Source: Planctomycetota bacterium (GTDB lineage: Bacteria; Planctomycetota; B15-G4; JADJEK01). Taken from it: 64,000 bases of DNA. Below the pieces are notes generated by a model. It saw only the letters and a program-made list of their open reading frames with translations, made no database searches and was not told the origin of the DNA. This document shows positions 1-64,000 of this stretch, piece after piece; the stretch's first letter is position 1, and each line of letters starts with the position of its first letter. The DNA is taken from positions 1-64,000 of the forward strand of contig JBGAIQ010000002.1 in the NCBI GenBank assembly GCA_044225365.1, read 5' to 3'. Position numbers and translations under genes: made by a program.

Positions 1-453
1 GGAGGGCTCGGCGGCGTCATGGAGGCAGCCTCGAAGGGTGCGAGGTCTTCCACTTCGCATCGCGATGGCGATGTGATCGCGCTCCTTCCAGGGCGCGATC
101 GATCCGAGGCGACACCATTCGCCGACATCGTGATTCCCACGGGGCTCGACCACGTGCGCAACTCGATCGTCTCGTTGGCCGATGCCGTCGTCGTCATCGG
201 CGGAGGCGCGGGGACGCTGTCGGAGATCGCCTTCGCGTGGATGTACAAGCGACTCATCGTTGCCATCACACCCGCGGGAGGATGGGGTGCGCGCCTGACG
301 AACCAGCGCATCGACGATCGCGTCCGGTACCCTGGCATGGAGGACGATCGAGTGCGTGGAGTCGATTCGCCCCTCGAAGCAGCGGAAGTCATCGCGCGAC
401 TGCTTCCGCGGCATGACGGAAACCACCGCGGGATTCCAGGGCGGCGAGCTTGA
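1..453 (+). CDS. TIGR00725/SLOG (LOG-like) nucleotide-binding protein, 5'-truncated by window edge
   Basis: Frame is open from base 1 (GGLGGVMEAASKGA). Motifs IPTGL..RNSIV and DAVVVIGGGAGTLSEIAFA are typical of LOG/SLOG family proteins. Confidence 0.8.
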   Translation, partial: GGLGGVMEAASKGARSSTSHRDGDVIALLPGRDRSEATPFADIVIPTGLDHVRNSIVSLADAVVVIGGGAGTLSEIAFAWMYKRLIVAITPAGGWGARLTNQRIDDRVRYPGMEDDRVRGVDSPLEAAEVIARLLPRHDGNHRGIPGRRA

Positions 454-524
454 GGCCGAAGAGCGCCTCGTCGATTCCGAACGGATCCCATCGGGTTGCG
501 TTTCTTGCCGGCGAGCGACCCGAT

Positions 525-764
525 TTCTACGCCAAATTCTACGCCATGGGTGGGAAACACCCTTGTTCCGTTGGGCACAAGAGGGTACTTTCCTTCCCAA
601 CTCAACCAACCAATTCGTGCCATAAATGAATCCGTAACAATGGTTTATCGAGTTGGCGAGTTGAGGAGTACGTGAGTGGCGTAGTAGTCCAGATTTAGGT
701 CTGGCCCTAGGGATCGCCCTTGGGGTGCAAGAGGTCGGGAGTTCAAATCTCCTCGGCCCGACCA
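525..764 (+). mobile_element. Putative attR end of a tRNA-Pro-integrated element (island or prophage lying to the left)
   Basis: Tandem direct repeat TTCTACGCCA at 525-534 and 537-546 (arm-site-like); IHF-like TAACAATGGTTTA at 635-647; AT-richer segment; ends in an orphan tRNA 3' half at 720-764. Confidence 0.7.
720..764 (+). tRNA. 3' fragment of tRNA-Pro(GGG), not a complete tRNA
   Basis: TTGGGGTGCAAG-AGGTC-GGGAGTTCAAATCTCCT-CGGCCCG-ACCA gives a GGG anticodon loop, 3' anticodon stem, T-arm, acceptor 3' strand and CCA. The matching 5' strands (CGGGCCG, CTTGC) and the D-arm are absent upstream. Confidence 0.85.
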
Positions 765-854
765 GACAAGTGGACGCCCGCTTCGGCAAGCGCCGCGGCG
801 GGCGTCGTGCTTTGGGGTCTCGCGCGTGCGAGTGATTCGACGGCCGGGGGCCGG

Positions 855-1079
855 CGCGAACGAATCACGTTGGATCCAATGGTCTGCCACAGGGCCGCCA
901 TCATCAAGGGCGCGCGGATCATGGTGACCGTCGTCCGGGGCAACCTCGCGGAGGGTCGCTCCGTCGCAGAGATCATCGAGAGCTATCCGACGCTCGCTGC
1001 GGAAAACACTCACGCAGCGATCGCGTACGCGGCGGAGCTCGCGCATGAATGCGTCATTCGGCTCCCGCTGTCGGCGTGA
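855..1079 (+). pseudogene. DUF433 family antitoxin-like gene, probably degenerate
   Basis: RERITLDPMVCHRAAIIKGARIMVTVVRGNLAEGRSVAEIIESYPTL...AAIAYAAE matches the DUF433 pattern. There is no clean start codon before the conserved N-terminus, and the usual G-K/R-P turn is altered. Confidence 0.7.
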
Positions 1080-1383
1080 TGCTCCGCGTCAAGCTCGATG
1101 AACCCCCCATAGAGTTGCGCGACGGGGCGGCCCGACGAATGCGTGCCCGCACTCGCTCGCGGCGAGCGCCGGATCCGGTTCACGCTTCACATCGAATTCG
1201 GCGACCAGCGAGCCTTCCGGCCGAAGGATCCTGCAGGGATCGCGCTCCTTCGCTCGAGGCAGCAGGGGCAAGCGTTCACTTCTCGGTCTCGCGCCCAGGA
1301 TTCTCGACGCATTGGAAGCGACCCCGATCGATGGACGGACCTGGGTCATCGACGACGACGCGATTCGCGTTCGCGACGAACCC
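1079..1383 (+). pseudogene. DUF5615 PIN-like toxin, frameshifted
   Basis: TGATG overlap with the DUF433 stop. Family segments lie in three frames: MLRVKLDE; ARGERRIRFTLHIEFGDQRAFRPKDPAGIALLR; GRTWVIDDDAIRVR. Confidence 0.7.
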
Positions 1384-1445
1384 GCGTCCGCTTCGCTATG
1401 CTGGGATCGTGCGGAAATCTCCGTCGCTCCGGTTCCGAGTCGTAG

Positions 1446-5096
<3,651 letters not shown>

Positions 5097-5104
<8 letters not shown>

Positions 5105-5648
5105 GAGAAACGACCCAGTGGAACCAGGCGACGAACGCTGCGCCATTTCCGAAGAGCAGAGCCCGATGCAAGGCCGACTCGTAACGCGTGCAGGCGCGGC
5201 GGTGGTGGACGAACTCATCGAGGCAGACCATCACGACCGTGAACATCGCCACGATCAGGATGGGGGTGAGGAGTAGACGCGGTTCACTCGCCCAGCTCGC
5301 CGCCATCATCAGCAGGAACAACGGCGTGCCCCCGAGGCCGAGCGCGATCAGCTCGCCGTGGCGCTCGCGCTTGCTCATGAGTCGCCTGCCGGAAACGTGG
5401 TAGTGCAAGTCGAGCAACCCGGCGAGGGTCGCCACCGTTCCGCACACGCCGATGGTCCAGAGCGACCAGGGAACCCGGTGCCAGTCCGAGAGATCGACGT
5501 AGCCGGGTCGTCCGGAAACGCGCGCGAGGCCCCACACGAACAGGACGCCCGGCAAGAGCAGCGCGGTGAGTCCGAAGATCGACTCCCACAAGGGAACGAA
5601 ACGTCGTCGTGGCACGCGAGTCGACTCGGTGAGCATTTCGACCTCCAT
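5097..5648 (-). CDS. Hypothetical polytopic membrane protein
   Basis: About five hydrophobic helices with His-rich motifs (DLHYH, RHGE, EFVHH, LHR); GGAGG upstream of the internal ATG at 5636; coupled to the phosphoesterase gene. Confidence 0.65.
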
Positions 5649-5661
5649 CGAACTGAATTTT

Positions 5662-5705
5662 TACTTTGCTACGCAAAGTACGTGTTAACTTTGCCGCGCA
5701 AAGTA
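5662..5705. promoter_or_regulatory. Tandem palindromic operator pair ACTTTGC-N3-GCAAAGT
   Basis: TACTTTGC-tac-GCAAAGTA at 5662-5680 (perfect 8-bp arms) and ACTTTGC-cgc-GCAAAGT at 5688-5704, 25 bp apart, in an AT-rich divergent promoter region. Confidence 0.75.
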
Positions 5706-5846
5706 GTCGGCGTCAAGCATTGTTCCGAGTTGTTCTCGGGTGGGTCGTATCGCCGACGAGGAACGCTACGATGCGCGCGAAATCGATTCCTCGCTGAGCG
5801 AGGTCGCGATTCCGGTCCCTCGCGCTTTCGCTCCAGGAGCCCACGG

Positions 5847-7313
5847 ATGAAGCTCACTCGTCGGCGTTTTCACTCCGTTGCTGCGGCCGCGGCTTCGCTG
5901 GCGTTCGCGCGACGTACCCGCGCTCAGGACGCGCAGCCCAATGTGCTCGTGTTCCTGACGGACGATCAGGCGCAGGGCGCGATGGGGGCGTATGGCAATC
6001 CGATCCTGAAGACGCCGCGAATGGACCAGATCGCCGCGGAGGGAATGCGCTTCGAGCAGGCGTTCGTGACGAACGCGCTGTGCGCGCCGAGCCGCGCGTC
6101 GTTCCTCACCGGGCTCTACTCGCACGCGCATGGCGTGATCACGAACGGGGACGGCCCCGACTTCACGAAGCAGCCCGGGATGAGGCCCGAGCAGCGGACG
6201 GTGGTGCACGCCCTGCGCGAAGGCGGATATCACACGGCGCTCGTGGGCAAATGGCACGTTCGGTCGGACCCGAGCTTCTTCGATTCGTGGGTGATCCTGC
6301 CGGGGCAGGGCGAGTATCGCGATCCGGAGTTGATCGCGAACGGCGCGCGCATCCAGGCGCGGGGGCACGTCGAGGACGTGGTGGGGGATCAGGCGCTGGC
6401 GTTCCTGCGGCACCGGAAGGAGGATCGCCCGTTCTTCCTGATGTGCAATTTCAAGGCGCCGCACCGCGCGTGGATCCCGGCGGAGCGACACGCCAACGCG
6501 TTCAAGGACGTGGTGTTCCCGGTGCCGCGGACCTTCGACGACGACCTCGCCGGTCGGAGCGAGGCCGTGCGCAAGGCGGAGTTGTTCCTCGCCGACATGC
6601 CGGACTTCGCGAGCCGTGGCGTCGATCCGAAGTTGCCGCGCGAGGAGCGCAAGAAGCGCAACCTGCAGGAGATGCTGCGCAACTACTATCGCGTGCTGCT
6701 CGGTGTCGACGAGAACGTCGGCCGCGTGCTCGACGAACTCGATCGCCAGAAGCTCACGAACGACACGCTCGTCGTGTATTCGTCGGACAACGGCTTCTTC
6801 CTCGGCGAGCACGGGTTCTTCGACAAGCGCTTGATGTACGAGCCGTCGATCCGGGTGCCGTTCCTCGCGCGCCACCCTGGCCGCATCGAGGCGGGACGGG
6901 TCGACTCCGAGCACGCGGTGCTGAATGTCGATCTCGCGGCAACGCTCCTCGACTGGTGCGGCGTGCGAGCGCCGCTCGCGACGCACGGCCGGAGTCTCGC
7001 GGCGCTCCTGTCGGGAAAGGCGACGGAATGGCGTCGCGACTTCCTCTATCAGTTCTTCGAGTTCCCCGGTGTGCATTCGGTGAAGAAGCACCGCGGCGTG
7101 CGCGAAGGGCGGTACAAACTGATGCGGTTCTTCGAGGAGCCCGTCGAGCTCGAGCTCTACGACCTGAAGGACGACCCGGACGAGCAGAAGAACCTCGCGA
7201 GCGATCCGTCACACGGCGAGACGCTGAAGCGCCTGCTCGCGCGACTCGCGGAATTGCAGGCCGAGCTCGGCGACGACGACGCGAACCTCGCGCGTCTCAT
7301 TCGCAATATGTGA
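5847..7313 (+). CDS. Tat-exported formylglycine-dependent sulfatase (family S1)
   Basis: TRRRF twin-arginine signal, PNVLVFLTDDQ, catalytic CAPSR, GKWH, SDNG, DKRLMYEPSIRVP, ELYDL..DP.E. AGGAG precedes ATG 5847. Confidence 0.93.
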   Translation: MKLTRRRFHSVAAAAASLAFARRTRAQDAQPNVLVFLTDDQAQGAMGAYGNPILKTPRMDQIAAEGMRFEQAFVTNALCAPSRASFLTGLYSHAHGVITNGDGPDFTKQPGMRPEQRTVVHALREGGYHTALVGKWHVRSDPSFFDSWVILPGQGEYRDPELIANGARIQARGHVEDVVGDQALAFLRHRKEDRPFFLMCNFKAPHRAWIPAERHANAFKDVVFPVPRTFDDDLAGRSEAVRKAELFLADMPDFASRGVDPKLPREERKKRNLQEMLRNYYRVLLGVDENVGRVLDELDRQKLTNDTLVVYSSDNGFFLGEHGFFDKRLMYEPSIRVPFLARHPGRIEAGRVDSEHAVLNVDLAATLLDWCGVRAPLATHGRSLAALLSGKATEWRRDFLYQFFEFPGVHSVKKHRGVREGRYKLMRFFEEPVELELYDLKDDPDEQKNLASDPSHGETLKRLLARLAELQAELGDDDANLARLIRNM

Positions 7314-7349
7314 GTCGGCTCTTCGAGACGCTCTCGCGCCGCGCGTGAG

Positions 7350-8870
7350 TCACTGGATGACGATGTCGAGCGCGTTCGAGTTGGAGAATCCGCGGGAAAC
7401 ACCCGGATCGATGACGAACGCTTGCATCGTGAACGCGACCGCCGGAGAGACCGCGGGGATCGACGCCGGCAGCGCGATGGAGCCATTGCCCGCACCCGCG
7501 CCGCCGAGCGGCAAGGAGATGATGAAGGGCAGGATCGGAGTGACGAGGAGCGAGCATCCACCCTGCATCGGGATCGATGCCTGGGACAGACCGAAGAAGA
7601 GCAGCGCGCTCGAGCCGCCGAGTCCGTTCGAGATCGTCACCGTCACGTTCTGCCCGAGGCTCGGGACTCCGATCATCGAGAGATTCGGGACGAAGCCACC
7701 GGATCCGGGGCACCCGGTTCCATACGGCGCGACCGTTCCCTGACACACCTGATGAAGCAGGACGGAGACGTCCGTCGAATCGTAATTGCCGACGAACAAG
7801 TCCGGTTTCTGGTCGCCATTCACGTCGCCGATGCCGAGACAAGAAGGGCCGAGACCCACGGCGTAGCTCGTCGCCGGCCCGAAGCCCCCGGTTCCGTTGC
7901 CGAGCAATGTGGAAGCGTCGTTCGAAAGGTCGTTCACGGCCGCGAGATCGAGCATTCCATCGCTGTTGAGATCTGCGATCTCAGCTCGTACCGGGTGATT
8001 TCCGGCAAGGAAGCTCGTCGCGGCCGAGAATCCGCCGGCGCCGGTGCCGAGGAGCACGGAGATATCGCTGGAGATCAGGTTCGCCACCACCATGTCGAGC
8101 TTGCCGTTGCCGTCGAGATCGGCGATGGCCACCGATCGCGGCTTCGAGCCCACCGCGAACGGCGTGATCGCGCTCACTCCGCCGTTCCCGTTACCGAAGA
8201 AGACCGACACCGTGTTCGAATTGAAATTCGCGACTGCGAGATCGGGATTGCCGTTCCCATTGAGATCCGCGATCCGCACGAAAAGCGGCATTGCACCGGT
8301 ACTGTACGCGTTCTGCGCTCCGAAACCCCCCGCGCCGTTCCCGAGCCGGATCGACACGAAATTCGACACGGACACCGCGGCGACGAGGTCGAGATTCTGA
8401 TCGTGGTTCATGTCCCCGATCGTCACGGATCGAATGCCCGTGCTGAAGAGGTAGTTCGTCGGCGCGCTGTACCCACCCGAGCCGTTGCCGAGGAGGATGC
8501 TGACGTTCGCCGAGAAGTAATTGCCGGCGGCCAGATCCTCCACACCGTCGTTGTTGAGGTCGCCGATCGCAATGGTCACCGGAGTCGTACCGGCGGGAAA
8601 GGAAACCGAGGCCGCGAAGCCGCCCGTGCCGTTGCCCAGCTTGGTGAACACAATGCTTCCGCCGGCCGCGATGGCGGCATCGAGATTCCCGTCATTGTTG
8701 AGGTCGCCGAGCGCGGCGTCTTCGACGTTGTAGAAGGTCTGTACCGGGTAGTTCGTCGCGGTGCCGTAGAGCGGGCAGATCTGACCGAACGCGACGGACG
8801 AGACTCCAAGCATGAATGCAGTCGCGGATGTGCAGCGAATCGGCGAGACGCCCAATCGAATCGAGGACAT
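7350..8870 (-). CDS. Secreted FG-GAP/VCBS repeat beta-propeller protein with conserved C-terminal domain
   Basis: Signal peptide ending VAFG|Q; seven (G/A)DxNxDGxxDL-type repeats; C-terminus YGTGCPGSGG...QAFVIDP...SNALDIVIQ; RBS before ATG 8870. Confidence 0.88.
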   Translation of the reverse strand: MSSIRLGVSPIRCTSATAFMLGVSSVAFGQICPLYGTATNYPVQTFYNVEDAALGDLNNDGNLDAAIAAGGSIVFTKLGNGTGGFAASVSFPAGTTPVTIAIGDLNNDGVEDLAAGNYFSANVSILLGNGSGGYSAPTNYLFSTGIRSVTIGDMNHDQNLDLVAAVSVSNFVSIRLGNGAGGFGAQNAYSTGAMPLFVRIADLNGNGNPDLAVANFNSNTVSVFFGNGNGGVSAITPFAVGSKPRSVAIADLDGNGKLDMVVANLISSDISVLLGTGAGGFSAATSFLAGNHPVRAEIADLNSDGMLDLAAVNDLSNDASTLLGNGTGGFGPATSYAVGLGPSCLGIGDVNGDQKPDLFVGNYDSTDVSVLLHQVCQGTVAPYGTGCPGSGGFVPNLSMIGVPSLGQNVTVTISNGLGGSSALLFFGLSQASIPMQGGCSLLVTPILPFIISLPLGGAGAGNGSIALPASIPAVSPAVAFTMQAFVIDPGVSRGFSNSNALDIVIQ

Positions 8871-9129
8871 GAATGGCTCTCCTTCTCCCGAGAATGAGGG
8901 AAAGCGGCGCCGAACCATTCGACACCGAGTGCGTTTCAGAAGGCCTATCTTCGATCCGGACTTCGGCAACCGTTCCAAAAAACCGATGATTCTCGGGCTC
9001 GGCGACGCCGGTTCCGCGCGATTCTTCGTTGCTGCTCGTTGAGTTCCGAGACGACTTCGCTCGAGGCGACTCAGCCGCGGGAACTCGCGATGCCGACGAG
9101 AACGACACAATCGAACGACTGCGGAAACC

Positions 9130-11328
9130 TCAGCGAATCGTCGTCACGCGCGTGTCGCTCACGCGGAACTTCTGCGTGTACTTCGGCGGACCGCAGAGCG
9201 ATCCCACGGCGTTCGCGGGCAGCAGGTCGATGACCTGCAGCGCGAAGGTCACTCCGAGCAAAGCAGGGTCTGCGGGAATCGTCGTCGCGACGAACGGCGG
9301 CGCCGGGACGATGGAGAGCGGCGAGACGCCGAGCGCGCAGCCGGCTTGCGATGCGCAGAGCGGGAGATTCGTTGGCAGGCCGATGAAGAGCAGGGGATTC
9401 GTCGTGTTGCTCGTGGCGAACTGATAGCTGCCGCCGATCACCGCCTGATTGCTGGTGATCAGTCCGGGCTCCGGCGAACCACATCCGGTCTGCACCGTGA
9501 CGGCGTCGGCGCCGGCTCCGAGGGAGGAGAACAGCGCGCCGTTCACGTCTCGGTTCGTCGCCGTGACCTCCTGCGTCCAGGCGATGAAGTGGAGACCGGC
9601 CTGGTCGAAGCCGCAGCTCGTGATCGCGGGCTCGAGTTCGACCTTGGACGTCTTCGCGATCGCGACGCGCTTCTCGAGTGCGAACTGGACGCCGTTGAAC
9701 GGGCCGCTCCCCGATACGAAGTACGTCGAGGCGGCGATGTCGGTGTTGGTCGATCCCACGGCGCTCTCGCGGTAGGTCACCACGAAGCGCGAGCCGTCGA
9801 ATCCGACCTCGGGCTCCTGCTGGTCGAGAGCGTCCGGCCCGTCGTGATCGAGATCGGAGAGCGAGAAGATGCCGCCGAGCGGAGTGAGCGAGCCGTCGTA
9901 GCGATATCGCTGACCGAGGAGATCCGAGTCCTGCCCGGGCGATCGCGAATTCCAGGCGACGAGCAGATCGACGCCGTCGCCGCCCACGTCGGGCGAATTG
10001 TCGTCGTCGTTCGGCAGGTCGCAGATCGCGAAGGTGACCCCGTCCAGTGCGCCGGTCGCGGGATCGATGAGGAAGCCGAGCAGGTCGAGTTCGGGCGGGC
10101 CGATCAACGGATTGTCCTCGGACTCGTAGGCGACGAGCCAACGGCCACCGAAGCGAATCTGCTGCGTCACGCGAGCGTGGGCGAAGTAATCGAAGCTGTT
10201 CGAGAAGTGCTCGGACCGGGTGGCCGAGATCGAGGCCGAGTCGGCGGGTTGCGCGACGACGGCACTTTGATCGATGCCGGTGATCGACGTGTTCACGTGC
10301 GTGAACGTGACGAGGAAAGGAAACGCCGTGCCCTGCGACGTGGCGCCGACGTCCGGCTCCGATTCGCTGTTGTCGGCGAGGCTCGACACGTCGAACGTCG
10401 CGCCGAGCGTCGTGCTCGCCGACGCACGGCTACGAGCCTTGATCCGCGTGACGCCGAAGAGCCCAGTCGTGGTATTGCGCCACGCGGTGAGGAAGTTGCC
10501 GGACGCATAGGCGATCGCCGGATCGCGCTCGTTGGCGGTCGACGCGGCGAATGCGATTTGCTCGATCAGGTTGCCCGGGAGATCGAAGCGCTGTTGCAGC
10601 AGGTCGGTGTCGGTCGCGGATTGGACGCGTTCATAGACCACGACGAACACGTTGTTGGATGGAGAGTACGCAACGTCGGGGTTGCGCATGTCGTCGGTGC
10701 CGGTATCGATCGCAAAGGTCTGGATCACGGGATCGATCACGATCGGGAACGCCGCACGATCGAGGAACGCATCGGGAACGACGATCTCGATGGCGCCGTC
10801 CACGCGCCTCGACGAGGCGAGCACGCGACGGTTCTTTGCGTCGAGGATCGTCGCGTCGCCGTAGTGCACCTCGCCGAGATCCTCGCGGCCGAATCGCAGG
10901 CCGCCACTCTTGGACTCGATCGCGCCGAGTTCGGTTGCGAGCGGAATGCGAAACGTGAGATCGCCGTCCTGCGGTCGTGCGTAGATCCGAAAGCTCTGCT
11001 CGACGGAATCGAGGCCGAGGTCGTAGATCTCGGTGAAGGAGTCACGCTCGAGCACGACGCGATCGCCATTGCGCGTGATCGAGCGCGGCGCTCCGTCGAA
11101 CGCGAAATGGAGCGGGAGGTCCATCTCCGCACGAGCGCCGAAGCGTGGCAAGTAGCTCGCGCCGCTCGCGTCGAAGCTCATCTTGTAGGTGTCGCCGATC
11201 GCGTAGCGCGTTCCGTCTTCCCCTCGATCGTGAAGGACACTGTGGAGGCCGCCGAGCGCGAACGGAATGGGCGGTGTCGGGTCGACCGTGGAGGCGAAGG
11301 CGGAGAGGAGCAGGAGCGGGAGGATCAT
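9130..11328 (-). CDS. Secreted hypothetical protein with repeated beta-strand (propeller-like) motifs and a divergent C-terminal domain
   Basis: Signal peptide MILPLLLLSAFA; YDL..DSVEQSF and FPIVIDP segment; repeated P-x-V-A/G...F/W-L-V-x-W/Y units. Confidence 0.75.
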   Translation of the reverse strand: MILPLLLLSAFASTVDPTPPIPFALGGLHSVLHDRGEDGTRYAIGDTYKMSFDASGASYLPRFGARAEMDLPLHFAFDGAPRSITRNGDRVVLERDSFTEIYDLGLDSVEQSFRIYARPQDGDLTFRIPLATELGAIESKSGGLRFGREDLGEVHYGDATILDAKNRRVLASSRRVDGAIEIVVPDAFLDRAAFPIVIDPVIQTFAIDTGTDDMRNPDVAYSPSNNVFVVVYERVQSATDTDLLQQRFDLPGNLIEQIAFAASTANERDPAIAYASGNFLTAWRNTTTGLFGVTRIKARSRASASTTLGATFDVSSLADNSESEPDVGATSQGTAFPFLVTFTHVNTSITGIDQSAVVAQPADSASISATRSEHFSNSFDYFAHARVTQQIRFGGRWLVAYESEDNPLIGPPELDLLGFLIDPATGALDGVTFAICDLPNDDDNSPDVGGDGVDLLVAWNSRSPGQDSDLLGQRYRYDGSLTPLGGIFSLSDLDHDGPDALDQQEPEVGFDGSRFVVTYRESAVGSTNTDIAASTYFVSGSGPFNGVQFALEKRVAIAKTSKVELEPAITSCGFDQAGLHFIAWTQEVTATNRDVNGALFSSLGAGADAVTVQTGCGSPEPGLITSNQAVIGGSYQFATSNTTNPLLFIGLPTNLPLCASQAGCALGVSPLSIVPAPPFVATTIPADPALLGVTFALQVIDLLPANAVGSLCGPPKYTQKFRVSDTRVTTIR

Positions 11329-11497
11329 GATGGACTCGCTTCGAAAGGCTTCGAACGGGCCCACGGACGAGATCGGCGCCATTTCGCGACGGGAATTCCG
11401 GCAGCAAATGAGACCGTTGCGTCGCGAATCGACCGATCCCCGCGATTTCCGGGTAATATGGATCGGTCGTTCGGGAGACGCTTCGAGGAGAGACGCT

Positions 11498-12763
11498 ATG
11501 TTCGTTCCTACTTTTCGCCACGCCCTTTCCCGCCTTGCGCCGCTCGCGGCCATCGCAATTTCTTGCGCGATCGCGCCGCGCGCTGCGGTCGCACAGACGA
11601 TCTGTTCGGGACCCGACGGTCTCGGGATCGCCGGCGCCTGCTGTCAGCTCGTCACGCCGAACCTGCCGAATTTCGGCGCGGTGAACCTACCCGGTCTCGG
11701 CGTCTGCTACCTCAACTGCGGGGTCGGGCCGCAGAACGCGCTCAACATCGACATCTCGCCGCCGACCTTGATCCAGTGTCAGGAGTACGTGTCGTCGATG
11801 ACGGTGAAGGACATCGGGTCCGGCACGATCATCATGGCGGGCAAGCTCTACCTCACGTACACGCGCACGTGGGACGAGATCGATCCGGCGGGCGGCTTCC
11901 ATCAGGTGTGGCGCTTCGCCGCGAAGGCGGACTTGTCCGCGGTCGCTGGCGGCGCGCCGGTGTGTCCGCTCCCCAAGTGTCTGCCGCCGTTCTCGACCCA
12001 ACCGACGGCGTTCTTCTACGGCTACATGGACTACTCGTCGCTCTGCGGCACGATCATCAGCCAGAACTCACTCGTGCTGATGCACCAGTGCGACTTCTTC
12101 ATCCACAAGCCCGGGTTCTCGAGCCGTCCGGGAGTGTTCCATCCGAACGAGAGCTACGCGATCGTCGCGCCGCACTCGACGGCGCAGCTCTTCATCCCGT
12201 CGATCAATCCGGCGGCGAGCGGGCCGATGTTTCTCGGCGGCACGCGCGAGGTCGTGAACATCCCGGGCGGACTCTGTCTCACCACGGATCCGCTGCAGAG
12301 CGGCCAGATCAATAATCTCGGCGGTGCCTGCCTCTGCCCGCCGACCACCTTCCCGAAGCAGCATCGCTTCCGATCGTTCCAGGGTTCGAATCTCTGTCCG
12401 AACGCAATCGGCGTCGCGAGCACGTTCCAGGCGCTCACGGTTTCCTTCCCGACGCTTCCCTGGTTCAACCTCGTGACGACGAACGTCGGCCGTTGGTCGA
12501 ATCCGAACGTCTATCCCGGCCAGGAAGCCGCGTACGTCGACGAAGGGCTCTTCATCCAGAACGAGGCCTGCTCGGGCCAGTGGGTGTCGATCCAGTACGG
12601 CGGCTCGACGCGCTTCGGTTGGAGCATCGCCAACCCGGTGCTCATCACCTCGTCGACCGACCTTGCGGACAACTACACCGCGCCGCTCGCTGGTCCGTAC
12701 TCGTTCCCGATCTTCGGCAACGTGATGAACACGGATCGAGTCCTCTTCGTCGACGGACCCTGA
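11498..12763 (+). CDS. Secreted cysteine-rich protein of unknown function
   Basis: AGGAG RBS, signal peptide ending AVA|Q, more than a dozen Cys (CC, CxxxC, CxC), coding-like codon usage. Confidence 0.8.
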   Translation: MFVPTFRHALSRLAPLAAIAISCAIAPRAAVAQTICSGPDGLGIAGACCQLVTPNLPNFGAVNLPGLGVCYLNCGVGPQNALNIDISPPTLIQCQEYVSSMTVKDIGSGTIIMAGKLYLTYTRTWDEIDPAGGFHQVWRFAAKADLSAVAGGAPVCPLPKCLPPFSTQPTAFFYGYMDYSSLCGTIISQNSLVLMHQCDFFIHKPGFSSRPGVFHPNESYAIVAPHSTAQLFIPSINPAASGPMFLGGTREVVNIPGGLCLTTDPLQSGQINNLGGACLCPPTTFPKQHRFRSFQGSNLCPNAIGVASTFQALTVSFPTLPWFNLVTTNVGRWSNPNVYPGQEAAYVDEGLFIQNEACSGQWVSIQYGGSTRFGWSIANPVLITSSTDLADNYTAPLAGPYSFPIFGNVMNTDRVLFVDGP

Positions 12764-12807
12764 GCGCGACCGCGCGGCGCGACATCGAAAGATGTAGGTT
12801 GCCGCGA

Positions 12808-13980
12808 ATGAAGCACTCCATCGCACGAAGCACTTCGTTCGCCACCGTCGTTTGCGGCGCGCTCCTCGGTCTTTCGATCCTCGTCGCAAGACCGCTCGAG
12901 CGCGCCGTCCTTGCACCTCCCTACTTTCCGCCGCCTTCGGGGTGGGAGAGGAAGGCTCCCGCCGAAGCTGGAGTCGATGTGAAAGCGCTCACCGAGGCGA
13001 TCGAGTTCGCGCAGGCGCACGAGTCCGATCGCGCGATGGACTTCTCCGACCAGGAGAAGATCTTCGGCGCGCTTCTCGGCTCGGTGCCGACGCGGCGCGC
13101 GCACACGAATGGCGTCGTGATCCTCCACGGCTACGTGATCGCCGAGTTCGGGGACACGACGTACGTCGATCCCACGTACTCGGTCGCGAAGAGCATGCTC
13201 TCCACGATCGCGGGCGTCGCGGTGCGCGACGGCAGGATCAAGGACTTGAACCAGCCCGTCGGAGCGATCGTGAAGGACGGCGGCTACGACTCGCCTCAAA
13301 ACTCCGCGGTGACTTGGAGGATGCACCTCCAGCAGGAATCCGAGTGGCAGGGTGAGATGTGGGGGAAGAAGGACGATTTCGTCGGCGCCGCCGCGTTCGG
13401 CTCGGACGAGCGAAAACCACGCGCGATCGAACCCCCCGGCACGCATTACGAGTACAACGACGTCCGCGTGAATCGCATGGCGCTGTCGCTCCTCGAAGTG
13501 TTCGGGAAGCCGTTGCCCGACGTCTTCGACGACGAAGTGATGAGCGTGATCGGCGCGAGTCACTCGTGGAAATGGGTGCCGTATCACAACAGCTACGTGA
13601 CGCTCGGCGGGCTCCGCATGGCGTCGGTGAGCGGCGGCACGCGGTGGGGCGGCGGGATGTGGATCGACGCGTGGGATCTCGCGCGATTCGGCTACCTCTG
13701 GTTGCGGGGCGGGAATTGGGCGGGGCGCACGGTCGTTCCGCCGGAGTACGTGAAGCAGGCGCTCACCGCGAGCGCGCACGGCCCCGACTACGGATTCCTG
13801 TGGTGGCTCAACACGCAGGGCAAGAACTTTCCCGGGCTGCCGAGGAACGTCTTCGGCGCGCGCGGCGCCGGCGGGAACACCGTCACGATCTCGCCCGATC
13901 ACGACCTCGTCGTCGTCTGGCGCTGGCACTCGGGGAACGAAGCGGACTTCATCGCGCGCATCGTCGCCGCGATCCACTGA
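12808..13980 (+). CDS. Serine hydrolase (beta-lactamase/AmpC-like superfamily)
   Basis: SxxK motif YSVAKS, YEYND, DLARFGYLWL, YGFLWW, GARGAGG; N-terminal signal. Confidence 0.9.
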   Translation: MKHSIARSTSFATVVCGALLGLSILVARPLERAVLAPPYFPPPSGWERKAPAEAGVDVKALTEAIEFAQAHESDRAMDFSDQEKIFGALLGSVPTRRAHTNGVVILHGYVIAEFGDTTYVDPTYSVAKSMLSTIAGVAVRDGRIKDLNQPVGAIVKDGGYDSPQNSAVTWRMHLQQESEWQGEMWGKKDDFVGAAAFGSDERKPRAIEPPGTHYEYNDVRVNRMALSLLEVFGKPLPDVFDDEVMSVIGASHSWKWVPYHNSYVTLGGLRMASVSGGTRWGGGMWIDAWDLARFGYLWLRGGNWAGRTVVPPEYVKQALTASAHGPDYGFLWWLNTQGKNFPGLPRNVFGARGAGGNTVTISPDHDLVVVWRWHSGNEADFIARIVAAIH

Positions 13981-14120
13981 CCCTTCGCGAATCGTCCATC
14001 CGACTTCGGCAGCGGCGGAATGAATTCTTGTTCGTTCGCGCGGGCGGCCTCGTTTCCCAGCCCGCCCAGCCGCCCAGGCCCGCGGCACACTTTGCATTCT
14101 CATCCCGATAGGAGACACCC

Positions 14121-15035
14121 ATGAATCGACTCGCGACCCCGATGACGAACTCGACCCACGCGATGCATCCTTCGAAGAACGGCGTCGCTCCCGACCTTCC
14201 CCGACAGATGGATCCCTCCCGCGAAGCGGCACAGATGGGTGAAGCGAGTGCATTACCTGGCCTGATGCGCCGCACGATCGTCCTCGCCTACGGTGTCGCG
14301 TGCTACGCGCTGTTCTTCGGTACGTTCCTCTACGCGCTCGGCTGGCTGAGCGGAATCGGCGGGCTCACGCCCACGACGCTCGACGCCCTGCCCAGGCCCG
14401 GATCCGCATCGACCGCGACCGCTGTGATCATCGACCTGCTGCTGCTCCTCGTCTTCGCGGTGCAGCACAGCGTGATGGCGCGCCCCTGGTTCAAGCGAGC
14501 GTGGACGAAGATCGTTCCCGTCGCCGCGGAACGCAGCACGTACGTGCTCTTCTCGAGTCTGGCGTTGATCGCGATGTTCGTCGCGTGGCAACCGCTCGGC
14601 GGGGTCGTGTGGGACGTCGAGAACTCGATGCTGCGCATGGCCATCCTCGTGGCATTCGCGACCGGAGCGGGACTCGTACTCGCGTCGACCTGCCTCATCC
14701 ACCATCTCGACCTCTTCGGTCTGCGACAGGTGTGGCTGTACTTCCGCGGTCGCGAGTACACCGCGCTGGCGTTCAAGACTCCGGTCTTCTACCGCTTCGT
14801 GCGCCATCCGCTCTACGTCGGATGGATGATCACGTTCTTCGCGGCGCCGACGATGACGGCGGCGCACCTGCTGTTCGCGGCGGTGACGACGATCTACATG
14901 CTCGCTGCGATCCGGTGGGAAGAGCGCGATCTGATGGCGGCGCATCCCGAGTACGCGCAGTATCGACAGCGCGTCGGAATGTTGTTTCCGCGTCGTTCGA
15001 ACGCGATACGCACGCGCGAAGGAATCGGCGTATGA
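14121..15035 (+). CDS. mddA: Methanethiol S-methyltransferase (MddA; ICMT/NnrU-like membrane methyltransferase)
   Basis: FAVQHSVMARPWFKR.WT, ERSTYVL, WQP, HLDLFGLRQV, YRFVRHPLY, PTMT..HLLFA, EERDL match the MddA pattern; AGGAG RBS. Confidence 0.85.
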   Translation: MNRLATPMTNSTHAMHPSKNGVAPDLPRQMDPSREAAQMGEASALPGLMRRTIVLAYGVACYALFFGTFLYALGWLSGIGGLTPTTLDALPRPGSASTATAVIIDLLLLLVFAVQHSVMARPWFKRAWTKIVPVAAERSTYVLFSSLALIAMFVAWQPLGGVVWDVENSMLRMAILVAFATGAGLVLASTCLIHHLDLFGLRQVWLYFRGREYTALAFKTPVFYRFVRHPLYVGWMITFFAAPTMTAAHLLFAAVTTIYMLAAIRWEERDLMAAHPEYAQYRQRVGMLFPRRSNAIRTREGIGV

Positions 15036-15187
15036 GGCCCTCGACCGAACGCATGGCGCTCGCATGCACGCGGAGCATCGGGTACTTGCTCTTCCTGCTG
15101 AAGGGGATCTTCCGGATCGTAGCAAGCGTGACGGCGCGTCTTGTGTCGCCTGCGTTTGCACCACGATCGACTTTGACTTCGAGATGA
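15032..15187 (+). CDS. Possible 51-aa small protein coupled to mddA
   Basis: ATGA overlap with the mddA stop and AAGGAA upstream; sequence MRPSTERMALACTRSIGYLLFLLKGIFRIVASVTARLVSPAFAPRSTLTSR. Confidence 0.35.
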   Translation: MRPSTERMALACTRSIGYLLFLLKGIFRIVASVTARLVSPAFAPRSTLTSR

Positions 15188-15295
15188 CACTGGACTCGTG
15201 CCGCGCTCCACGACACGATCGAGTGATCGATCGCGGTGGCGCGGCGTCGTCGCGACCCTTCGTCGTCGTGAGCGCCACGCCCAGTAGGAAATACA

Positions 15296-16090
15296 ATGAG
15301 CACACACTCGAGTCTCTTCAACGTCACGATCCTCGGTGCGGTTGCCGTCCTCGGCGTGGTCGCGTTGGCGTCCGCGAATTCGAAGGACGATTCGAGGGAA
15401 GCGCGCACGGTGCTCGTCACCGGCGCGAATCGCGGCATCGGGCTCGAGTTCGCGCGCCAGTACTCGCTCGCCGGTTGGAGGGTGATCGCGACGGCGCGCG
15501 AGCCCGGTGCGGCGACGGAGTTGAAAGCGCTCGGGGATCGCGTGGAGATCCTGCCGCTCGACGTGACGAAGGCCGACAGCGTTGCCGCTCTGGCGACGAC
15601 GCTGAAAGGCCGCGCGATCGACCTGCTCATCAACAACGCCGGAGTCGGCGTTGGCGTCGATCCCGGAACGGGCCTCGCCGACGTGAAGGTCGACGATTTC
15701 GCGCACATCCTCGAGGTCAATCTTCTCGGCCCGGTGCGAGTGACGCAGGCGCTGCTGCCGAACGTGCGCGCGGGAAAGGGCAGGACAATCGTCAGCATCT
15801 CGAGCGGGCTCGGCAGCATCACCGACAACGAGCGCGGTGGATACTACGGCTACCGCGAGAGCAAAGCCGGACTCGACATGTTCGTGCGCAACCTCGCGGC
15901 CGAGACGAAGAGCGCGGGATTCATCTGCATCGCGATGACGCCGGGTTGGGTGAAGACCGACATGGGCGGGCCGAACGCAACGCTGACTCCGGAGCAGAGC
16001 GTCACGGGGATGCGCAAGGTTCTCGATCGCCTCGAGCCGAAGGACACTGGAACGATGTGGAGCTACGACGGCACCCATCCCGCGTGGTAA
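15296..16090 (+). CDS. Short-chain dehydrogenase/reductase (CsgA/C-factor-like) with N-terminal hydrophobic segment
   Basis: TGANRGIG, LINNAG, YxxxK (YRESK), PGWVKTDMGG. Confidence 0.92.
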   Translation: MSTHSSLFNVTILGAVAVLGVVALASANSKDDSREARTVLVTGANRGIGLEFARQYSLAGWRVIATAREPGAATELKALGDRVEILPLDVTKADSVAALATTLKGRAIDLLINNAGVGVGVDPGTGLADVKVDDFAHILEVNLLGPVRVTQALLPNVRAGKGRTIVSISSGLGSITDNERGGYYGYRESKAGLDMFVRNLAAETKSAGFICIAMTPGWVKTDMGGPNATLTPEQSVTGMRKVLDRLEPKDTGTMWSYDGTHPAW

Positions 16091-16153
16091 GAATCGAAAT
16101 CCTCGGTATCCTGCTGCGGAGTTCGGTCCGAGCGAACGAGCCACTCCGACCCG

Positions 16154-17494
16154 ATGGAGCGCCGCGTGCAGACGAAGATCGAGTCGAACCGCAATCTCTA
16201 TCGAATCATCGGGGCGTCGTCGGCCGGCACTCTCATCGAGTGGTACGACTTCTACATCTTCGGATCGCTCGCGACGATCCTCGCCGCCACGTTCTTCCCG
16301 AAGGGGAACGAAACCGCCGCGATGCTCTCGACGCTCGCAACCTTCGCGACGGGCTTCGTCGTGCGACCGTTCGGCGCGCTGGTGTTCGGTCGCATCGGCG
16401 ATCTCGTCGGCCGCAAATACGCGTTCCTCGTCACGCTCCTGCTCATGGGCGGCTCGACGTGCGCGATCGGGCTGCTCCCGACCTACGAACAAGTGGGCAT
16501 CCTCGCCCCGATCCTGCTCGTGCTATTGCGACTCGTCCAAGGCCTCGCGCTCGGCGGTGAGTACGGCGGCGCGGCGACGTACATCGCCGAGCACTCGCCC
16601 GACTCGCGGCGCGGTTACTTCACGAGCTTCATCCAGACGACGGCGACGCTCGGCCTCTTCGTCTCGCTCGGCGTCATCGTGCTCTGTCGCACTCGACTCG
16701 GCGAGGCGAGGTTCGCGGAGTGGGGCTGGCGCATTCCGTTCCTGCTCTCCGTCGTGCTCGTCATCTTCTCCTATTGGTTGCGGCAGACGCTTTCGGAGTC
16801 ACCCCTCTTCCAGCGGATGAAAGCCGAAGGAAAGGGGTCGGCGACGCCGCTGCGCGACAGCTTCGGCAACAAGGCGAATCGAAAGCTCGTGTTGCTCGCG
16901 CTGTTCGGCGCGACCGCGGGTCAGGGCGTCGTGTGGTACACGGGCCAGTTCTACGCGCTCGTCTATCTCCAGAATGTCCTGAAGGTGGAGTTCGTCCTGT
17001 CGAACGAGATCGTCGCCGCGGCGCTCCTCCTCGCGACGCCGTTCTTCGTCGTCTTCGGCGCGCTCTCGGACCGGATCGGGCGCAAACCGCTCATCGTGAT
17101 CGGCTGCCTCCTCGGCGCGCTGCTCTACATCCCGATCTACAAGGCGATGACGGCGGCTTCGGGGGCCTCGCCCGCGGTGGGCACGCTCGTGCTGCTCGTC
17201 GCGGTGCAGGTGTTCTTCGTGACGCTCGTCTACGGGCCGATCGCCGCCTTCCTGGTCGAACTCTTCCCGACGCGCATCCGCTACACCTCGATGTCGTTGC
17301 CCTATCACATCGGCAACGGCGTGTTCGGCGGTCTCGTGCCATTCGTCTCGACGTGGCTCGTCGACAGGACGGGCAATCCGTACGCGGGCCTCTACTACCC
17401 GATCTCCGTGGCCGCGATCACGGCGATCGTCGCGCTCACTTGCGTGCAGGAGAAGCGCGGCGTCCTACTCGAGCACGACGCCTCGGCGAGTTGA
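16154..17494 (+). CDS. MFS transporter, metabolite:H+ symporter family
   Basis: GTLIEWYDF, RPFGA..FG..GD..GRK, RLVQGLALGGEYGGA, WGWRIPFL, ELFPTRIRY. Confidence 0.93.
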   Translation: MERRVQTKIESNRNLYRIIGASSAGTLIEWYDFYIFGSLATILAATFFPKGNETAAMLSTLATFATGFVVRPFGALVFGRIGDLVGRKYAFLVTLLLMGGSTCAIGLLPTYEQVGILAPILLVLLRLVQGLALGGEYGGAATYIAEHSPDSRRGYFTSFIQTTATLGLFVSLGVIVLCRTRLGEARFAEWGWRIPFLLSVVLVIFSYWLRQTLSESPLFQRMKAEGKGSATPLRDSFGNKANRKLVLLALFGATAGQGVVWYTGQFYALVYLQNVLKVEFVLSNEIVAAALLLATPFFVVFGALSDRIGRKPLIVIGCLLGALLYIPIYKAMTAASGASPAVGTLVLLVAVQVFFVTLVYGPIAAFLVELFPTRIRYTSMSLPYHIGNGVFGGLVPFVSTWLVDRTGNPYAGLYYPISVAAITAIVALTCVQEKRGVLLEHDASAS

Positions 17495-17500
17495 ACCCGA

Positions 17501-18970
17501 TCAGGGTGCGGTGCGGGTGATCGCGTTGGAGGCCGAGAATCCGGCGATCCCCGACGGATCGACGATCCAAGCCTGCGTCGTGATCGGCTGACCGGATGCG
17601 AGCGGCGACGGAACGAAGAGATCGAGGGCGATCGTTCCGTTCGCGCTCGTCGTCATCGGGAGCAGGATGTCCGGTGCGGGGACTACGAGTCCGCCGGCGA
17701 AGGGCAGGTTGATCTGCGAGAAGCCGACGACGATCCACGCGGATGCCGCGCTCTTGGCGTTCGACAGATTCCAATGCAATGTCGAGCTCGTCTCGAGTGC
17801 GCCACTTCCCGTGAGCAGCGGTAACCCGTTCGACCCCGCGAGCGCGTGTCCAAGGTCGGTCCAGGGATTCGCGGTGACGGTCCACTTCACGGCATGGAAG
17901 AAGCCGTTCGCCGCGTTCGCTTCACCGACGATCTCGCCTGTCTGATTGATGCGTCGAGCGCGACTGATCGTGCCGCCGGGGAGCGTGCCGAGGTCGATCG
18001 GCACGCCGTTCCGCCAGAGCACGCCGACGTCGAGCGGGTAGCCCTTCGAACCCGTGGCGATGATGTCGCCCGAGTCGTTGATGTCGATTGCGGGCGTGAA
18101 CGCCGAGACTCCCGGCGGCATGGGCAGCGGGTGAACGGCGCCATTGCTGAAGGTGCTCGCGACGCTCGCATTGAGACCGACGATCGTCCCTTGGTCGTTG
18201 ATGCCGTAGGCGATCGACGAAGCGCCGCCTCCGCTCCACGAGCTGAGGTCGGTGAACTGCCCGTTCTTCCAGAGGAAGGCGTGTTGATTCGTATTCGCCA
18301 CCGCGGCGACTCCGACGACCTCGCCGAGATCGTTGATGCCGTAGGCCTCGGAGAATGTACCGCCACCCATGAAGCCGAGGTCGGTCTGGAATGCGTTCTT
18401 GGACCAGACGGCGGCATGACCGAAGAAGTTCGGCGAACCTTGTTGACCCATTCCCGCGATCTGACCCGATGCGTTGATCGCGTGCGCGCGAACCAGATTC
18501 GAGAGCCCACCCGGGATCCCCGGCAGTTCGAACGGGTGGTTTCCCGCGTCCCAATAGATGCCGAAGTAGATGCCGCCCGAATAGACGAGCTGACGACCCG
18601 AGATCTCGCCCGCGTCGTTCACGTCGTCGGGCACCGACGCCGCGGACGGGCTGAGGCCGGGAATCGTCGAGATCTGCCCGTTCAGCCACTGCACGGTCTT
18701 CAGCGCGCCGTTCGAGTCGTACGCCATCCCGACGATCTTGCCGGTGTCGTTGATCGCATAGGCCGAGGAGTAGATGCCGCCCGGGAGAGTGCCGAGGTCG
18801 GTGATCGTCACCTGCCAGGATCCTCCCGGTCCGCTCGCGAAGGAGTACGACGAAGGGCTCGTCATCGTGCTCGGAGGAGCTGCGATCGCTTCGAACGAGA
18901 CGCTGGCGAAGAGCGTGCTCGCGATCACGAAGACTCGGGAGGACTTGAATGCGTCGATGTGGAGGGGCAT
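17501..18970 (-). CDS. Secreted HAF-repeat protein with conserved C-terminal domain
   Basis: Repeats DLGTLPGG..S.AY(A/G)IN..G.(I/V)VG and HAFLW; C-terminus WTDLGHALAG...QAWIVDP..SNAITRTAP. Confidence 0.88.
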   Translation of the reverse strand: MPLHIDAFKSSRVFVIASTLFASVSFEAIAAPPSTMTSPSSYSFASGPGGSWQVTITDLGTLPGGIYSSAYAINDTGKIVGMAYDSNGALKTVQWLNGQISTIPGLSPSAASVPDDVNDAGEISGRQLVYSGGIYFGIYWDAGNHPFELPGIPGGLSNLVRAHAINASGQIAGMGQQGSPNFFGHAAVWSKNAFQTDLGFMGGGTFSEAYGINDLGEVVGVAAVANTNQHAFLWKNGQFTDLSSWSGGGASSIAYGINDQGTIVGLNASVASTFSNGAVHPLPMPPGVSAFTPAIDINDSGDIIATGSKGYPLDVGVLWRNGVPIDLGTLPGGTISRARRINQTGEIVGEANAANGFFHAVKWTVTANPWTDLGHALAGSNGLPLLTGSGALETSSTLHWNLSNAKSAASAWIVVGFSQINLPFAGGLVVPAPDILLPMTTSANGTIALDLFVPSPLASGQPITTQAWIVDPSGIAGFSASNAITRTAP

Positions 18971-19028
18971 GGCGGGCTCTCGAGGTAACGAGGTCGACTC
19001 GGAGTAGCGTTACGTCCGTGTTCGATGC

Positions 19029-21035
19029 TCAGGGCGCCGTTGAAGCGATCGCGTTCGACGCGGCGAAGCCCGCGATGCCGAGCGGGTCGAGGATCCACAC
19101 TTGTGTGGAGATCGTCTGTCCCGAGGGCAGCGACGCGGGCACGAACACGTCGAGCACAAATCCTCCGAGCGAGGTGGTCGCGGTCGGGAGCACGATGTCG
19201 GGCGACGGAACGAGGAGTCCACCTGCGAACGGGAAGCCGATCTGCGAGAATCCGATGACGAGCCACGCGGTGGCCGAGTTCCTTGCGTTCGTGAGCGTCC
19301 AGTGGACGGTCGAGCCCGACGTGAGCGCGCCAGTGCCCGTGAGCAGCGGGGTGCCGTTCGTTCCCGCGAGAGCGTGCCCGAGGTTCGTCCACGCCGTCGA
19401 CGATCCGGTCGACGCGACGCACGCGGAGAACTCGGAGGTCGAGGAGTTCGCCGAGGTGGAGGTCGCGGTGATGAACGATCCGGTGGCGACCGCCGCCGGG
19501 AGGGTGACGTCGAACGCAGCGTTGCCGTTCGCATTCGTCGCTAGCGTCGTCGATCCGACGTAGTTCCGACCTTCGCCGTAACCGGACGAATCGCACGCAG
19601 CCGAGGCGTAGAAGTCGAGCGTGAAGCTCGACGACGGCGTGCTGTTCAGCGTGCCGACGATTCGGACGCTCGCTCCGAGGATCGTCGCGGAAGAGAGTAC
19701 CGGGAAGTTCTGTAAGTCGTTGCCGCCGACATCGGTGTCGAGCGCGTCGTTCGCGGTGACGCCGGTGAGGAAACCACTCGTGACGAGATCGATGCCGAGT
19801 CCTCCGTTGTCGTGGATCGAGTTGCCGGTGATACGGACTCCGGAGTAGGTATTCGAGATCTTGATGCCCGCGAGGACATGGCCCGCGATCTCGTTGCCCT
19901 CTCCCGCACCCGTTCCGCCGATCGTGACGCCGCTGATCGCGCCGAGGTAGTAATTGACCGTCTCGATTCCCGTCACGCTACCGAGCAGCGGTTGGTCGTT
20001 CGCGTCGAGGCCGATCTTGTTGCCCGTGATCGAGATGCCGCTGCCGATCCCGTAGATCTGGATCGAGTTGCCGACGAGCCAGCCCGCGTAGTGGGGACCG
20101 ATCCCGTGGCCGAGGATCCCGGCGATCCGGTTGTTGCGGACGACGGCGTCATGGTTCTCGTTCTCGAAACCGATACCCGTCGTGGTGGCGAGGTGGCCTT
20201 GAGCGAGTCCGTCCTTCGTCGTGCCGATCCAGTTGTTCTCGACGACGACTCCCACCGTGTCGAACAACTGCACCGCGACGCCGCCCGGAAAACCTTCGCT
20301 CGACCAGGTACCGGAGCCCGTGATGAAGTTGCGCTCTGGGGGCGTCGGACCGCCGATACGGACGTTTGCGGCCGGCTGGCCACCCGCGATCCAGCCGAGC
20401 ACTCGCACGCGCTGCACCGTATTGCCGACGACGACGTCGTCGCTGGAGCGGTCGATCTTGATCGTTCCACCGGTGTTGCCTTCGCCGGGATTCGTGCCGC
20501 CGATCTGCGCGAACGGCGAGTCATAGACTTCGATACTCGTGTTCGTGTTGCCCTGGATGACGTTTCCCGAGCCGCCGCTCACGGAGATCGGCGAGTTGTC
20601 GAGCCCCTTCACGAGGCTGCCGACGTTGTCGACGAGATACGTCTGCGCCCAGATCACGACCTCTCCGCCGTCGCTGAACGTATTGCCGGTGAACGCGGTC
20701 TGAGTCGTGCCGTCGAGGACCGCGGTGTCGAACAGCCGGAAGCCGAGGAACGGCTTCAGGACGACGCGACCGGGATAGAGCCACTGGTATTGCCAGTCGC
20801 TCTGCGGCACGTGGAAGCCGATCGTCTGGACGCCGGGCGTGTTGTCGGAAGCGAGGCCCGCTTCGGCGAGCGAGACCTTTCCGTCCGGGCCCGGGAGATC
20901 CGCGACCTGTTGCGCGCCGCCGAAGTCGACGACGTCGTCCGACGTGGTCACGAAGATCGATTGCCCGCTCGCGGCGCTTGCGAACGCGAACGACAGCATC
21001 AGCGACGGGAACAGGATGGAAGTCGGCGAGTTCAT
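19029..21035 (-). CDS. Secreted parallel beta-helix (CSLREA-like) protein with conserved C-terminal domain; alternative start 21110
   Basis: Signal peptide ending ASG|Q; VTTSDD...DGKVSLAEA; GN.IG repeats; NGGLGIDL..GVTAND..D.D.GGN.LQNFP; TSEFS; C-terminus WTNLGHALAG...SNAIASTAP. Confidence 0.85.
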   Translation of the reverse strand: MNSPTSILFPSLMLSFAFASAASGQSIFVTTSDDVVDFGGAQQVADLPGPDGKVSLAEAGLASDNTPGVQTIGFHVPQSDWQYQWLYPGRVVLKPFLGFRLFDTAVLDGTTQTAFTGNTFSDGGEVVIWAQTYLVDNVGSLVKGLDNSPISVSGGSGNVIQGNTNTSIEVYDSPFAQIGGTNPGEGNTGGTIKIDRSSDDVVVGNTVQRVRVLGWIAGGQPAANVRIGGPTPPERNFITGSGTWSSEGFPGGVAVQLFDTVGVVVENNWIGTTKDGLAQGHLATTTGIGFENENHDAVVRNNRIAGILGHGIGPHYAGWLVGNSIQIYGIGSGISITGNKIGLDANDQPLLGSVTGIETVNYYLGAISGVTIGGTGAGEGNEIAGHVLAGIKISNTYSGVRITGNSIHDNGGLGIDLVTSGFLTGVTANDALDTDVGGNDLQNFPVLSSATILGASVRIVGTLNSTPSSSFTLDFYASAACDSSGYGEGRNYVGSTTLATNANGNAAFDVTLPAAVATGSFITATSTSANSSTSEFSACVASTGSSTAWTNLGHALAGTNGTPLLTGTGALTSGSTVHWTLTNARNSATAWLVIGFSQIGFPFAGGLLVPSPDIVLPTATTSLGGFVLDVFVPASLPSGQTISTQVWILDPLGIAGFAASNAIASTAP

Positions 21036-21106
21036 GTGCGGTCCTTTCGAGGAGTCCTTTTCGATCTGCGATCCGTTCGCGCCCGTTGGTTTCGATGATC
21101 GAGGAT

Positions 21107-23827
21107 TCATGGCGTGACCGCCTTCACCGCGTTGCTGCTGCTGAAGCCGAAGATGCCGGCGCCGTCGATCATCCATTCCTGGAAGTAGAGTTCGACGCCT
21201 GCCGGAACTCCTGTCGGCCAGGTACCGCTCAGCAGGATCGATCCGGTCGCATCGGTGACGAGCCCGCCGAAGACGATGTCCGGACTCGGCACGAGGACGC
21301 CTCCGTAGAGCGGCGCGAACATCCCGGACGCTCCGATCACGAGGGCGACCGGCGCGGCCGCCGCGCCGTGGGTAAGCGAGAGGCTCACGCTCGTCGAAGG
21401 CGCGAGCGATCCGGCGGGAGAGAGCTTTGGCGATCCCTGACTTCCGGCGAGGGCGTGACCGAGTTCGATCCACGGCGACGCGCCGCCGACCAGAGTGAAG
21501 CCGACGCGGTATGCGGCGAACGGGGCCTGCTCCTCGAAATCGGACCAGCCGACGAGCGTCGAGCCGATCCCGAGTCCGACCACGGTCGGCCAGGCCTCGG
21601 GCCCGGGCGACGTCGCGAGCGCGATCCCATTTGGATCGAGGACTGTTCCGCCGAGCGTCACGCGCGTGGCGTAGATATCGGTGCGCCGGTCGAAGAGGTA
21701 GTTCGCGACATTCGCTCGAGTGTCCTGCCACGCGACGACGAACTGATTGCCGTCGAAGGTGGCGCGAGGCCACTGCTGAGCGAGGGCGTTCGTGCTGACA
21801 TCGATGTTCGCTCCGAGCAGCGCGAGCCCAGGTCCGATCCGCCGCGCGACGATGTCCTCGGTGAGGCTCGAACTCGGCCCTCGCTTCCAGACGACGAGCG
21901 CGGTCGAGTCTCCGACCGCGAGTGCGGGCTGCGAGTTGTACGTCGAGGTCGAACTGACGAAGCTCTGCGTGCCCGGAACGTTCTGCGCGCTCACGAGGCG
22001 CAGTCCGATCGTCGAATGGGGGTCGTCGTGGCTCGGATGGACTTCCCACGCGACGAGGAATCCGTTGTCGAACGCCTCGACCATCTGATCCGTGGCGTAG
22101 CTGTTGCCGACCGAGACCGAGGAAGCATCGAGGACTGCTCCGGTCGATGCGCTCACGCGTCGCGACCGCACCTGGACGAACTGCGGATTCGCTTCGGGGA
22201 CGAGAGCCGTGACCAGGAACGTATCGCCTCGAGCAGCGACATCGCTGCGCGAACCGGACATGACGAAGAAGGGTGCCGTGTCGATCGGTTGAGCGTTGGC
22301 GTCGATCCGTCGCGCCTGGACTCCACTCGGCCCACTCCAAGTCACGAGTCCGATCGTGCCGTTGAACGCAATTCGTGCGTTGCCGAGCGAAGAACCGGAA
22401 GCCAGCTCGACGGCGGCTCCGAGCGGATCACCGAGACGGCTCACACCCTGAACGAGGACGCGCGTGAGTCCAGAGTGGAGGCTCGTCCACACGAGGATTG
22501 CACCGCCGTCGACGCCGCTCGTCGAATCCGCATGTACCTGACTCGGGGCGGAGTTCGCCACGCTGCCGAGGGGAAGCGATGATCCATTCGTGCCGATGCG
22601 CGCGGCGTAGACGTCGTTCGGCTGGCCCACGTTCACCCGACTGTCCTGCCACACGACGAGACTGCCGTTGCCCGGCAGCATCGCGACGGCCGACGCCTCC
22701 TGTCGCACGGGAAGCGGCTCGACCTCGAAACCATTGAAGTCGAGAACGACGCCCGCGGCCGAGATGCGACCGGCGTTCACGCGCAGGCCTCCCGTCGCCG
22801 GTTCGGTCCACGACGCGATCCACTGCGTGCCATCCCAGCCGACGGCGGGCTCCGAGCCCTGGAACCCGTAACCGTTGTCGTCGTAGATCGCGACGCCGAT
22901 CGGACCGTCGAGCACTCCGCCCGCAGTCGTGACGCGAGTGCCGTAGACCTTGCTCGCGCCGCCGACGCAGCACGTGTTGTAACGGTCCCACACCACGAAG
23001 AACTGGGCTCCGTTGGTCGCGACCTCGGGATTCACCTCGTAGTCGGTGGAGGTCGCCACGTCGAACGCCGCGCCTTGCGGTGTCAGTACGGAGTCCGTGA
23101 GCCGCGCGCGGATGTCGTCGAGGTTGTTGCTCCACTGCGACCACGTCACGAGATATCGATTGCCAGCCCATTCGGCCGAGACGCCGACCGGAGTGAACGG
23201 GGAACCGCCCGGGCTGTGGATGCGCTTGGGCGTCGCGTCGAGGAGCGTGCCGTTCGCAGCGATGCGCGAACCGTACACCCATGCCACCGCGCCCTCCCAG
23301 CCGGTGAAGAACACCGACCAGCCAGCTCCGTCGCTCGCGACATCACCGAACGTGCCCGAGCCGAGATCGGAGCGCACGAGGATGGGAACCGTGTCGAGCA
23401 CCGTGCCATCGGGTGCGACGCGCGCCGCGAAAATCGCATCGGTGTAGAACGACGCCGTCGAGATCTGCCCGACCCACGCGACGAGCCAATTCGTGCCGTT
23501 CCACGCAACCTTCGGCGAACGCTGGTCGCCGCCGCCCATGTGGATCGGGAACGGAGTCGCGTCGATCGGCGCGCCGGTCGCGTCGAGTCGCACTGCGAAG
23601 ATGTCCTGGCTGGACTGCTCGCCGGTGTCGAGCGGAGAGGTGCGGGCGTCTTGCCATACGGCGAGGATCTGGTTCCCGCCGGTGCAGAGAACGGGCGCGA
23701 CCTGATTCCCCGCGGCCGCCGCGATCCCGTTGTCTCCAGTGAGGAACGTCGGAGGCGTGACGGCGAGCGCGGATGCCGCGGCGATTACAGCAAAGGTCGT
23801 CGAGACGAGCATTCGGGCGATATTCAT
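21107..23827 (-). CDS. Secreted repeat (beta-propeller-like) protein with conserved C-terminal domain
   Basis: Signal peptide MNIARMLVSTTFAVIAAASALA; repeated P.VA(W/F)(N/D)G..(W/F)LV.W and DI(Y/F)A.R...G.VLD units; C-terminus WIELGHALAG...SNAVKAVTP. Confidence 0.85.
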   Translation of the reverse strand: MNIARMLVSTTFAVIAAASALAVTPPTFLTGDNGIAAAAGNQVAPVLCTGGNQILAVWQDARTSPLDTGEQSSQDIFAVRLDATGAPIDATPFPIHMGGGDQRSPKVAWNGTNWLVAWVGQISTASFYTDAIFAARVAPDGTVLDTVPILVRSDLGSGTFGDVASDGAGWSVFFTGWEGAVAWVYGSRIAANGTLLDATPKRIHSPGGSPFTPVGVSAEWAGNRYLVTWSQWSNNLDDIRARLTDSVLTPQGAAFDVATSTDYEVNPEVATNGAQFFVVWDRYNTCCVGGASKVYGTRVTTAGGVLDGPIGVAIYDDNGYGFQGSEPAVGWDGTQWIASWTEPATGGLRVNAGRISAAGVVLDFNGFEVEPLPVRQEASAVAMLPGNGSLVVWQDSRVNVGQPNDVYAARIGTNGSSLPLGSVANSAPSQVHADSTSGVDGGAILVWTSLHSGLTRVLVQGVSRLGDPLGAAVELASGSSLGNARIAFNGTIGLVTWSGPSGVQARRIDANAQPIDTAPFFVMSGSRSDVAARGDTFLVTALVPEANPQFVQVRSRRVSASTGAVLDASSVSVGNSYATDQMVEAFDNGFLVAWEVHPSHDDPHSTIGLRLVSAQNVPGTQSFVSSTSTYNSQPALAVGDSTALVVWKRGPSSSLTEDIVARRIGPGLALLGANIDVSTNALAQQWPRATFDGNQFVVAWQDTRANVANYLFDRRTDIYATRVTLGGTVLDPNGIALATSPGPEAWPTVVGLGIGSTLVGWSDFEEQAPFAAYRVGFTLVGGASPWIELGHALAGSQGSPKLSPAGSLAPSTSVSLSLTHGAAAAPVALVIGASGMFAPLYGGVLVPSPDIVFGGLVTDATGSILLSGTWPTGVPAGVELYFQEWMIDGAGIFGFSSSNAVKAVTP

Positions 23828-23899
23828 GGCGAGGGTTCCCTTCGCAGCGCTTCGCGCGGGTCCGAATCGGCTTGGCGGGCTGCGGGCGAACGATCCGTG

Positions 23900-23915
23900 T
23901 GCAAGAAGCATGCCC
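23900..23915 (-). promoter_or_regulatory. Putative sigma-54 (-24/-12) promoter
   Basis: Minus strand GGGCATGCTTCTTGCA has GG-N10-GC with GGCA and TTGCA elements, about 70 bp upstream of ATG 23827. Confidence 0.55.
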
Positions 23916-24082
23916 CGGACGTTTTCGATCCATCGATCGATTTCGAACCGCCTCGACGCGGGGGAACCGTATGGAGGCCGGACACGCGTCCCGAATGCGG
24001 AGTATTCGACTCTCGTGGGTTCGGTGAAGCCGCGCGAACGTCCCCATCCGAGGCTGCGCGTCATTTCCCTACGAAGAACGCG

Positions 24083-24934
24083 TCAACCGGAAGGGCCTGG
24101 ACTCAGTGATCCGTCCGTTGCTCCGTCACCGAAGAACGTCTGCATCGAGAGGCTGCCATGGCGGAAGCCGCGATGGATGTCGGAGATGCCGTCGTCGTCG
24201 GAGAGAGTTCCGAGGAAGACGAAGAGCGGATCGAAGTGTTCGCTCGTCGGGACCGCGCGTGCGGCGTGCGGTGCCAGTTCGCGGTACCGCGAGAGATGCA
24301 ATCGATCGTGGTCACGGACGCAGCCCCGCACGAAGTCGTCGAATTCGCGCGCCCAGACGGGAGTCGGCGCGAGCGGATCGTTCCAATCGAGTTCCGCGAG
24401 ATTGTGGACGATGCCGCCGGATGCGACGAGGAGCACGCGTTCGTTGCGAAACCGCGCGAGGGCTCGCCCCGTCGCGAGCAGGGTCGCAGGAGTGCGCGGA
24501 ACGGGAAGCGAGATCGCGACGACGGGGATGTCGGCGGCCGGGAACATGAATCGCAGCGGGACCCACACGCCGTGGTCGAGTCCCCGTGAATCGTCGACCC
24601 GGGCGTCGAGTCCCTCGGCCGCAAATCGCTCCGTGATCGCCGTAGCGAGAACCGGGTCGCCCGGCGGCTCGTATTCGATCGCGTAGAGCGCGGGTGGGAA
24701 TCCGCCGAAGTCGAAGATCTGCTGCGGGCGCGGGGAGCCCGTGACCCGAATCGGCGCCGCCGCTTCGAAATGCGCCGAGACGACGACGATCGCCCGTGGC
24801 CGCGGAACGGCGGCGCCCGCTCGCGTCAGCGCGCGCGTGTAGTCGTCATCGTCGAGGAGCACCATCGGAGAGCCGTGGGAGACGAAGACGACGGGCATCC
24901 GCACGCGGGCGAGGGACTCGGGCATCTCAGGCAT
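24083..24934 (-). CDS. Class III extradiol dioxygenase (DODA/YgiD/LigB family)
   Basis: PVVFVSHGSP, VSAH, DFGGFP..LY, RGLDHGVWVPL, SGGIVHNL, PTSEHFDPL. Confidence 0.92.
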   Translation of the reverse strand: MPEMPESLARVRMPVVFVSHGSPMVLLDDDDYTRALTRAGAAVPRPRAIVVVSAHFEAAAPIRVTGSPRPQQIFDFGGFPPALYAIEYEPPGDPVLATAITERFAAEGLDARVDDSRGLDHGVWVPLRFMFPAADIPVVAISLPVPRTPATLLATGRALARFRNERVLLVASGGIVHNLAELDWNDPLAPTPVWAREFDDFVRGCVRDHDRLHLSRYRELAPHAARAVPTSEHFDPLFVFLGTLSDDDGISDIHRGFRHGSLSMQTFFGDGATDGSLSPGPSG

Positions 24935-25029
24935 TTGGAGATCGAGGATAGCTCGGTGCGGCGAGGATGCACCGCGCCAAACTCCGGTACACTTCGCCGT
25001 CCACGCGATCGTCCTGGGAATCGAACTCC

Positions 25030-28000
25030 ATGCTTCGCGCCGCGTCCGCCCTCTTCGCCTTCGCGATCGCTTCGTCGACGATTTCCTTCGCCCGCGAGGA
25101 CGCCGCGCCGGCGACCACCGTGAAGGTCGAGGTCGATGCGAAGGACGCATCGCTCACCGGCCTCGTCACCGTGAAGTTCGAGTTCGTGCCGTACGAGGAT
25201 TTCGATCGTTCGTGGCTCGTGCGATTGCAGTTCGCATCGAACGACAAGACGATCCTCGACGTCGATCACGCGCCCACGCCGTCGACGAAGACATGGAAGA
25301 AGGACAAGCCGGTCCGTTACTCGATTCCTTGCGCGTTCCCGTTCGATGTCGGCGGCGGCGCGAAGGTGAAGCCCGGCGCGTTCGTCGACGTGCGACTCGG
25401 ATTCGTCGATCCCGCGACGGGCGAAGCGCACGGCGCGGGTGAACTGATGGCGTTGCCCGGGCCATTGCCCTCGGTCACCGATTTCGAGGCGCCGAAGGTC
25501 GATCCCGTCGAGTCCGACGAGCGCGTGAAGGCGCTCGTGCTCGCCGCGCGCGAGCGCAAGAGCAAGAGCAGTCCGGCCGATGCCTGGTCGATCCTCGAAC
25601 TCGGCATCCGCGCCGCGACGGAAGATCGATTCAAACTGCAGTTACGCGACGAGATCATCGCTCTCGGCCACTTCCCGCCGCGCGCGATCTCCGCGGTGGA
25701 GCAGCGGATCGTCGAACAGCGCATCCGCGAGGAACGCGAGCGTTGGCTGCGATTGCAGTCGGGGCGCTTCTTCGACCAGAAGCACTTCCACGCGGCGATG
25801 ATGATCCTGAAGGAGATCGGCGGCAGTCTCTCCGAGAAGGCCGACGCCGCCGTGATGGGCGCGCTCGCCGACGCCGAGCGCGCGCAGCAGGATCTCGACG
25901 GCGTGAAGAAGGCGCTGCTCGACTACGTGCCGCAGGACGAAGCCACCGAGGTCGAGAGCTCGATCCAATCGCTCGGCCTCACGAAAGCGCTGTACGACAA
26001 GGCCGAGGCCTGGCACAAGAAGAAGCGCTTCGGCGCTGCGCGACGGACTTTTCGAGAATTGCTCCGCGCCGAATCGAACGAACTCGTCGACGAAGTTCGC
26101 AAGCGGATCGAGGAGGTCGAGGCGGAGTGCCTCGCCGCCGTTCCAGATGCGGAGAAGGCGGAAGCGCAGACGGCGATCGACAACCCCGTGTTCTCGCGCA
26201 CGGTCGCCGTGCCGAGCCACCGCTTCATCTTCATCGGTCCCAAGGGGCTGGTCGAGAGCATGCCGCCGGACTCGGTGCGGCGATTCGATCTCGCGTACGT
26301 GTTCCTCACCGATCTGTTCGGACGCGTGCCCAATCCCGATGGCGATCGCGTCACGGTCTACTTCAAGGAGCTGTGGGATTTCGGCGGCGGCGTCGGTGGC
26401 GGCAAGATCATCGATATCGGCAACGCGGATCCCAAGGCCAAGGGCACTCGCGTCGACAACGGACTGCTGTATCACGAGCTGACGCACTGCATCGACGACA
26501 CCGCGCCCGTCTTCGAGGGCTTTCACGAAGGGCTCGCAAACTTCGGCGCGGCGTACGCCTACGAGATGCTCGCGCAGCAGGAGGATTCGCTCCACTCGTT
26601 CAAGGGCAACCTGGAAGCGTTCGAGAAGGAGTACCTCGGTCGCGATCTCGAGTACTGGCGCATCCAGAACTATGGCCCGAGCGCGGGCTTCTTCCTCTCG
26701 TTCGAGGAGAAGCACAGCAAGACGAAGGAGGGTCACGACTGGAAGCCGTATCGCAAGTTCTTCCGTGAGTACCGCGAGGCACCGGTACGCGACGGACGCG
26801 AGCCGTACATCGCTCGAGCGCTCGCTCACTATCTGGTGCGGGCGTTCGGTCCCGCGGCATTCGACGATCTCGTGAAGTACCGGTTCCCGCTCACCGAAGT
26901 CGATCGCAAGCTCGTCGACCAGGAGATCTCCGCGTTCGAGGGCGATCAGAACGGCTCGCTCGATCCGTTCGAGAGTGGTGACGCCTACAAGAACTTCCCG
27001 GGCTCGCCGCTGCCGCGCGACGTGCGATCGGGAAAGCTGCTGCGACTCGCGTCGATCATGGGTGGCTACGCCGCGGCGCGCAGCTACGGCGAAAAGCAAC
27101 TCGGAGTCGTGTACGAGTGGAAGGTGATCGGTCCGTTCGTCGCGGGCGATGCCGATCCGCTCGCCTGTCCGTTCGCGCCGGAATCGAAGATCGACTTCGC
27201 CGAGCAGTACACGATGGGGAACAACATCTGCATATGGCAGAAACCAGGGACGCGACCGCCCCTCACGCAGGACGGCACGGGCTGGGTGAAGATCGAGTTC
27301 CCGTATCAGGACAACACCGCGATCTATGCCTACACGACGGTGTCGGTCGACAAGGATGTCGACGCCGTCGCGCACATCCGCGCGGACGACGACCTGCTCC
27401 TGTTCGTCGATGGCGTTCGGATCGAGAGCTACTTGAATCGCGGCGAGAACTCGAGCACTCCGTTCAACTGGCGCGGGCCGCGGCGCGAAGTGGCCGATGC
27501 CGTGCGATTCCCTGTGACGCTGCACGCCGGCAAGAACGTGATCCTGCTCAAGATCAAGAATCGAGCGGGAGAAGCCGGCTACGCGCTCGCGCTCTCGCGG
27601 CCCGATGGTTCGGTGCTCGACGGAGTGGGGTTTCGAGCGTCGGCGGACGAGGCGCCGGGCGTCGTCGTCCCGGTCATCGAGGCTGGGAACTGGAAACGCG
27701 TCTACTACCAGTCCTTCAAGAACAAGTCGTTCGGCGGCAAGATCGACGTCGCGGTGGGGGCGTTCAAGGCGCGTGAAGGCGCATTGCAAGGGGAGATGAC
27801 GAATCGCGGAGTCGAATGGCGGAAGTTCACGGTGCGCCCCGGATTCCCCAAGGACTCGCCGTCGAATCTCGCGTGGTTCGCGCAAGATCTCACGAAGGGC
27901 GTGACCGATTTCAAGCTGATCGTGGACTTCGACGACGACAAGCCGCCGAAGATCGCATTCACCTTCCAGGGCGAAGGCAACTCCGACGGCCTCTCGGGGT

Positions 28001-28284
28001 GGAATCTCCTGCTCGATCCACGCGGCGACAAGGTCAGTGCGTCGCTCGAACGCTACGACCGACTCGTCACGCAGGCGCCCTCGCAGAAGGCGAGCGGCAA
28101 GGATCCGTCGCGGCTCTCGATCGTCTACCTGCGAGATCGCCTGACCGTGAGCCTTGGCGACACACTGCTGCTCGATCGAGTGTTCATCGACAAGATCGCG
28201 CCGAGCGGCGAAGCGCGTGAGCGAATCGGTTTCTCGACGTGGGGACTAACTCCGCGGATCAAGGCGATCGAGCTCCTTCGTTGA
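25030..28284 (+). CDS. Large secreted multidomain protein with HEXXH zinc-metallopeptidase motif
   Basis: Signal peptide ending SFA; helical TPR-like region; YHELTH followed by F.EG (gluzincin-like); WKVIGPF and RADDDLLLFVDG (PA14-like); beta-rich C-terminus. Confidence 0.8.
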   Translation: MLRAASALFAFAIASSTISFAREDAAPATTVKVEVDAKDASLTGLVTVKFEFVPYEDFDRSWLVRLQFASNDKTILDVDHAPTPSTKTWKKDKPVRYSIPCAFPFDVGGGAKVKPGAFVDVRLGFVDPATGEAHGAGELMALPGPLPSVTDFEAPKVDPVESDERVKALVLAARERKSKSSPADAWSILELGIRAATEDRFKLQLRDEIIALGHFPPRAISAVEQRIVEQRIREERERWLRLQSGRFFDQKHFHAAMMILKEIGGSLSEKADAAVMGALADAERAQQDLDGVKKALLDYVPQDEATEVESSIQSLGLTKALYDKAEAWHKKKRFGAARRTFRELLRAESNELVDEVRKRIEEVEAECLAAVPDAEKAEAQTAIDNPVFSRTVAVPSHRFIFIGPKGLVESMPPDSVRRFDLAYVFLTDLFGRVPNPDGDRVTVYFKELWDFGGGVGGGKIIDIGNADPKAKGTRVDNGLLYHELTHCIDDTAPVFEGFHEGLANFGAAYAYEMLAQQEDSLHSFKGNLEAFEKEYLGRDLEYWRIQNYGPSAGFFLSFEEKHSKTKEGHDWKPYRKFFREYREAPVRDGREPYIARALAHYLVRAFGPAAFDDLVKYRFPLTEVDRKLVDQEISAFEGDQNGSLDPFESGDAYKNFPGSPLPRDVRSGKLLRLASIMGGYAAARSYGEKQLGVVYEWKVIGPFVAGDADPLACPFAPESKIDFAEQYTMGNNICIWQKPGTRPPLTQDGTGWVKIEFPYQDNTAIYAYTTVSVDKDVDAVAHIRADDDLLLFVDGVRIESYLNRGENSSTPFNWRGPRREVADAVRFPVTLHAGKNVILLKIKNRAGEAGYALALSRPDGSVLDGVGFRASADEAPGVVVPVIEAGNWKRVYYQSFKNKSFGGKIDVAVGAFKAREGALQGEMTNRGVEWRKFTVRPGFPKDSPSNLAWFAQDLTKGVTDFKLIVDFDDDKPPKIAFTFQGEGNSDGLSGWNLLLDPRGDKVSASLERYDRLVTQAPSQKASGKDPSRLSIVYLRDRLTVSLGDTLLLDRVFIDKIAPSGEARERIGFSTWGLTPRIKAIELLR

Positions 28285-28439
28285 CAGCCCGTTGAAGAAC
28301 TCGGCCGGCATTCGCCCGGCTGCGAAGCGCCAGGACTTCGTCGGACATCGTCGCCATATCTTTCCATTGATATGCCTCCTCCTCGTCCTGACGCTTCTCG
28401 CTCGGTCTCGGTGCTCGGCCGACGTCTTCAACGGGGCTG
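28285..28439. mobile_element. MITE-like element (155 bp) with imperfect terminal inverted repeats
   Basis: Left end CAGCCCGTTGAAGAACTCGGCCGGCA; reverse complement of right end CAGCCCCGTTGAAGACGTCGGCCGAGCA; internal hairpin CATATC-N8-GATATG; no transposase. Confidence 0.7.
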
Positions 28440-28664
28440 ACGATCGTGCTCGCCATTGACTTCTTAGACGGCGTTACGCTGGCCTACATGGGGGCGATCC
28501 AGTTCGAGCACTCAGGTGCCGAAAACTTCGTCGACGACATGGTCGCGCGCGCGCTCGATCCGTCGATGCCGGTGATCATCGTGTCCGGTCGTTGAGGCGC
28601 AGGGATCGCGGCCGAACTCGGAACGATGGCGGCGTCGGAGGAGATCGACGCCCTGCGCGTGCTC
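28440..28664 (+). pseudogene. mlaE: Internal fragment of an MlaE-family ABC permease gene
   Basis: Translates as TIVLAIDFLDGVTLAYMGAIQFEHSGAENFVDDMV...IIVSGR*GAGIAAELGTMAASEEIDALRVL. It carries the MlaE signature GRxGxxxAAELGTM..EEIDAL with an in-frame TGA at 28593. Not in the ORF track. Confidence 0.85.
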
Positions 28665-28957
28665 GAAAGGTCAGCGCGTCGCTCGAACGCTACGACCGGC
28701 TCGTCACGCAGGCGCCCTCGCAGAAGGCGAGCGGCAAGGAGCCATCGCGGCTCACGATCCTCTACCTGCGAGATCGCCTCACCGTGAGCCTTGGCGACAC
28801 GACGCTCCTCGATCGAGTGTTCATCGACAAGATCGCGCCGAGCGGCGAAGTGCGTGAGCGAATCGGTTTCTCGACCTGGGGACCCACGCCGCGGATCAAG
28901 GCGATCGAACTGCTTCGCTGATCGGGTCGTCGACGCGATCGATCCTTGCGATCTTCG

Positions 28958-30058
28958 TCAGGTCGTTGGAATCGTCGCAGCGCGTGCCCACGCGACCGCT
29001 TCCTCGGGTCCTGCGGCGTGACCATCCGCGCCGACGGCCCGCCACGTGCTCTCGTCGCGATCGAACGCGCCGCCGCCGACGAGCACGGGAACGAGATGAC
29101 GCGGCGGGCACTTCAGGGCCCTTATCTCGCGAATCGTGTCCATCGCAGCTCGCCGTTGCGTGAAGAGCGTCGCCGACAACACGACGAGATCGACTTCGAA
29201 CTCGACCACGCCCGCAGCGATGTCGTCGGGCGGAATATCGGCGCCGAGGAAGATCGTGCGAAACCCCTCGAGGGCGAGGAAGTCGGAGACGCATCGCAGC
29301 CCGATCTCGTGGCGATCCCCGCTCACCGCCGAGCAGAGCACCGTCTTGGGGATCGGGGTTGCGCGTTTCGCATTCGAGAAGAGTGCCGACATCACGCATT
29401 GCGTCGCGGCCGAGACGAAATGCTCGACGGCGATGCTGATCTCGTTGCGATGCCAAAGGCGCCCGATCTCACGCTGCGCCGGCAGGCAGACCGAGAGATA
29501 AGCGTCCTGCACCGAGATCTTGCCCGCCGCGACCGCTTCCAGGACCGAATCGATCGCCGCTCCGCGATCGCCGAGCAGGAGGTGACGCACGTAGCGATCG
29601 GCGAGCGGATGGAGCGGCGCACGGGCGGATTCGCCGGCATCGGCCTTCTGACCGTTCGCATCGATCTTCTCGATCTCGGCGAGCGCGGACGCGAGACAGC
29701 CGTCGATGTCGCGGACGGCCGCGGGAGGCAGCTTGTCGCTCAGGATTCGGCGCAGTTCGCGCACACCCTCGCGCAGGAAGTCCGACGGGAACTCACGCGA
29801 TCGATACGCGACGTGCGCCCACGTGACCTGCCGCGAGAAGTCGAGTGCGCGACGCGCGGCGACGGCGGCTGCGAGTTCGCGCAAGTGCGTCGCGAACAGA
29901 CTCCGCCACATCGGGACGGCCTTGTCGCCGAAGGGCTGCGCGAGATCCGGCCGGCGCGACGCGAGGGAGTCCGCGACGTCGAACGCATACGCCTCGGCGC
30001 CGCGCTCGAGGAGCGTGCTCGCGAAGAGGCTGGCATCGAACGCGGAAGGAGGGGTCAT
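28958..30058 (-). CDS. Cobalamin-binding protein (helical N-domain, cap and B12 Rossmann domain; CarH/AerR-like motifs, no HTH)
   Basis: EIGRLW...ISIAVEH (W...EH), DRHEIG (B12 His ligand), FLGADIP, LSAT, VLVGG, GADG. Confidence 0.85.
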   Translation of the reverse strand: MTPPSAFDASLFASTLLERGAEAYAFDVADSLASRRPDLAQPFGDKAVPMWRSLFATHLRELAAAVAARRALDFSRQVTWAHVAYRSREFPSDFLREGVRELRRILSDKLPPAAVRDIDGCLASALAEIEKIDANGQKADAGESARAPLHPLADRYVRHLLLGDRGAAIDSVLEAVAAGKISVQDAYLSVCLPAQREIGRLWHRNEISIAVEHFVSAATQCVMSALFSNAKRATPIPKTVLCSAVSGDRHEIGLRCVSDFLALEGFRTIFLGADIPPDDIAAGVVEFEVDLVVLSATLFTQRRAAMDTIREIRALKCPPRHLVPVLVGGGAFDRDESTWRAVGADGHAAGPEEAVAWARAATIPTT

Positions 30059-30169
30059 TGCGAGGGGTACTTTCGAGGACAGAGTCTACTCCCGACGGTT
30101 ACGGTATCGACCATCGTTCGGATGCAGTTCGGGCGAGGTTCGACGGTTGGGGGGCGTGCCGCGCGCGAA

Positions 30170-30382
30170 GGAGCGCCGTGCTCCGCTCGGCAATGGGATG
30201 GAATGCGGAGCGCCGGGCTCCGCCCGGCAATGGATGCCACAAAGGAGCGTGGCGGTCCGGGAAGGCCGGCAGAGGATGGTATGCGGAGCGCCGGGCTCCG
30301 CCCGGCAATGGATGCCACAAAGGAGCGTGGCGGTCCGGGAAGGCCGGCAGAGGATGCCACGCGGGAGCGTGGCGGTCCGGCA
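30170..30382. repeat. Intergenic mosaic tandem repeat (REP/BIME-like), 78-bp period
   Basis: Unit A GGAGCGCCGGGCTCCGCCCGGCAATGG (hairpin GCCGGGC-tcc-GCCCGGC) at ~30170 (degenerate), 30207 and 30285; unit B ATGCCAC..GGAGCGTGGCGGTCCGG occurs three times. Confidence 0.85.
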
Positions 30383-30425
30383 ATCGCTACAGTGAATCCG
30401 AGACCTCTCGCATTGGAGTTCGAAG

Positions 30426-31124
30426 ATGTTGCGCATCCGTCCCGCCGCCCAGCGCGGTGTCGCAAGGTTCGACGGCGTCGACAGCCGCCACAGTTTCTCG
30501 TTCGGCGACTACTTCGATCCCGAGTTCATGGGCTTTCGGGCGCTGCGTGTGATCAACGAAGATCGCGTCGCGGCGAAGACGGGATTTCCGCGGCATCCCC
30601 ATCGCGACATGGAGATCCTGACCTACGTGCTCTCGGGACAGCTCGAGCACAAGGACAGCCTCGGGAACGGGGCGATCATCAAGCCGGGCGAGATCCAGTA
30701 CATGTCGGCGGGCTCCGGGATCCAGCACAGCGAGATGAACCCGTCGAAGGACGAGCAGGTCCATCTGCTGCAGATCTGGATCCTGCCGACGCAGCGCGGC
30801 ACTCCGCCGCGCTACGGGCAGAACGCGATCGAGGGTTACAAGCAACCGGGCAAGGTGTGCCTTCTCGCCTCGAAGGACGGTCGCGACGGATCGATCGAGA
30901 TCCGCCAGGACGTCGATCTGTTCGCGGCGTTTCCCTCGGCGAAACAGCCCGTCACGATCGCGCTGAAGGACAACCGCGCGGCGTGGATCCAGGTCGCTGG
31001 CGGATCCGTGCGGGTGAACGGCAAGGCCCTCGGTCAGGGCGATGGTGCGTCGAGCGAAGGCGATTCGGCGCTGCGCATCGAATCGGATTCCGATGCGGAA
31101 GTGCTCGTCTTCGACATGGTGTGA
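30426..31124 (+). CDS. Pirin family protein (YhhW-like)
   Basis: SRHSFSFGDYFDP, LRVINED, GFPRHPHRDMEI, HKDSLGN, MSAGSGIQHSE, LLQIWI. Confidence 0.95.
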   Translation: MLRIRPAAQRGVARFDGVDSRHSFSFGDYFDPEFMGFRALRVINEDRVAAKTGFPRHPHRDMEILTYVLSGQLEHKDSLGNGAIIKPGEIQYMSAGSGIQHSEMNPSKDEQVHLLQIWILPTQRGTPPRYGQNAIEGYKQPGKVCLLASKDGRDGSIEIRQDVDLFAAFPSAKQPVTIALKDNRAAWIQVAGGSVRVNGKALGQGDGASSEGDSALRIESDSDAEVLVFDMV

Positions 31125-31142
31125 GTCGCGGCGAAGTCTTCG

Positions 31143-32357
31143 TCAGAACGTCTGAACGACGAGATTCGATACGCGGCAACTGCCGATCTCGACGACCTGC
31201 AGTACGACCGGGGTTCCGGGCGGAATGCCCGAAGCGTCGGCGTAGATGTGGATCTCGCCATTGCCGTCCGCCGTCATCGGCAACACGATGGGTGCCGCGA
31301 CTCCGATCCACTTCTTCGCGCACGGCGCGGCGGGTGTCGATTGAGTGGCCGTGCCCGCGAGGAGGAGGACGCTTGCGCCGGGCGTCGCGCCGCGGATCGC
31401 GAGCGTGTTGATCACACCCGCGGCGCCCGGATTCGGCCGCGATAGATGTAGATCGCGATCGGGAAGGAGCCCGACGAACGTCGCGCCGACGAGACCCGGC
31501 GTGCCGTTCGGGACGACGGTCGAGACGATCGCCTTCGTCGAGCCATCGAAGCGGACGACGTGGTTCAGGTTGTCGCTGGAGACGAAGATGTCGCCGCTGT
31601 CGGGGTCGATGAGCAGGCCCGCCGGCGTCCCCGTCGTCGCGAAGATGTCGATGAACTGACCATTCGGCTTGTAGCGCAGCACGCGAGCGTTGCCCCAACT
31701 CGTGATGTAGGCGACGCCGTCGCCGCGAAAGCGGATCACGCGCGGGCGCGACATCGGCGTTCCGTTCCCTCCGGCGAACGTTCCGAGCAGCGCGCCGGTC
31801 TTGCCGTCGAACTTCAATACGCGGTTCGAGAAGAAGCTCGGCACGTACAGGTTGCCGTCGGGGCCGAACGTCATGCCGGCGTCGGGACCATTGAGGCCGC
31901 CCGTACCCGCCGGGATGAACGTATCGAGGAATTGCCCCGTGACGCCGTCGTAGCGCAACACGGAATCGCCGTCGAATGCCGCGACGTAGAGCTTGCCGTC
32001 CTCGCCCATCACGGCCGCCGTGGGCCCCTGGAGCCCGCCGGTTTCGTCGATCGGCGTCGCGGGATCGTCGGCGACGAGCGTGTTCAGGAAGTTGCCCAGT
32101 CCGTCGAACCGCAACACCTGCTTTGCTTCTTCGCACGCGATGATGAGGGAACCATCGGGTGCGTAGAGCAGTGACTGCGCGCCGGGCATCGACCCGATCG
32201 CTCCGATCGAGCCGTTCGGTGTGCCGTCGAACTTGAATCGCAACACCGATCCGCCGGTGTAGCTCGTCACGATGAGATCGGGATCGCTCGCGACGGCGAG
32301 CGACGCAGGCGCGAGGGCGAGCGCGAAGAGGATGGACGCGCGACAAGACGAACTCAT
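31143..32357 (-). CDS. Secreted NHL/Vgb-like beta-propeller protein with C-terminal domain
   Basis: Signal peptide; repeats (F/M)G(P/E)DG.LYV....VLR(Y/F)DG.TG; C-terminal LQVVE....SNLVVQTF; GGGAG RBS before ATG 32357. Confidence 0.85.
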   Translation of the reverse strand: MSSSCRASILFALALAPASLAVASDPDLIVTSYTGGSVLRFKFDGTPNGSIGAIGSMPGAQSLLYAPDGSLIIACEEAKQVLRFDGLGNFLNTLVADDPATPIDETGGLQGPTAAVMGEDGKLYVAAFDGDSVLRYDGVTGQFLDTFIPAGTGGLNGPDAGMTFGPDGNLYVPSFFSNRVLKFDGKTGALLGTFAGGNGTPMSRPRVIRFRGDGVAYITSWGNARVLRYKPNGQFIDIFATTGTPAGLLIDPDSGDIFVSSDNLNHVVRFDGSTKAIVSTVVPNGTPGLVGATFVGLLPDRDLHLSRPNPGAAGVINTLAIRGATPGASVLLLAGTATQSTPAAPCAKKWIGVAAPIVLPMTADGNGEIHIYADASGIPPGTPVVLQVVEIGSCRVSNLVVQTF

Positions 32358-32440
32358 GGTGACTCCCAATCGTCGCAGCGGCCGCGGCGGACTGCTCCGA
32401 CGACGGAGTCGAGTCTCCGACATGGGACGGCGCCAGGCTG

Positions 32441-33340
32441 TCACGATCTTGCGCGCATCGCACGCAGGTCGGTGCGATATCGCGACGGAGTCTTCGTGTA
32501 GGCGCGACGAAACCGGTTCGTGAAGTGACTGTGACTCGAGAAGCCGAGCTCGAACGCGATCTTCGTCAGGTCGCAATCGGGATCGTCCCGCAGGCGCACC
32601 AGCGCGAGCGCGAGCCGCGTGTGGTCGCGGAAATCGCGCAATGTCACACCGTGATGCTCGTGGAAGACGCGCGAGAGGTGGAATGGCGAGGTGCCGAGTT
32701 CGGCTGCGAGGGTGACGAGGGAGAGTGGTTCGCAGCAACGGCGTGCGACGAGCCCCGCGGCATCGAATGCGAGCTTCCGGCGTGAAGCGAGCGTGTGAGG
32801 GACGGCTCGCGGTGGGCCCAGCGCTTCGGTGAGAATCTGGCGGGCGACCTCGACCGCGGCCTCCTCGGCGCGGAGCGCGTCGCCATTCCGTGGATCGCAG
32901 GTCTTGAGGTCGTGGAAGGCGAGGTGCGCCGCGAGCAGCGTGCTTCGCGACAACGGTGCATCGCTGATGCGGAACATCCGGCCCGCGCGCTCCACCGCGG
33001 AGGGATCGAACTCGTGGAGCACGGACGCGAGGAATGCATCGTCGAGCGCGAAGTAATACCCCTCATCGCAGAAGCCGTACGGATGACTCGTGCGGTAAGT
33101 GTCGGCGGGATTGAAATAGACGGAGTGTCCGGGCGCGACGAGGATCTCGCGATGGCCGTGATGCTTCACGTAGACGCCGTGCGTCGCGATGTTGAACGAG
33201 TGACGGGTCGATACCTGTTCGGGGCCACGTCCGACGTTGAGGTGCGCGCAGTGATATATCCCGAAGCGGACGTGTTCGCCCTGGAAGACGAGTTCATACG
33301 TCTTTCGTCCGTCGGGGAGTTGCGTGAGGCCGTGTGCCAT
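32441..33340 (-). CDS. AraC family transcriptional regulator
   Basis: N-terminal cupin-like domain; LAAELGTSPFHLSRVF and IAFELGFSSHSHFTNRFRRAYTKTPS. Confidence 0.93.
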   Translation of the reverse strand: MAHGLTQLPDGRKTYELVFQGEHVRFGIYHCAHLNVGRGPEQVSTRHSFNIATHGVYVKHHGHREILVAPGHSVYFNPADTYRTSHPYGFCDEGYYFALDDAFLASVLHEFDPSAVERAGRMFRISDAPLSRSTLLAAHLAFHDLKTCDPRNGDALRAEEAAVEVARQILTEALGPPRAVPHTLASRRKLAFDAAGLVARRCCEPLSLVTLAAELGTSPFHLSRVFHEHHGVTLRDFRDHTRLALALVRLRDDPDCDLTKIAFELGFSSHSHFTNRFRRAYTKTPSRYRTDLRAMRARS

Positions 33341-33424
33341 GTGTGTACTTCTCGCTCGTGCTCGTTCGATACGGCGTGGAGCGCGATCTGCTGGAAGTTT
33401 CTCGATCTGGCCCCGTGACGAAGA

Positions 33425-34723
33425 GTGATGTCGATGGAGTGTCCGAGTCTGGATCCGCGCCTCGAACTCCTGGTAGCGCGGGAGGTCGAAGCCGGTAACA
33501 AGGTCGCAGCCCGAGGCGAGGCGTACGACGGCCGCATGTCGGTCCGACTCGAGCGCCCGTTCCACGAGGAATACCGCGCGACCCTCGGCGAACCTGGGAT
33601 CCTCTACCGTCGCGACGTGAAGAGCGACGGACCCGCCCCGTATCGATATGACGAGGAGTATCTCGAGACCGCTTCCTGCTTCGTCAAGGCGCCCTCGCCG
33701 GACCGCGACGGCAGGAAGGAGCGGGTCGCGCGATCGAAGGGGATCCAGCTCGACTCGAAGAACTGGCTTCGGTCAGGTCCCCCGGATCGACATGAGCGAC
33801 TCGGAGCGATCGCGGACGCGATCGAGCGCGAACTGCGGCGCCTCGGCGTCTGGATGACGAGCCCACCCGCGAGAGTACCGGAGTTCAAGGCGGCATTCGG
33901 CGCGGACGTCCTGCCTTTCGTCCACTGGATCCAGCTCGTGATGGTGCCGCGAGTCAGGGAGATCGCGGCGACGCGCGCAGCGATCCCTGGGCGGGGCGTC
34001 GCGGCGTACGCCGTGCGAGAGTTCGACGGCCAGGACGAGTATCGCGGACTGGAGCAATTGCTCTACGCACTCGACGAGATCTGCACGCCGCAGGCGCGAC
34101 CGCAGATCCGCCTCATGGGTTGGCGCCAGATCGGAGCCGCCTTGCTCCTCTTCGCGATCGCGATCCCGCTCGCGCTGTTCGGCATTCAGTTCTCGACGCG
34201 CATGAACGACGAGATCGACCACCGTTTCCCGCCTCGGTTCATCCTATCCGCGCAACTCGAAGGCTTGGAGTCGAACGCCATCCGATGGGTGGAGCTGTTC
34301 GTGGAAGGCGTGGAGAAGAGTGAGGGCGCGATCGCGACGGAGTCGTGCACGCTGGTCACCGTCCGCAGCTCGACATTGCGGATCGGCGTGCGTCCGCTCG
34401 CGCTCTCCGCAGGCGAGCCGATCGATCCGCATCGCATCGCCGCGTGGCTCGGAGAATGGGGGGCGCCCATCGACGCCGCGTCGACGACCTCGGACGCGAA
34501 CAAGATCCGTGAGACGGCGGAGTCGTTCTTCGCCTCGAAGACGAAGTCCGAGCTGATGGCGAAGCGCGAGGTGAGCGGAACGCGCGTCGAGCCCGCGACG
34601 GAATGCACCGTGTTTCCGGGCCGCGCATCCGAGACGGTTCACAACCTCGTACTGCTCGCGACGCTGATCATCCTCCTCGTGCCGCTCCCCTTCGCCGCTC
34701 TCTGGGTCCGGCGCAGGCTGTGA
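33425..34723 (+). CDS. Membrane protein containing a YqcC-like (DUF446) domain
   Basis: Central ADAIERELRRLGVW...AFGADVLPFVHWIQLV..PRV matches the YqcC pattern; two transmembrane helices flank a ~150-aa loop. Confidence 0.65.
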   Translation: MMSMECPSLDPRLELLVAREVEAGNKVAARGEAYDGRMSVRLERPFHEEYRATLGEPGILYRRDVKSDGPAPYRYDEEYLETASCFVKAPSPDRDGRKERVARSKGIQLDSKNWLRSGPPDRHERLGAIADAIERELRRLGVWMTSPPARVPEFKAAFGADVLPFVHWIQLVMVPRVREIAATRAAIPGRGVAAYAVREFDGQDEYRGLEQLLYALDEICTPQARPQIRLMGWRQIGAALLLFAIAIPLALFGIQFSTRMNDEIDHRFPPRFILSAQLEGLESNAIRWVELFVEGVEKSEGAIATESCTLVTVRSSTLRIGVRPLALSAGEPIDPHRIAAWLGEWGAPIDAASTTSDANKIRETAESFFASKTKSELMAKREVSGTRVEPATECTVFPGRASETVHNLVLLATLIILLVPLPFAALWVRRRL

Positions 34724-34836
34724 CGACGCGCATCGGTTCCTGGACCGCCGCGCTCCAGAGCGGCTCCGATGTGTCTTCGCCCGTCCGAGAGGGTTGATGG
34801 GCACGAAATGGGGTATTCGCGTTCGATCGAAGTATG

Positions 34837-34881
34837 CGAATAAAAATTCACGATAGCGCGCAGCGAAAGCATGATTATTCT
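34837..34881. promoter_or_regulatory. Two ARG boxes (ArgR operators)
   Basis: CGAATAAAAATTCA (34837-34850) and AGCATGATTATTCT (34868-34881) resemble the TG(A/C)ATwwwwATTCA consensus and lie directly upstream of argR. Confidence 0.8.
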
Positions 34882-34888
34882 TTCTCCG

Positions 34889-35332
34889 ATGAGTCGAACA
34901 CAGGACCGTCGACGCACGATCGCGGCGTTGCTCGCCGAGCGGGACATCCGCAGCCAGAAGGAGCTGCGGTCCGCGCTCGCGCGCCGTGGGCATCGAGCTT
35001 CGCAGCCCGTGTTGTCGCGCGATCTGCGCGCGATGAAGGTTGCGAAGAGCAACGGCATCTACCGCGTGTTCGATCAAGAGCGGGTCACTCCGCTCGAAGG
35101 TCTGAAGGCATTGCTGCGCGGAGTGGAGCCGGCGAACCACTTCGTCATCGTGTTCTGCGAGCCGGGCGCGGGTTCGGCCGTCGCGCGTGCGATCGACCAG
35201 TCGGAGACCGAGGGTCTCGTCGGCACGATCGCGGGCGACGATGCGGTGCTCGTTGCGTTGGACTCACCTTCGGCCGCGCGCGACGTGAGGCGTCGGGTCG
35301 GCGATCTCATCACTACGGCGGTTGGAGACTGA
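34889..35332 (+). CDS. argR: Arginine repressor
   Basis: IRSQKEL, ASQPVLSRDL, PGAGSAVARAID, GTIAGDD. Confidence 0.95.
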   Translation: MSRTQDRRRTIAALLAERDIRSQKELRSALARRGHRASQPVLSRDLRAMKVAKSNGIYRVFDQERVTPLEGLKALLRGVEPANHFVIVFCEPGAGSAVARAIDQSETEGLVGTIAGDDAVLVALDSPSAARDVRRRVGDLITTAVGD

Positions 35333-35333
35333 C

Positions 35334-36551
35334 ATGCGCGTGCTCCTTGGATACTCCGGTGGACTCGATACCTCGTTCCTCGTCGCGTGGCTCACGCGCG
35401 AGCAGAATGCGAGCGTGACGGCGCTCGCCGTGGATTGCGGCGGCTTCACCGTCGACGAGCGGAGCGAGATGGGAGAGCGCGCGATGGCGCTCGGCGCGAA
35501 GGAATTCCGCCTCGTCGACGCGCGCGCCGAGATGTTCGATCGCATGCTGCGATTCCTCGTCGCGGCGAACGTGAAGCGCGGCGGCGTCTACCCGCTCTGC
35601 GTCGGCGCCGAGCGTGGCTTGCAGGCCGAAGTCCTCGCCCGCGTCGCCCTCGAGGAAGGATTCGATGCGGTCGCCCACGGCTGCACCGCGGCGGGCAACG
35701 ACCAGGTGCGGTTCGAGGCAGCCCTTGGGACGATCGCGCCACAGCTCAAGGTCGTTGCACCGGTGCGCGACCTCGGTCTCGAGCGAGGGTTCGAACGCGA
35801 TTACCTGACGAAGGTCGGATTCCCACCGGCGGAATCGCGCGCCCGCTATTCCGTGAACCAGGGCCTGTGGGGTCTCACGATCGGCGGCGGCGAGATGGCG
35901 ACGAGCAGCGATCCTCTGCCCGAATCGGCGTGGGTCTGGACGAAGGGCGCGAACGAGCCGAATCGACTCGCGGCTTCTCTCGCGCTGAAGTTGTCGTTCC
36001 ACGACGGGATCCCCGTCGCCCTCGATGGCAAGGCCCTCGACAGCGTCACCCTCGTGGAGACGTTGAATCGGATCGGCGGCGAGTACGGCGTCGGCCGCGG
36101 CTACCACCTCGGCGACACCGTCCTCGGGATCAAGGGGCGCATCGCGTTCGAAGCGCCGGCCGCCGAAGTGATCCTGGCGGCGCACCGCGAACTCGAGAAG
36201 CTCGTGCTCACGGAGGAGCAGCGCTTCTGGAAGGACCATCTCGGCGAGGTGTACGGTCGGCGTCTGCATCAGGGCTTGTTCCACGACCCGTTCCAGCGCG
36301 ATCTCGAAGCGTTCTTCCTGTCGAGTCAATCGCGGGTGACGGGTGATGTGGTCGTGCGTCTCGCGCACGGCAAGGCGATCGTCGAGGGTACGACCTCGCC
36401 GTTCTCGCTGATGGCCGCGTCGGACGCCCGCTACGGCGAGCGTGCGGCCAAGGAGTCGGATCCGCGATCGGCCGTCGGTCTCGCGAGGTTGCTCGCGGAG
36501 CCGGGTCGATTGCATCGCCGGGCCGGGATGGCGAAGGGAGCCTCGCAATGA
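35334..36551 (+). CDS. argG: Argininosuccinate synthase (Xanthomonas/Bacteroidota-like type)
   Basis: YSGGLDTS, YPLCVGAER, HGCTAAGNDQVRF, YSVNQGLWG, GIKGRIAFEAP. Confidence 0.96.
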   Translation: MRVLLGYSGGLDTSFLVAWLTREQNASVTALAVDCGGFTVDERSEMGERAMALGAKEFRLVDARAEMFDRMLRFLVAANVKRGGVYPLCVGAERGLQAEVLARVALEEGFDAVAHGCTAAGNDQVRFEAALGTIAPQLKVVAPVRDLGLERGFERDYLTKVGFPPAESRARYSVNQGLWGLTIGGGEMATSSDPLPESAWVWTKGANEPNRLAASLALKLSFHDGIPVALDGKALDSVTLVETLNRIGGEYGVGRGYHLGDTVLGIKGRIAFEAPAAEVILAAHRELEKLVLTEEQRFWKDHLGEVYGRRLHQGLFHDPFQRDLEAFFLSSQSRVTGDVVVRLAHGKAIVEGTTSPFSLMAASDARYGERAAKESDPRSAVGLARLLAEPGRLHRRAGMAKGASQ

Positions 36552-37612
36552 GAAGGGTCGAGATCGACAAGATCGGGTCGGTGACGCTGCGTCTCCTCCT
36601 CGAGAAGAACGCGGTTCTCGGCGACGACATCCCCGCCGTCGAAGGCACGGTCGTCGCGGGCCGCGTGAAGAACGCGAAGACGACCTACAACACGCTCGAG
36701 GACGTCCACGGCCGCATGGTGACGCTCTACCCGGGCGACATCATCGCGGGCGCGCTCGGCCATCGCGACGCGCTCTATGGCTACTCCGGTCGCATTCCGT
36801 TGCACGTGCGACCGGGCGACGAACTGAACATCCTCAATCTCGGCGGTGTGATCGGTGAAGGCGCGACGGCAACGCCCGGCATCGGCGAGCCGTTTCGCAT
36901 CGAGGTCCTCGGCGCCGTGCTCGAGTTCCCGTACGTGGGGACGCGCGTCGGCGTCCCCGCCAACGTAGCGCGCGGAGCGCTTCCGCCGCTCGACTTGCCG
37001 CCGACCGGCGAGATGCCGCCCGTGATCGCTCTCGTCGGTACGTGCATGGACGCGGGCAAGACGACGGCGGCGAGCGTCATCATCGGTGAACTGGCGCGGG
37101 CGGGCAAACGCGTCGCCGCAGGCAAGCTCACCGGTGTGTCGCTGCGCAAGGACGTCCTTTCGATGAAGGACTGCGGCGCCGAACCCGCGCTGTTGTTCAC
37201 CGATTTCGGCATCGTGACGACGAGCGACACGACGGCGGCCGCCACCGGCAAATCGCTCCTCGCGCACCTCGTCGAATCGGAGCCCGACATCATCGTCCTC
37301 GAACTTGGCGACGGCCTGCTCGGCACGTATGGCGTGCGTGCCCTTCTCGAGGACATCGCGTTCCGCTCGTCGCTGACCGCGGTCGCCCTCTGCGCTCAGG
37401 ACCCGGTCGGCGCGTGGGGCGGTCAGCAGATCCTGCGCGATCGCTACGGTCTCGAGGTGGCGGTGGTGTGCGGCCGCGTGACCGACACTCCGACGGGACT
37501 TCGATTCTGTCGCGAGAAGCTCGAGGTCTCGGCCTGGAACGCGTTGCATGACGGGCCGCAACTCGTCGGCGCGCTCGAAGCGGCGATCGCCCGTAAGGCG
37601 GCGAATCGATGA
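36548..37612 (+). CDS. DUF1611/DgcN-like P-loop protein; candidate alternative N-acylglutamate synthase
   Basis: VGTCMDAGKTT P-loop, GKLTG, FTDFG, ELGDGLLG. ATGA overlaps with both argG and argC. Function is inferred from context. Confidence 0.7.
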   Translation: MRRVEIDKIGSVTLRLLLEKNAVLGDDIPAVEGTVVAGRVKNAKTTYNTLEDVHGRMVTLYPGDIIAGALGHRDALYGYSGRIPLHVRPGDELNILNLGGVIGEGATATPGIGEPFRIEVLGAVLEFPYVGTRVGVPANVARGALPPLDLPPTGEMPPVIALVGTCMDAGKTTAASVIIGELARAGKRVAAGKLTGVSLRKDVLSMKDCGAEPALLFTDFGIVTTSDTTAAATGKSLLAHLVESEPDIIVLELGDGLLGTYGVRALLEDIAFRSSLTAVALCAQDPVGAWGGQQILRDRYGLEVAVVCGRVTDTPTGLRFCREKLEVSAWNALHDGPQLVGALEAAIARKAANR

Positions 37613-38703
37613 CGAACGAAGACCCGCGCGGCGCCTCGGTCCCGCTCGTGCTGTTCGGCGCGAGCGGATTGCTCGCAGGCGAACTGCTTCGCCTGCTCGA
37701 GAATCATCCGTCGTTGCGTCTCGCCGTCGCCAGCACGCGCGAGGGCGGCAGTCTCGCCGATGCGCAGCCGCATCTCTCTTTCGCTCCTGTATCGATTCCG
37801 ATCGAGGCGGCGATGGAGCAGTGCGTCGCACTCGCGGCGGAGGGTCGCGTGGCGATCGCGTTCGCACTTCCGCACGGCGAATCGGCGACGTTGTGGAAGA
37901 GTCTGCGATCTCGTCTCGGTTCGAACGCGACGAACGCGGTCGTCGTCGATCTCGGTGCCGATTACCGCATTTCGGACCTTTCGAAGTACTCGAAGGTCTA
38001 CGGCGCGCCGCATCCCGACGCCGCCGAAGTCGCGAACTTCGTCTACGGCCTTCCCGAGTTCCACCGCGCGGCATTGCGCGAGTCCACACGCGCTGCGGCG
38101 GGCGGCTGTTTCGCGACGGCGATGCAGCTCGCGATCGTTCCCGCGTTCGCTTCGGGTCTCGCCGATTCGTCGCGCCCGATCCTCGTGAGCGGGATCACCG
38201 GATCCTCGGGTTCGGGAAACAAGCCCGCGCCGAACACGCATCACCCGCATCGTGCGGGAAACCTCTGGGCCTACTCGCTCACCGGGCATCGTCACGAAGC
38301 AGAGCTCGAACAGGCGCTCGCGAGCGCCCCGATCGACGGCGTACCGTCGATCCACTTCGTCCCGCATTCGGGACCCTTCGTGCGGGGTATCCACCTCACG
38401 GCGTTCGTGGCATTGCGCGCAGGGGCGACGGGAGCCACGGCTCGCGACGCATACCGCGCGCGCTTCGCGAACGAGCCCTTCGTGACCGTGCTCGAGAAGG
38501 GCACGCCCGACCTGCGTCGAATCGTGGGTTCGAATCGCGCGTGCCTCGCGCTCGAATCGCGCGGCGACGTGCTCACGGTCTGCCTCACGCTCGACAACAT
38601 CACCAAGGGCGGGGCGGGTCAGGCGCTGCAGTGTCTCAATCTCATGCTCGGCGTCGAAGAGACGGCCGGGTTGCCGCGAACCGGTCTGGGAGTCTCGGGA
38701 TGA
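37609..38703 (+). CDS. argC: N-acetyl(acyl)-gamma-glutamyl-phosphate reductase
   Basis: GASG, ALPHG, DLGADYR, YGLPE, GCFATA, GSSGSG, HRH..E, RGI, DNITKGGAGQA. Confidence 0.95.
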   Translation: MTNEDPRGASVPLVLFGASGLLAGELLRLLENHPSLRLAVASTREGGSLADAQPHLSFAPVSIPIEAAMEQCVALAAEGRVAIAFALPHGESATLWKSLRSRLGSNATNAVVVDLGADYRISDLSKYSKVYGAPHPDAAEVANFVYGLPEFHRAALRESTRAAAGGCFATAMQLAIVPAFASGLADSSRPILVSGITGSSGSGNKPAPNTHHPHRAGNLWAYSLTGHRHEAELEQALASAPIDGVPSIHFVPHSGPFVRGIHLTAFVALRAGATGATARDAYRARFANEPFVTVLEKGTPDLRRIVGSNRACLALESRGDVLTVCLTLDNITKGGAGQALQCLNLMLGVEETAGLPRTGLGVSG

Positions 38704-39857
38704 GTCTTGCTGAATGGAATGCGTATTCGCGTCTGCCTCTCGATGTCGTTCGAGCCGAGGGATCCGAGCTGATCCTGCGCGACGGCCGTCGCGTCCTCGA
38801 TCTCTACGGAGGGCACTGCGTCCTCTCTCTCGGCGCCGGCAATTCGCTGCTCGCCGACACGCTGGCCGCGCAGTGGAAGGATCTCGGGTTCGTGACGAAT
38901 CTGCTCGATCACGCCCCGCGTCATCACTTCCTCGCCGCATTCGAGAAGAACCTGCCCGCAGGCGACTGGCGCGTGTTCTGTTCGAACAGCGGGGCCGAGG
39001 CCAACGAGAACGCGCTGAAGTGCGCGCTCTCGGCGACGGGTCGTGAGCGCGTCGTCGCGTTCTCCGGCGCCTTCCACGGACGTACCGCGGCCGCGAACGC
39101 CGTGACCGACACCACGAAGAAGGCCACGCCGCGAACGCCGTTCGACGTCGTGCGCATTCCGTGGGGCGATATCGAGAAGTCGCGCGCAGCGATCGACTCC
39201 ACGGTCGCCGCGGTGATCCTGGAGCCGATTCAATCGCTCGCGGGCGTCGTCGATCCTCCCGAAGGTTTCTTGCAGGCTCTCCGGCAAGCGTGCGACGCCG
39301 CCGGCGCCGCGCTCGTCTTCGACGAGGTCCAGACCGGCAATGGGCGGCTAGGCACGCCGTGGGCGAGCCAGTACTTCCACGTGACTCCGGATCTGTTCAC
39401 GACGGCGAAGGGCGCCGCGGGCGGCATCCCGATCGGGCTCACCGTCGCGAAGACGGCATGGGCCGACAAGGTTCCCGGCGCGCTCTTCGGCTCGACGTTC
39501 GGCGGCGGCCCGATGCCGCTCGCGCTCGCGACGATCGTCTCCGAAGCGATCGGCACCGAGGGTTTCCTCGCCAACGTCCAGGCCGCGTCGCGTGCGTTCG
39601 CGGCGGCGGGGTCGCATTATCCGGTGAAGCGAGTTCGCGGCGCGGGACTGCTCCTCGGCCTCGAACTCGAAGCGGGTTTCGAGGCGAAGAAGATCCGCGA
39701 TCTCCTGCTCGCGCACGACGTCCTCGTCGGCACCTGCGACGACCCGAAGGTCCTGCGACTCTGCCCCTCGCTGACGATCGCTCCCTCGGAAGCGCGACGA
39801 CTGCGTCACGCGCTCGAAGCCGTCGCGGCGACGATCGGAACGAGCGCCGCGCGATGA
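38700..39857 (+). CDS. argD: Acetylornithine/succinylornithine aminotransferase
   Basis: NSGAEANENALK, AFHGRT, EPIQ, FDEVQTG, AKG, GSTFGG, VRGAGL; ATGA overlap with argC. Confidence 0.92.
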   Translation: MSLAEWNAYSRLPLDVVRAEGSELILRDGRRVLDLYGGHCVLSLGAGNSLLADTLAAQWKDLGFVTNLLDHAPRHHFLAAFEKNLPAGDWRVFCSNSGAEANENALKCALSATGRERVVAFSGAFHGRTAAANAVTDTTKKATPRTPFDVVRIPWGDIEKSRAAIDSTVAAVILEPIQSLAGVVDPPEGFLQALRQACDAAGAALVFDEVQTGNGRLGTPWASQYFHVTPDLFTTAKGAAGGIPIGLTVAKTAWADKVPGALFGSTFGGGPMPLALATIVSEAIGTEGFLANVQAASRAFAAAGSHYPVKRVRGAGLLLGLELEAGFEAKKIRDLLLAHDVLVGTCDDPKVLRLCPSLTIAPSEARRLRHALEAVAATIGTSAAR

Positions 39858-40945
39858 ACGGACTCTACGACCTCGCCGAACTCGATCCGCTCCTCGTCGA
39901 TCAACTCGCGGCACGCGCTCTCGCATTGCACCGCGGAGAGTTGCCGAGACGGTTCCCCGGCCGCTCGCTCGGCCTGCTCTTCTTCGATCCGTCCTTGCGC
40001 ACGCAGGCGTCGTTCCAGCGCGCCGCGGGCCTCCTCGATCTTCATCTCGTGCACCTCTCCGGAACGATCTGGGGACTCGAGACCGAGGAGGGCGCGGTCA
40101 TGGACAGCGACAAAGCGGAGCACGTGAAGGAAGCCGCGCGAGTGCTCGGACGCTACGTCGACGTGCTCGGCGTGCGGGCGTTCGCGAAGGGCAAGGACCG
40201 CGCGAAGGACCTCGCCGATCCGCTGCTTCGGGGATTTTCGAAGTACGCGGGAGTGCCCGTGATCAATCTCGAGAGCGCGCGGTTCCATCCGTGCCAGGCG
40301 CTCGCGGATCGCGTCACCCTCGATCAGTTCTCGATCCCCGTGCGATCGAAGTTCGTGCTCACGTGGGCTTGGCATCCGAAGGCGCTCCCGGTCGCCGTTC
40401 CGCAATCGACGTTGCTCATGGCGGCGCAGCGTGGAATGGACGTCGTGGTCCTGCGTCCCGAGGGATACGACCTGGAAGAGGACGTCGTCGCGCACGCCAC
40501 GCGTCTCGCGCGCGAGCGAGGCGGCCGTGTCGAGATCACGTCCGACCGGTCGGCGGTCGCGGGCGCGACGGCCATCTACGCGAAGTCGTGGGGCAGCCTG
40601 CTCGATTACGGCGATCCCGCTGCCGAGGCCGCGCGGCGGGCGAATCTGCGGCATTGGCGCGTCGAAGCCGGGACCTTCGCGACTGCGAAGGACGCCGTGT
40701 TCATGCATTGCCTGCCGGTGCGACGCAACGTCGTCGTGACGGACGAAGTGATCGATTCCGAGCGCAGCGTCGTGATCGAGCAGGCCGAGAATCGGCTGTG
40801 GGCGCAGACGGCGATCCTCGAGTCGATCCTCGGTGCGACCGCACCGCGCCGCGCATTCCGTTCCAGTATTCGCGCCCGGGAAGCCGGGAGTTCCAACGCC
40901 GGTCGAGTCGGCCGCGAGTTCGGTATCGAGGAGGGTTCGTCGTGA
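39854..40945 (+). CDS. argF: N-acylornithine transcarbamylase (ArgF', AOTCase/SOTCase type)
   Basis: PSLRT, HPCQ, LTWAWHPKALP, KSW, HCLPVRRN, AENR are diagnostic of the acetyl/succinyl-ornithine enzymes rather than classic OTCase (STRT, HCLP). Confidence 0.93.
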   Translation: MNGLYDLAELDPLLVDQLAARALALHRGELPRRFPGRSLGLLFFDPSLRTQASFQRAAGLLDLHLVHLSGTIWGLETEEGAVMDSDKAEHVKEAARVLGRYVDVLGVRAFAKGKDRAKDLADPLLRGFSKYAGVPVINLESARFHPCQALADRVTLDQFSIPVRSKFVLTWAWHPKALPVAVPQSTLLMAAQRGMDVVVLRPEGYDLEEDVVAHATRLARERGGRVEITSDRSAVAGATAIYAKSWGSLLDYGDPAAEAARRANLRHWRVEAGTFATAKDAVFMHCLPVRRNVVVTDEVIDSERSVVIEQAENRLWAQTAILESILGATAPRRAFRSSIRAREAGSSNAGRVGREFGIEEGSS

Positions 40946-41904
40946 AAGATCTGATTCGCGCCATTCCATACATCCGTATGCATCGGGATCGGGTGATCGT
41001 GATCAAGGCGGGCGGAGGCACGCTCCAGAAGGCCGCGCTCCAGCGTCAGTTCGCGCGCCAGGTCGCAGCGATCCACGCGCTCGGCGCGAAAGTGGTTGTC
41101 GTTCATGGCGGTGGTCCGCAGATCGACAAGGTGCAGCGCATGCTCGGCGAGGAGCCGCAGATGGTGGACGGGCGACGCATCACGTCGGAGACTGCGTTGC
41201 GCGCGCTCAAGATGTCGACGGCGGGCGAACTGAACGCCGACCTCGCCGCCGCCCTCCTCGAACAGGGCACGCCCGCGATCGGCATCACGGCGGGAAGCTG
41301 CGGTGCGCTCATCGCGCGTCGGCGCGGCCCGACGAAGACGAGCCAGGGCATCGTCGATTTCGGCCAGGTCGGAGACATCGCAACGGGTCTCGGGGATCCG
41401 ACCGCGATCGCGGCGCTGATCGCGGTGGGTCACGTGCCGGTGATCGCTCCGATCGCAGGCGACGGCGCGGGCGGGTATCTCAACGTCAACGCGGATCTCG
41501 CGGCGGCATCACTCGCGACGACGCTCAAGGCTTCGAAGCTCGTCTTCGTGACGGGAGTTCCCGGCATCTTGCGCGCTGCGCTCGATCCGGCGTCTCTCGT
41601 CTCGGCCTTGAGCCTCGACGAACTCGACGAACTCGACGCGACGGGCGTTTATTCGGGCGGCATGAAGGTGAAGGCGCAGGCGATCCGCAATGCGCTGCAC
41701 GGCGGCGTCGAACGCGTCCACGTCGTCTCCGGCCACGATCCCGAAGCCCTGCTCGCCGAGCTCTACACGACGCACGGAAGCGGCACGCTCGTCACCCGCG
41801 AGCCCGAACGTGCGCCCGAGGATGCGGCTGCGAGCACCCCGCCCGCGGCCAGCGTGACGCAGAAGAGCCAGGACAACGGGCTCTCCGCCGCTGCGATGGG
41901 CTGA
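40942..41904 (+). CDS. argB: Acetylglutamate (acylglutamate) kinase
   Basis: AIPYI, VIKAGG, VVHGGGPQI, GRRIT, DFGQVG, NVNAD, GGMKVK; GTGA overlap and GGAGG RBS. Confidence 0.95.
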   Translation: MKDLIRAIPYIRMHRDRVIVIKAGGGTLQKAALQRQFARQVAAIHALGAKVVVVHGGGPQIDKVQRMLGEEPQMVDGRRITSETALRALKMSTAGELNADLAAALLEQGTPAIGITAGSCGALIARRRGPTKTSQGIVDFGQVGDIATGLGDPTAIAALIAVGHVPVIAPIAGDGAGGYLNVNADLAAASLATTLKASKLVFVTGVPGILRAALDPASLVSALSLDELDELDATGVYSGGMKVKAQAIRNALHGGVERVHVVSGHDPEALLAELYTTHGSGTLVTREPERAPEDAAASTPPAASVTQKSQDNGLSAAAMG

Positions 41905-41906
41905 CG

Positions 41907-42986
41907 ATGGAGCCCGAGGCACTGCTCTCAAGGATGGTGGCGACGCCGAGTCCGTCGGGCGACGAGGGCGCGCTCGCGGACTTCGTCATCGCGTTCGCAG
42001 GCGAGACCGGGCTGTCCACGCAGCGCATCGGCAATTCGGTCGTGGCGCGCATCGGAAGCGTGGGCGCCAACGCGCCGCGCCTGTGGTTGCTCTCGCATCT
42101 CGATACGGTGCCCGTCGGCAATGGCTGGTCCCACGATCCCCTGAAGGGTGAGTGGGAAGGCGACCGGCTGTACGGGCGCGGGGCGAACGACGCCAAGGTC
42201 TGTGGCGCGTCGATGCTCTCCGCGGCGGCGGCGCTCGTGCCCGAATTCTCGAGCGGTCGTATTCGTGGCGTGCTCGAAGTGGTGCTGACCGCGTGCGAGG
42301 AGACGACGAACGCCGGGATGGGCGAGGTGCTCGCCGCTCTCGGCCCGCCGGACGCGTGCATCTGCGGCGAGCCGACGAGCCTCGAAGTCGTCTGCGCGCA
42401 GGGCGGTCTCTCGGTGCTCGCCGCGAAATGGCGCGGGATCTCGTGCCACGCAGCGCATGCTGCGACCGTCGACAACGTGAACGCACTCTTGGTCGCGGCG
42501 CGCGATCTCGCCGAACTGCCGAGCGTGCTCCACGTCGGTCACGATCATCCGCTGCTCGGTCGCACTTCGGTGGTGACGACGCAGCTCAAGGCGGGCGAAC
42601 GACACAACGTGATCCCGGATCTCGCCGAGGCGGTGTTCGACGCGCGCGTCGCGCCTGGAACGAGTGCGGACGAGATCCGCGCCGAACTCGAGCGGCGGCT
42701 GCCGAACGCCGAGGTGACGATCCGCTCGAAACGACTCACAGCGGTGGAGACGGCGATCGATCATCCCGTCGTTCGCGCGGCGCTCCTCGCCGCCAAGAAG
42801 CCGCGCGCGATTGCATCACGGACGCTCTCGGACATGGCGTTCCTGATGGGCGTCCCGGCCGTGAAGTGCGGGCCGGGCGACACGTCGCGGTCGCACACTC
42901 CCAACGAATACGTGACGCGCGCCGAGCTCGACGCCGGCGTCCAGTTCTATCGCGCCGCCGTTCCTTCGATCCTCGCAGTCCTGTAG
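41907..42986 (+). CDS. argE: M20 family N-acyl-citrulline/ornithine deacylase
   Basis: SHLDTVP, LYGRGANDAK, CEE, GEPT, HAAH, NVIP, SHTPNE; position in the arg operon. Confidence 0.88.
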   Translation: MEPEALLSRMVATPSPSGDEGALADFVIAFAGETGLSTQRIGNSVVARIGSVGANAPRLWLLSHLDTVPVGNGWSHDPLKGEWEGDRLYGRGANDAKVCGASMLSAAAALVPEFSSGRIRGVLEVVLTACEETTNAGMGEVLAALGPPDACICGEPTSLEVVCAQGGLSVLAAKWRGISCHAAHAATVDNVNALLVAARDLAELPSVLHVGHDHPLLGRTSVVTTQLKAGERHNVIPDLAEAVFDARVAPGTSADEIRAELERRLPNAEVTIRSKRLTAVETAIDHPVVRAALLAAKKPRAIASRTLSDMAFLMGVPAVKCGPGDTSRSHTPNEYVTRAELDAGVQFYRAAVPSILAVL

Positions 42987-42998
42987 GGAAGCCAAGTG

Positions 42999-44219
42999 AT
43001 GAGCGATTCCGAATCCGCGAACGAGAACAGTGCGCACGCGCGACCCGTGTGGGACCGTGGCGACGCGATCGATGCCGGCATGCTCGCCTTCACCGTCGGC
43101 GACGACTGGCTGATGGACCGAAGGCTCGTGAAGCACGACATCCGTGGATCGCTCGCGCACGTGAAGGGCCTGGAGCGCGTGGGACTCGTCAGCGCGGACG
43201 ACGCCGCCGCGATCACGCAGGGACTGAACGACCTGCTCGACCTTCATCACAAGGGTGAGTTCGACGTCACGGCGCGGGACGAGGACGTCCATTCGGCCGT
43301 CGAGAACGCACTCGTAGTGCGAATCGGCGATCCGGGCAAACGCCTCCACACCGCACGCAGTCGCAACGAGCAGGTGGCCGTCGACGTTCGGCTCTTCCTG
43401 CGCGAGGCGATCGGTGACGTGCGTGCGGCGCTCGATCGCGCGGTTCAGGCCTGTCTCGATCGCGCGCTCGCCTACGGCGATCTGCCCCTTCCGGGCTACA
43501 CGCACCTTCGCCGCGCGATGCCCTCGACGCTCGGGGTCTGGCTGCTCGCGCACGCCACGGCATTGCGCGCCGACATGTCGGAACTCGACGTGGCGGCGAA
43601 GCGGATCAGCAAGTGCCCGCTCGGGAGCGGGGCCGGATACGGCCTGCCGGTCGAACTCGATCGCGAGTTCGTTGCGAAGGAGCTCGGGTTCGACGCGCCC
43701 GAGGAGCCCGTGACGCTGGTGCAGCACTCGCGTGGGCGGGCCGAGCTCTCGTACCTGAACGCACTCGAGGCGATCGCACTCGACGTGATCAAGCTCGCGA
43801 CCGATCTCTGGCTCTTCACGAGCGAGGAGTTCTCCTTCGCCAAGTTGCCGGTCGCTCTCACGACCGGATCGTCGCTCATGCCGCAGAAGCGGAATCCCGA
43901 CCTCATCGAGCTGCTGCGCGCGAATGCGCGACAGGTGCTCGCCGAGCGCGACGCCGTCCGCGAGGTCGTGCGCGATTTGCCCTCCGGCTATCACCGCGAC
44001 TTCCAGTTGTTGAAGGGGCCGCTCTTTCGCGCGCACGATCGAATGCTCGCGATGCTGCCGATGGTCGACAAGCTCGTCCGCGGGATCGAGTTCGACGCCG
44101 GCGCACTGCGTGCGGCTTGCGCCGACCCAAAGCTCAATGCGACCGCACGCGCGCTCGAGAAAGCCAAGCAGGGCGTCCCGTTCCGCGATGCCTATCGCGA
44201 GGAGAGTCGCGGCGGCTGA
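42999..44219 (+). CDS. argH: Argininosuccinate lyase (short form)
   Basis: EDVHSAVE, HTARSRNEQV, PGYTHL, PLGSGAGYG, TGSSLMPQKRNPD, GYHRDFQ, GVPFRDAY. Confidence 0.96.
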   Translation: MSDSESANENSAHARPVWDRGDAIDAGMLAFTVGDDWLMDRRLVKHDIRGSLAHVKGLERVGLVSADDAAAITQGLNDLLDLHHKGEFDVTARDEDVHSAVENALVVRIGDPGKRLHTARSRNEQVAVDVRLFLREAIGDVRAALDRAVQACLDRALAYGDLPLPGYTHLRRAMPSTLGVWLLAHATALRADMSELDVAAKRISKCPLGSGAGYGLPVELDREFVAKELGFDAPEEPVTLVQHSRGRAELSYLNALEAIALDVIKLATDLWLFTSEEFSFAKLPVALTTGSSLMPQKRNPDLIELLRANARQVLAERDAVREVVRDLPSGYHRDFQLLKGPLFRAHDRMLAMLPMVDKLVRGIEFDAGALRAACADPKLNATARALEKAKQGVPFRDAYREESRGG

Positions 44220-44244
44220 GCCGCCCTGCGTCGAAGCCCTACGC

Positions 44245-46836
44245 TCAATGCAGCAGTTGGATCCCGTTCGTCGCGGCGTAGCCGAGCGTCGCGCCCGGGT
44301 CGACGACGAAGCCCTGCATTGCGAGGTTCAGTCCGACCGCCGACGCGGGATAGACGGTCGGCAGCGAGAACGAACCGTTGCCGGCGCCGCCGCCCGCGAG
44401 CGGGAGCAAGAGGCTCTGCGGCAACACGGGGAAGAGCAGCAGACGACATCCGCCGCCGATCGGCAGGTTCGCGGGCGATGTTCCGAGCAGGACGACCATC
44501 GTCGCGCCGCCGAGTCCGAACTTCGCGCCGAGCTTGACCGTTTCGCCCGGATCGGGACACCCCGTGAACGTGAGGACCGGTGAGAAGCCGCCCGAGCCTG
44601 GGCAGCCCGAACCATAGGCCGCGGCCGCTGAAACGCACTTGTCCTGGATGAGGATCGCGAAGTCCTCCACGAATCCGAGCGAATGGCCGACGACGGCATC
44701 GGTTCGTCCGTCACCGTTCAGGTCCGCGAGATCGGAGCCGTAGAGGATCCCATTGCTGCTCGGGTTGGTGTCCCACCCGAAGTTCACGAGCGCGTTGCTT
44801 TCCGCGGGATCGAAGCCGTTCGCCGTGCCGGGAACGATCGTCCCGCCGACCGCGACGTCCGTGAAGCCGTCGGCGTCGAGATCGCCGAAGTGGACTGCGG
44901 CGGGCTGAATGACGAAGCTCCCGATTCCCGAATTCTCCGTGACGACGGAGAAACCGTTCGCGCCGTAGCTCAACTGGAAGATCCGCAGATTGCTGAGGAG
45001 GCAGAGATCCATGTCGCCGTCGTTGTCGAAGTCGCGCGCCGTACTGAATTGGAGGTCGGGCGCGAGGACGATCGGGGTGACGATCGAACTCGGCCCCGGC
45101 GAGAAGGTACCGGCGCCATTTCCGAGATACGGGTACAGGAGCACATGGGTCGATTGTGCGACACTGTTCGTCGAGACGACGAAGTCGATGAAGCCGTCGA
45201 GATCGAAGTCCGCGGCTGCGAGTGAGCCAAGACCGGTCGACTGCACGACGGCGGTGGACGTCGCGTAGGGATTCGGGCCCGGAGAAGCCGTGCACAGATT
45301 GACGTCGAAAGCCGTCAACGCGAACAGATCGTCGTCGCCGTCGTTGTCGATGTCGGCGGGCACCGGGGGAGCCTTCAAGAACAAGAAGTTCGTGGTGGTC
45401 GGAGGCGGTACGAAAGCTCCGTTCCCCACACCCAGGTGCGTAGCGATCGAACCGAGGAAGGACTGAGTACCCGCGACGACGAGATCGACGTTGCCGTCGT
45501 TGTTCGAGTTCACCGGGACGAGCCAAGGGAACAATTCGGACGGTGAGAGGACGGTGGGCCCGAACGAACCGTCGCCGGCGCCCTTTTGGAACCGGATCGA
45601 TCCGCCGTCGTTCACGAGGAGGTCGACCTTCGCATCTCCGTCGACATCGTGCAGGAGCGGCGCCGAGTTCACCGTGGTGGGAACGCCTGTCGTGGGCGGC
45701 AGTACGAAAGTGCCCGGGCTCTGGCTGAAGAGTCCGTAGACGCCGAGCGCACCGACGACGACGAGATCGATCAGGCCGTTGCCATCGAGATGCATCGCCG
45801 CCGCGGTCCACATCCCTCCGAGGTCGACGTTCGATGCGATCCCGAAGAAACCATGCTTGTTGCCGTAGCGAAGCTGCGGCGGCGCCCCCAAGATCAAGGT
45901 GAGGAGATCCGGGTTCTGATCGGAGTTGAAGTCGGCGACGACGCACTGGGTTGGACTGTTCGACGTGTTGATGTAGTTGATCGACTGACTCGAGGTGAAG
46001 CCGTTCACGGTGGCGAGCAGGATCCTCGTCGTTCCCGGGCTGCCGTTGTCCTCGTTGACCACGAGATCGCTTCGGCCATCGTGATCGAGGTCCGCCACCA
46101 GAATGAACTCGCCGGGTGTGGCGAAGGCCGGCAGCGGCGACGCAAAGACTCCGCCGCCCAGACCACGCATCGTGAAGACACCATGCGCCAGTCCGAACGC
46201 GGAGATCGCGACGTCTGCCGTTCCATCGCCATCGAAGTCGCCGACTCCGAGAACCGCATCGCCGATCGGCGCGGCCTGCGGCGGGGAAGCCACGAGGCCG
46301 TTCGCATTCAAGAGCACCTGGATCGAGGCTTGGAGTCCGACGAGGTCGTAGGTGTAGACCAGGATGTCGGCCTTGCCGTCCTGGTCGAAGTCGCCGCTCA
46401 CGAGACGCAACGGATCGATGCTGGGATACGAGGTCGGAGCGCCGAACGTCCCGTCCCCGAGATTCGCATACACGAGTACCGCGGAGGCGACGCCGTGAGC
46501 CGACGCCGCGATGTCGAGGTCGCCGTCGTTGTCGAAGTCACCGATCGCATCTTCGATCGGGCCGACGCCGATTCCGCCGGCGGACGGAGTGAAGCTACCG
46601 AATCCTCGATTCAGGAGGACCTGTCCGCGCGAGAGCAGATCGGGGATTCCGTCGCCGTCGAAATCCCCCGCGAGTGTGTTGCTCGCCTGACTCGGCCCTT
46701 CGAAGAACGAGAACTGCGGAGTCGATTCGAATCGAAACTTGGGAGGGGCGGCATGGGAATCCACGGCAGGAAGGAGCCCGACAAGAGCCATCGCGGACGA
46801 CCAAGGAGAAGCATGCTTCAACGTCATCCGCCCCAT
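44245..46836 (-). CDS. Secreted FG-GAP repeat protein (paralogue 1) with conserved C-terminal domain
   Basis: Signal peptide; about 12 DxDxDGxxD repeats; C-terminus YGSGCPGSGG...QGFVVDP...TNGIQLLH. Confidence 0.88.
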   Translation of the reverse strand: MGRMTLKHASPWSSAMALVGLLPAVDSHAAPPKFRFESTPQFSFFEGPSQASNTLAGDFDGDGIPDLLSRGQVLLNRGFGSFTPSAGGIGVGPIEDAIGDFDNDGDLDIAASAHGVASAVLVYANLGDGTFGAPTSYPSIDPLRLVSGDFDQDGKADILVYTYDLVGLQASIQVLLNANGLVASPPQAAPIGDAVLGVGDFDGDGTADVAISAFGLAHGVFTMRGLGGGVFASPLPAFATPGEFILVADLDHDGRSDLVVNEDNGSPGTTRILLATVNGFTSSQSINYINTSNSPTQCVVADFNSDQNPDLLTLILGAPPQLRYGNKHGFFGIASNVDLGGMWTAAAMHLDGNGLIDLVVVGALGVYGLFSQSPGTFVLPPTTGVPTTVNSAPLLHDVDGDAKVDLLVNDGGSIRFQKGAGDGSFGPTVLSPSELFPWLVPVNSNNDGNVDLVVAGTQSFLGSIATHLGVGNGAFVPPPTTTNFLFLKAPPVPADIDNDGDDDLFALTAFDVNLCTASPGPNPYATSTAVVQSTGLGSLAAADFDLDGFIDFVVSTNSVAQSTHVLLYPYLGNGAGTFSPGPSSIVTPIVLAPDLQFSTARDFDNDGDMDLCLLSNLRIFQLSYGANGFSVVTENSGIGSFVIQPAAVHFGDLDADGFTDVAVGGTIVPGTANGFDPAESNALVNFGWDTNPSSNGILYGSDLADLNGDGRTDAVVGHSLGFVEDFAILIQDKCVSAAAAYGSGCPGSGGFSPVLTFTGCPDPGETVKLGAKFGLGGATMVVLLGTSPANLPIGGGCRLLLFPVLPQSLLLPLAGGGAGNGSFSLPTVYPASAVGLNLAMQGFVVDPGATLGYAATNGIQLLH

Positions 46837-46878
46837 CGACCTCGACCAAATCGGAGAAGACCCACCACGAGTTCGCAA

Positions 46879-49473
46879 TCAGTGAAGGAGCTGGATCCCG
46901 TTCGTCGCGGCGTAGCCGAGTGTCGCGCCCGGGTCGACGACGAAGCCCTGCATCGCGAGGTTCAGTCCGACCGCCGACGCGGGATAGACGGTCGGCAGCG
47001 AGAACGAGCCGTTGCCGGCGCCGCCGCCCGCGAGCGGGAGCAAGAGGCTCTGCGGCAACACGGGGAAGAGCAGCAGACGACATCCGCCGCCGAGTGGCAG
47101 GTTGGCGGGTGACGTTCCGAGCAGGACGACCATCGTCGCGCCGCCGAGGCCGAACTTCGCGCCGAGTTGGACCGCGGCGCCCGGATCGGGGCAGCCGGTA
47201 AAGGTGAGTGCCGGTACGAATCCTCCCGACCCTGGACAGCCCGAGCCGTACGCGGTCGCGGTCGACACGCAGGTGTCCTGGAGGAGGATCGCGAAATCCT
47301 GTTGATTGCTGAGCGGCCGTCCCACGACGGCGTCGGTGCGCCCGTCGCCGTTCAGGTCCGCGAGGTCGGAGCCGTAGAACAGTCCGTTGCCGCTTGGATT
47401 GGTGTCCGAACCGAAGTTGACGAGCACGTTGCTCGCAGACGGATCGAACCCATTCGCGGTTCCGGGAACGATCGTCCCGCCGATGACGAGGTCCGTCAAA
47501 CCGTCGGTATCGAGATCTCCGAACTCCACCGAAACCGGCGGCGTGAGAAAGCTGCCGATCCCGGGATTCTGCGTAATGACGGAGAATCCACCGGTCCCGT
47601 AGCTCAACTGGAAGATGGTGAGGTTGCTGAGGACGCAGAGGTCCATGTCGCCATCGCCGTCGAAGTCGCGCGCCGTACTGAACTGGAGGTCGGGCGCCAG
47701 GACGAGCGGAGTGACGACCGAACTCGGCCCCTGCGTGAACGCGCCGGTGCCATTTCCGAAGAAAGGAACCGCGTTCACGTTGGGCGATACGGAGAAGCTG
47801 TCGGTGGTGGCGACGAAGTCGAGGAATCCATCCAGATCGAAGTCGGCCGGCGCGATCGAGCCGTAGGAAGTCGAGGGCGAGAGCGTGACCGAGTTCGCGT
47901 AGGGATTCGGGCCCGGAGCTGCTGTGAAGAGAGCGAGGAAGGGACCCGCCAATCCGAGCAGGTCGTCGTCACCGTCGTCGTCGACGTCGGCGGCGACCGG
48001 AGCCGTCTTGAACGCCAGGGTACTCGTGCTCGTCGGGGCGGCAGCGAAGCTTCCACTTCCGTTGCCGAGGAGCGAAGTGACCGTTCCGATGAAGAGGTTG
48101 TTCCCCACCGCGACGAGATCGAGGTTCGCATCGTTGTTCGAATGGACGGGCACGAGCCAGGGACGCGCCGCTGCGGCCGAGAGCACCGCCGGGCCAAACG
48201 TGCCATTACCCACGCCCTTGCGGAATTGAATCGATCCGTTGGCGTTCACGAGGAAGTCCGCCTTGGAGTCGCCATCGACATCGCGGAGCAATGGGCGCGA
48301 ACTGACGTTCGGACTCAGCCCCGTCGTCGGCGGCAGAACGAACGTACCCGGAGTCTTCCCGCGGAGGCCGTACACGCCGAGCGGACCCTGCACGACGAGA
48401 TCGATGAGGGCATCGCCATCGAGGTTCATCGCGATAGCGGTCCACATCCCTCCGAGGTCGACGTTCGTGGCTCCGCCGAAGAAACCATGTTTGTTACCGA
48501 GTCGAAGTTGCGATGGCGCACCCAGGATCAGAGTGAGGAGATCCACGTTCTGATCGGAATCGAAATCGGCGAGCACGCACTGCGTCGGACTGTTGGACGT
48601 GTTGATGTAGTTGATCGACTGGCTCGAGTTGAAACCGTTCACGGTCGCGAGCAGGATCCTCGTCGTGCCCGAGTTTCCGTTGTCGTCGTTGATCACGAGA
48701 TCGCTGAGGCCATCGTGGTCGAGATCCGCGACCAGGATGAATTCGCCCGGTACGGCGAACGCCGGCAACGCCTGCGCGAAGACTCCGCCGCCCAGGCCGC
48801 GCATCGTGAAGACTCCATGCGCCTGTCCGAATGCGGAGATCGCGACGTCGCTCGTTCCATCACCATCGAAGTCGCCCACTCCGAGCACCGCGTCGCCGAT
48901 CGGCGCGGCCTGCGGCGGGGAAGCCACGAGGCCGTTCGCATTCAAGAGCACCTGGACGGACGCGCTGAGTCCGACGAGGTCGTAGTCGTAGACCAAGATG
49001 TCGGCCTTGCCGTCCTGATCGAAGTCGCCGCTGACGAGATGCATTGGATCGATGCTGGGATACGAGGTCGGAGCGCCAAACGTTCCGTTCCCGAGATTCG
49101 CATACACGAGGACTGCGGACGCGACGCCGTGAGCCGAGGCCGCGATGTCCAGGTCGCCATCGTTGTCGAAGTCCCCGATCGCGTCTTCGATCGGACCGAC
49201 GCCGATTCCACCTGCGGACGGAGAGAAACTTCCGAATCCTCGATTCAGGAGGACCTGCCCGCGTGTCAGCAGATCTTGGATCCCGTCGCCGTCGAAGTCT
49301 CCCGCGAGGGTATTGCTCGCCGGACTCGGCCCTTGGAAGAACGAAAACTGAGGAGTGGACTCGAATCGAAACCTGGGAGGGGCGGCTTCCGAGCTCGTCG
49401 CCGGGAGTAGCGCGGCAAGAACCAGCCCAACCAGCCACGGTGAAACACACGCGACGGAATTCGACTTCACCAC
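46879..49473 (-). CDS. Secreted FG-GAP repeat protein (paralogue 2) with conserved C-terminal domain
   Basis: GTG 49473 with GGAGG RBS; collinear with paralogue 1 over its whole length. Confidence 0.88.
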   Translation of the reverse strand: MVKSNSVACVSPWLVGLVLAALLPATSSEAAPPRFRFESTPQFSFFQGPSPASNTLAGDFDGDGIQDLLTRGQVLLNRGFGSFSPSAGGIGVGPIEDAIGDFDNDGDLDIAASAHGVASAVLVYANLGNGTFGAPTSYPSIDPMHLVSGDFDQDGKADILVYDYDLVGLSASVQVLLNANGLVASPPQAAPIGDAVLGVGDFDGDGTSDVAISAFGQAHGVFTMRGLGGGVFAQALPAFAVPGEFILVADLDHDGLSDLVINDDNGNSGTTRILLATVNGFNSSQSINYINTSNSPTQCVLADFDSDQNVDLLTLILGAPSQLRLGNKHGFFGGATNVDLGGMWTAIAMNLDGDALIDLVVQGPLGVYGLRGKTPGTFVLPPTTGLSPNVSSRPLLRDVDGDSKADFLVNANGSIQFRKGVGNGTFGPAVLSAAAARPWLVPVHSNNDANLDLVAVGNNLFIGTVTSLLGNGSGSFAAAPTSTSTLAFKTAPVAADVDDDGDDDLLGLAGPFLALFTAAPGPNPYANSVTLSPSTSYGSIAPADFDLDGFLDFVATTDSFSVSPNVNAVPFFGNGTGAFTQGPSSVVTPLVLAPDLQFSTARDFDGDGDMDLCVLSNLTIFQLSYGTGGFSVITQNPGIGSFLTPPVSVEFGDLDTDGLTDLVIGGTIVPGTANGFDPSASNVLVNFGSDTNPSGNGLFYGSDLADLNGDGRTDAVVGRPLSNQQDFAILLQDTCVSTATAYGSGCPGSGGFVPALTFTGCPDPGAAVQLGAKFGLGGATMVVLLGTSPANLPLGGGCRLLLFPVLPQSLLLPLAGGGAGNGSFSLPTVYPASAVGLNLAMQGFVVDPGATLGYAATNGIQLLH

Positions 49474-49554
49474 GATTCGGCCTCCGATCGAAGCGACTCC
49501 CCGCCGCTTCGATTTCAACCCGACACATGCCGCTCGGGGGTCGATCATAGCACA

Positions 49555-49587
49555 CGGATCTCCGACGACGGGGTCGTCGGAGATCCG
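49555..49587 (-). terminator. Perfect 15-bp hairpin downstream of lon (terminator-like)
   Basis: CGGATCTCCGACGAC-ggg-GTCGTCGGAGATCCG, 20 bp after the lon stop; no strong U-tract. Confidence 0.55.
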
Positions 49588-49606
49588 CGGGTCGTCATCG
49601 CGAGAT

Positions 49607-51982
49607 TCAGTTCGTCGACGCCGCGACCTCGTCGGGCATGAGGACCGCATCGACCACTTCGTCCGCCGAGTCGACGAGGATGAATTCGAGGCGATCCCTC
49701 ACCTCCGCGGGGATCTCGTCGAGGTCGATCTCGTTGCGGCGGGGAAGGACGACGCGCTTCGCGCCGGCGCGAGCGGCCGCCAAGACCTTCTCGCGGATGC
49801 CGCCGACCGGAAGTACTTGACCGCGCAAAGTGATCTCACCCGTCATGGCTAGGTCGTGGCGTCCGCGTCGTCCGGTGAGGATCGAAGCGAGCGCCGAGAG
49901 CATCGCGACACCTGCGGAAGGACCATCCTTCGGCACCGCGCCCGCGGGGACATGGACGTGGTAGTCGAACTCCCTCGCGCGGGGAAAGACGTCCGGCTGA
50001 CTCTTCAGCCAGGTGAGTGCTGCCATCGCGGATTCCTTCATCACGTCGCCGAGGCTGCCCGTGATCTGGAGACGGCCGTCGCCGGGGGTGCGCGCGGCCT
50101 CCACGAAGAGGACTTCGCCCCCGACCGGTGTCCACGCGAGTCCCATGACGACACCGGGCCGCTGCACTCGTTCCAGCGCCTCGCGGAAGATCTTCTTCGG
50201 ACCGAGGAACCTCGTGAGATCCGCCGTCGTGACCTTCACGAACTCGTCCTTGCCCGTCGCGACCTCGAGAGCGAGTCGCCGCGCGATCGCGCCGAGCTGA
50301 CGCTCGAGCGAACGGACGCCCGCTTCGCTCGTGTAGCCCTCGATGATCGCCGTGATCGCGTCGTCGTCGATGTCGACGCGCAACGGATCGAGACCCGATT
50401 GCTCGGCGACCCGGCGCCACAGGTGGCGGCGCGCGATCACGACCTTCTCGAGCGCGGTGTAGCTCGGGATCTCGATCACCTCCATGCGATCGAGCAAGGG
50501 ACGAGTCAGAGTCTCGAGGGTGTTCGCGGTCGTGATGAAGAGCACGCGCGAGAGATCGAACGGCACCTCGATGTAGCGATCCGTGAAGTCCTTGTTCTGT
50601 TCGGGGTCGAGCACTTCGAGGAGGGCCGCCGCCGGATCGCCGTGATACGACGCAGCCATCTTGTCGATCTCGTCGACGACGAAGACCGGGTTCTTGGTGC
50701 CCGCCTTGCGCAGCGCGGAGATGATTCGCCCGGGCAGCGCACCGACGTAGGTTCGTCGATGTCCGCGGATCTCGGACTCATCGGAGACTCCGCCCACACT
50801 GATCCGCACGAGCTCACGGCCCGTCGCTTCGGCGACGGCCTGGGCGAGACTCGTCTTACCGACGCCAGGCGGCCCGACGAAGCAAAGGATCGGTGCGCGA
50901 CCGTCCGGTCGCAGTTTGCGCACTGCGAGCGATTCGAGGATGCGCTCCTTTGCCTTGCGCAGACCGAAGTGCTCGCGATCGAGAACCGCGCGCGCCTCTT
51001 CGAGATCGGCGCGCTCCTTCGAAGTCTTCGTCCAGGGCAGGGCTGCGAGCCATTCGAGATAGCTCACGATGTACCCGCGTTCGGGCGACGACGAGCCCAT
51101 CGATTCGAGTCGCTTCAACTCGCGATCGGCGACCGTGCGCGCTTCGGGATTGAGATCCGCCTTCGCGAGTTTCTCGCGCAGCGTGGCGATCTCGGAGTCA
51201 TCCTCCTCCCCGAGTTCCTTACGGATCGCGCGCAGCTGCTCGTTCAGAATCGCCTTTCGCTTGTGCTCCTCGAGTTGCCCATGCACCTGGGTCTCGATCT
51301 TCTTGCTCAGTTCCAGCACTTCGATCGAGCGGCCGACGAGGCGAGAAACGACGCGCAGGCGCTCCTTCACGTCGAACGCCTCGAGCACCTCCTGCTTCTC
51401 GTCGCGTTGGAAGGGCAATGCCGCGGCGATCATGTCCGCGAGTGCGCCCGGCTCGCCGATCCTCTCGGCGAGGGCCGAGAGGTCGTGGGCGGTCGTCGGT
51501 GAGTTCTCCGCGATCTGGCGCACGAGACTCTTGATCGTGCGCACGAGGGCGTCGGACTCGACGTCGTGTTTCGCGGGCGCTTCGGGCACGACTTCGATGT
51601 CGGCGAGCAGGTACGACCCGGTCGAAACGACTCGCGACAGAACGGCACGGGTCGTCGACTGGACGATCGCCGTGAGATTCTCACCGTCCTGATTCACCAC
51701 CTTGAGGACGCGCGCGATGACACCGATGCGGTGGAGATCGGCCTCGCTCGGCGTTTCCACCTCGACGCGCTTCTGCATCACGAGGAAGACCTCTTGTTCC
51801 GCGCTGCGCTGCTTCAGAGCGGCTTCGATGGCGGCGCGGGTCGCGGGGCGCCCAACGGCGAGCGGAGCGGGGATCCCCGGCAGGGGGACGATCCCGCGAA
51901 GCGGAACGATCGGCAGACTCCGCAGCTTGCCGATCGAACTCGTCGAATTCGTGTCACGGTTGGGCGTCGAGTTGTCGCGCAT
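49607..51982 (-). CDS. lon: ATP-dependent protease La
   Basis: LON N-domain, [43 protein letters not shown]; AAGGAGG RBS. Confidence 0.97.
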
Positions 51983-52068
51983 GGGTGCCTCCTTTTGCGA
52001 TTCGATGACGAACAGCGCAAATGGGGGACCGGATCGATGCGTCGACCCAGGAAGCAGGCCGTTCGCGG

Positions 52069-53050
52069 TCAGCCGTAGCGGTCGAGCGAGCGGAGGTGTT
52101 CTTCGAACTCGGCGAGGGACCCGGCGCGGGTCGCGGCTTCGAACAGCGAGTCGAGCGACTCACTGTCGTTGGCCTTGCGAACGCTCGCGATCGCCGCCGC
52201 GCTTGCTGCGCCGAATCGGTTTTCGATCACGCGCTCGATGACTCGGCGCAAGGTCTCGACGCGTCCCTCGACGCGTCCTTCTTTCCGACCTTCTTCGACC
52301 AGGCTTTCGAGGAGATTGCGTGCCATGGGTTCCGCCTTGCGTCCAAGACGCTCACCGAGTTTCGCCGCGAATGCACGAGGATCGGTCCTGGGTTCGAGGA
52401 ACGACAAAGTGTACCGCCAGAGGGGCCTTGCGGCCCGGCCCGCCTCGTCGTTCTCGATCACCGCGCCCACCCAGGTCGACTCGGCGAGCAAGCGTTCTGC
52501 GAAACAAGGACGTCGCGAACACTTCAGCGGCCAGAGCCCGCATCCCGACGCGTTGTCGCGCTCGTGAATGCGACGAAGATCGAGGTCGGGCGTCGTACCG
52601 AGATCGACGAACACGACCGGAAACGTCGGCATCCATGCCTCGAGCGAGCACTTGAATGCCGGGTCTACCGCGAACGAACCGCGCAGATCCGTTTCGACCT
52701 TGTTGCTGGAAGGTCCGTGCTGCGCGTGAAGAGATCCAGGTTCGTGAAGGGGTCGGGGATTGCAATGGGGGCCTCGACCGACGAAACGCAGCCATGGCGC
52801 AAGGGTGATGAACCGGGGACGAAATCGATGAAGACCCACGGTGCGACGAGTTCGACCGCTCGAGTCGCAAGAGCGAGGAGAGCGCGCACGCCCGCGTTTC
52901 GCTTGGAGTTGGAGTGGTCGGCGTGTCGAACTCGGCGATGGATCGGGGAGCATCGACCCGGCGCCCCTGCCGCGTCGAGATCCGTGCGGGTGAGCGATCG
53001 TGCGTCCCATCGGAGTCACCGGGCGCTCGCGAAAGGCGTCGTGCAAGCGA
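52069..53050 (-). pseudogene. Rpn/YhgA-like (recombination-promoting nuclease/putative transposase) gene, N-terminal part decayed
   Basis: The C-terminal half is recognisable (PTFPVVFVDL, WRY, M.NLLESLVEEGRKEGRVEG, RFG, LDSLFE). The N-terminal HDAF remnant lies near 53045, but no intact PD-(D/E)xK or EHQ motif is visible. Confidence 0.7.
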
Positions 53051-53128
53051 ACGGGCGCGCTCGAGCGCGCCCGTTCGACGATCCTCACGCGGCTTGCGAG
53101 AGGAGCTTGCGGCGGGGATTTCCCGTCG

Positions 53129-54151
53129 TCACTTCACCACGCGGCAGGAGCCGCCGTGCTTCGCGTGATAGTCCTGGTGATACTCCTCGGCGGGCCAGAA
53201 CGTCTCGCCCGGAGCATTCACCTGAGTCACGATCTTGCTGCCCTTGAACTCGTCGGTCTCGGAGAGTTCGGCGATGTACGCCAGCGCTTCCTTCTGCTGC
53301 GCTTCGGAGGATGCGAAGATCGCAGAGCGGTACTGATCGCCGAAATCGGGACCCTGGCGATTCAGCGTCGTCGGATCGTGGTTCTTGAAGAACGTGACGA
53401 GCAGATCGTGATAGCTCGTGCGAGCGGGGTCGAAGACGACCTTCACGGTCTCGGCATGGCCCGTGCCGTGTCCGCAGACGTCCTGATACGTCGGCTTCTT
53501 CGTCTTGCCGCCCATGTATCCCGACTCGGCATCGATGACGCCAGGGATCTGGGCGAAGACGTCCTCGACCCCCCAGAAGCAGCCGCCGGCGAAGTACGCG
53601 GTCTCCGACTTGACGGGCTGCGATTCCGGCGGGAGGGGCTGGCCGTCCTCGACGAACGAGAGGGCTTCGCCGTTCATGCAGAAGCGCAGGCCCGTGGGAC
53701 GCGGTCCGTCGTCGAAGACGTGACCGAGGTGCGAAGAACATCGCGCGCAGCGGGTCTCGACTCGCGCCATGCCGAGGCTGTCGTCCTCGACGTGTCCCAC
53801 GTGATCGGGATCGAAGGGCTGGAAGAACGACGGCCAGCCCGTACCGGAATCGAACTTGGCGTCCGACTTGAAGAGCGGCAGACCGCAGACGACGCAGGTG
53901 TAGATGCCGTTCTTGTGGTTGTCGACGAGCCCACCGCAGAACGGGCGTTCGGTGCCGGAGTCCTGGGTGATCTCGTACTGCTTGGGGGTGAGTTTCTTGG
54001 CGAGTTCGGCGACGCGGGCCTTGGAGAGCGGAGTGACGTCGTAGCCGGACTTGGAGTAGTGGGGACCGCGCACGGGAGTGTCCTCCTTCGGTTGCTGCGG
54101 ATCACAGGCGGGAGTCAACAAGGTCGAAAGTAGCACCAATGTTCGGATCAT
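53129..54151 (-). CDS. msrAB: Bifunctional methionine sulfoxide reductase, MsrB-MsrA order, probable lipoprotein
   Basis: GTERPF, KFDSGTGWPSF, HLGHVFDDGP, RFCMN (MsrB); GGCFWG, GHAETV, HDPT, AEEYHQDY (MsrA); signal ending TPAC. Confidence 0.95.
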   Translation of the reverse strand: MIRTLVLLSTLLTPACDPQQPKEDTPVRGPHYSKSGYDVTPLSKARVAELAKKLTPKQYEITQDSGTERPFCGGLVDNHKNGIYTCVVCGLPLFKSDAKFDSGTGWPSFFQPFDPDHVGHVEDDSLGMARVETRCARCSSHLGHVFDDGPRPTGLRFCMNGEALSFVEDGQPLPPESQPVKSETAYFAGGCFWGVEDVFAQIPGVIDAESGYMGGKTKKPTYQDVCGHGTGHAETVKVVFDPARTSYHDLLVTFFKNHDPTTLNRQGPDFGDQYRSAIFASSEAQQKEALAYIAELSETDEFKGSKIVTQVNAPGETFWPAEEYHQDYHAKHGGSCRVVK

Positions 54152-54269
54152 GGGGAATCCTTCGGCATTCGAGAGCATCTTGGATGCATCGGTCGCGTCC
54201 GGGTTTCGGGCCGAACGAGGATTGTGGGAACCGCAGGGATTTCGGCTCCCCACAGCTTAATCTCTCGGG

Positions 54270-55172
54270 ATGGTGCAATCATCGGCTCCCATCGCATTGA
54301 TCGAAGGCGGCGGATCGTGGTTTCGCTGCTCCGTCGCGACGGAATCGTCGCGAATCGAAGTCGAGCAGACGATTGCGACGACGACCCCCGAGGAGACTCT
54401 CGCAGCGGTCACGGAGTTCTTCGCGCAAAGGTCCAAGAGCTACGCGGCCGTCGGGCTCGCGTGCTTCGGCCCCCTCGACATCGACTCCGACTCGCCGACG
54501 TTCGGGCGCATGCTCGATACGCCGAAGCCGGGGTGGTCGGGTTTCGACGTCACGGGATTCCTGAAGGATCGCCTTCACGCTCCGGTCAGCTTCCATACCG
54601 ACGTGATCGGCGCAGGCCTCGGTGAGTGGGTCGAAGGAGCCGCGCGTGGAGTGCAGTCCCTGCTCTACATCACGGTCGGTACCGGAATCGGCGGCGGCGC
54701 GATCGTGAACGGTGTTCCGGTGAGCGGCCGAATGCACTCCGAACTCGGCCACGTCTCGTTGCGTCGTGAACCCGGCGATCGATTCCCGGGCGTGTGTCCT
54801 TTCCACGGCAATTGTCTCGAGGGCCTCGCGTCCGGTCCTTCGATCAGCAAGCGTGCAATGAAGAAAGCGGAGACGCTGCCGCTCGATCATCCGGTGCTCG
54901 TGCGCGCGACGGGCTACCTGGCGCAGGCGATCGCGAACTTCGTTCTCACGCTCGCTCCGGACGTGGTCGTCATGGGCGGCGGCGTGATGCGCGGAGGCGA
55001 GATGCTGCAGCCGATTCGAACGCGGATCCACGAACACCTGCGGGACTATTTGCCGCGATTCAAGTCCGAAGCGGCGATCGAGCAACTCGTCGTGGGGCCG
55101 GCACTCGCGGAACGATCGGCTCTGGTCGGCGCTCGCGAACTCGTCACGCGGGGCCAGATCGTTCGTCGCTGA
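54270..55172 (+). CDS. ROK family sugar kinase (fructokinase-like)
   Basis: IEGGGS, FGPLD, TPKPGW, YITVGTGIGGG, HSELGH, CPFHGNCLEGLASG. Confidence 0.9.
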   Translation: MVQSSAPIALIEGGGSWFRCSVATESSRIEVEQTIATTTPEETLAAVTEFFAQRSKSYAAVGLACFGPLDIDSDSPTFGRMLDTPKPGWSGFDVTGFLKDRLHAPVSFHTDVIGAGLGEWVEGAARGVQSLLYITVGTGIGGGAIVNGVPVSGRMHSELGHVSLRREPGDRFPGVCPFHGNCLEGLASGPSISKRAMKKAETLPLDHPVLVRATGYLAQAIANFVLTLAPDVVVMGGGVMRGGEMLQPIRTRIHEHLRDYLPRFKSEAAIEQLVVGPALAERSALVGARELVTRGQIVRR

Positions 55173-56508
55173 TCGACCCGGGTGCGCGCAAGAGTACGAG
55201 GTGCTCGTGACGCCGCCCGCGCGCGAGGCGGTAGGTCGACGGACGCTCCTCGGATGCGGCGGCGACGAAGTCGAGGCCCGCCGCGGCAGCGCAGGCGGTC
55301 GTGAGCTCGAGTCCGTCGATGAAACGATCGCGGACGGCGGAATCGCCGACGATGAGGACGACGTTGCCGCCGGGCTTGGCGATCCGCCGCATCTCGCGCA
55401 GCGCGGCGGAGAAGTCGCTGCGGAATTCGTCGATCGCCGCGCCAGGATGGCGCTCGCGCGAAGTGCTGCGCGATCCGAGTTCGTGCGCCTTCGCCGCGGT
55501 GAGATCGATCGCGAACATCGTCGCACGGAGCGCCTGGATGCCCGCGTAGTCGTAGGTCCCGAGATATGGCGGCGACGAAACGACGAGCTTCGCGCAACCG
55601 CTCGAGAGCGGCAGGTTCCGAGCGTCGGCCATCGCGACGACGGGCTCCTTCGAACCCTGCGGCGTGACCCGACACAATTCGGCGATGCCCTTTCCGAACT
55701 CCTCGGCGCGATCGCGATAGAACCGCGCCGGCGCACCGCGCGGGACGCGCCCGACGCGTTGGAATTCGACCGTCTCCGCGCTCTTCTGCGACATGCGGAT
55801 CGCGATCGAGGAGAGCACCATCTCGAGGACGAATCGACGCGTGGTCTCGGGCTCGCGCGCGATCGCATCGCGCAGGGTGCGCAGTTCGGCGAGCACGTCG
55901 CGCGGGAACCAGTGCTCGACGGAATCGAGTGCGGCTTCGCCCTCCGCATCCCGTCGCGCGTTCCGCTCGGCGTAGTACTTGGCGTAGGAGAAGGGCTCCT
56001 TCTCGTCGTCCTCTTCGTCGTCCTCCACGAGCTCGCCTTCGCGCGAGAGTTTCAGCACGAAAGTGCCGAGCTTGGCGGCCGTCGCTTCCATCGTGCGCCG
56101 CTCGTCACCGGGCAGGCGCAGGGTCTTCACGCGCGCGATGCGCGCCGCGATCGGATTCACGTCGCCGCCGAAGGCGCGCCGGCCTGCAGCCAGCGCCTCG
56201 ACGAGCACCGTTCCGCTGCCGACGAAGGGATCGACGACGAGATCGCCCACGCCCGAAAACGAAGCGATCAGCGATCGCACGACGTGGGGATGGACCCGTG
56301 CGGGATAGGCGTGCAATCCGTGCGTCAGTTCGCGAGCTTCACCGCGGCCCGCACGCCACGCCGCCGCGAGTTTGCCGGCCTCGACGGCCGAGCCCTTCGT
56401 CTCGATCTTGCCCGTCGATTGCGAGACGGCGCGGCGTTGCTTCTGCGCCTGCTTCACTCGCTCCCGGCGGCGGCGATTCCTCTCGCCGCTGCGTTCATCG
56501 GCCGCCAT
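55144..56508 (-). CDS. Orphan amino-DNA methyltransferase-like protein (SPPY type)
   Basis: THGLHAYPA, SAM motif DPFVGSGT, GDVNP, catalytic SSPPY, YDY; no neighbouring endonuclease. Confidence 0.8.
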   Translation of the reverse strand: MAADERSGERNRRRRERVKQAQKQRRAVSQSTGKIETKGSAVEAGKLAAAWRAGRGEARELTHGLHAYPARVHPHVVRSLIASFSGVGDLVVDPFVGSGTVLVEALAAGRRAFGGDVNPIAARIARVKTLRLPGDERRTMEATAAKLGTFVLKLSREGELVEDDEEDDEKEPFSYAKYYAERNARRDAEGEAALDSVEHWFPRDVLAELRTLRDAIAREPETTRRFVLEMVLSSIAIRMSQKSAETVEFQRVGRVPRGAPARFYRDRAEEFGKGIAELCRVTPQGSKEPVVAMADARNLPLSSGCAKLVVSSPPYLGTYDYAGIQALRATMFAIDLTAAKAHELGSRSTSRERHPGAAIDEFRSDFSAALREMRRIAKPGGNVVLIVGDSAVRDRFIDGLELTTACAAAAGLDFVAAASEERPSTYRLARGRRHEHLVLLRAPGSISDERSGPA

Positions 56509-57873
56509 TCAACCCCGATTCCGTTCGGTGCTCGGCGGCGCGCTGCGCTCGTTCTTGCGGATGTCCTCGAGGCTCTGCAATGTGATCTTCGCGGAGAGCG
56601 TGCCGGCATCGCGTACGTACTCGATCACGACGCCGTCGCCCGGCTGATGGGAGTCGAGGATGCGATAGAGATCGTCGAAGTTGTGAATGCGCTCGCCATC
56701 GATCGCGACGATCACGTCGCCCTTGCCGTGGTAGATGAGACTCTCGGGTTCCATGCTCCCTCGCAGCCCCGCGACTTGCGCCGGGCTGTTGGGGACGACG
56801 TAGCCTACCATGACGCCGTCGATCCGGTTGTTCAGCTCCGATTGGACCTTGATCCCGAGCCCGGCCTTCTCGGGCCGACCGCGCGTGATGAGATCGGGCA
56901 CGATCTTGTTGACGACATCGACGGGGATCGCGAAGCCGATGCCCGCATTGCCGCCGTTCTCGGCGACGATCGCCGTCGTCACGCCGATGAGTCGGCCGGC
57001 CGAATCGAGCAGGGGCCCGCCCGAGTTGCCGAAGTTGATCGCGGCATCGGTCTGGATGACGTCCTGGATGATGTTGCGCGAACCCGTCCCCGAGCGAATC
57101 GTCCGTCCGAGCGCGGAGACGAGCCCGCCCGTCAGCGTCGACGACAGTCCGAACGGGTTGCCGATCGAGAACACGCGTTGTCCCACTCGCAGGTCGCGAC
57201 TCTCACCGACGAGGATGGGGGAGAGGTGAGAAGCGGGAGCTTCGATCTTCAGGACCGCGAGATCCTTGTCCTCGTCGAACCCGATGATGTGCGCCGACCA
57301 GTCCGTGAGGTCCTGAAGCCGAACCATCAGATCGAAGTGGCCCTCGACGACGTGGTAGTTCGTGACGATGTGTCCCGCGTCGTCCCAGACGATTCCGGAG
57401 CCGCTGTCCCAGGCGAAGGCGCTCTCGAGCGCGTCGTTCTCGAGCTTGATCGACTTGCCGGTCGTCGGGCTCGGTAGCACCAGTTCGCCCGGCTTCACCT
57501 GCCACGATTGACGCAACTTCTCGATCGCGTCGGGAGCGAGGTTGAGCGAGACGTTGAGGCCCGGCACCGCGATCTGGTCGCGCAAGTGGCTCGCCGCGAT
57601 GAAGGCCACCGACTTCGACGCGCGATCGAACAGTTCGACGACCGACTGCTCGTCGGCGGGCAACGGCGTCGAGCGCGGCGACACTTCGCGCGGCTTGCTC
57701 GAATCGACGTGATGAAGACCCTGGAAGTTGAGGCAGTCGGGCGCGAAGAGTGCGCCCGCGAAGAAGCCCATGACCGCGATCACGAGCAACGGGAGCCATC
57801 GTCGAGGGCGCCCATGCGGCCCATGCGACCCATGCAAGGGCGGACCGTGCATGCCAAGCGATGCAGAGTTCAT
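56509..57873 (-). CDS. HtrA/DegP-like S1C serine protease with one PDZ domain
   Basis: N-terminal TM helix; SGSGIVWD, VTNYHVV, DLAVLKI, IGNPFGL, QTDAAINFGNSGGPL; PDZ segment GDVIVAIDG. Confidence 0.93.
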   Translation of the reverse strand: MNSASLGMHGPPLHGSHGPHGRPRRWLPLLVIAVMGFFAGALFAPDCLNFQGLHHVDSSKPREVSPRSTPLPADEQSVVELFDRASKSVAFIAASHLRDQIAVPGLNVSLNLAPDAIEKLRQSWQVKPGELVLPSPTTGKSIKLENDALESAFAWDSGSGIVWDDAGHIVTNYHVVEGHFDLMVRLQDLTDWSAHIIGFDEDKDLAVLKIEAPASHLSPILVGESRDLRVGQRVFSIGNPFGLSSTLTGGLVSALGRTIRSGTGSRNIIQDVIQTDAAINFGNSGGPLLDSAGRLIGVTTAIVAENGGNAGIGFAIPVDVVNKIVPDLITRGRPEKAGLGIKVQSELNNRIDGVMVGYVVPNSPAQVAGLRGSMEPESLIYHGKGDVIVAIDGERIHNFDDLYRILDSHQPGDGVVIEYVRDAGTLSAKITLQSLEDIRKNERSAPPSTERNRG

Positions 57874-57959
57874 CGATCCTCGTCCCGGCAGGGGCCCACC
57901 ACCGGCGCGCACAGTGTACTCGACCGAATCGCGTTCGGCACGAATAGCAGGATTACTGC

Positions 57960-57976
57960 TCCCCAGTAACTGGGGA
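57960..57976. promoter_or_regulatory. Perfect palindrome in a divergent promoter region, possible operator
   Basis: TCCCCAGT-a-ACTGGGGA between htrA and the TIGR00300 gene. Confidence 0.35.
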
Positions 57977-58159
57977 TAACCGGGGCCGGCTAGCGGCGCG
58001 AGACGGGGCAGCGAACACCCAACTCGAAAAATGATCGGAGTTTCCAAGCGAAATCCGACCTGGGCACGCGTCCCGAGCCGGGTGCTTGCATTCGATCCAT
58101 CCTGTACCCTGGCGAGATCGCGAACTCGGTCCCCTTCCGTCCCTTTCATGGGTAGAGCG

Positions 58160-59395
58160 ATGCACCGAACCCGACTCGCCCTCGAAGGGCATCTCATCGA
58201 CAGCGGACTGCTCGCGCGCTGCTTCGCCACCGTGATCGAAGGCGGAGGGAGCTACGAGGTCCTCGAATTCCACGTCGGCCGCACGAAGCGCGAGTATTCC
58301 CGGGTGCACCTCCAGGTGAGCGCAGGAGAGCGCGCGACGCAGAGTCGGATCGTCGCGAATCTCGTCGCGCTCGGTTGCAGCGTGCCCGCACCCCTGCCAG
58401 TTGCGCTCGAGCGAGTGACGAAGGACGGTGTCGCGCCCGTACACTTCTATGCGAGCACCCATCATCCCACCGAGATCCGAGTGGCGGATCGTTGGATCAA
58501 GGTCCGCGATCAGCGGATGGACGGCGTGATCGTCGTCGACGGACGGCGCGCCCGGTGCGTCCTCATTCGCGGCTTGAAGAAGGGCGATCGCGTCGTTTGC
58601 GGCGTCGAAGGCGTCCGCACGACGCAGCCGTTCCAGGAGAAGAAGGCCGAGTCGTTCGCGTTCATGAAGTCCGAGGCGTCGAGCGAGCGCGCGGTCGAGG
58701 TGAAGGCGAAGGAGGTCGCGCGTCTCGTCCGCGAGGCGAAGGATCGCGGACAGAAGATCGTGTTCGTTCCGGGCCCGGTCGTCGTCCACACCGGCGGAGC
58801 GGACGCGCTGTGCAATCTCGTGCGGCGCGGCTGGGTCGATGCCGTTCTCTCCGGGAATGCGCTCGCCGTCCACGACATCGAACGGGCGCTCTATGGCACG
58901 TCGCTCGGCGTCGACGTGAAGCGAGGGATTCCGACGGCGGAAGGTCACATGCATCACCTGCGCGCGATCAACGAGATCCGCCGCTGTGGGTCGATCGAGA
59001 AAGCAGTGAAGGCCGGCGTCGTGAAGTCCGGCGTCATGCATGCGCTCGTGCGCGCGAAGGTGCCCTTCGTGCTCGCGGGTTCGATCCGCGACGACGGCCC
59101 CTTGCCGGACACCGAGATGGATCTGCTCGTCGCGCAGAAGCGCTACGCGGAGCAGTTGAAGGGCGCCGGGATCGTGATCGTGCTGGCTTCGATGCTGCAC
59201 GGCATCGGTGTCGGCAACATGACGGCCTCACAGGTGCCGATCGTCTGCGTCGATATCCATTCGAGCGTGGTGACGAAGCTCGCGGACCGCGGCTCCGCGC
59301 AGGCGATCGGCATCGTCACCGACGTCTCGGCCTTCTTGCATCGGCTCGACGTCGAGCTGCGAGGGCGGGCCAAGATTCAGCGAGGTAAGCGATGA
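58160..59395 (+). CDS. TIGR00300 (LOR/SDH) family protein, probable ornithine cyclodeaminase of the ArgZ/AgrE C-terminal type
   Basis: LEGHLIDSG, DGVAP..FY.ST, QRMD, FAFM...SSER, GPVVVHTG, GNALAVHDIE, LAGSIRDDGPLP, MLHGIGVGN, KLADRGS. Confidence 0.85.
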   Translation: MHRTRLALEGHLIDSGLLARCFATVIEGGGSYEVLEFHVGRTKREYSRVHLQVSAGERATQSRIVANLVALGCSVPAPLPVALERVTKDGVAPVHFYASTHHPTEIRVADRWIKVRDQRMDGVIVVDGRRARCVLIRGLKKGDRVVCGVEGVRTTQPFQEKKAESFAFMKSEASSERAVEVKAKEVARLVREAKDRGQKIVFVPGPVVVHTGGADALCNLVRRGWVDAVLSGNALAVHDIERALYGTSLGVDVKRGIPTAEGHMHHLRAINEIRRCGSIEKAVKAGVVKSGVMHALVRAKVPFVLAGSIRDDGPLPDTEMDLLVAQKRYAEQLKGAGIVIVLASMLHGIGVGNMTASQVPIVCVDIHSSVVTKLADRGSAQAIGIVTDVSAFLHRLDVELRGRAKIQRGKR

Positions 59396-61239
59396 CACGA
59401 CGGATCCCGCTCGAGGACTTCTTTCGCAAGCCGGAGCGTGCGCAGCTTCGACTCTCACCGACGGGGCGCTACCTCGCTTGGCTCGCGCCTCTCTCGACGG
59501 TGCGGCGTCAGAACGTGCACGTTCGCGATCTGACGACGGGCGAGGAGCGCGCGATCACCAACGCGACCGAACGCGACATCGCGGGATTCTGTTTCGTCTC
59601 CGACCGCCGCGTGCTCTTCGTCCAGGACACGGCGGGCGACGAGAACTACCGACTCCATGCCGTCGATGTCGACGGCGCGGATCCGCGTGAACTGACGCCG
59701 TTCCCCAACGTGCAGTGCTCGATCGTCGACGATCTCGAGGACATCGACGACGTCGTCCTCTTCCAGATGAACAAGCGCGACCCCGAGGTCTTCGACGTCT
59801 TTCGACTCGACACGCGAACGGGCGAGATGGAGGAGATCGCGCAGAATCCGGGCAACGTGCAGGCCTGGCTCACGGATCACGAAGGCCGGCTGCGCGTCGC
59901 GACGACAACCGACGGGATCAACACGAGCATCCTCTACCGTGCGACCGAAGCGACGGAATGGCAGGTCGTCGCGACCTACGACTTCAAGGAGTCGGCGACG
60001 CCGCTTGTCTTCACGTTCGACGATCGGCGGCTCTACGTGTCGTCGAACGTCTCGCGCGACAAGGCCGCGATCTTCGAATACGACCCGAGCACGGGCCGCC
60101 ACGAGAAGTTGATCTTCGAGCACCCCGAAGTCGACGTCGCGAACCTCCTCTACTCGAGGAAGCGCAAGGTCGTGACAGGCGTCTCCTTCGAGACCGATCG
60201 ACTGCACTACCACTTCTTCGACGAGCGGCGCGCGAGGATCCAGGCGTTGCTCGACGCCCGACTCCCGGGTCGCGACAACCGCATCACTTCGCACTCGCGG
60301 GACGAGGCGTTCTACGTCGTCTACTCCGGCAGCGACCGCGATCTCGGCACGTACTACGTGCTCGACGTGATGAAGAGCGAGATCACGAAGGTGTTCGACC
60401 TCGCGCCGTGGCTCGATCCCAAGGAACTCGCGCCGATGCGTCCCGTGAAGTACCGCACTCGCGATGGCTTCACGATCTCCGCCTATCTGACGCTGCCGCT
60501 CGATTCGAAACCGGGAGCCTCGAAGTTGCCGGTGGTCGTCAACCCGCACGGCGGGCCGTGGACGCGGGACACGTTCGGATTCCATCCCGAGGCGCAGTTC
60601 CTCGCGAATCGTGGCTTTGCGGTGCTGCAGATGAACTATCGCGGATCCGCGGGCTACGGACGGCGCTTCCTCGAAGCCGGGTTCAAGCAGTGGGGCCGCG
60701 CGATGCAGGACGACATCAGCGACGGCGTGAAATGGCTGATCGCGGAAGGCATCGCCGACCCCGAGCGCGTCGCGATCTACGGCGGGAGCTACGGCGGCTA
60801 CGCGACGCTCGCCGGCATGACGCTCACGCCCGAGCTGTATGCGTGCGGCGTCTCGTACGTCGGGATCTCGAATCTCTTCACCTGGATCGAGTCGTTCCCG
60901 CCGTATTGGAAGCCCTACCTCGAGATGATGCATGAGATGGTGGGGCATCCGGAGAAGGACAAGGCGCAGTACGAGGCGACCTCGCCGCTCTTCCACGTCG
61001 ATCGCATCAAGGCCCCGCTGTTCATCGCACACGGCAAGAACGACCCGCGCGTGAAGCAGGCGGAGTCGGATCAGATCGTCGCCGCTCTGACTTCGCGCGG
61101 CATCGCCGTCGAGTATCTCTTGAAGGAGAACGAAGGGCACGGCTTCCACAACGAGGAGAACCAGTTCGACTTCTATCGGCGGATGGAGGCGTTCCTCGAG
61201 CGGCACCTCCTCGGCCCTCGGACGGGGACGCGTTCATGA
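59392..61239 (+). CDS. S9 family peptidase (prolyl oligopeptidase/acylaminoacyl peptidase)
   Basis: HGGPW, NYRGS.GYG, GGSYGG, NDPRV, EGHG catalytic triad motifs. Confidence 0.95.
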   Translation: MTRRIPLEDFFRKPERAQLRLSPTGRYLAWLAPLSTVRRQNVHVRDLTTGEERAITNATERDIAGFCFVSDRRVLFVQDTAGDENYRLHAVDVDGADPRELTPFPNVQCSIVDDLEDIDDVVLFQMNKRDPEVFDVFRLDTRTGEMEEIAQNPGNVQAWLTDHEGRLRVATTTDGINTSILYRATEATEWQVVATYDFKESATPLVFTFDDRRLYVSSNVSRDKAAIFEYDPSTGRHEKLIFEHPEVDVANLLYSRKRKVVTGVSFETDRLHYHFFDERRARIQALLDARLPGRDNRITSHSRDEAFYVVYSGSDRDLGTYYVLDVMKSEITKVFDLAPWLDPKELAPMRPVKYRTRDGFTISAYLTLPLDSKPGASKLPVVVNPHGGPWTRDTFGFHPEAQFLANRGFAVLQMNYRGSAGYGRRFLEAGFKQWGRAMQDDISDGVKWLIAEGIADPERVAIYGGSYGGYATLAGMTLTPELYACGVSYVGISNLFTWIESFPPYWKPYLEMMHEMVGHPEKDKAQYEATSPLFHVDRIKAPLFIAHGKNDPRVKQAESDQIVAALTSRGIAVEYLLKENEGHGFHNEENQFDFYRRMEAFLERHLLGPRTGTRS

Positions 61240-62891
61240 GGAATCGCGCGGTCCGGCTCGCGATCTTCCTGATCGCGCTCTACGGGCTCGCGTTCGCGGT
61301 GCGCGTGTACGCGACGCAGACGAGGGTGAGTGCGGGGCACGGCGACGTCGCGGGGTACTACCACGTGGCGACGAACCTCGCGACGGGGCGCGGATTCGTG
61401 CAGGACTTCGTCGCCGAGTATCTGCAAGACCCGCGCGCGATCCCCACGCCGTCGAACACCTGGTGGCTGCCGCTGCCTTCGATCATCGCTGCGATCGGGA
61501 TGAAGGTCGCGGGCGCGACGGACTACGTGACGGCGAAGTACGCGATGATCGCGGTGTCGTCGCTCATTCCGCTGCTCGTCTTTTTTGCCGGCTGGTTCCT
61601 ATTGCGCTCGCTCGCCGGGGGCATCGGGAGCGCGTTGCTCGCCGTCGGTTTCCATCTCTACCTCGACCAGCCGTGCGCGACGCTCTCGCAGGGCCCGTAC
61701 GGGCTCTTCGCCGGCGCGGGCCTGATCGTCGTGATGGCCTGGCGCGAGCATCGAAGGCTCCTGCCGTGGTTCGGGCTCTGCTTCGGCCTCACGTATCTGT
61801 GCCGCGGCGACGGTCAGGCGCTCGTCGTGGGTCTCGTCTTCACGCTGATCGCGGAGTGGCGAAAGCGGCGAACGAGCGGAACTCCGGGGGCGATTCCGTG
61901 GCGTCCTCTCGTCATTGCATCTGGACTCTTCGTGCTGATCGCCTCGCCGTGGTGGGTGCGCAACCTGCGAGTGCTCGGGGAACCGATGCCCTCGGGGATG
62001 TCGAAGATCACGTGGGCGCGGAGCTTCGAGGACTGGTTCGTGTCGGATACCTCGCAGCTCGATGCGGCGCACTATCGAGAGTGGGGCGCCTCGAACATCC
62101 TGGCGCAGAAATGGGTGGGCGTGCGCGACGCGCTCGTCTACACCCCGTTCGTGTTCTTCCGATCGGTGACGCGCGAGCAAGGGCCGGAGGAGGGCAAGCC
62201 GGAGTACGAGCTCGCTTTGCTCTGCAAATGGATCCTCACTCCGCTCTGTCTGCTCGGGCTCATCGCTCTCGGATTCCAGCGCAGAGCCGCGCTCGGATCG
62301 CTCGTTCTCCATCTGCTCGTGCTCGCCGCCGTGTACGGGATCGTGTTCCCGGCGATCGGTCGCGAGAGTTTTCGCAGCAGTCTGTTCTCCGTGTTCCCAG
62401 TCCTCCTCGTCGCGGTCGTCGGCGGACTCGGAGCGCTGCTGACGCCGCTGCGGCAACGATCCCCGCGCGCCGCGGCGATCACGCTCGTCGTCGTCTCGGC
62501 CGCGCTCTCGATCGGCAATGTCGTCACCGCGATGCCGTACCTGCGCGCCAAGTATGCGAGTGTCGAGTCCACGCTCGCGCCATATCGCGATTTCGGTCGC
62601 TGGGCGACGGAGCAGCGCATCACGGGCGAGACGTTCATGGTCCGCAATCCGTGGGAGTTCACCGTCGAGACGGGGATGAAGTCGGCGATCCTGCCGAACG
62701 ACGGCGTGAAGGGAATCCTCGAGCGAGCAAAGCTCTACGGAGCGAAGTACATCGTCGACGAGAATCCGGGCGGGATGTCGATCTTCGACTGGCGCCCGGT
62801 CCTCCATGGCCTCGTGAGCAACGGAACGCTGACGCCCGTGTTCCCGCGGAGGCCGCCCCCGAACGGTTGGAAGATCTACGAGATCCACTGA
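61236..62891 (+). CDS. Polytopic membrane protein, GT-C (ArnT/PMT-like) glycosyltransferase-like
   Basis: First TM followed by GD...YY..A.NL..G.G; W.PLP; YLCR.DG; PWWVRN; about 10 or more TM helices; ATGA overlap with the peptidase gene. Confidence 0.65.
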   Translation: MRNRAVRLAIFLIALYGLAFAVRVYATQTRVSAGHGDVAGYYHVATNLATGRGFVQDFVAEYLQDPRAIPTPSNTWWLPLPSIIAAIGMKVAGATDYVTAKYAMIAVSSLIPLLVFFAGWFLLRSLAGGIGSALLAVGFHLYLDQPCATLSQGPYGLFAGAGLIVVMAWREHRRLLPWFGLCFGLTYLCRGDGQALVVGLVFTLIAEWRKRRTSGTPGAIPWRPLVIASGLFVLIASPWWVRNLRVLGEPMPSGMSKITWARSFEDWFVSDTSQLDAAHYREWGASNILAQKWVGVRDALVYTPFVFFRSVTREQGPEEGKPEYELALLCKWILTPLCLLGLIALGFQRRAALGSLVLHLLVLAAVYGIVFPAIGRESFRSSLFSVFPVLLVAVVGGLGALLTPLRQRSPRAAAITLVVVSAALSIGNVVTAMPYLRAKYASVESTLAPYRDFGRWATEQRITGETFMVRNPWEFTVETGMKSAILPNDGVKGILERAKLYGAKYIVDENPGGMSIFDWRPVLHGLVSNGTLTPVFPRRPPPNGWKIYEIH

Positions 62892-62910
62892 GCGCGGATC
62901 GTCGCGAACT

Positions 62911-64000
62911 TCACTTGGCTCGGCGATCGAGGATCGCCTTGGTCTTTTCCGACATCGGCGGCGCCTTCTCGGCCTTCTGGGGCTTCGGCCCTTTGCGTCG
63001 CCGCTCGAAGAGATCCTGCAGCAGTCCGTTGTTGCCCTCGATCACGTTCTTGAACTTCGGGCTCGTCGCGAGATTCGGGTCCTTGCCCTTCGAGGGCCGT
63101 TCGAAGAGGTAGATCGAGTTCGGTTGCCCGCCATACAGGAGTTCGTATTGCGGGACGCGTAGGCAGAACGTCGGTTCGCGGCTGCCGGGTGAATAGCGTT
63201 CGAGCACGGCGCGATCGTTGAAGTAGTACCCGTTGAGCAGCGGCGCATTCCCGCCGGGGCCCGTCATCAGCGAGCGACCGCTGAACGGCAGATCGCCCTT
63301 CATCGCGAAGAGATCGAGGATCGTGGGCGCGAGATCGAGCAGCGAGCATGGCCCGGTGCGGGTCACGTTCGTGGGATTGCGCTTCGGGATCTTGAAGAGC
63401 AGCGGAACCTGTAGATCGCCGCCGACTTCGTCGTACGTGCCGGCCGCGATGATCAGCGTCCCTTCGTACCACCGCGCCTTGGTCAGAGCGGCCTCTAGTT
63501 CGGCGACGAGGTGTTCGAGGACCTTCGAGGCGTCGGCATCGCGTCCGTCCGCGATCGCGGGATCCGGCGTGCAGTGGATCCACAGGAAGAACGGCGTGCG
63601 GCCCACGGTCGCGAGCCATGCGGAAACCGAGCTCGCGAGCTCGACCGATCCTGCGTTCAAATCCTCGTGAGTCGTCGTGAACCCCGAGGAGAGACCGGTG
63701 AGCGAGAGCAGGGGCGCATTGGTGAACGCGGCCGTCGCGAACTTTCGGGCGGTGAAGGCCTTTGCGAGGGTGAACGTGCTTCCCGAGAGTCGATCGCTCC
63801 AGTCGAGCACGCCGAGAGTCGAGGGCAATGTGCCGGTCATGATCGCAGCGGCGGAGCGGGGCTCACCGTCGCTCGGCGCCATGGCGAGGTTCACCGTGAT
63901 CCCGAGGCGCGCCATCTCGTCGAGACCGGGCTGCGCCGGAAGCGCGGCGTCGTAGGGATGGAGCGATCGCGGAGCGATCCGATCGACCGTCACGATCGCG
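62911..64000 (-). CDS. Degenerate sulfatase-like (alkaline phosphatase superfamily) protein, 5'-truncated by window edge
   Basis: IVTVD, TLA..F....ATAAFT, PFFLWIH..DP, VPLLFK, DLAPTILDL, GRSL; lacks the C/S/T-x-P-x-R/H nucleophile motif and DHG. Confidence 0.7.
   Translation of the reverse strand, partial: AIVTVDRIAPRSLHPYDAALPAQPGLDEMARLGITVNLAMAPSDGEPRSAAAIMTGTLPSTLGVLDWSDRLSGSTFTLAKAFTARKFATAAFTNAPLLSLTGLSSGFTTTHEDLNAGSVELASSVSAWLATVGRTPFFLWIHCTPDPAIADGRDADASKVLEHLVAELEAALTKARWYEGTLIIAAGTYDEVGGDLQVPLLFKIPKRNPTNVTRTGPCSLLDLAPTILDLFAMKGDLPFSGRSLMTGPGGNAPLLNGYYFNDRAVLERYSPGSREPTFCLRVPQYELLYGGQPNSIYLFERPSKGKDPNLATSPKFKNVIEGNNGLLQDLFERRRKGPKPQKAEKAPPMSEKTKAILDRRAK

Follow-up and report, generated by a model that had tools for sequence, protein, structure and literature searches.

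A candidate N-succinyl-L-glutamate synthase with a BioD-like P-loop domain in a planctomycete arginine operon

The window analysed here, a 64,000-nucleotide stretch of contig JBGAIQ010000002.1 from a Planctomycetota bacterium (assembly GCA_044225365.1), carries an arginine operon with the gene order argR-argG-X-argC-argD-argF'-argB-argE-argH, in which the neighbours of X could be named with Pfam and NCBIfam models (Table 1). X opens with an ATG that overlaps the argG stop codon (ATGA at 36548-36551), and its own stop overlaps the argC start in the same way (ATGA at 37609-37612); its P-loop, VGTCMDAGKTT, comprises residues 163-173. An earlier note, made from the sequence alone, had described this gene order, the coupling on both sides and the P-loop, all of which were confirmed from coordinates and translation, and had proposed that X is a DUF1611/DgcN-like protein supplying the missing glutamate N-acyltransferase.

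Several of the operon enzymes exceed the cut-offs of their models, and two are assigned less sharply: the best NCBIfam models for ArgD are acetylornithine/succinylornithine transaminases, every one below its cut-off, and the top models for the M20 protein are ArgE and DapE, likewise with scores below the cut-offs. ArgB was correctly described as lacking a GNAT fusion, since Pfam and NCBIfam recognise only an AA_kinase domain (residues 18-263) and no GNAT or other acyltransferase domain. With a gene for every other step in the operon, X is the one member left without an assignment, and elimination makes it the candidate for step one.

Table 1. Genes of the arginine operon and features of protein X, in window coordinates
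Feature	Position	Strand	Basis
argR, arginine repressor, 153 aa	34871..35332	+	PF01316 and PF02863, both above cut-off
argG, argininosuccinate synthase, 405 aa	35334..36551	+	TIGR00032, 294.8 bits vs cut-off 268.2
X, 354 aa, candidate N-succinyl-L-glutamate synthase	36548..37612	+	position between argG and argC; complementary to ArgJ/ArgA
X, N-terminal all-beta domain, residues 1-150	36548..36997	+	AF2 of the domain alone, pLDDT 92.4
X, C-terminal BioD-like (SIMIBI) P-loop domain, residues 159-354	37022..37612	+	Foldseek, hhalign
X, Walker A, G164-T-C-M-D-A-G-K171-T172	37037..37063	+	family alignment
X, stretch with K193, D202 and E252	37124..37303	+	aligned to BioD invariants K38, D55, E116
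argC	37609..38703	+	TIGR01850, 287.7 bits vs cut-off 233.6; ATGA overlap with X
argD, N-acylornithine aminotransferase, class-III, 385 aa	38700..39857	+	PF00202, 249 bits
argF', knotted acyl-ornithine carbamoyltransferase, signature A88/P179/V294 (succinyl-type)	39854..40945	+	NF003384, 370.6 bits vs cut-off 288
argB, N-acylglutamate kinase, 320 aa	40942..41904	+	TIGR00761, 185.3 bits vs cut-off 151.3
argE-like M20 deacylase, 359 aa, presumed N-acylcitrulline hydrolase	41907..42986	+	PF01546 and PF07687
argH, argininosuccinate lyase, 407 aa, no fusion	42996..44219	+	TIGR00838, 303 bits vs cut-off 279.5

The whole assembly (6.53 Mb in 103 contigs, 94.29% complete) was searched for other enzymes of the first step, and the absence of argA and argJ that the earlier note had read from the operon extended to the genome at this completeness. 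ArgJ (PF01960) had no match anywhere in the assembly, and with the ArgA model TIGR01890 the single region matched was the kinase part of ArgB, over model positions 2-280 and at 128.3 bits where the cut-off is 202.85. Among the 19 open reading frames with a GNAT domain (PF00583), none reached the cut-off of any N-acetylglutamate synthase model compared, a set that does not include the BT3761/Cabys_1732 family; the best scores were 31.5 against 180 for NF005921, 31 against 154 for NF005840 and 28.9 against 280 for NF049894. The NAT domain PF04768 is uninformative in this respect, with no match in the genome but also none in the 14 control genomes. A true DUF1611 gene (PF17396, 77 bits) does occur on another contig (C63), followed by a gene for an MR_MLE (enolase-superfamily) racemase, and this DgcN/DgcA-like pair could in principle provide N-acetyl-L-glutamate from D-glutamate, which we count against X as the first-step enzyme. 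The genome also has its own bioD (contig C61).

X belongs to a large family for which Pfam has no model. Its sole Pfam match is a weak one to MobB (E 0.003), no GNAT domain was found in it by Pfam or NCBIfam, and a single-sequence phmmer search against PDB sequences returned nothing below E 0.49. The AF2 model of the whole protein has a pLDDT of 89.3. For the all-beta N-terminal domain, Foldseek found no PDB match at E ≤ 0.001 (best E 0.43, TM 0.22); G33, E51, G55, R56, D64, G71, R73, G81, G100, G103 and G122 in this domain are invariant in the family. The top Foldseek matches of the C-terminal domain are DUF1611 (2obn), BioD, FtsY/SRP and HypB. The best profile-profile match is to BioD, the dethiobiotin synthetase, which with its relatives makes up a group of ADP-forming C-N ligases (hhalign 95.0%, E 3.7e-8, 172 columns), and the best HMM match among PDB sequences is likewise a BioD (3fgn, E 1.5e-4). 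X reaches no BioD or AAA_26 cut-off, with no TIGR00347 or PF13500 match at E ≤ 0.01, and it carries an additional N-terminal domain of 150 residues compared with the single-domain BioD of about 230 aa.

The BioD invariants K16, T17, K38, D55 and E116 align with K171, T172, K193, D202 and E252 of the X family, K38 and K193 being the Lys that follows strand 2. In our alignment of 48 family members, G170, K171, K193 and E252 are present in all, T172 in 47 (Ser in one) and D202 in 46 (Glu in two), whereas the BioD invariant T12 is replaced by Met in 43 of the 48. Apart from T12, X thus appears to keep the nucleotide and Mg site of BioD, a site lacking in DgcN-type proteins, and the retained Lys, Thr, Lys, Asp and Glu positions hint at ATP dependence. 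The invariant N-terminal residues and K193, a residue of the BioD type, together suggest that the active site takes a small molecule.

The proposed membership of X in the DUF1611/DgcN family (PF07755 plus PF17396; PDB 7XRJ, 2OBN, 2G0T) is not supported. Against PF07755, X scores 12.6 bits (E 0.27) with a gathering cut-off of 25, and the match covers only the P-loop (profile positions 13-45); the best score among 10 diverse family representatives was 20.8 bits, and hmmscan gave no PF07755 or PF17396 match for X at E ≤ 0.01. By hhalign, X matches DUF1611 at 60.2% (E 8.6e-5), far below its match to BioD, to which DUF1611 itself is as close (95.8%) as X is. DgcN has a Rossmann DUF1611_N domain where X has its all-beta domain, and the Walker A motif is GKT in X but GK[M/R] in DUF1611, where 14 sequences have Met (9), Arg (4) or Thr (1) at the position of T172. 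More broadly, DUF1611 has the motifs G-x-D-C-x-x-G-K-[M/R], A-T-G-Q-T-G and E-G-Q-G, whereas X has G-T-C-M-x-x-G-K-T, K-L-T-G and E-L-G-D-G, with a Lys where the ATGQTG motif has an invariant Thr. Unlike the DUF1611 gene on C63, X does not adjoin a racemase gene. Falling below the Pfam cut-off, with another N-terminal domain and without the family motifs or the racemase neighbour, X is not a DUF1611 member in the Pfam sense. What remained of the comparison is a structural likeness: DUF1611 2obn is the top Foldseek match of X (E 6.2e-6), DgcN 7XRJ follows at rank 22 (E 1.4e-4, rmsd 5.7, 239 columns), and DgcN, like X, is a two-domain protein of about 350 aa with a C-terminal BioD-like P-loop fold. 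To DgcN, the one acyltransferase with this type of fold that has been characterised, X is thus related remotely at best by sequence profile and structure. In parts of PMC12363236, PMC10845958 and the GapMind 2026 preprint, DgcN is described as a D-glutamate N-acetyltransferase that acts on the glutamate amino group. Since X is not supported as a member of the family, the acetyl-CoA chemistry of DgcN cannot simply be transferred to it.

The association of X with arginine genes recurs widely. A match to X was present in 79 of 80 related loci from species-representative genomes, a set biased towards relatives with at least 39% identity in a family whose most divergent representatives stand at ~30%. 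At least one arg gene accompanies X in 78 of these 79 loci; where the locus leaves room, the next gene downstream is argC in 75 of 76 (argB in the remaining one), and the gene immediately before X is argG in 67 of 69. Despite rearrangement of the operon, the argG-X-argC triplet is kept in seven 'Proteobacteria' MAG loci (L073-L078, L081) and the X-argC pair in L080; the proteobacterial loci (L073-L081) have no argE in the cluster. Homologues are named from Holophaga, Acidobacteria, Gemmatimonadales and Gammaproteobacteria among the matches listed. Fusions of X to ArgC, of ArgG to X and a 1430-aa ArgG-X-ArgD protein, each a one-member cluster, were considered as evidence together with fusions to an ArgB-like kinase (P0178) and to an ArgC-like part (P0166); all were given little weight, because they mirror adjacent, overlapping genes and may be frameshifts or gene-calling artefacts.

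Among 401 sampled Planctomycetota genomes, which are mutually related so that the counts are not independent events, 137 have an X orthologue (at least 330 bits) and 168 have ArgJ, while the two overlap only in G104 and in G337, whose ArgJ match is weak (E 5.4e-8), leaving 135 with X only. ArgA exceeds its cut-off in five genomes, all without X, i.e., in none of the 137. Two families (f7 and f24) include both the X and the ArgJ solution, never in one genome. G104 has X in an argR-X-argB cluster and, separately, an argC-argB-argD-argJ cluster; a bare argR-X-argB cluster is also found in L042. Five close relatives have no X: ArgC is likewise missing from four of them, and in the fifth argC, argB, argD and argE form a separate cluster of low identity. 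The anti-correlation with ArgJ alone does not pin X to step one, as any gene of a linear-pathway operon would behave likewise. Paralogues of X form further classes: one occurs in a conserved trio of flavin reductase, M20 peptidase and paralogue (G285, G079, G094), and a second (~210-250 bits; G135 and G187 among others) lies beside genes that say little about its function, for an L,D-transpeptidase and a thioredoxin-like protein.

The earlier note had left the choice between an N-acetyl and an N-succinyl product open, and the ArgF' of the operon now favours succinyl. Its residues A88, P179 and V294 align with E92, N185 and K302 of the X. campestris AOTCase chains, and succinylornithine enzymes have A/S/P/V/Q, P and V/I/E at these three positions (PMC4581275, section 8). 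Because the signature is A/P/V instead of E/N/K, the product of the first step is probably N-succinylglutamate, an assignment that draws on the signature rule for ArgF' and not on X itself. The ArgF' proteins encoded beside X homologues have A, V, P, Q or I at the position-92 equivalent in 50 of 50 cases and Glu in none, and the GapMind 2026 preprint gives A/P/S/V, rarely Q (or I/T/Q), for 70 neighbouring ArgF' proteins.

Taken together, we consider it likely (probability roughly 0.7) that X performs the first committed step of arginine synthesis by blocking the alpha-amino group of L-glutamate, most likely yielding N-succinyl-L-glutamate, and that it takes the place occupied elsewhere by ArgA, which is GNAT-type, or by ArgJ, which is bifunctional. 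As a proposal for the missing glutamate N-acyltransferase, the earlier reading is well supported by gene order, phyletic pattern and elimination; its DUF1611/DgcN basis is not supported. Gene order, phyletic pattern, fold class and conserved motifs were observed directly, and the reaction, its acyl group and its energy source are deduced from them. ArgB, ArgC and ArgD would convert N-succinyl-L-glutamate to N-succinylornithine, which ArgF' would carbamoylate; desuccinylation by the ArgE-like M20 enzyme would then yield citrulline, from which ArgG and ArgH would make arginine. For the acylation itself there are two candidate mechanisms. Free succinate could be ligated with Mg-ATP via an acyl-phosphate, the chemistry of dethiobiotin synthetase and of the cobyrinate amidases, or the acyl group could be transferred from succinyl-CoA, in the manner reported for DgcN, a distant relative. 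The conserved motifs speak slightly more for nucleotide dependence. It is possible, though we hold this only tentatively, that X is a BioD-like Mg-ATP-dependent ligase with a hitherto undescribed all-beta substrate domain, activating succinate as an acyl-phosphate without CoA, and not an acyl-CoA transferase. Such a ligase would constitute a third, mechanistically new start of arginine biosynthesis, used by a third of the sampled Planctomycetota and by members of the Acidobacteriota, Gemmatimonadota and Gammaproteobacteria.

Other readings of X have to be weighed against this one. The same step might yield N-acetyl-L-glutamate, with acetylated intermediates throughout: the best NCBIfam model for the operon ArgF' (NF003384) is named N-acetylornithine carbamoyltransferase, a second ArgF' copy on contig C75 has the signature EPV with Glu at the position-92 equivalent, and G104 pairs X with an ArgJ-containing cluster, implying acetyl groups there. 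Succinylornithine enzymes have, however, been misnamed in databases as acetylornithine enzymes (GapMind 2020), and with all three discriminating residues of the operon ArgF' succinyl-type, and the first of them succinyl-type throughout our 50 neighbouring sequences and the 70 of the preprint, an acetylated product seems very improbable. Only slightly less improbable is that X is an accessory nucleotide-binding protein, which might regulate ArgB or, as a SIMIBI-type factor, serve the M20 deacylase in metal insertion or assembly, with an unrecognised acyltransferase encoded elsewhere. The Foldseek matches to HypB and SRP/FtsY NTPases at E-values like those of DUF1611 and BioD, the weak MobB match, the paralogue beside an M20 peptidase and the 19 GNAT genes, whose substrates are not assigned, are all compatible with such a role. 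Yet seven proteobacterial loci without argE in the cluster still have X flanked by argG and argC, X is found in the bare argR-X-argB clusters of L042 and G104, its invariant N-terminal residues and K193 suggest an active site for a small molecule, and an accessory role would leave an essential step without a gene in the 135 X-only genomes.

The close profile match to dethiobiotin synthetase, with Lys, Thr, Lys, Asp and Glu kept, also allows for a different ATP-dependent reaction, e.g., BioD-like carbamate chemistry that would give an N-carboxy- or N-carbamoyl-blocked glutamate, or an unrelated arginine-regulated reaction. The M20 family also includes carbamoyl-amino-acid hydrolases, which fits such a route. 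The substitution of T12 by Met and the specific succinylornithine signature of ArgF' speak against it, as does the lack of a precedent in the literature consulted, and we regard it as highly unlikely.

The earlier caution that this role may already have been proposed was justified. A protein of matching description, ACG33_RS14135 of Steroidobacter denitrificans, has been given the same role before, as a prediction without an assay, in the GapMind 2026 preprint. Like X, it is a hypothetical protein in arginine clusters, never found with ArgA, with succinyl-type ArgF' neighbours (the same residues at position 92) and a similar rmsd to DgcN 7XRJ (5.6 in the preprint, 5.7 for X), and the absence of argE from the proteobacterial X clusters is as the preprint describes for Steroidobacter. 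We infer from this description that X belongs to the ACG33_RS14135 family, although the homologues listed for the L074 protein (120) include no Steroidobacter name; homologues from planctomycetes may already appear in Figure S2 and the supplementary tables of the preprint. The preprint argues from acetyltransferase homology, whereas for X the BioD profile match is stronger, and the BioD-type site raises the question of ATP versus acyl-CoA. Steroidobacter lacks ArgA and ArgE, whereas the planctomycete operon has argE, so that elimination leaves the first step to X; with all other steps in one operon, the planctomycete is a cleaner system for a test than Steroidobacter. Our literature searches returned no paper joining DUF1611 with arginine and, among the matches listed, nothing relevant on argA, argJ or arginine biosynthesis in Planctomycetes.

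If confirmed, the assignment would close a gap in annotation owing to which 137 of the 401 sampled Planctomycetota, about a third, look like arginine auxotrophs. In a 2015 NAGS review, glutamate succinylation was a step whose enzyme had yet to be identified, and the GNAT BT3761/Cabys_1732 of Bacteroidetes has since been proposed as an N-succinylglutamate synthase (PMC7311316). GNAT-type synthases (ArgA, short NAGS, the Cg3035 type and BT3761/Cabys_1732) resemble X in the reaction proposed and in standing at the start of the pathway, but have no sequence or fold relationship to it. Bacteroidetes also pair the first step with a succinylornithine carbamoyltransferase and a desuccinylase, the same combination that is proposed here for the X operon.

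The arginine genes form a single tight cluster of nine genes in the window, which spans bases 1–64,000 of contig C30 in an assembly of 6.53 Mb and 103 contigs (94.29% complete, 0.03% contaminated) and has a G+C content of ~65%. Eight of these were named by Pfam and NCBIfam as argR, argG, argC, an ArgD-type aminotransferase, the knotted acyl-ornithine carbamoyltransferase ArgF', argB, an M20 ArgE/DapE-type deacylase, and argH; the ninth is X. The earlier note was right in each structural detail of its observation: ORFs, Pfam, and NCBIfam reproduced the layout and the translational coupling of X on both sides, the P-loop motif VGTCMDAGKTT occupies residues 163–173 of X, and ArgB lacks a GNAT fusion. 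Because ArgB (320 aa) consists of an amino-acid-kinase domain only and ArgH has 407 aa, neither enzyme carries a fused acyltransferase. Features of the operon and of related loci are listed in the table.

Coordinates of the operon, its neighbours, and related loci in the source genome and other Planctomycetota
Feature	Position	Strand	Remarks
ORF, 432 aa	window 33425-34723	+	immediately upstream of argR; C-terminal hydrophobic segment
Arginine cluster	window 34871-44219	+	nine genes
X	window 36548-37612	+	354 aa; between argG and argC, ATGA stop/start overlap with each
ORF, 877 aa	window 44245-46878	-	immediately downstream of argH; tandem paralogue of the next ORF, C-terminal halves near-identical; rich in D-x-D-x-D-G repeat-like segments
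ORF, 923 aa	window 46879-49650	-	as preceding ORF
DUF1611 gene and racemase	C63:97191-99396 (L092:7192-9397)		DUF1611 gene directly before the MR_MLE_N/C racemase; apart from the arg operon
Second ArgF'	C75:10203-11210 (L091:7204-8229)		no arg genes close by; neighbours AHSA1-like and YCII-like proteins
argC-argB-argD-argE cluster	L090 (G307:C8:120498-124673)		in a relative of the same taxonomic order as the source; without X or ArgJ
Divergent X paralogue	L094:8118-11068 (G285)		27% identity; 23.1 bits to PF07755

The suspected absence of the classical first-step enzymes ArgA and ArgJ held for the whole 94.29% complete assembly. The ArgJ profile PF01960, which matched 10 of 14 control genomes, had no match in it, and the ArgA model TIGR01890 matched only the kinase part of ArgB (128.3 bits against a cut-off of 202.85; model positions 2–280). 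PF04768 was uninformative, as it matched none of the control genomes. GNAT-type N-acetylglutamate synthases, a further possibility raised in the earlier note, were likewise not found: the genome contains 19 GNAT ORFs (PF00583), none inside the operon, and none came near the cut-off of any NCBIfam N-acetylglutamate synthase model, the top scores being 31.5 against 180 (NF005921), 31 against 154 (NF005840), and 28.9 against 280 (NF049894). With an ArgE-like deacylase in the operon, one step of the pathway is left without an assigned gene, and X is the one gene left without an assigned step.

The linkage of X to arginine genes is conserved. A pattern scan with one genome per species yielded 80 loci, mostly from Planctomycetota MAGs, together with eight "Proteobacteria" MAGs (44–49% identity) and one alphaproteobacterial MAG (39%); as the patterns derive from close relatives, these loci do not represent the family at large. 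When searched by tblastn with the arg proteins of the window, 79 loci had a match to X, and at least one arg gene was present in 78 of them, the exception being a 1.7-kb contig. Among the 76 loci that extend at least 1 kb downstream, argC lies directly 3' of X in 75 (argB in L042); argG lies directly 5' in 67 of 69 loci with room (the exceptions being L042, with argR, and L080). The proteobacterial loci are rearranged, with argR on the opposite strand followed by argD, argF', argB, argH, argG, X, and argC, and have no argE within the cluster, yet argG-X-argC is retained. An ArgE-like deacylase lies within the operon in 55 of the 79 X loci.

Among 401 evenly drawn Planctomycetota genomes, the X profile matched 143 at E ≤ 1e-10, 137 of them with the orthologue class (~330–455 bits) and six with the paralogue class only (~210–233 bits); ArgJ was found in 168, and ArgA above the cut-off in five, all ArgJ-positive. 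An X orthologue and ArgJ occurred together in only two genomes, against 135 with the orthologue only, 166 with ArgJ only, and 98 with neither, and in families f7 and f24 both solutions are present but never in the same genome. One of the two co-occurrences involves a weak ArgJ match (G337, E 5.4e-8). The other is a 12.3-Mb MAG (G104) that has argR-X-argB and a separate argC-argB-argD-argJ cluster (L093 on C165 and L136 on C146; compare L042), and that is either an organism with two arginine systems or a mixed bin (87% complete, 3% contamination). This complementarity supports the assignment of X to step one, with the limits that the genomes are related and that any gene of a linear-pathway operon would give the same pattern. 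Four of five close relatives without X also lack ArgC; the arginine cluster of the fifth (G307) has 28–35% identity to the window genes and seems to represent another version of the pathway, perhaps one that is carrier-protein mediated (LysW/ArgW-type).

Elimination, gene context, and phyletic pattern thus make the synthesis of an N-blocked glutamate by X the best-supported explanation, to which we assign a probability of about 0.7, with succinyl favoured over acetyl as the blocking group. The first-step role inferred in the earlier note stands to this extent; the argument from DgcN homology on which it was based is weakened. The choice of acyl group follows ArgF', in which three residues separate the acetyl from the succinyl enzyme, the latter having A/S/P/V/Q, P, and V/I/E according to a transcarbamylase review (PMC4581275). 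The window ArgF' aligns best with the Xanthomonas campestris acetylornithine carbamoyltransferase chains, above all with a variant whose residue 92 is Ala, and the alignment places E92, N185, and K302 of that enzyme (numbered after subtraction of the 20-residue tag of the aligned chains) on A88, P179, and V294. Glu at the first position was found in none of 50 ArgF' proteins from X loci, whose signatures were APV (29), VPV (7), VPE (5), QPV (3), QPI (2), and, once each, PPV, APK, IPE, ANE, and A??. The operon therefore most likely runs on N-succinylated intermediates, which have been shown for Bacteroidetes (PMC7311316). The second ArgF' of the source genome, 71% identical to the operon copy, has the signature EPV and may, with Glu at the position-92 equivalent, prefer a different acyl-ornithine.

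X belongs to none of the Pfam or NCBIfam families, its sole matches, to MobB at E 0.003 and to a MobA/MobB model at E 0.0025, lying far under the cut-offs; ten diverse representatives of its family gave sub-threshold P-loop matches only (CbiA, MobB, AAA_26, and DUF1611 at 14–21 bits). The family is large: a word-indexed search scored at least 1866 of 8000 candidates at E ≤ 0.001, and an exhaustive search of 50%-identity representatives gave 1360 matches at this threshold, 846 of them at E ≤ 1e-10. A homologue is also present in the cultured Natronospira proteinivora. Among the 120 homologues listed, mostly from Planctomycetota, those with a name are called "hypothetical protein". An AlphaFold2 model from a 24-sequence alignment (pLDDT 89.3, pTM 0.88) has two domains, all-beta (residues 1–126) and alpha/beta P-loop (159–354). 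The N-domain modelled alone (pLDDT 92.4) had no PDB match at E ≤ 0.001 (best E 0.43, TM 0.22) and has no solved counterpart that Foldseek can detect.

The assignment of X to the DUF1611/DgcN family is borne out in fold likeness and not in membership. The top Foldseek match is the DUF1611 protein 2obn (E 6.2e-6, TM 0.40), followed by dethiobiotin synthetases, FtsY/SRP54, and HypB (E 2e-5 to 1e-4), while DgcN 7xrj (E 1.4e-4, rmsd 5.7) and 2g0t come lower, at ranks 22 and 32; this is a generic SIMIBI-class signal. The match of X to PF07755 covers 33 profile positions and reaches only 12.6 bits (E 0.27), whereas a true DUF1611 gene of the same genome scored ~251–253 bits, with DUF1611_N (PF17396), and precedes an enolase-superfamily racemase, in a DgcN/DgcA-type D-glutamate salvage arrangement. 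When alignments of 48 X-family, 14 DUF1611, and 16 BioD proteins (the latter two from the phylum) were compared by hhalign, X and DUF1611 gave 60.2% (E 8.6e-5, 257 columns), X and BioD 95.0% (E 3.7e-8, 172 columns), and DUF1611 and BioD 95.8% (E 6.6e-9); the X profile placed BioD on top among PDB sequences (3fgn, E 1.5e-4) and found no DUF1611 chain at E ≤ 10. These results make X and DUF1611 two separate branches of the BioD-like group, X being "DUF1611/DgcN-like" only loosely. The label arose because the ESM Atlas clusters nearest X bear the automatic name "DUF1611 domain-containing protein", although in the sole cluster listing PF07755 only 11% of members have it.

The Walker A motif of the X family is G-[TS]-x-M-x-x-G-K-T (G and K in 48/48 sequences, T in 47/48, with one Ser). 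K193, after strand 2 within K-L-T-G, and E252, within E-L-G-D-G, are invariant (48/48), and D202 is kept in 46/48 (two Glu). In hhalign, K171, T172, K193, D202, and E252 fall on the BioD invariants K16, T17, K38, D55, and E116, which correspond to the residues binding Mg-ATP and the carbamate in Escherichia coli dethiobiotin synthetase. DUF1611 proteins, in contrast, have M, R, or T (9, 4, and 1 of 14) in place of the Walker Thr and an invariant Thr where both BioD and X carry Lys, so that X retains a complete nucleotide/Mg site that DgcN-type proteins lack. By these residues and profiles X is at least as close to dethiobiotin synthetase, an ATP-dependent enzyme, as it is to DgcN. The case made from homology to an acetyltransferase is the weaker for this, and an ATP-dependent mechanism, of which the retained site is suggestive, becomes an alternative. 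Whether ATP or acyl-CoA is used is the most interesting aspect of X.

The caution in the earlier note about prior proposals was justified. A 2015 NAGS review (PMC4490483) lists the gene for glutamate succinylation as unidentified, GapMind 2020 (PMC7311316) proposed the GNAT BT3761 for Bacteroides, and the GapMind 2026 preprint predicts, without an assay, the same role for ACG33_RS14135 of Steroidobacter denitrificans. The grounds it gives are a hypothetical protein virtually always within arg operons and never with ArgA, a weak Foldseek likeness to DgcN 7XRJ (rmsd 5.6), and neighbouring ArgF' proteins whose residue 92 is A, P, S, or V, with Gln in two cases. X matches each of these properties and, compared by description only, is very likely of the same family. 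We found no further proposal in the literature on DUF1611 with arginine or on succinylglutamate synthase. As the idea is already published as a prediction, X adds to a family whose role had been predicted before and does not define a novel type of system. What is new here is the ArgE-like deacylase inside the operon (in Steroidobacter, ArgA and ArgE are both missing), the complementarity with ArgJ, the closeness of X to BioD, the N-domain without a Foldseek match among solved structures, and a trio built around an X paralogue.

Divergent paralogues of X form a conserved trio with a flavin-reductase-like protein and an M20 peptidase in three Planctomycetota genomes (L094, L110, and L111). All three lack an X orthologue, and two (G079, plus the family of G285 generally) use ArgJ. 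The trio hints that the wider X family works alongside deacylases.
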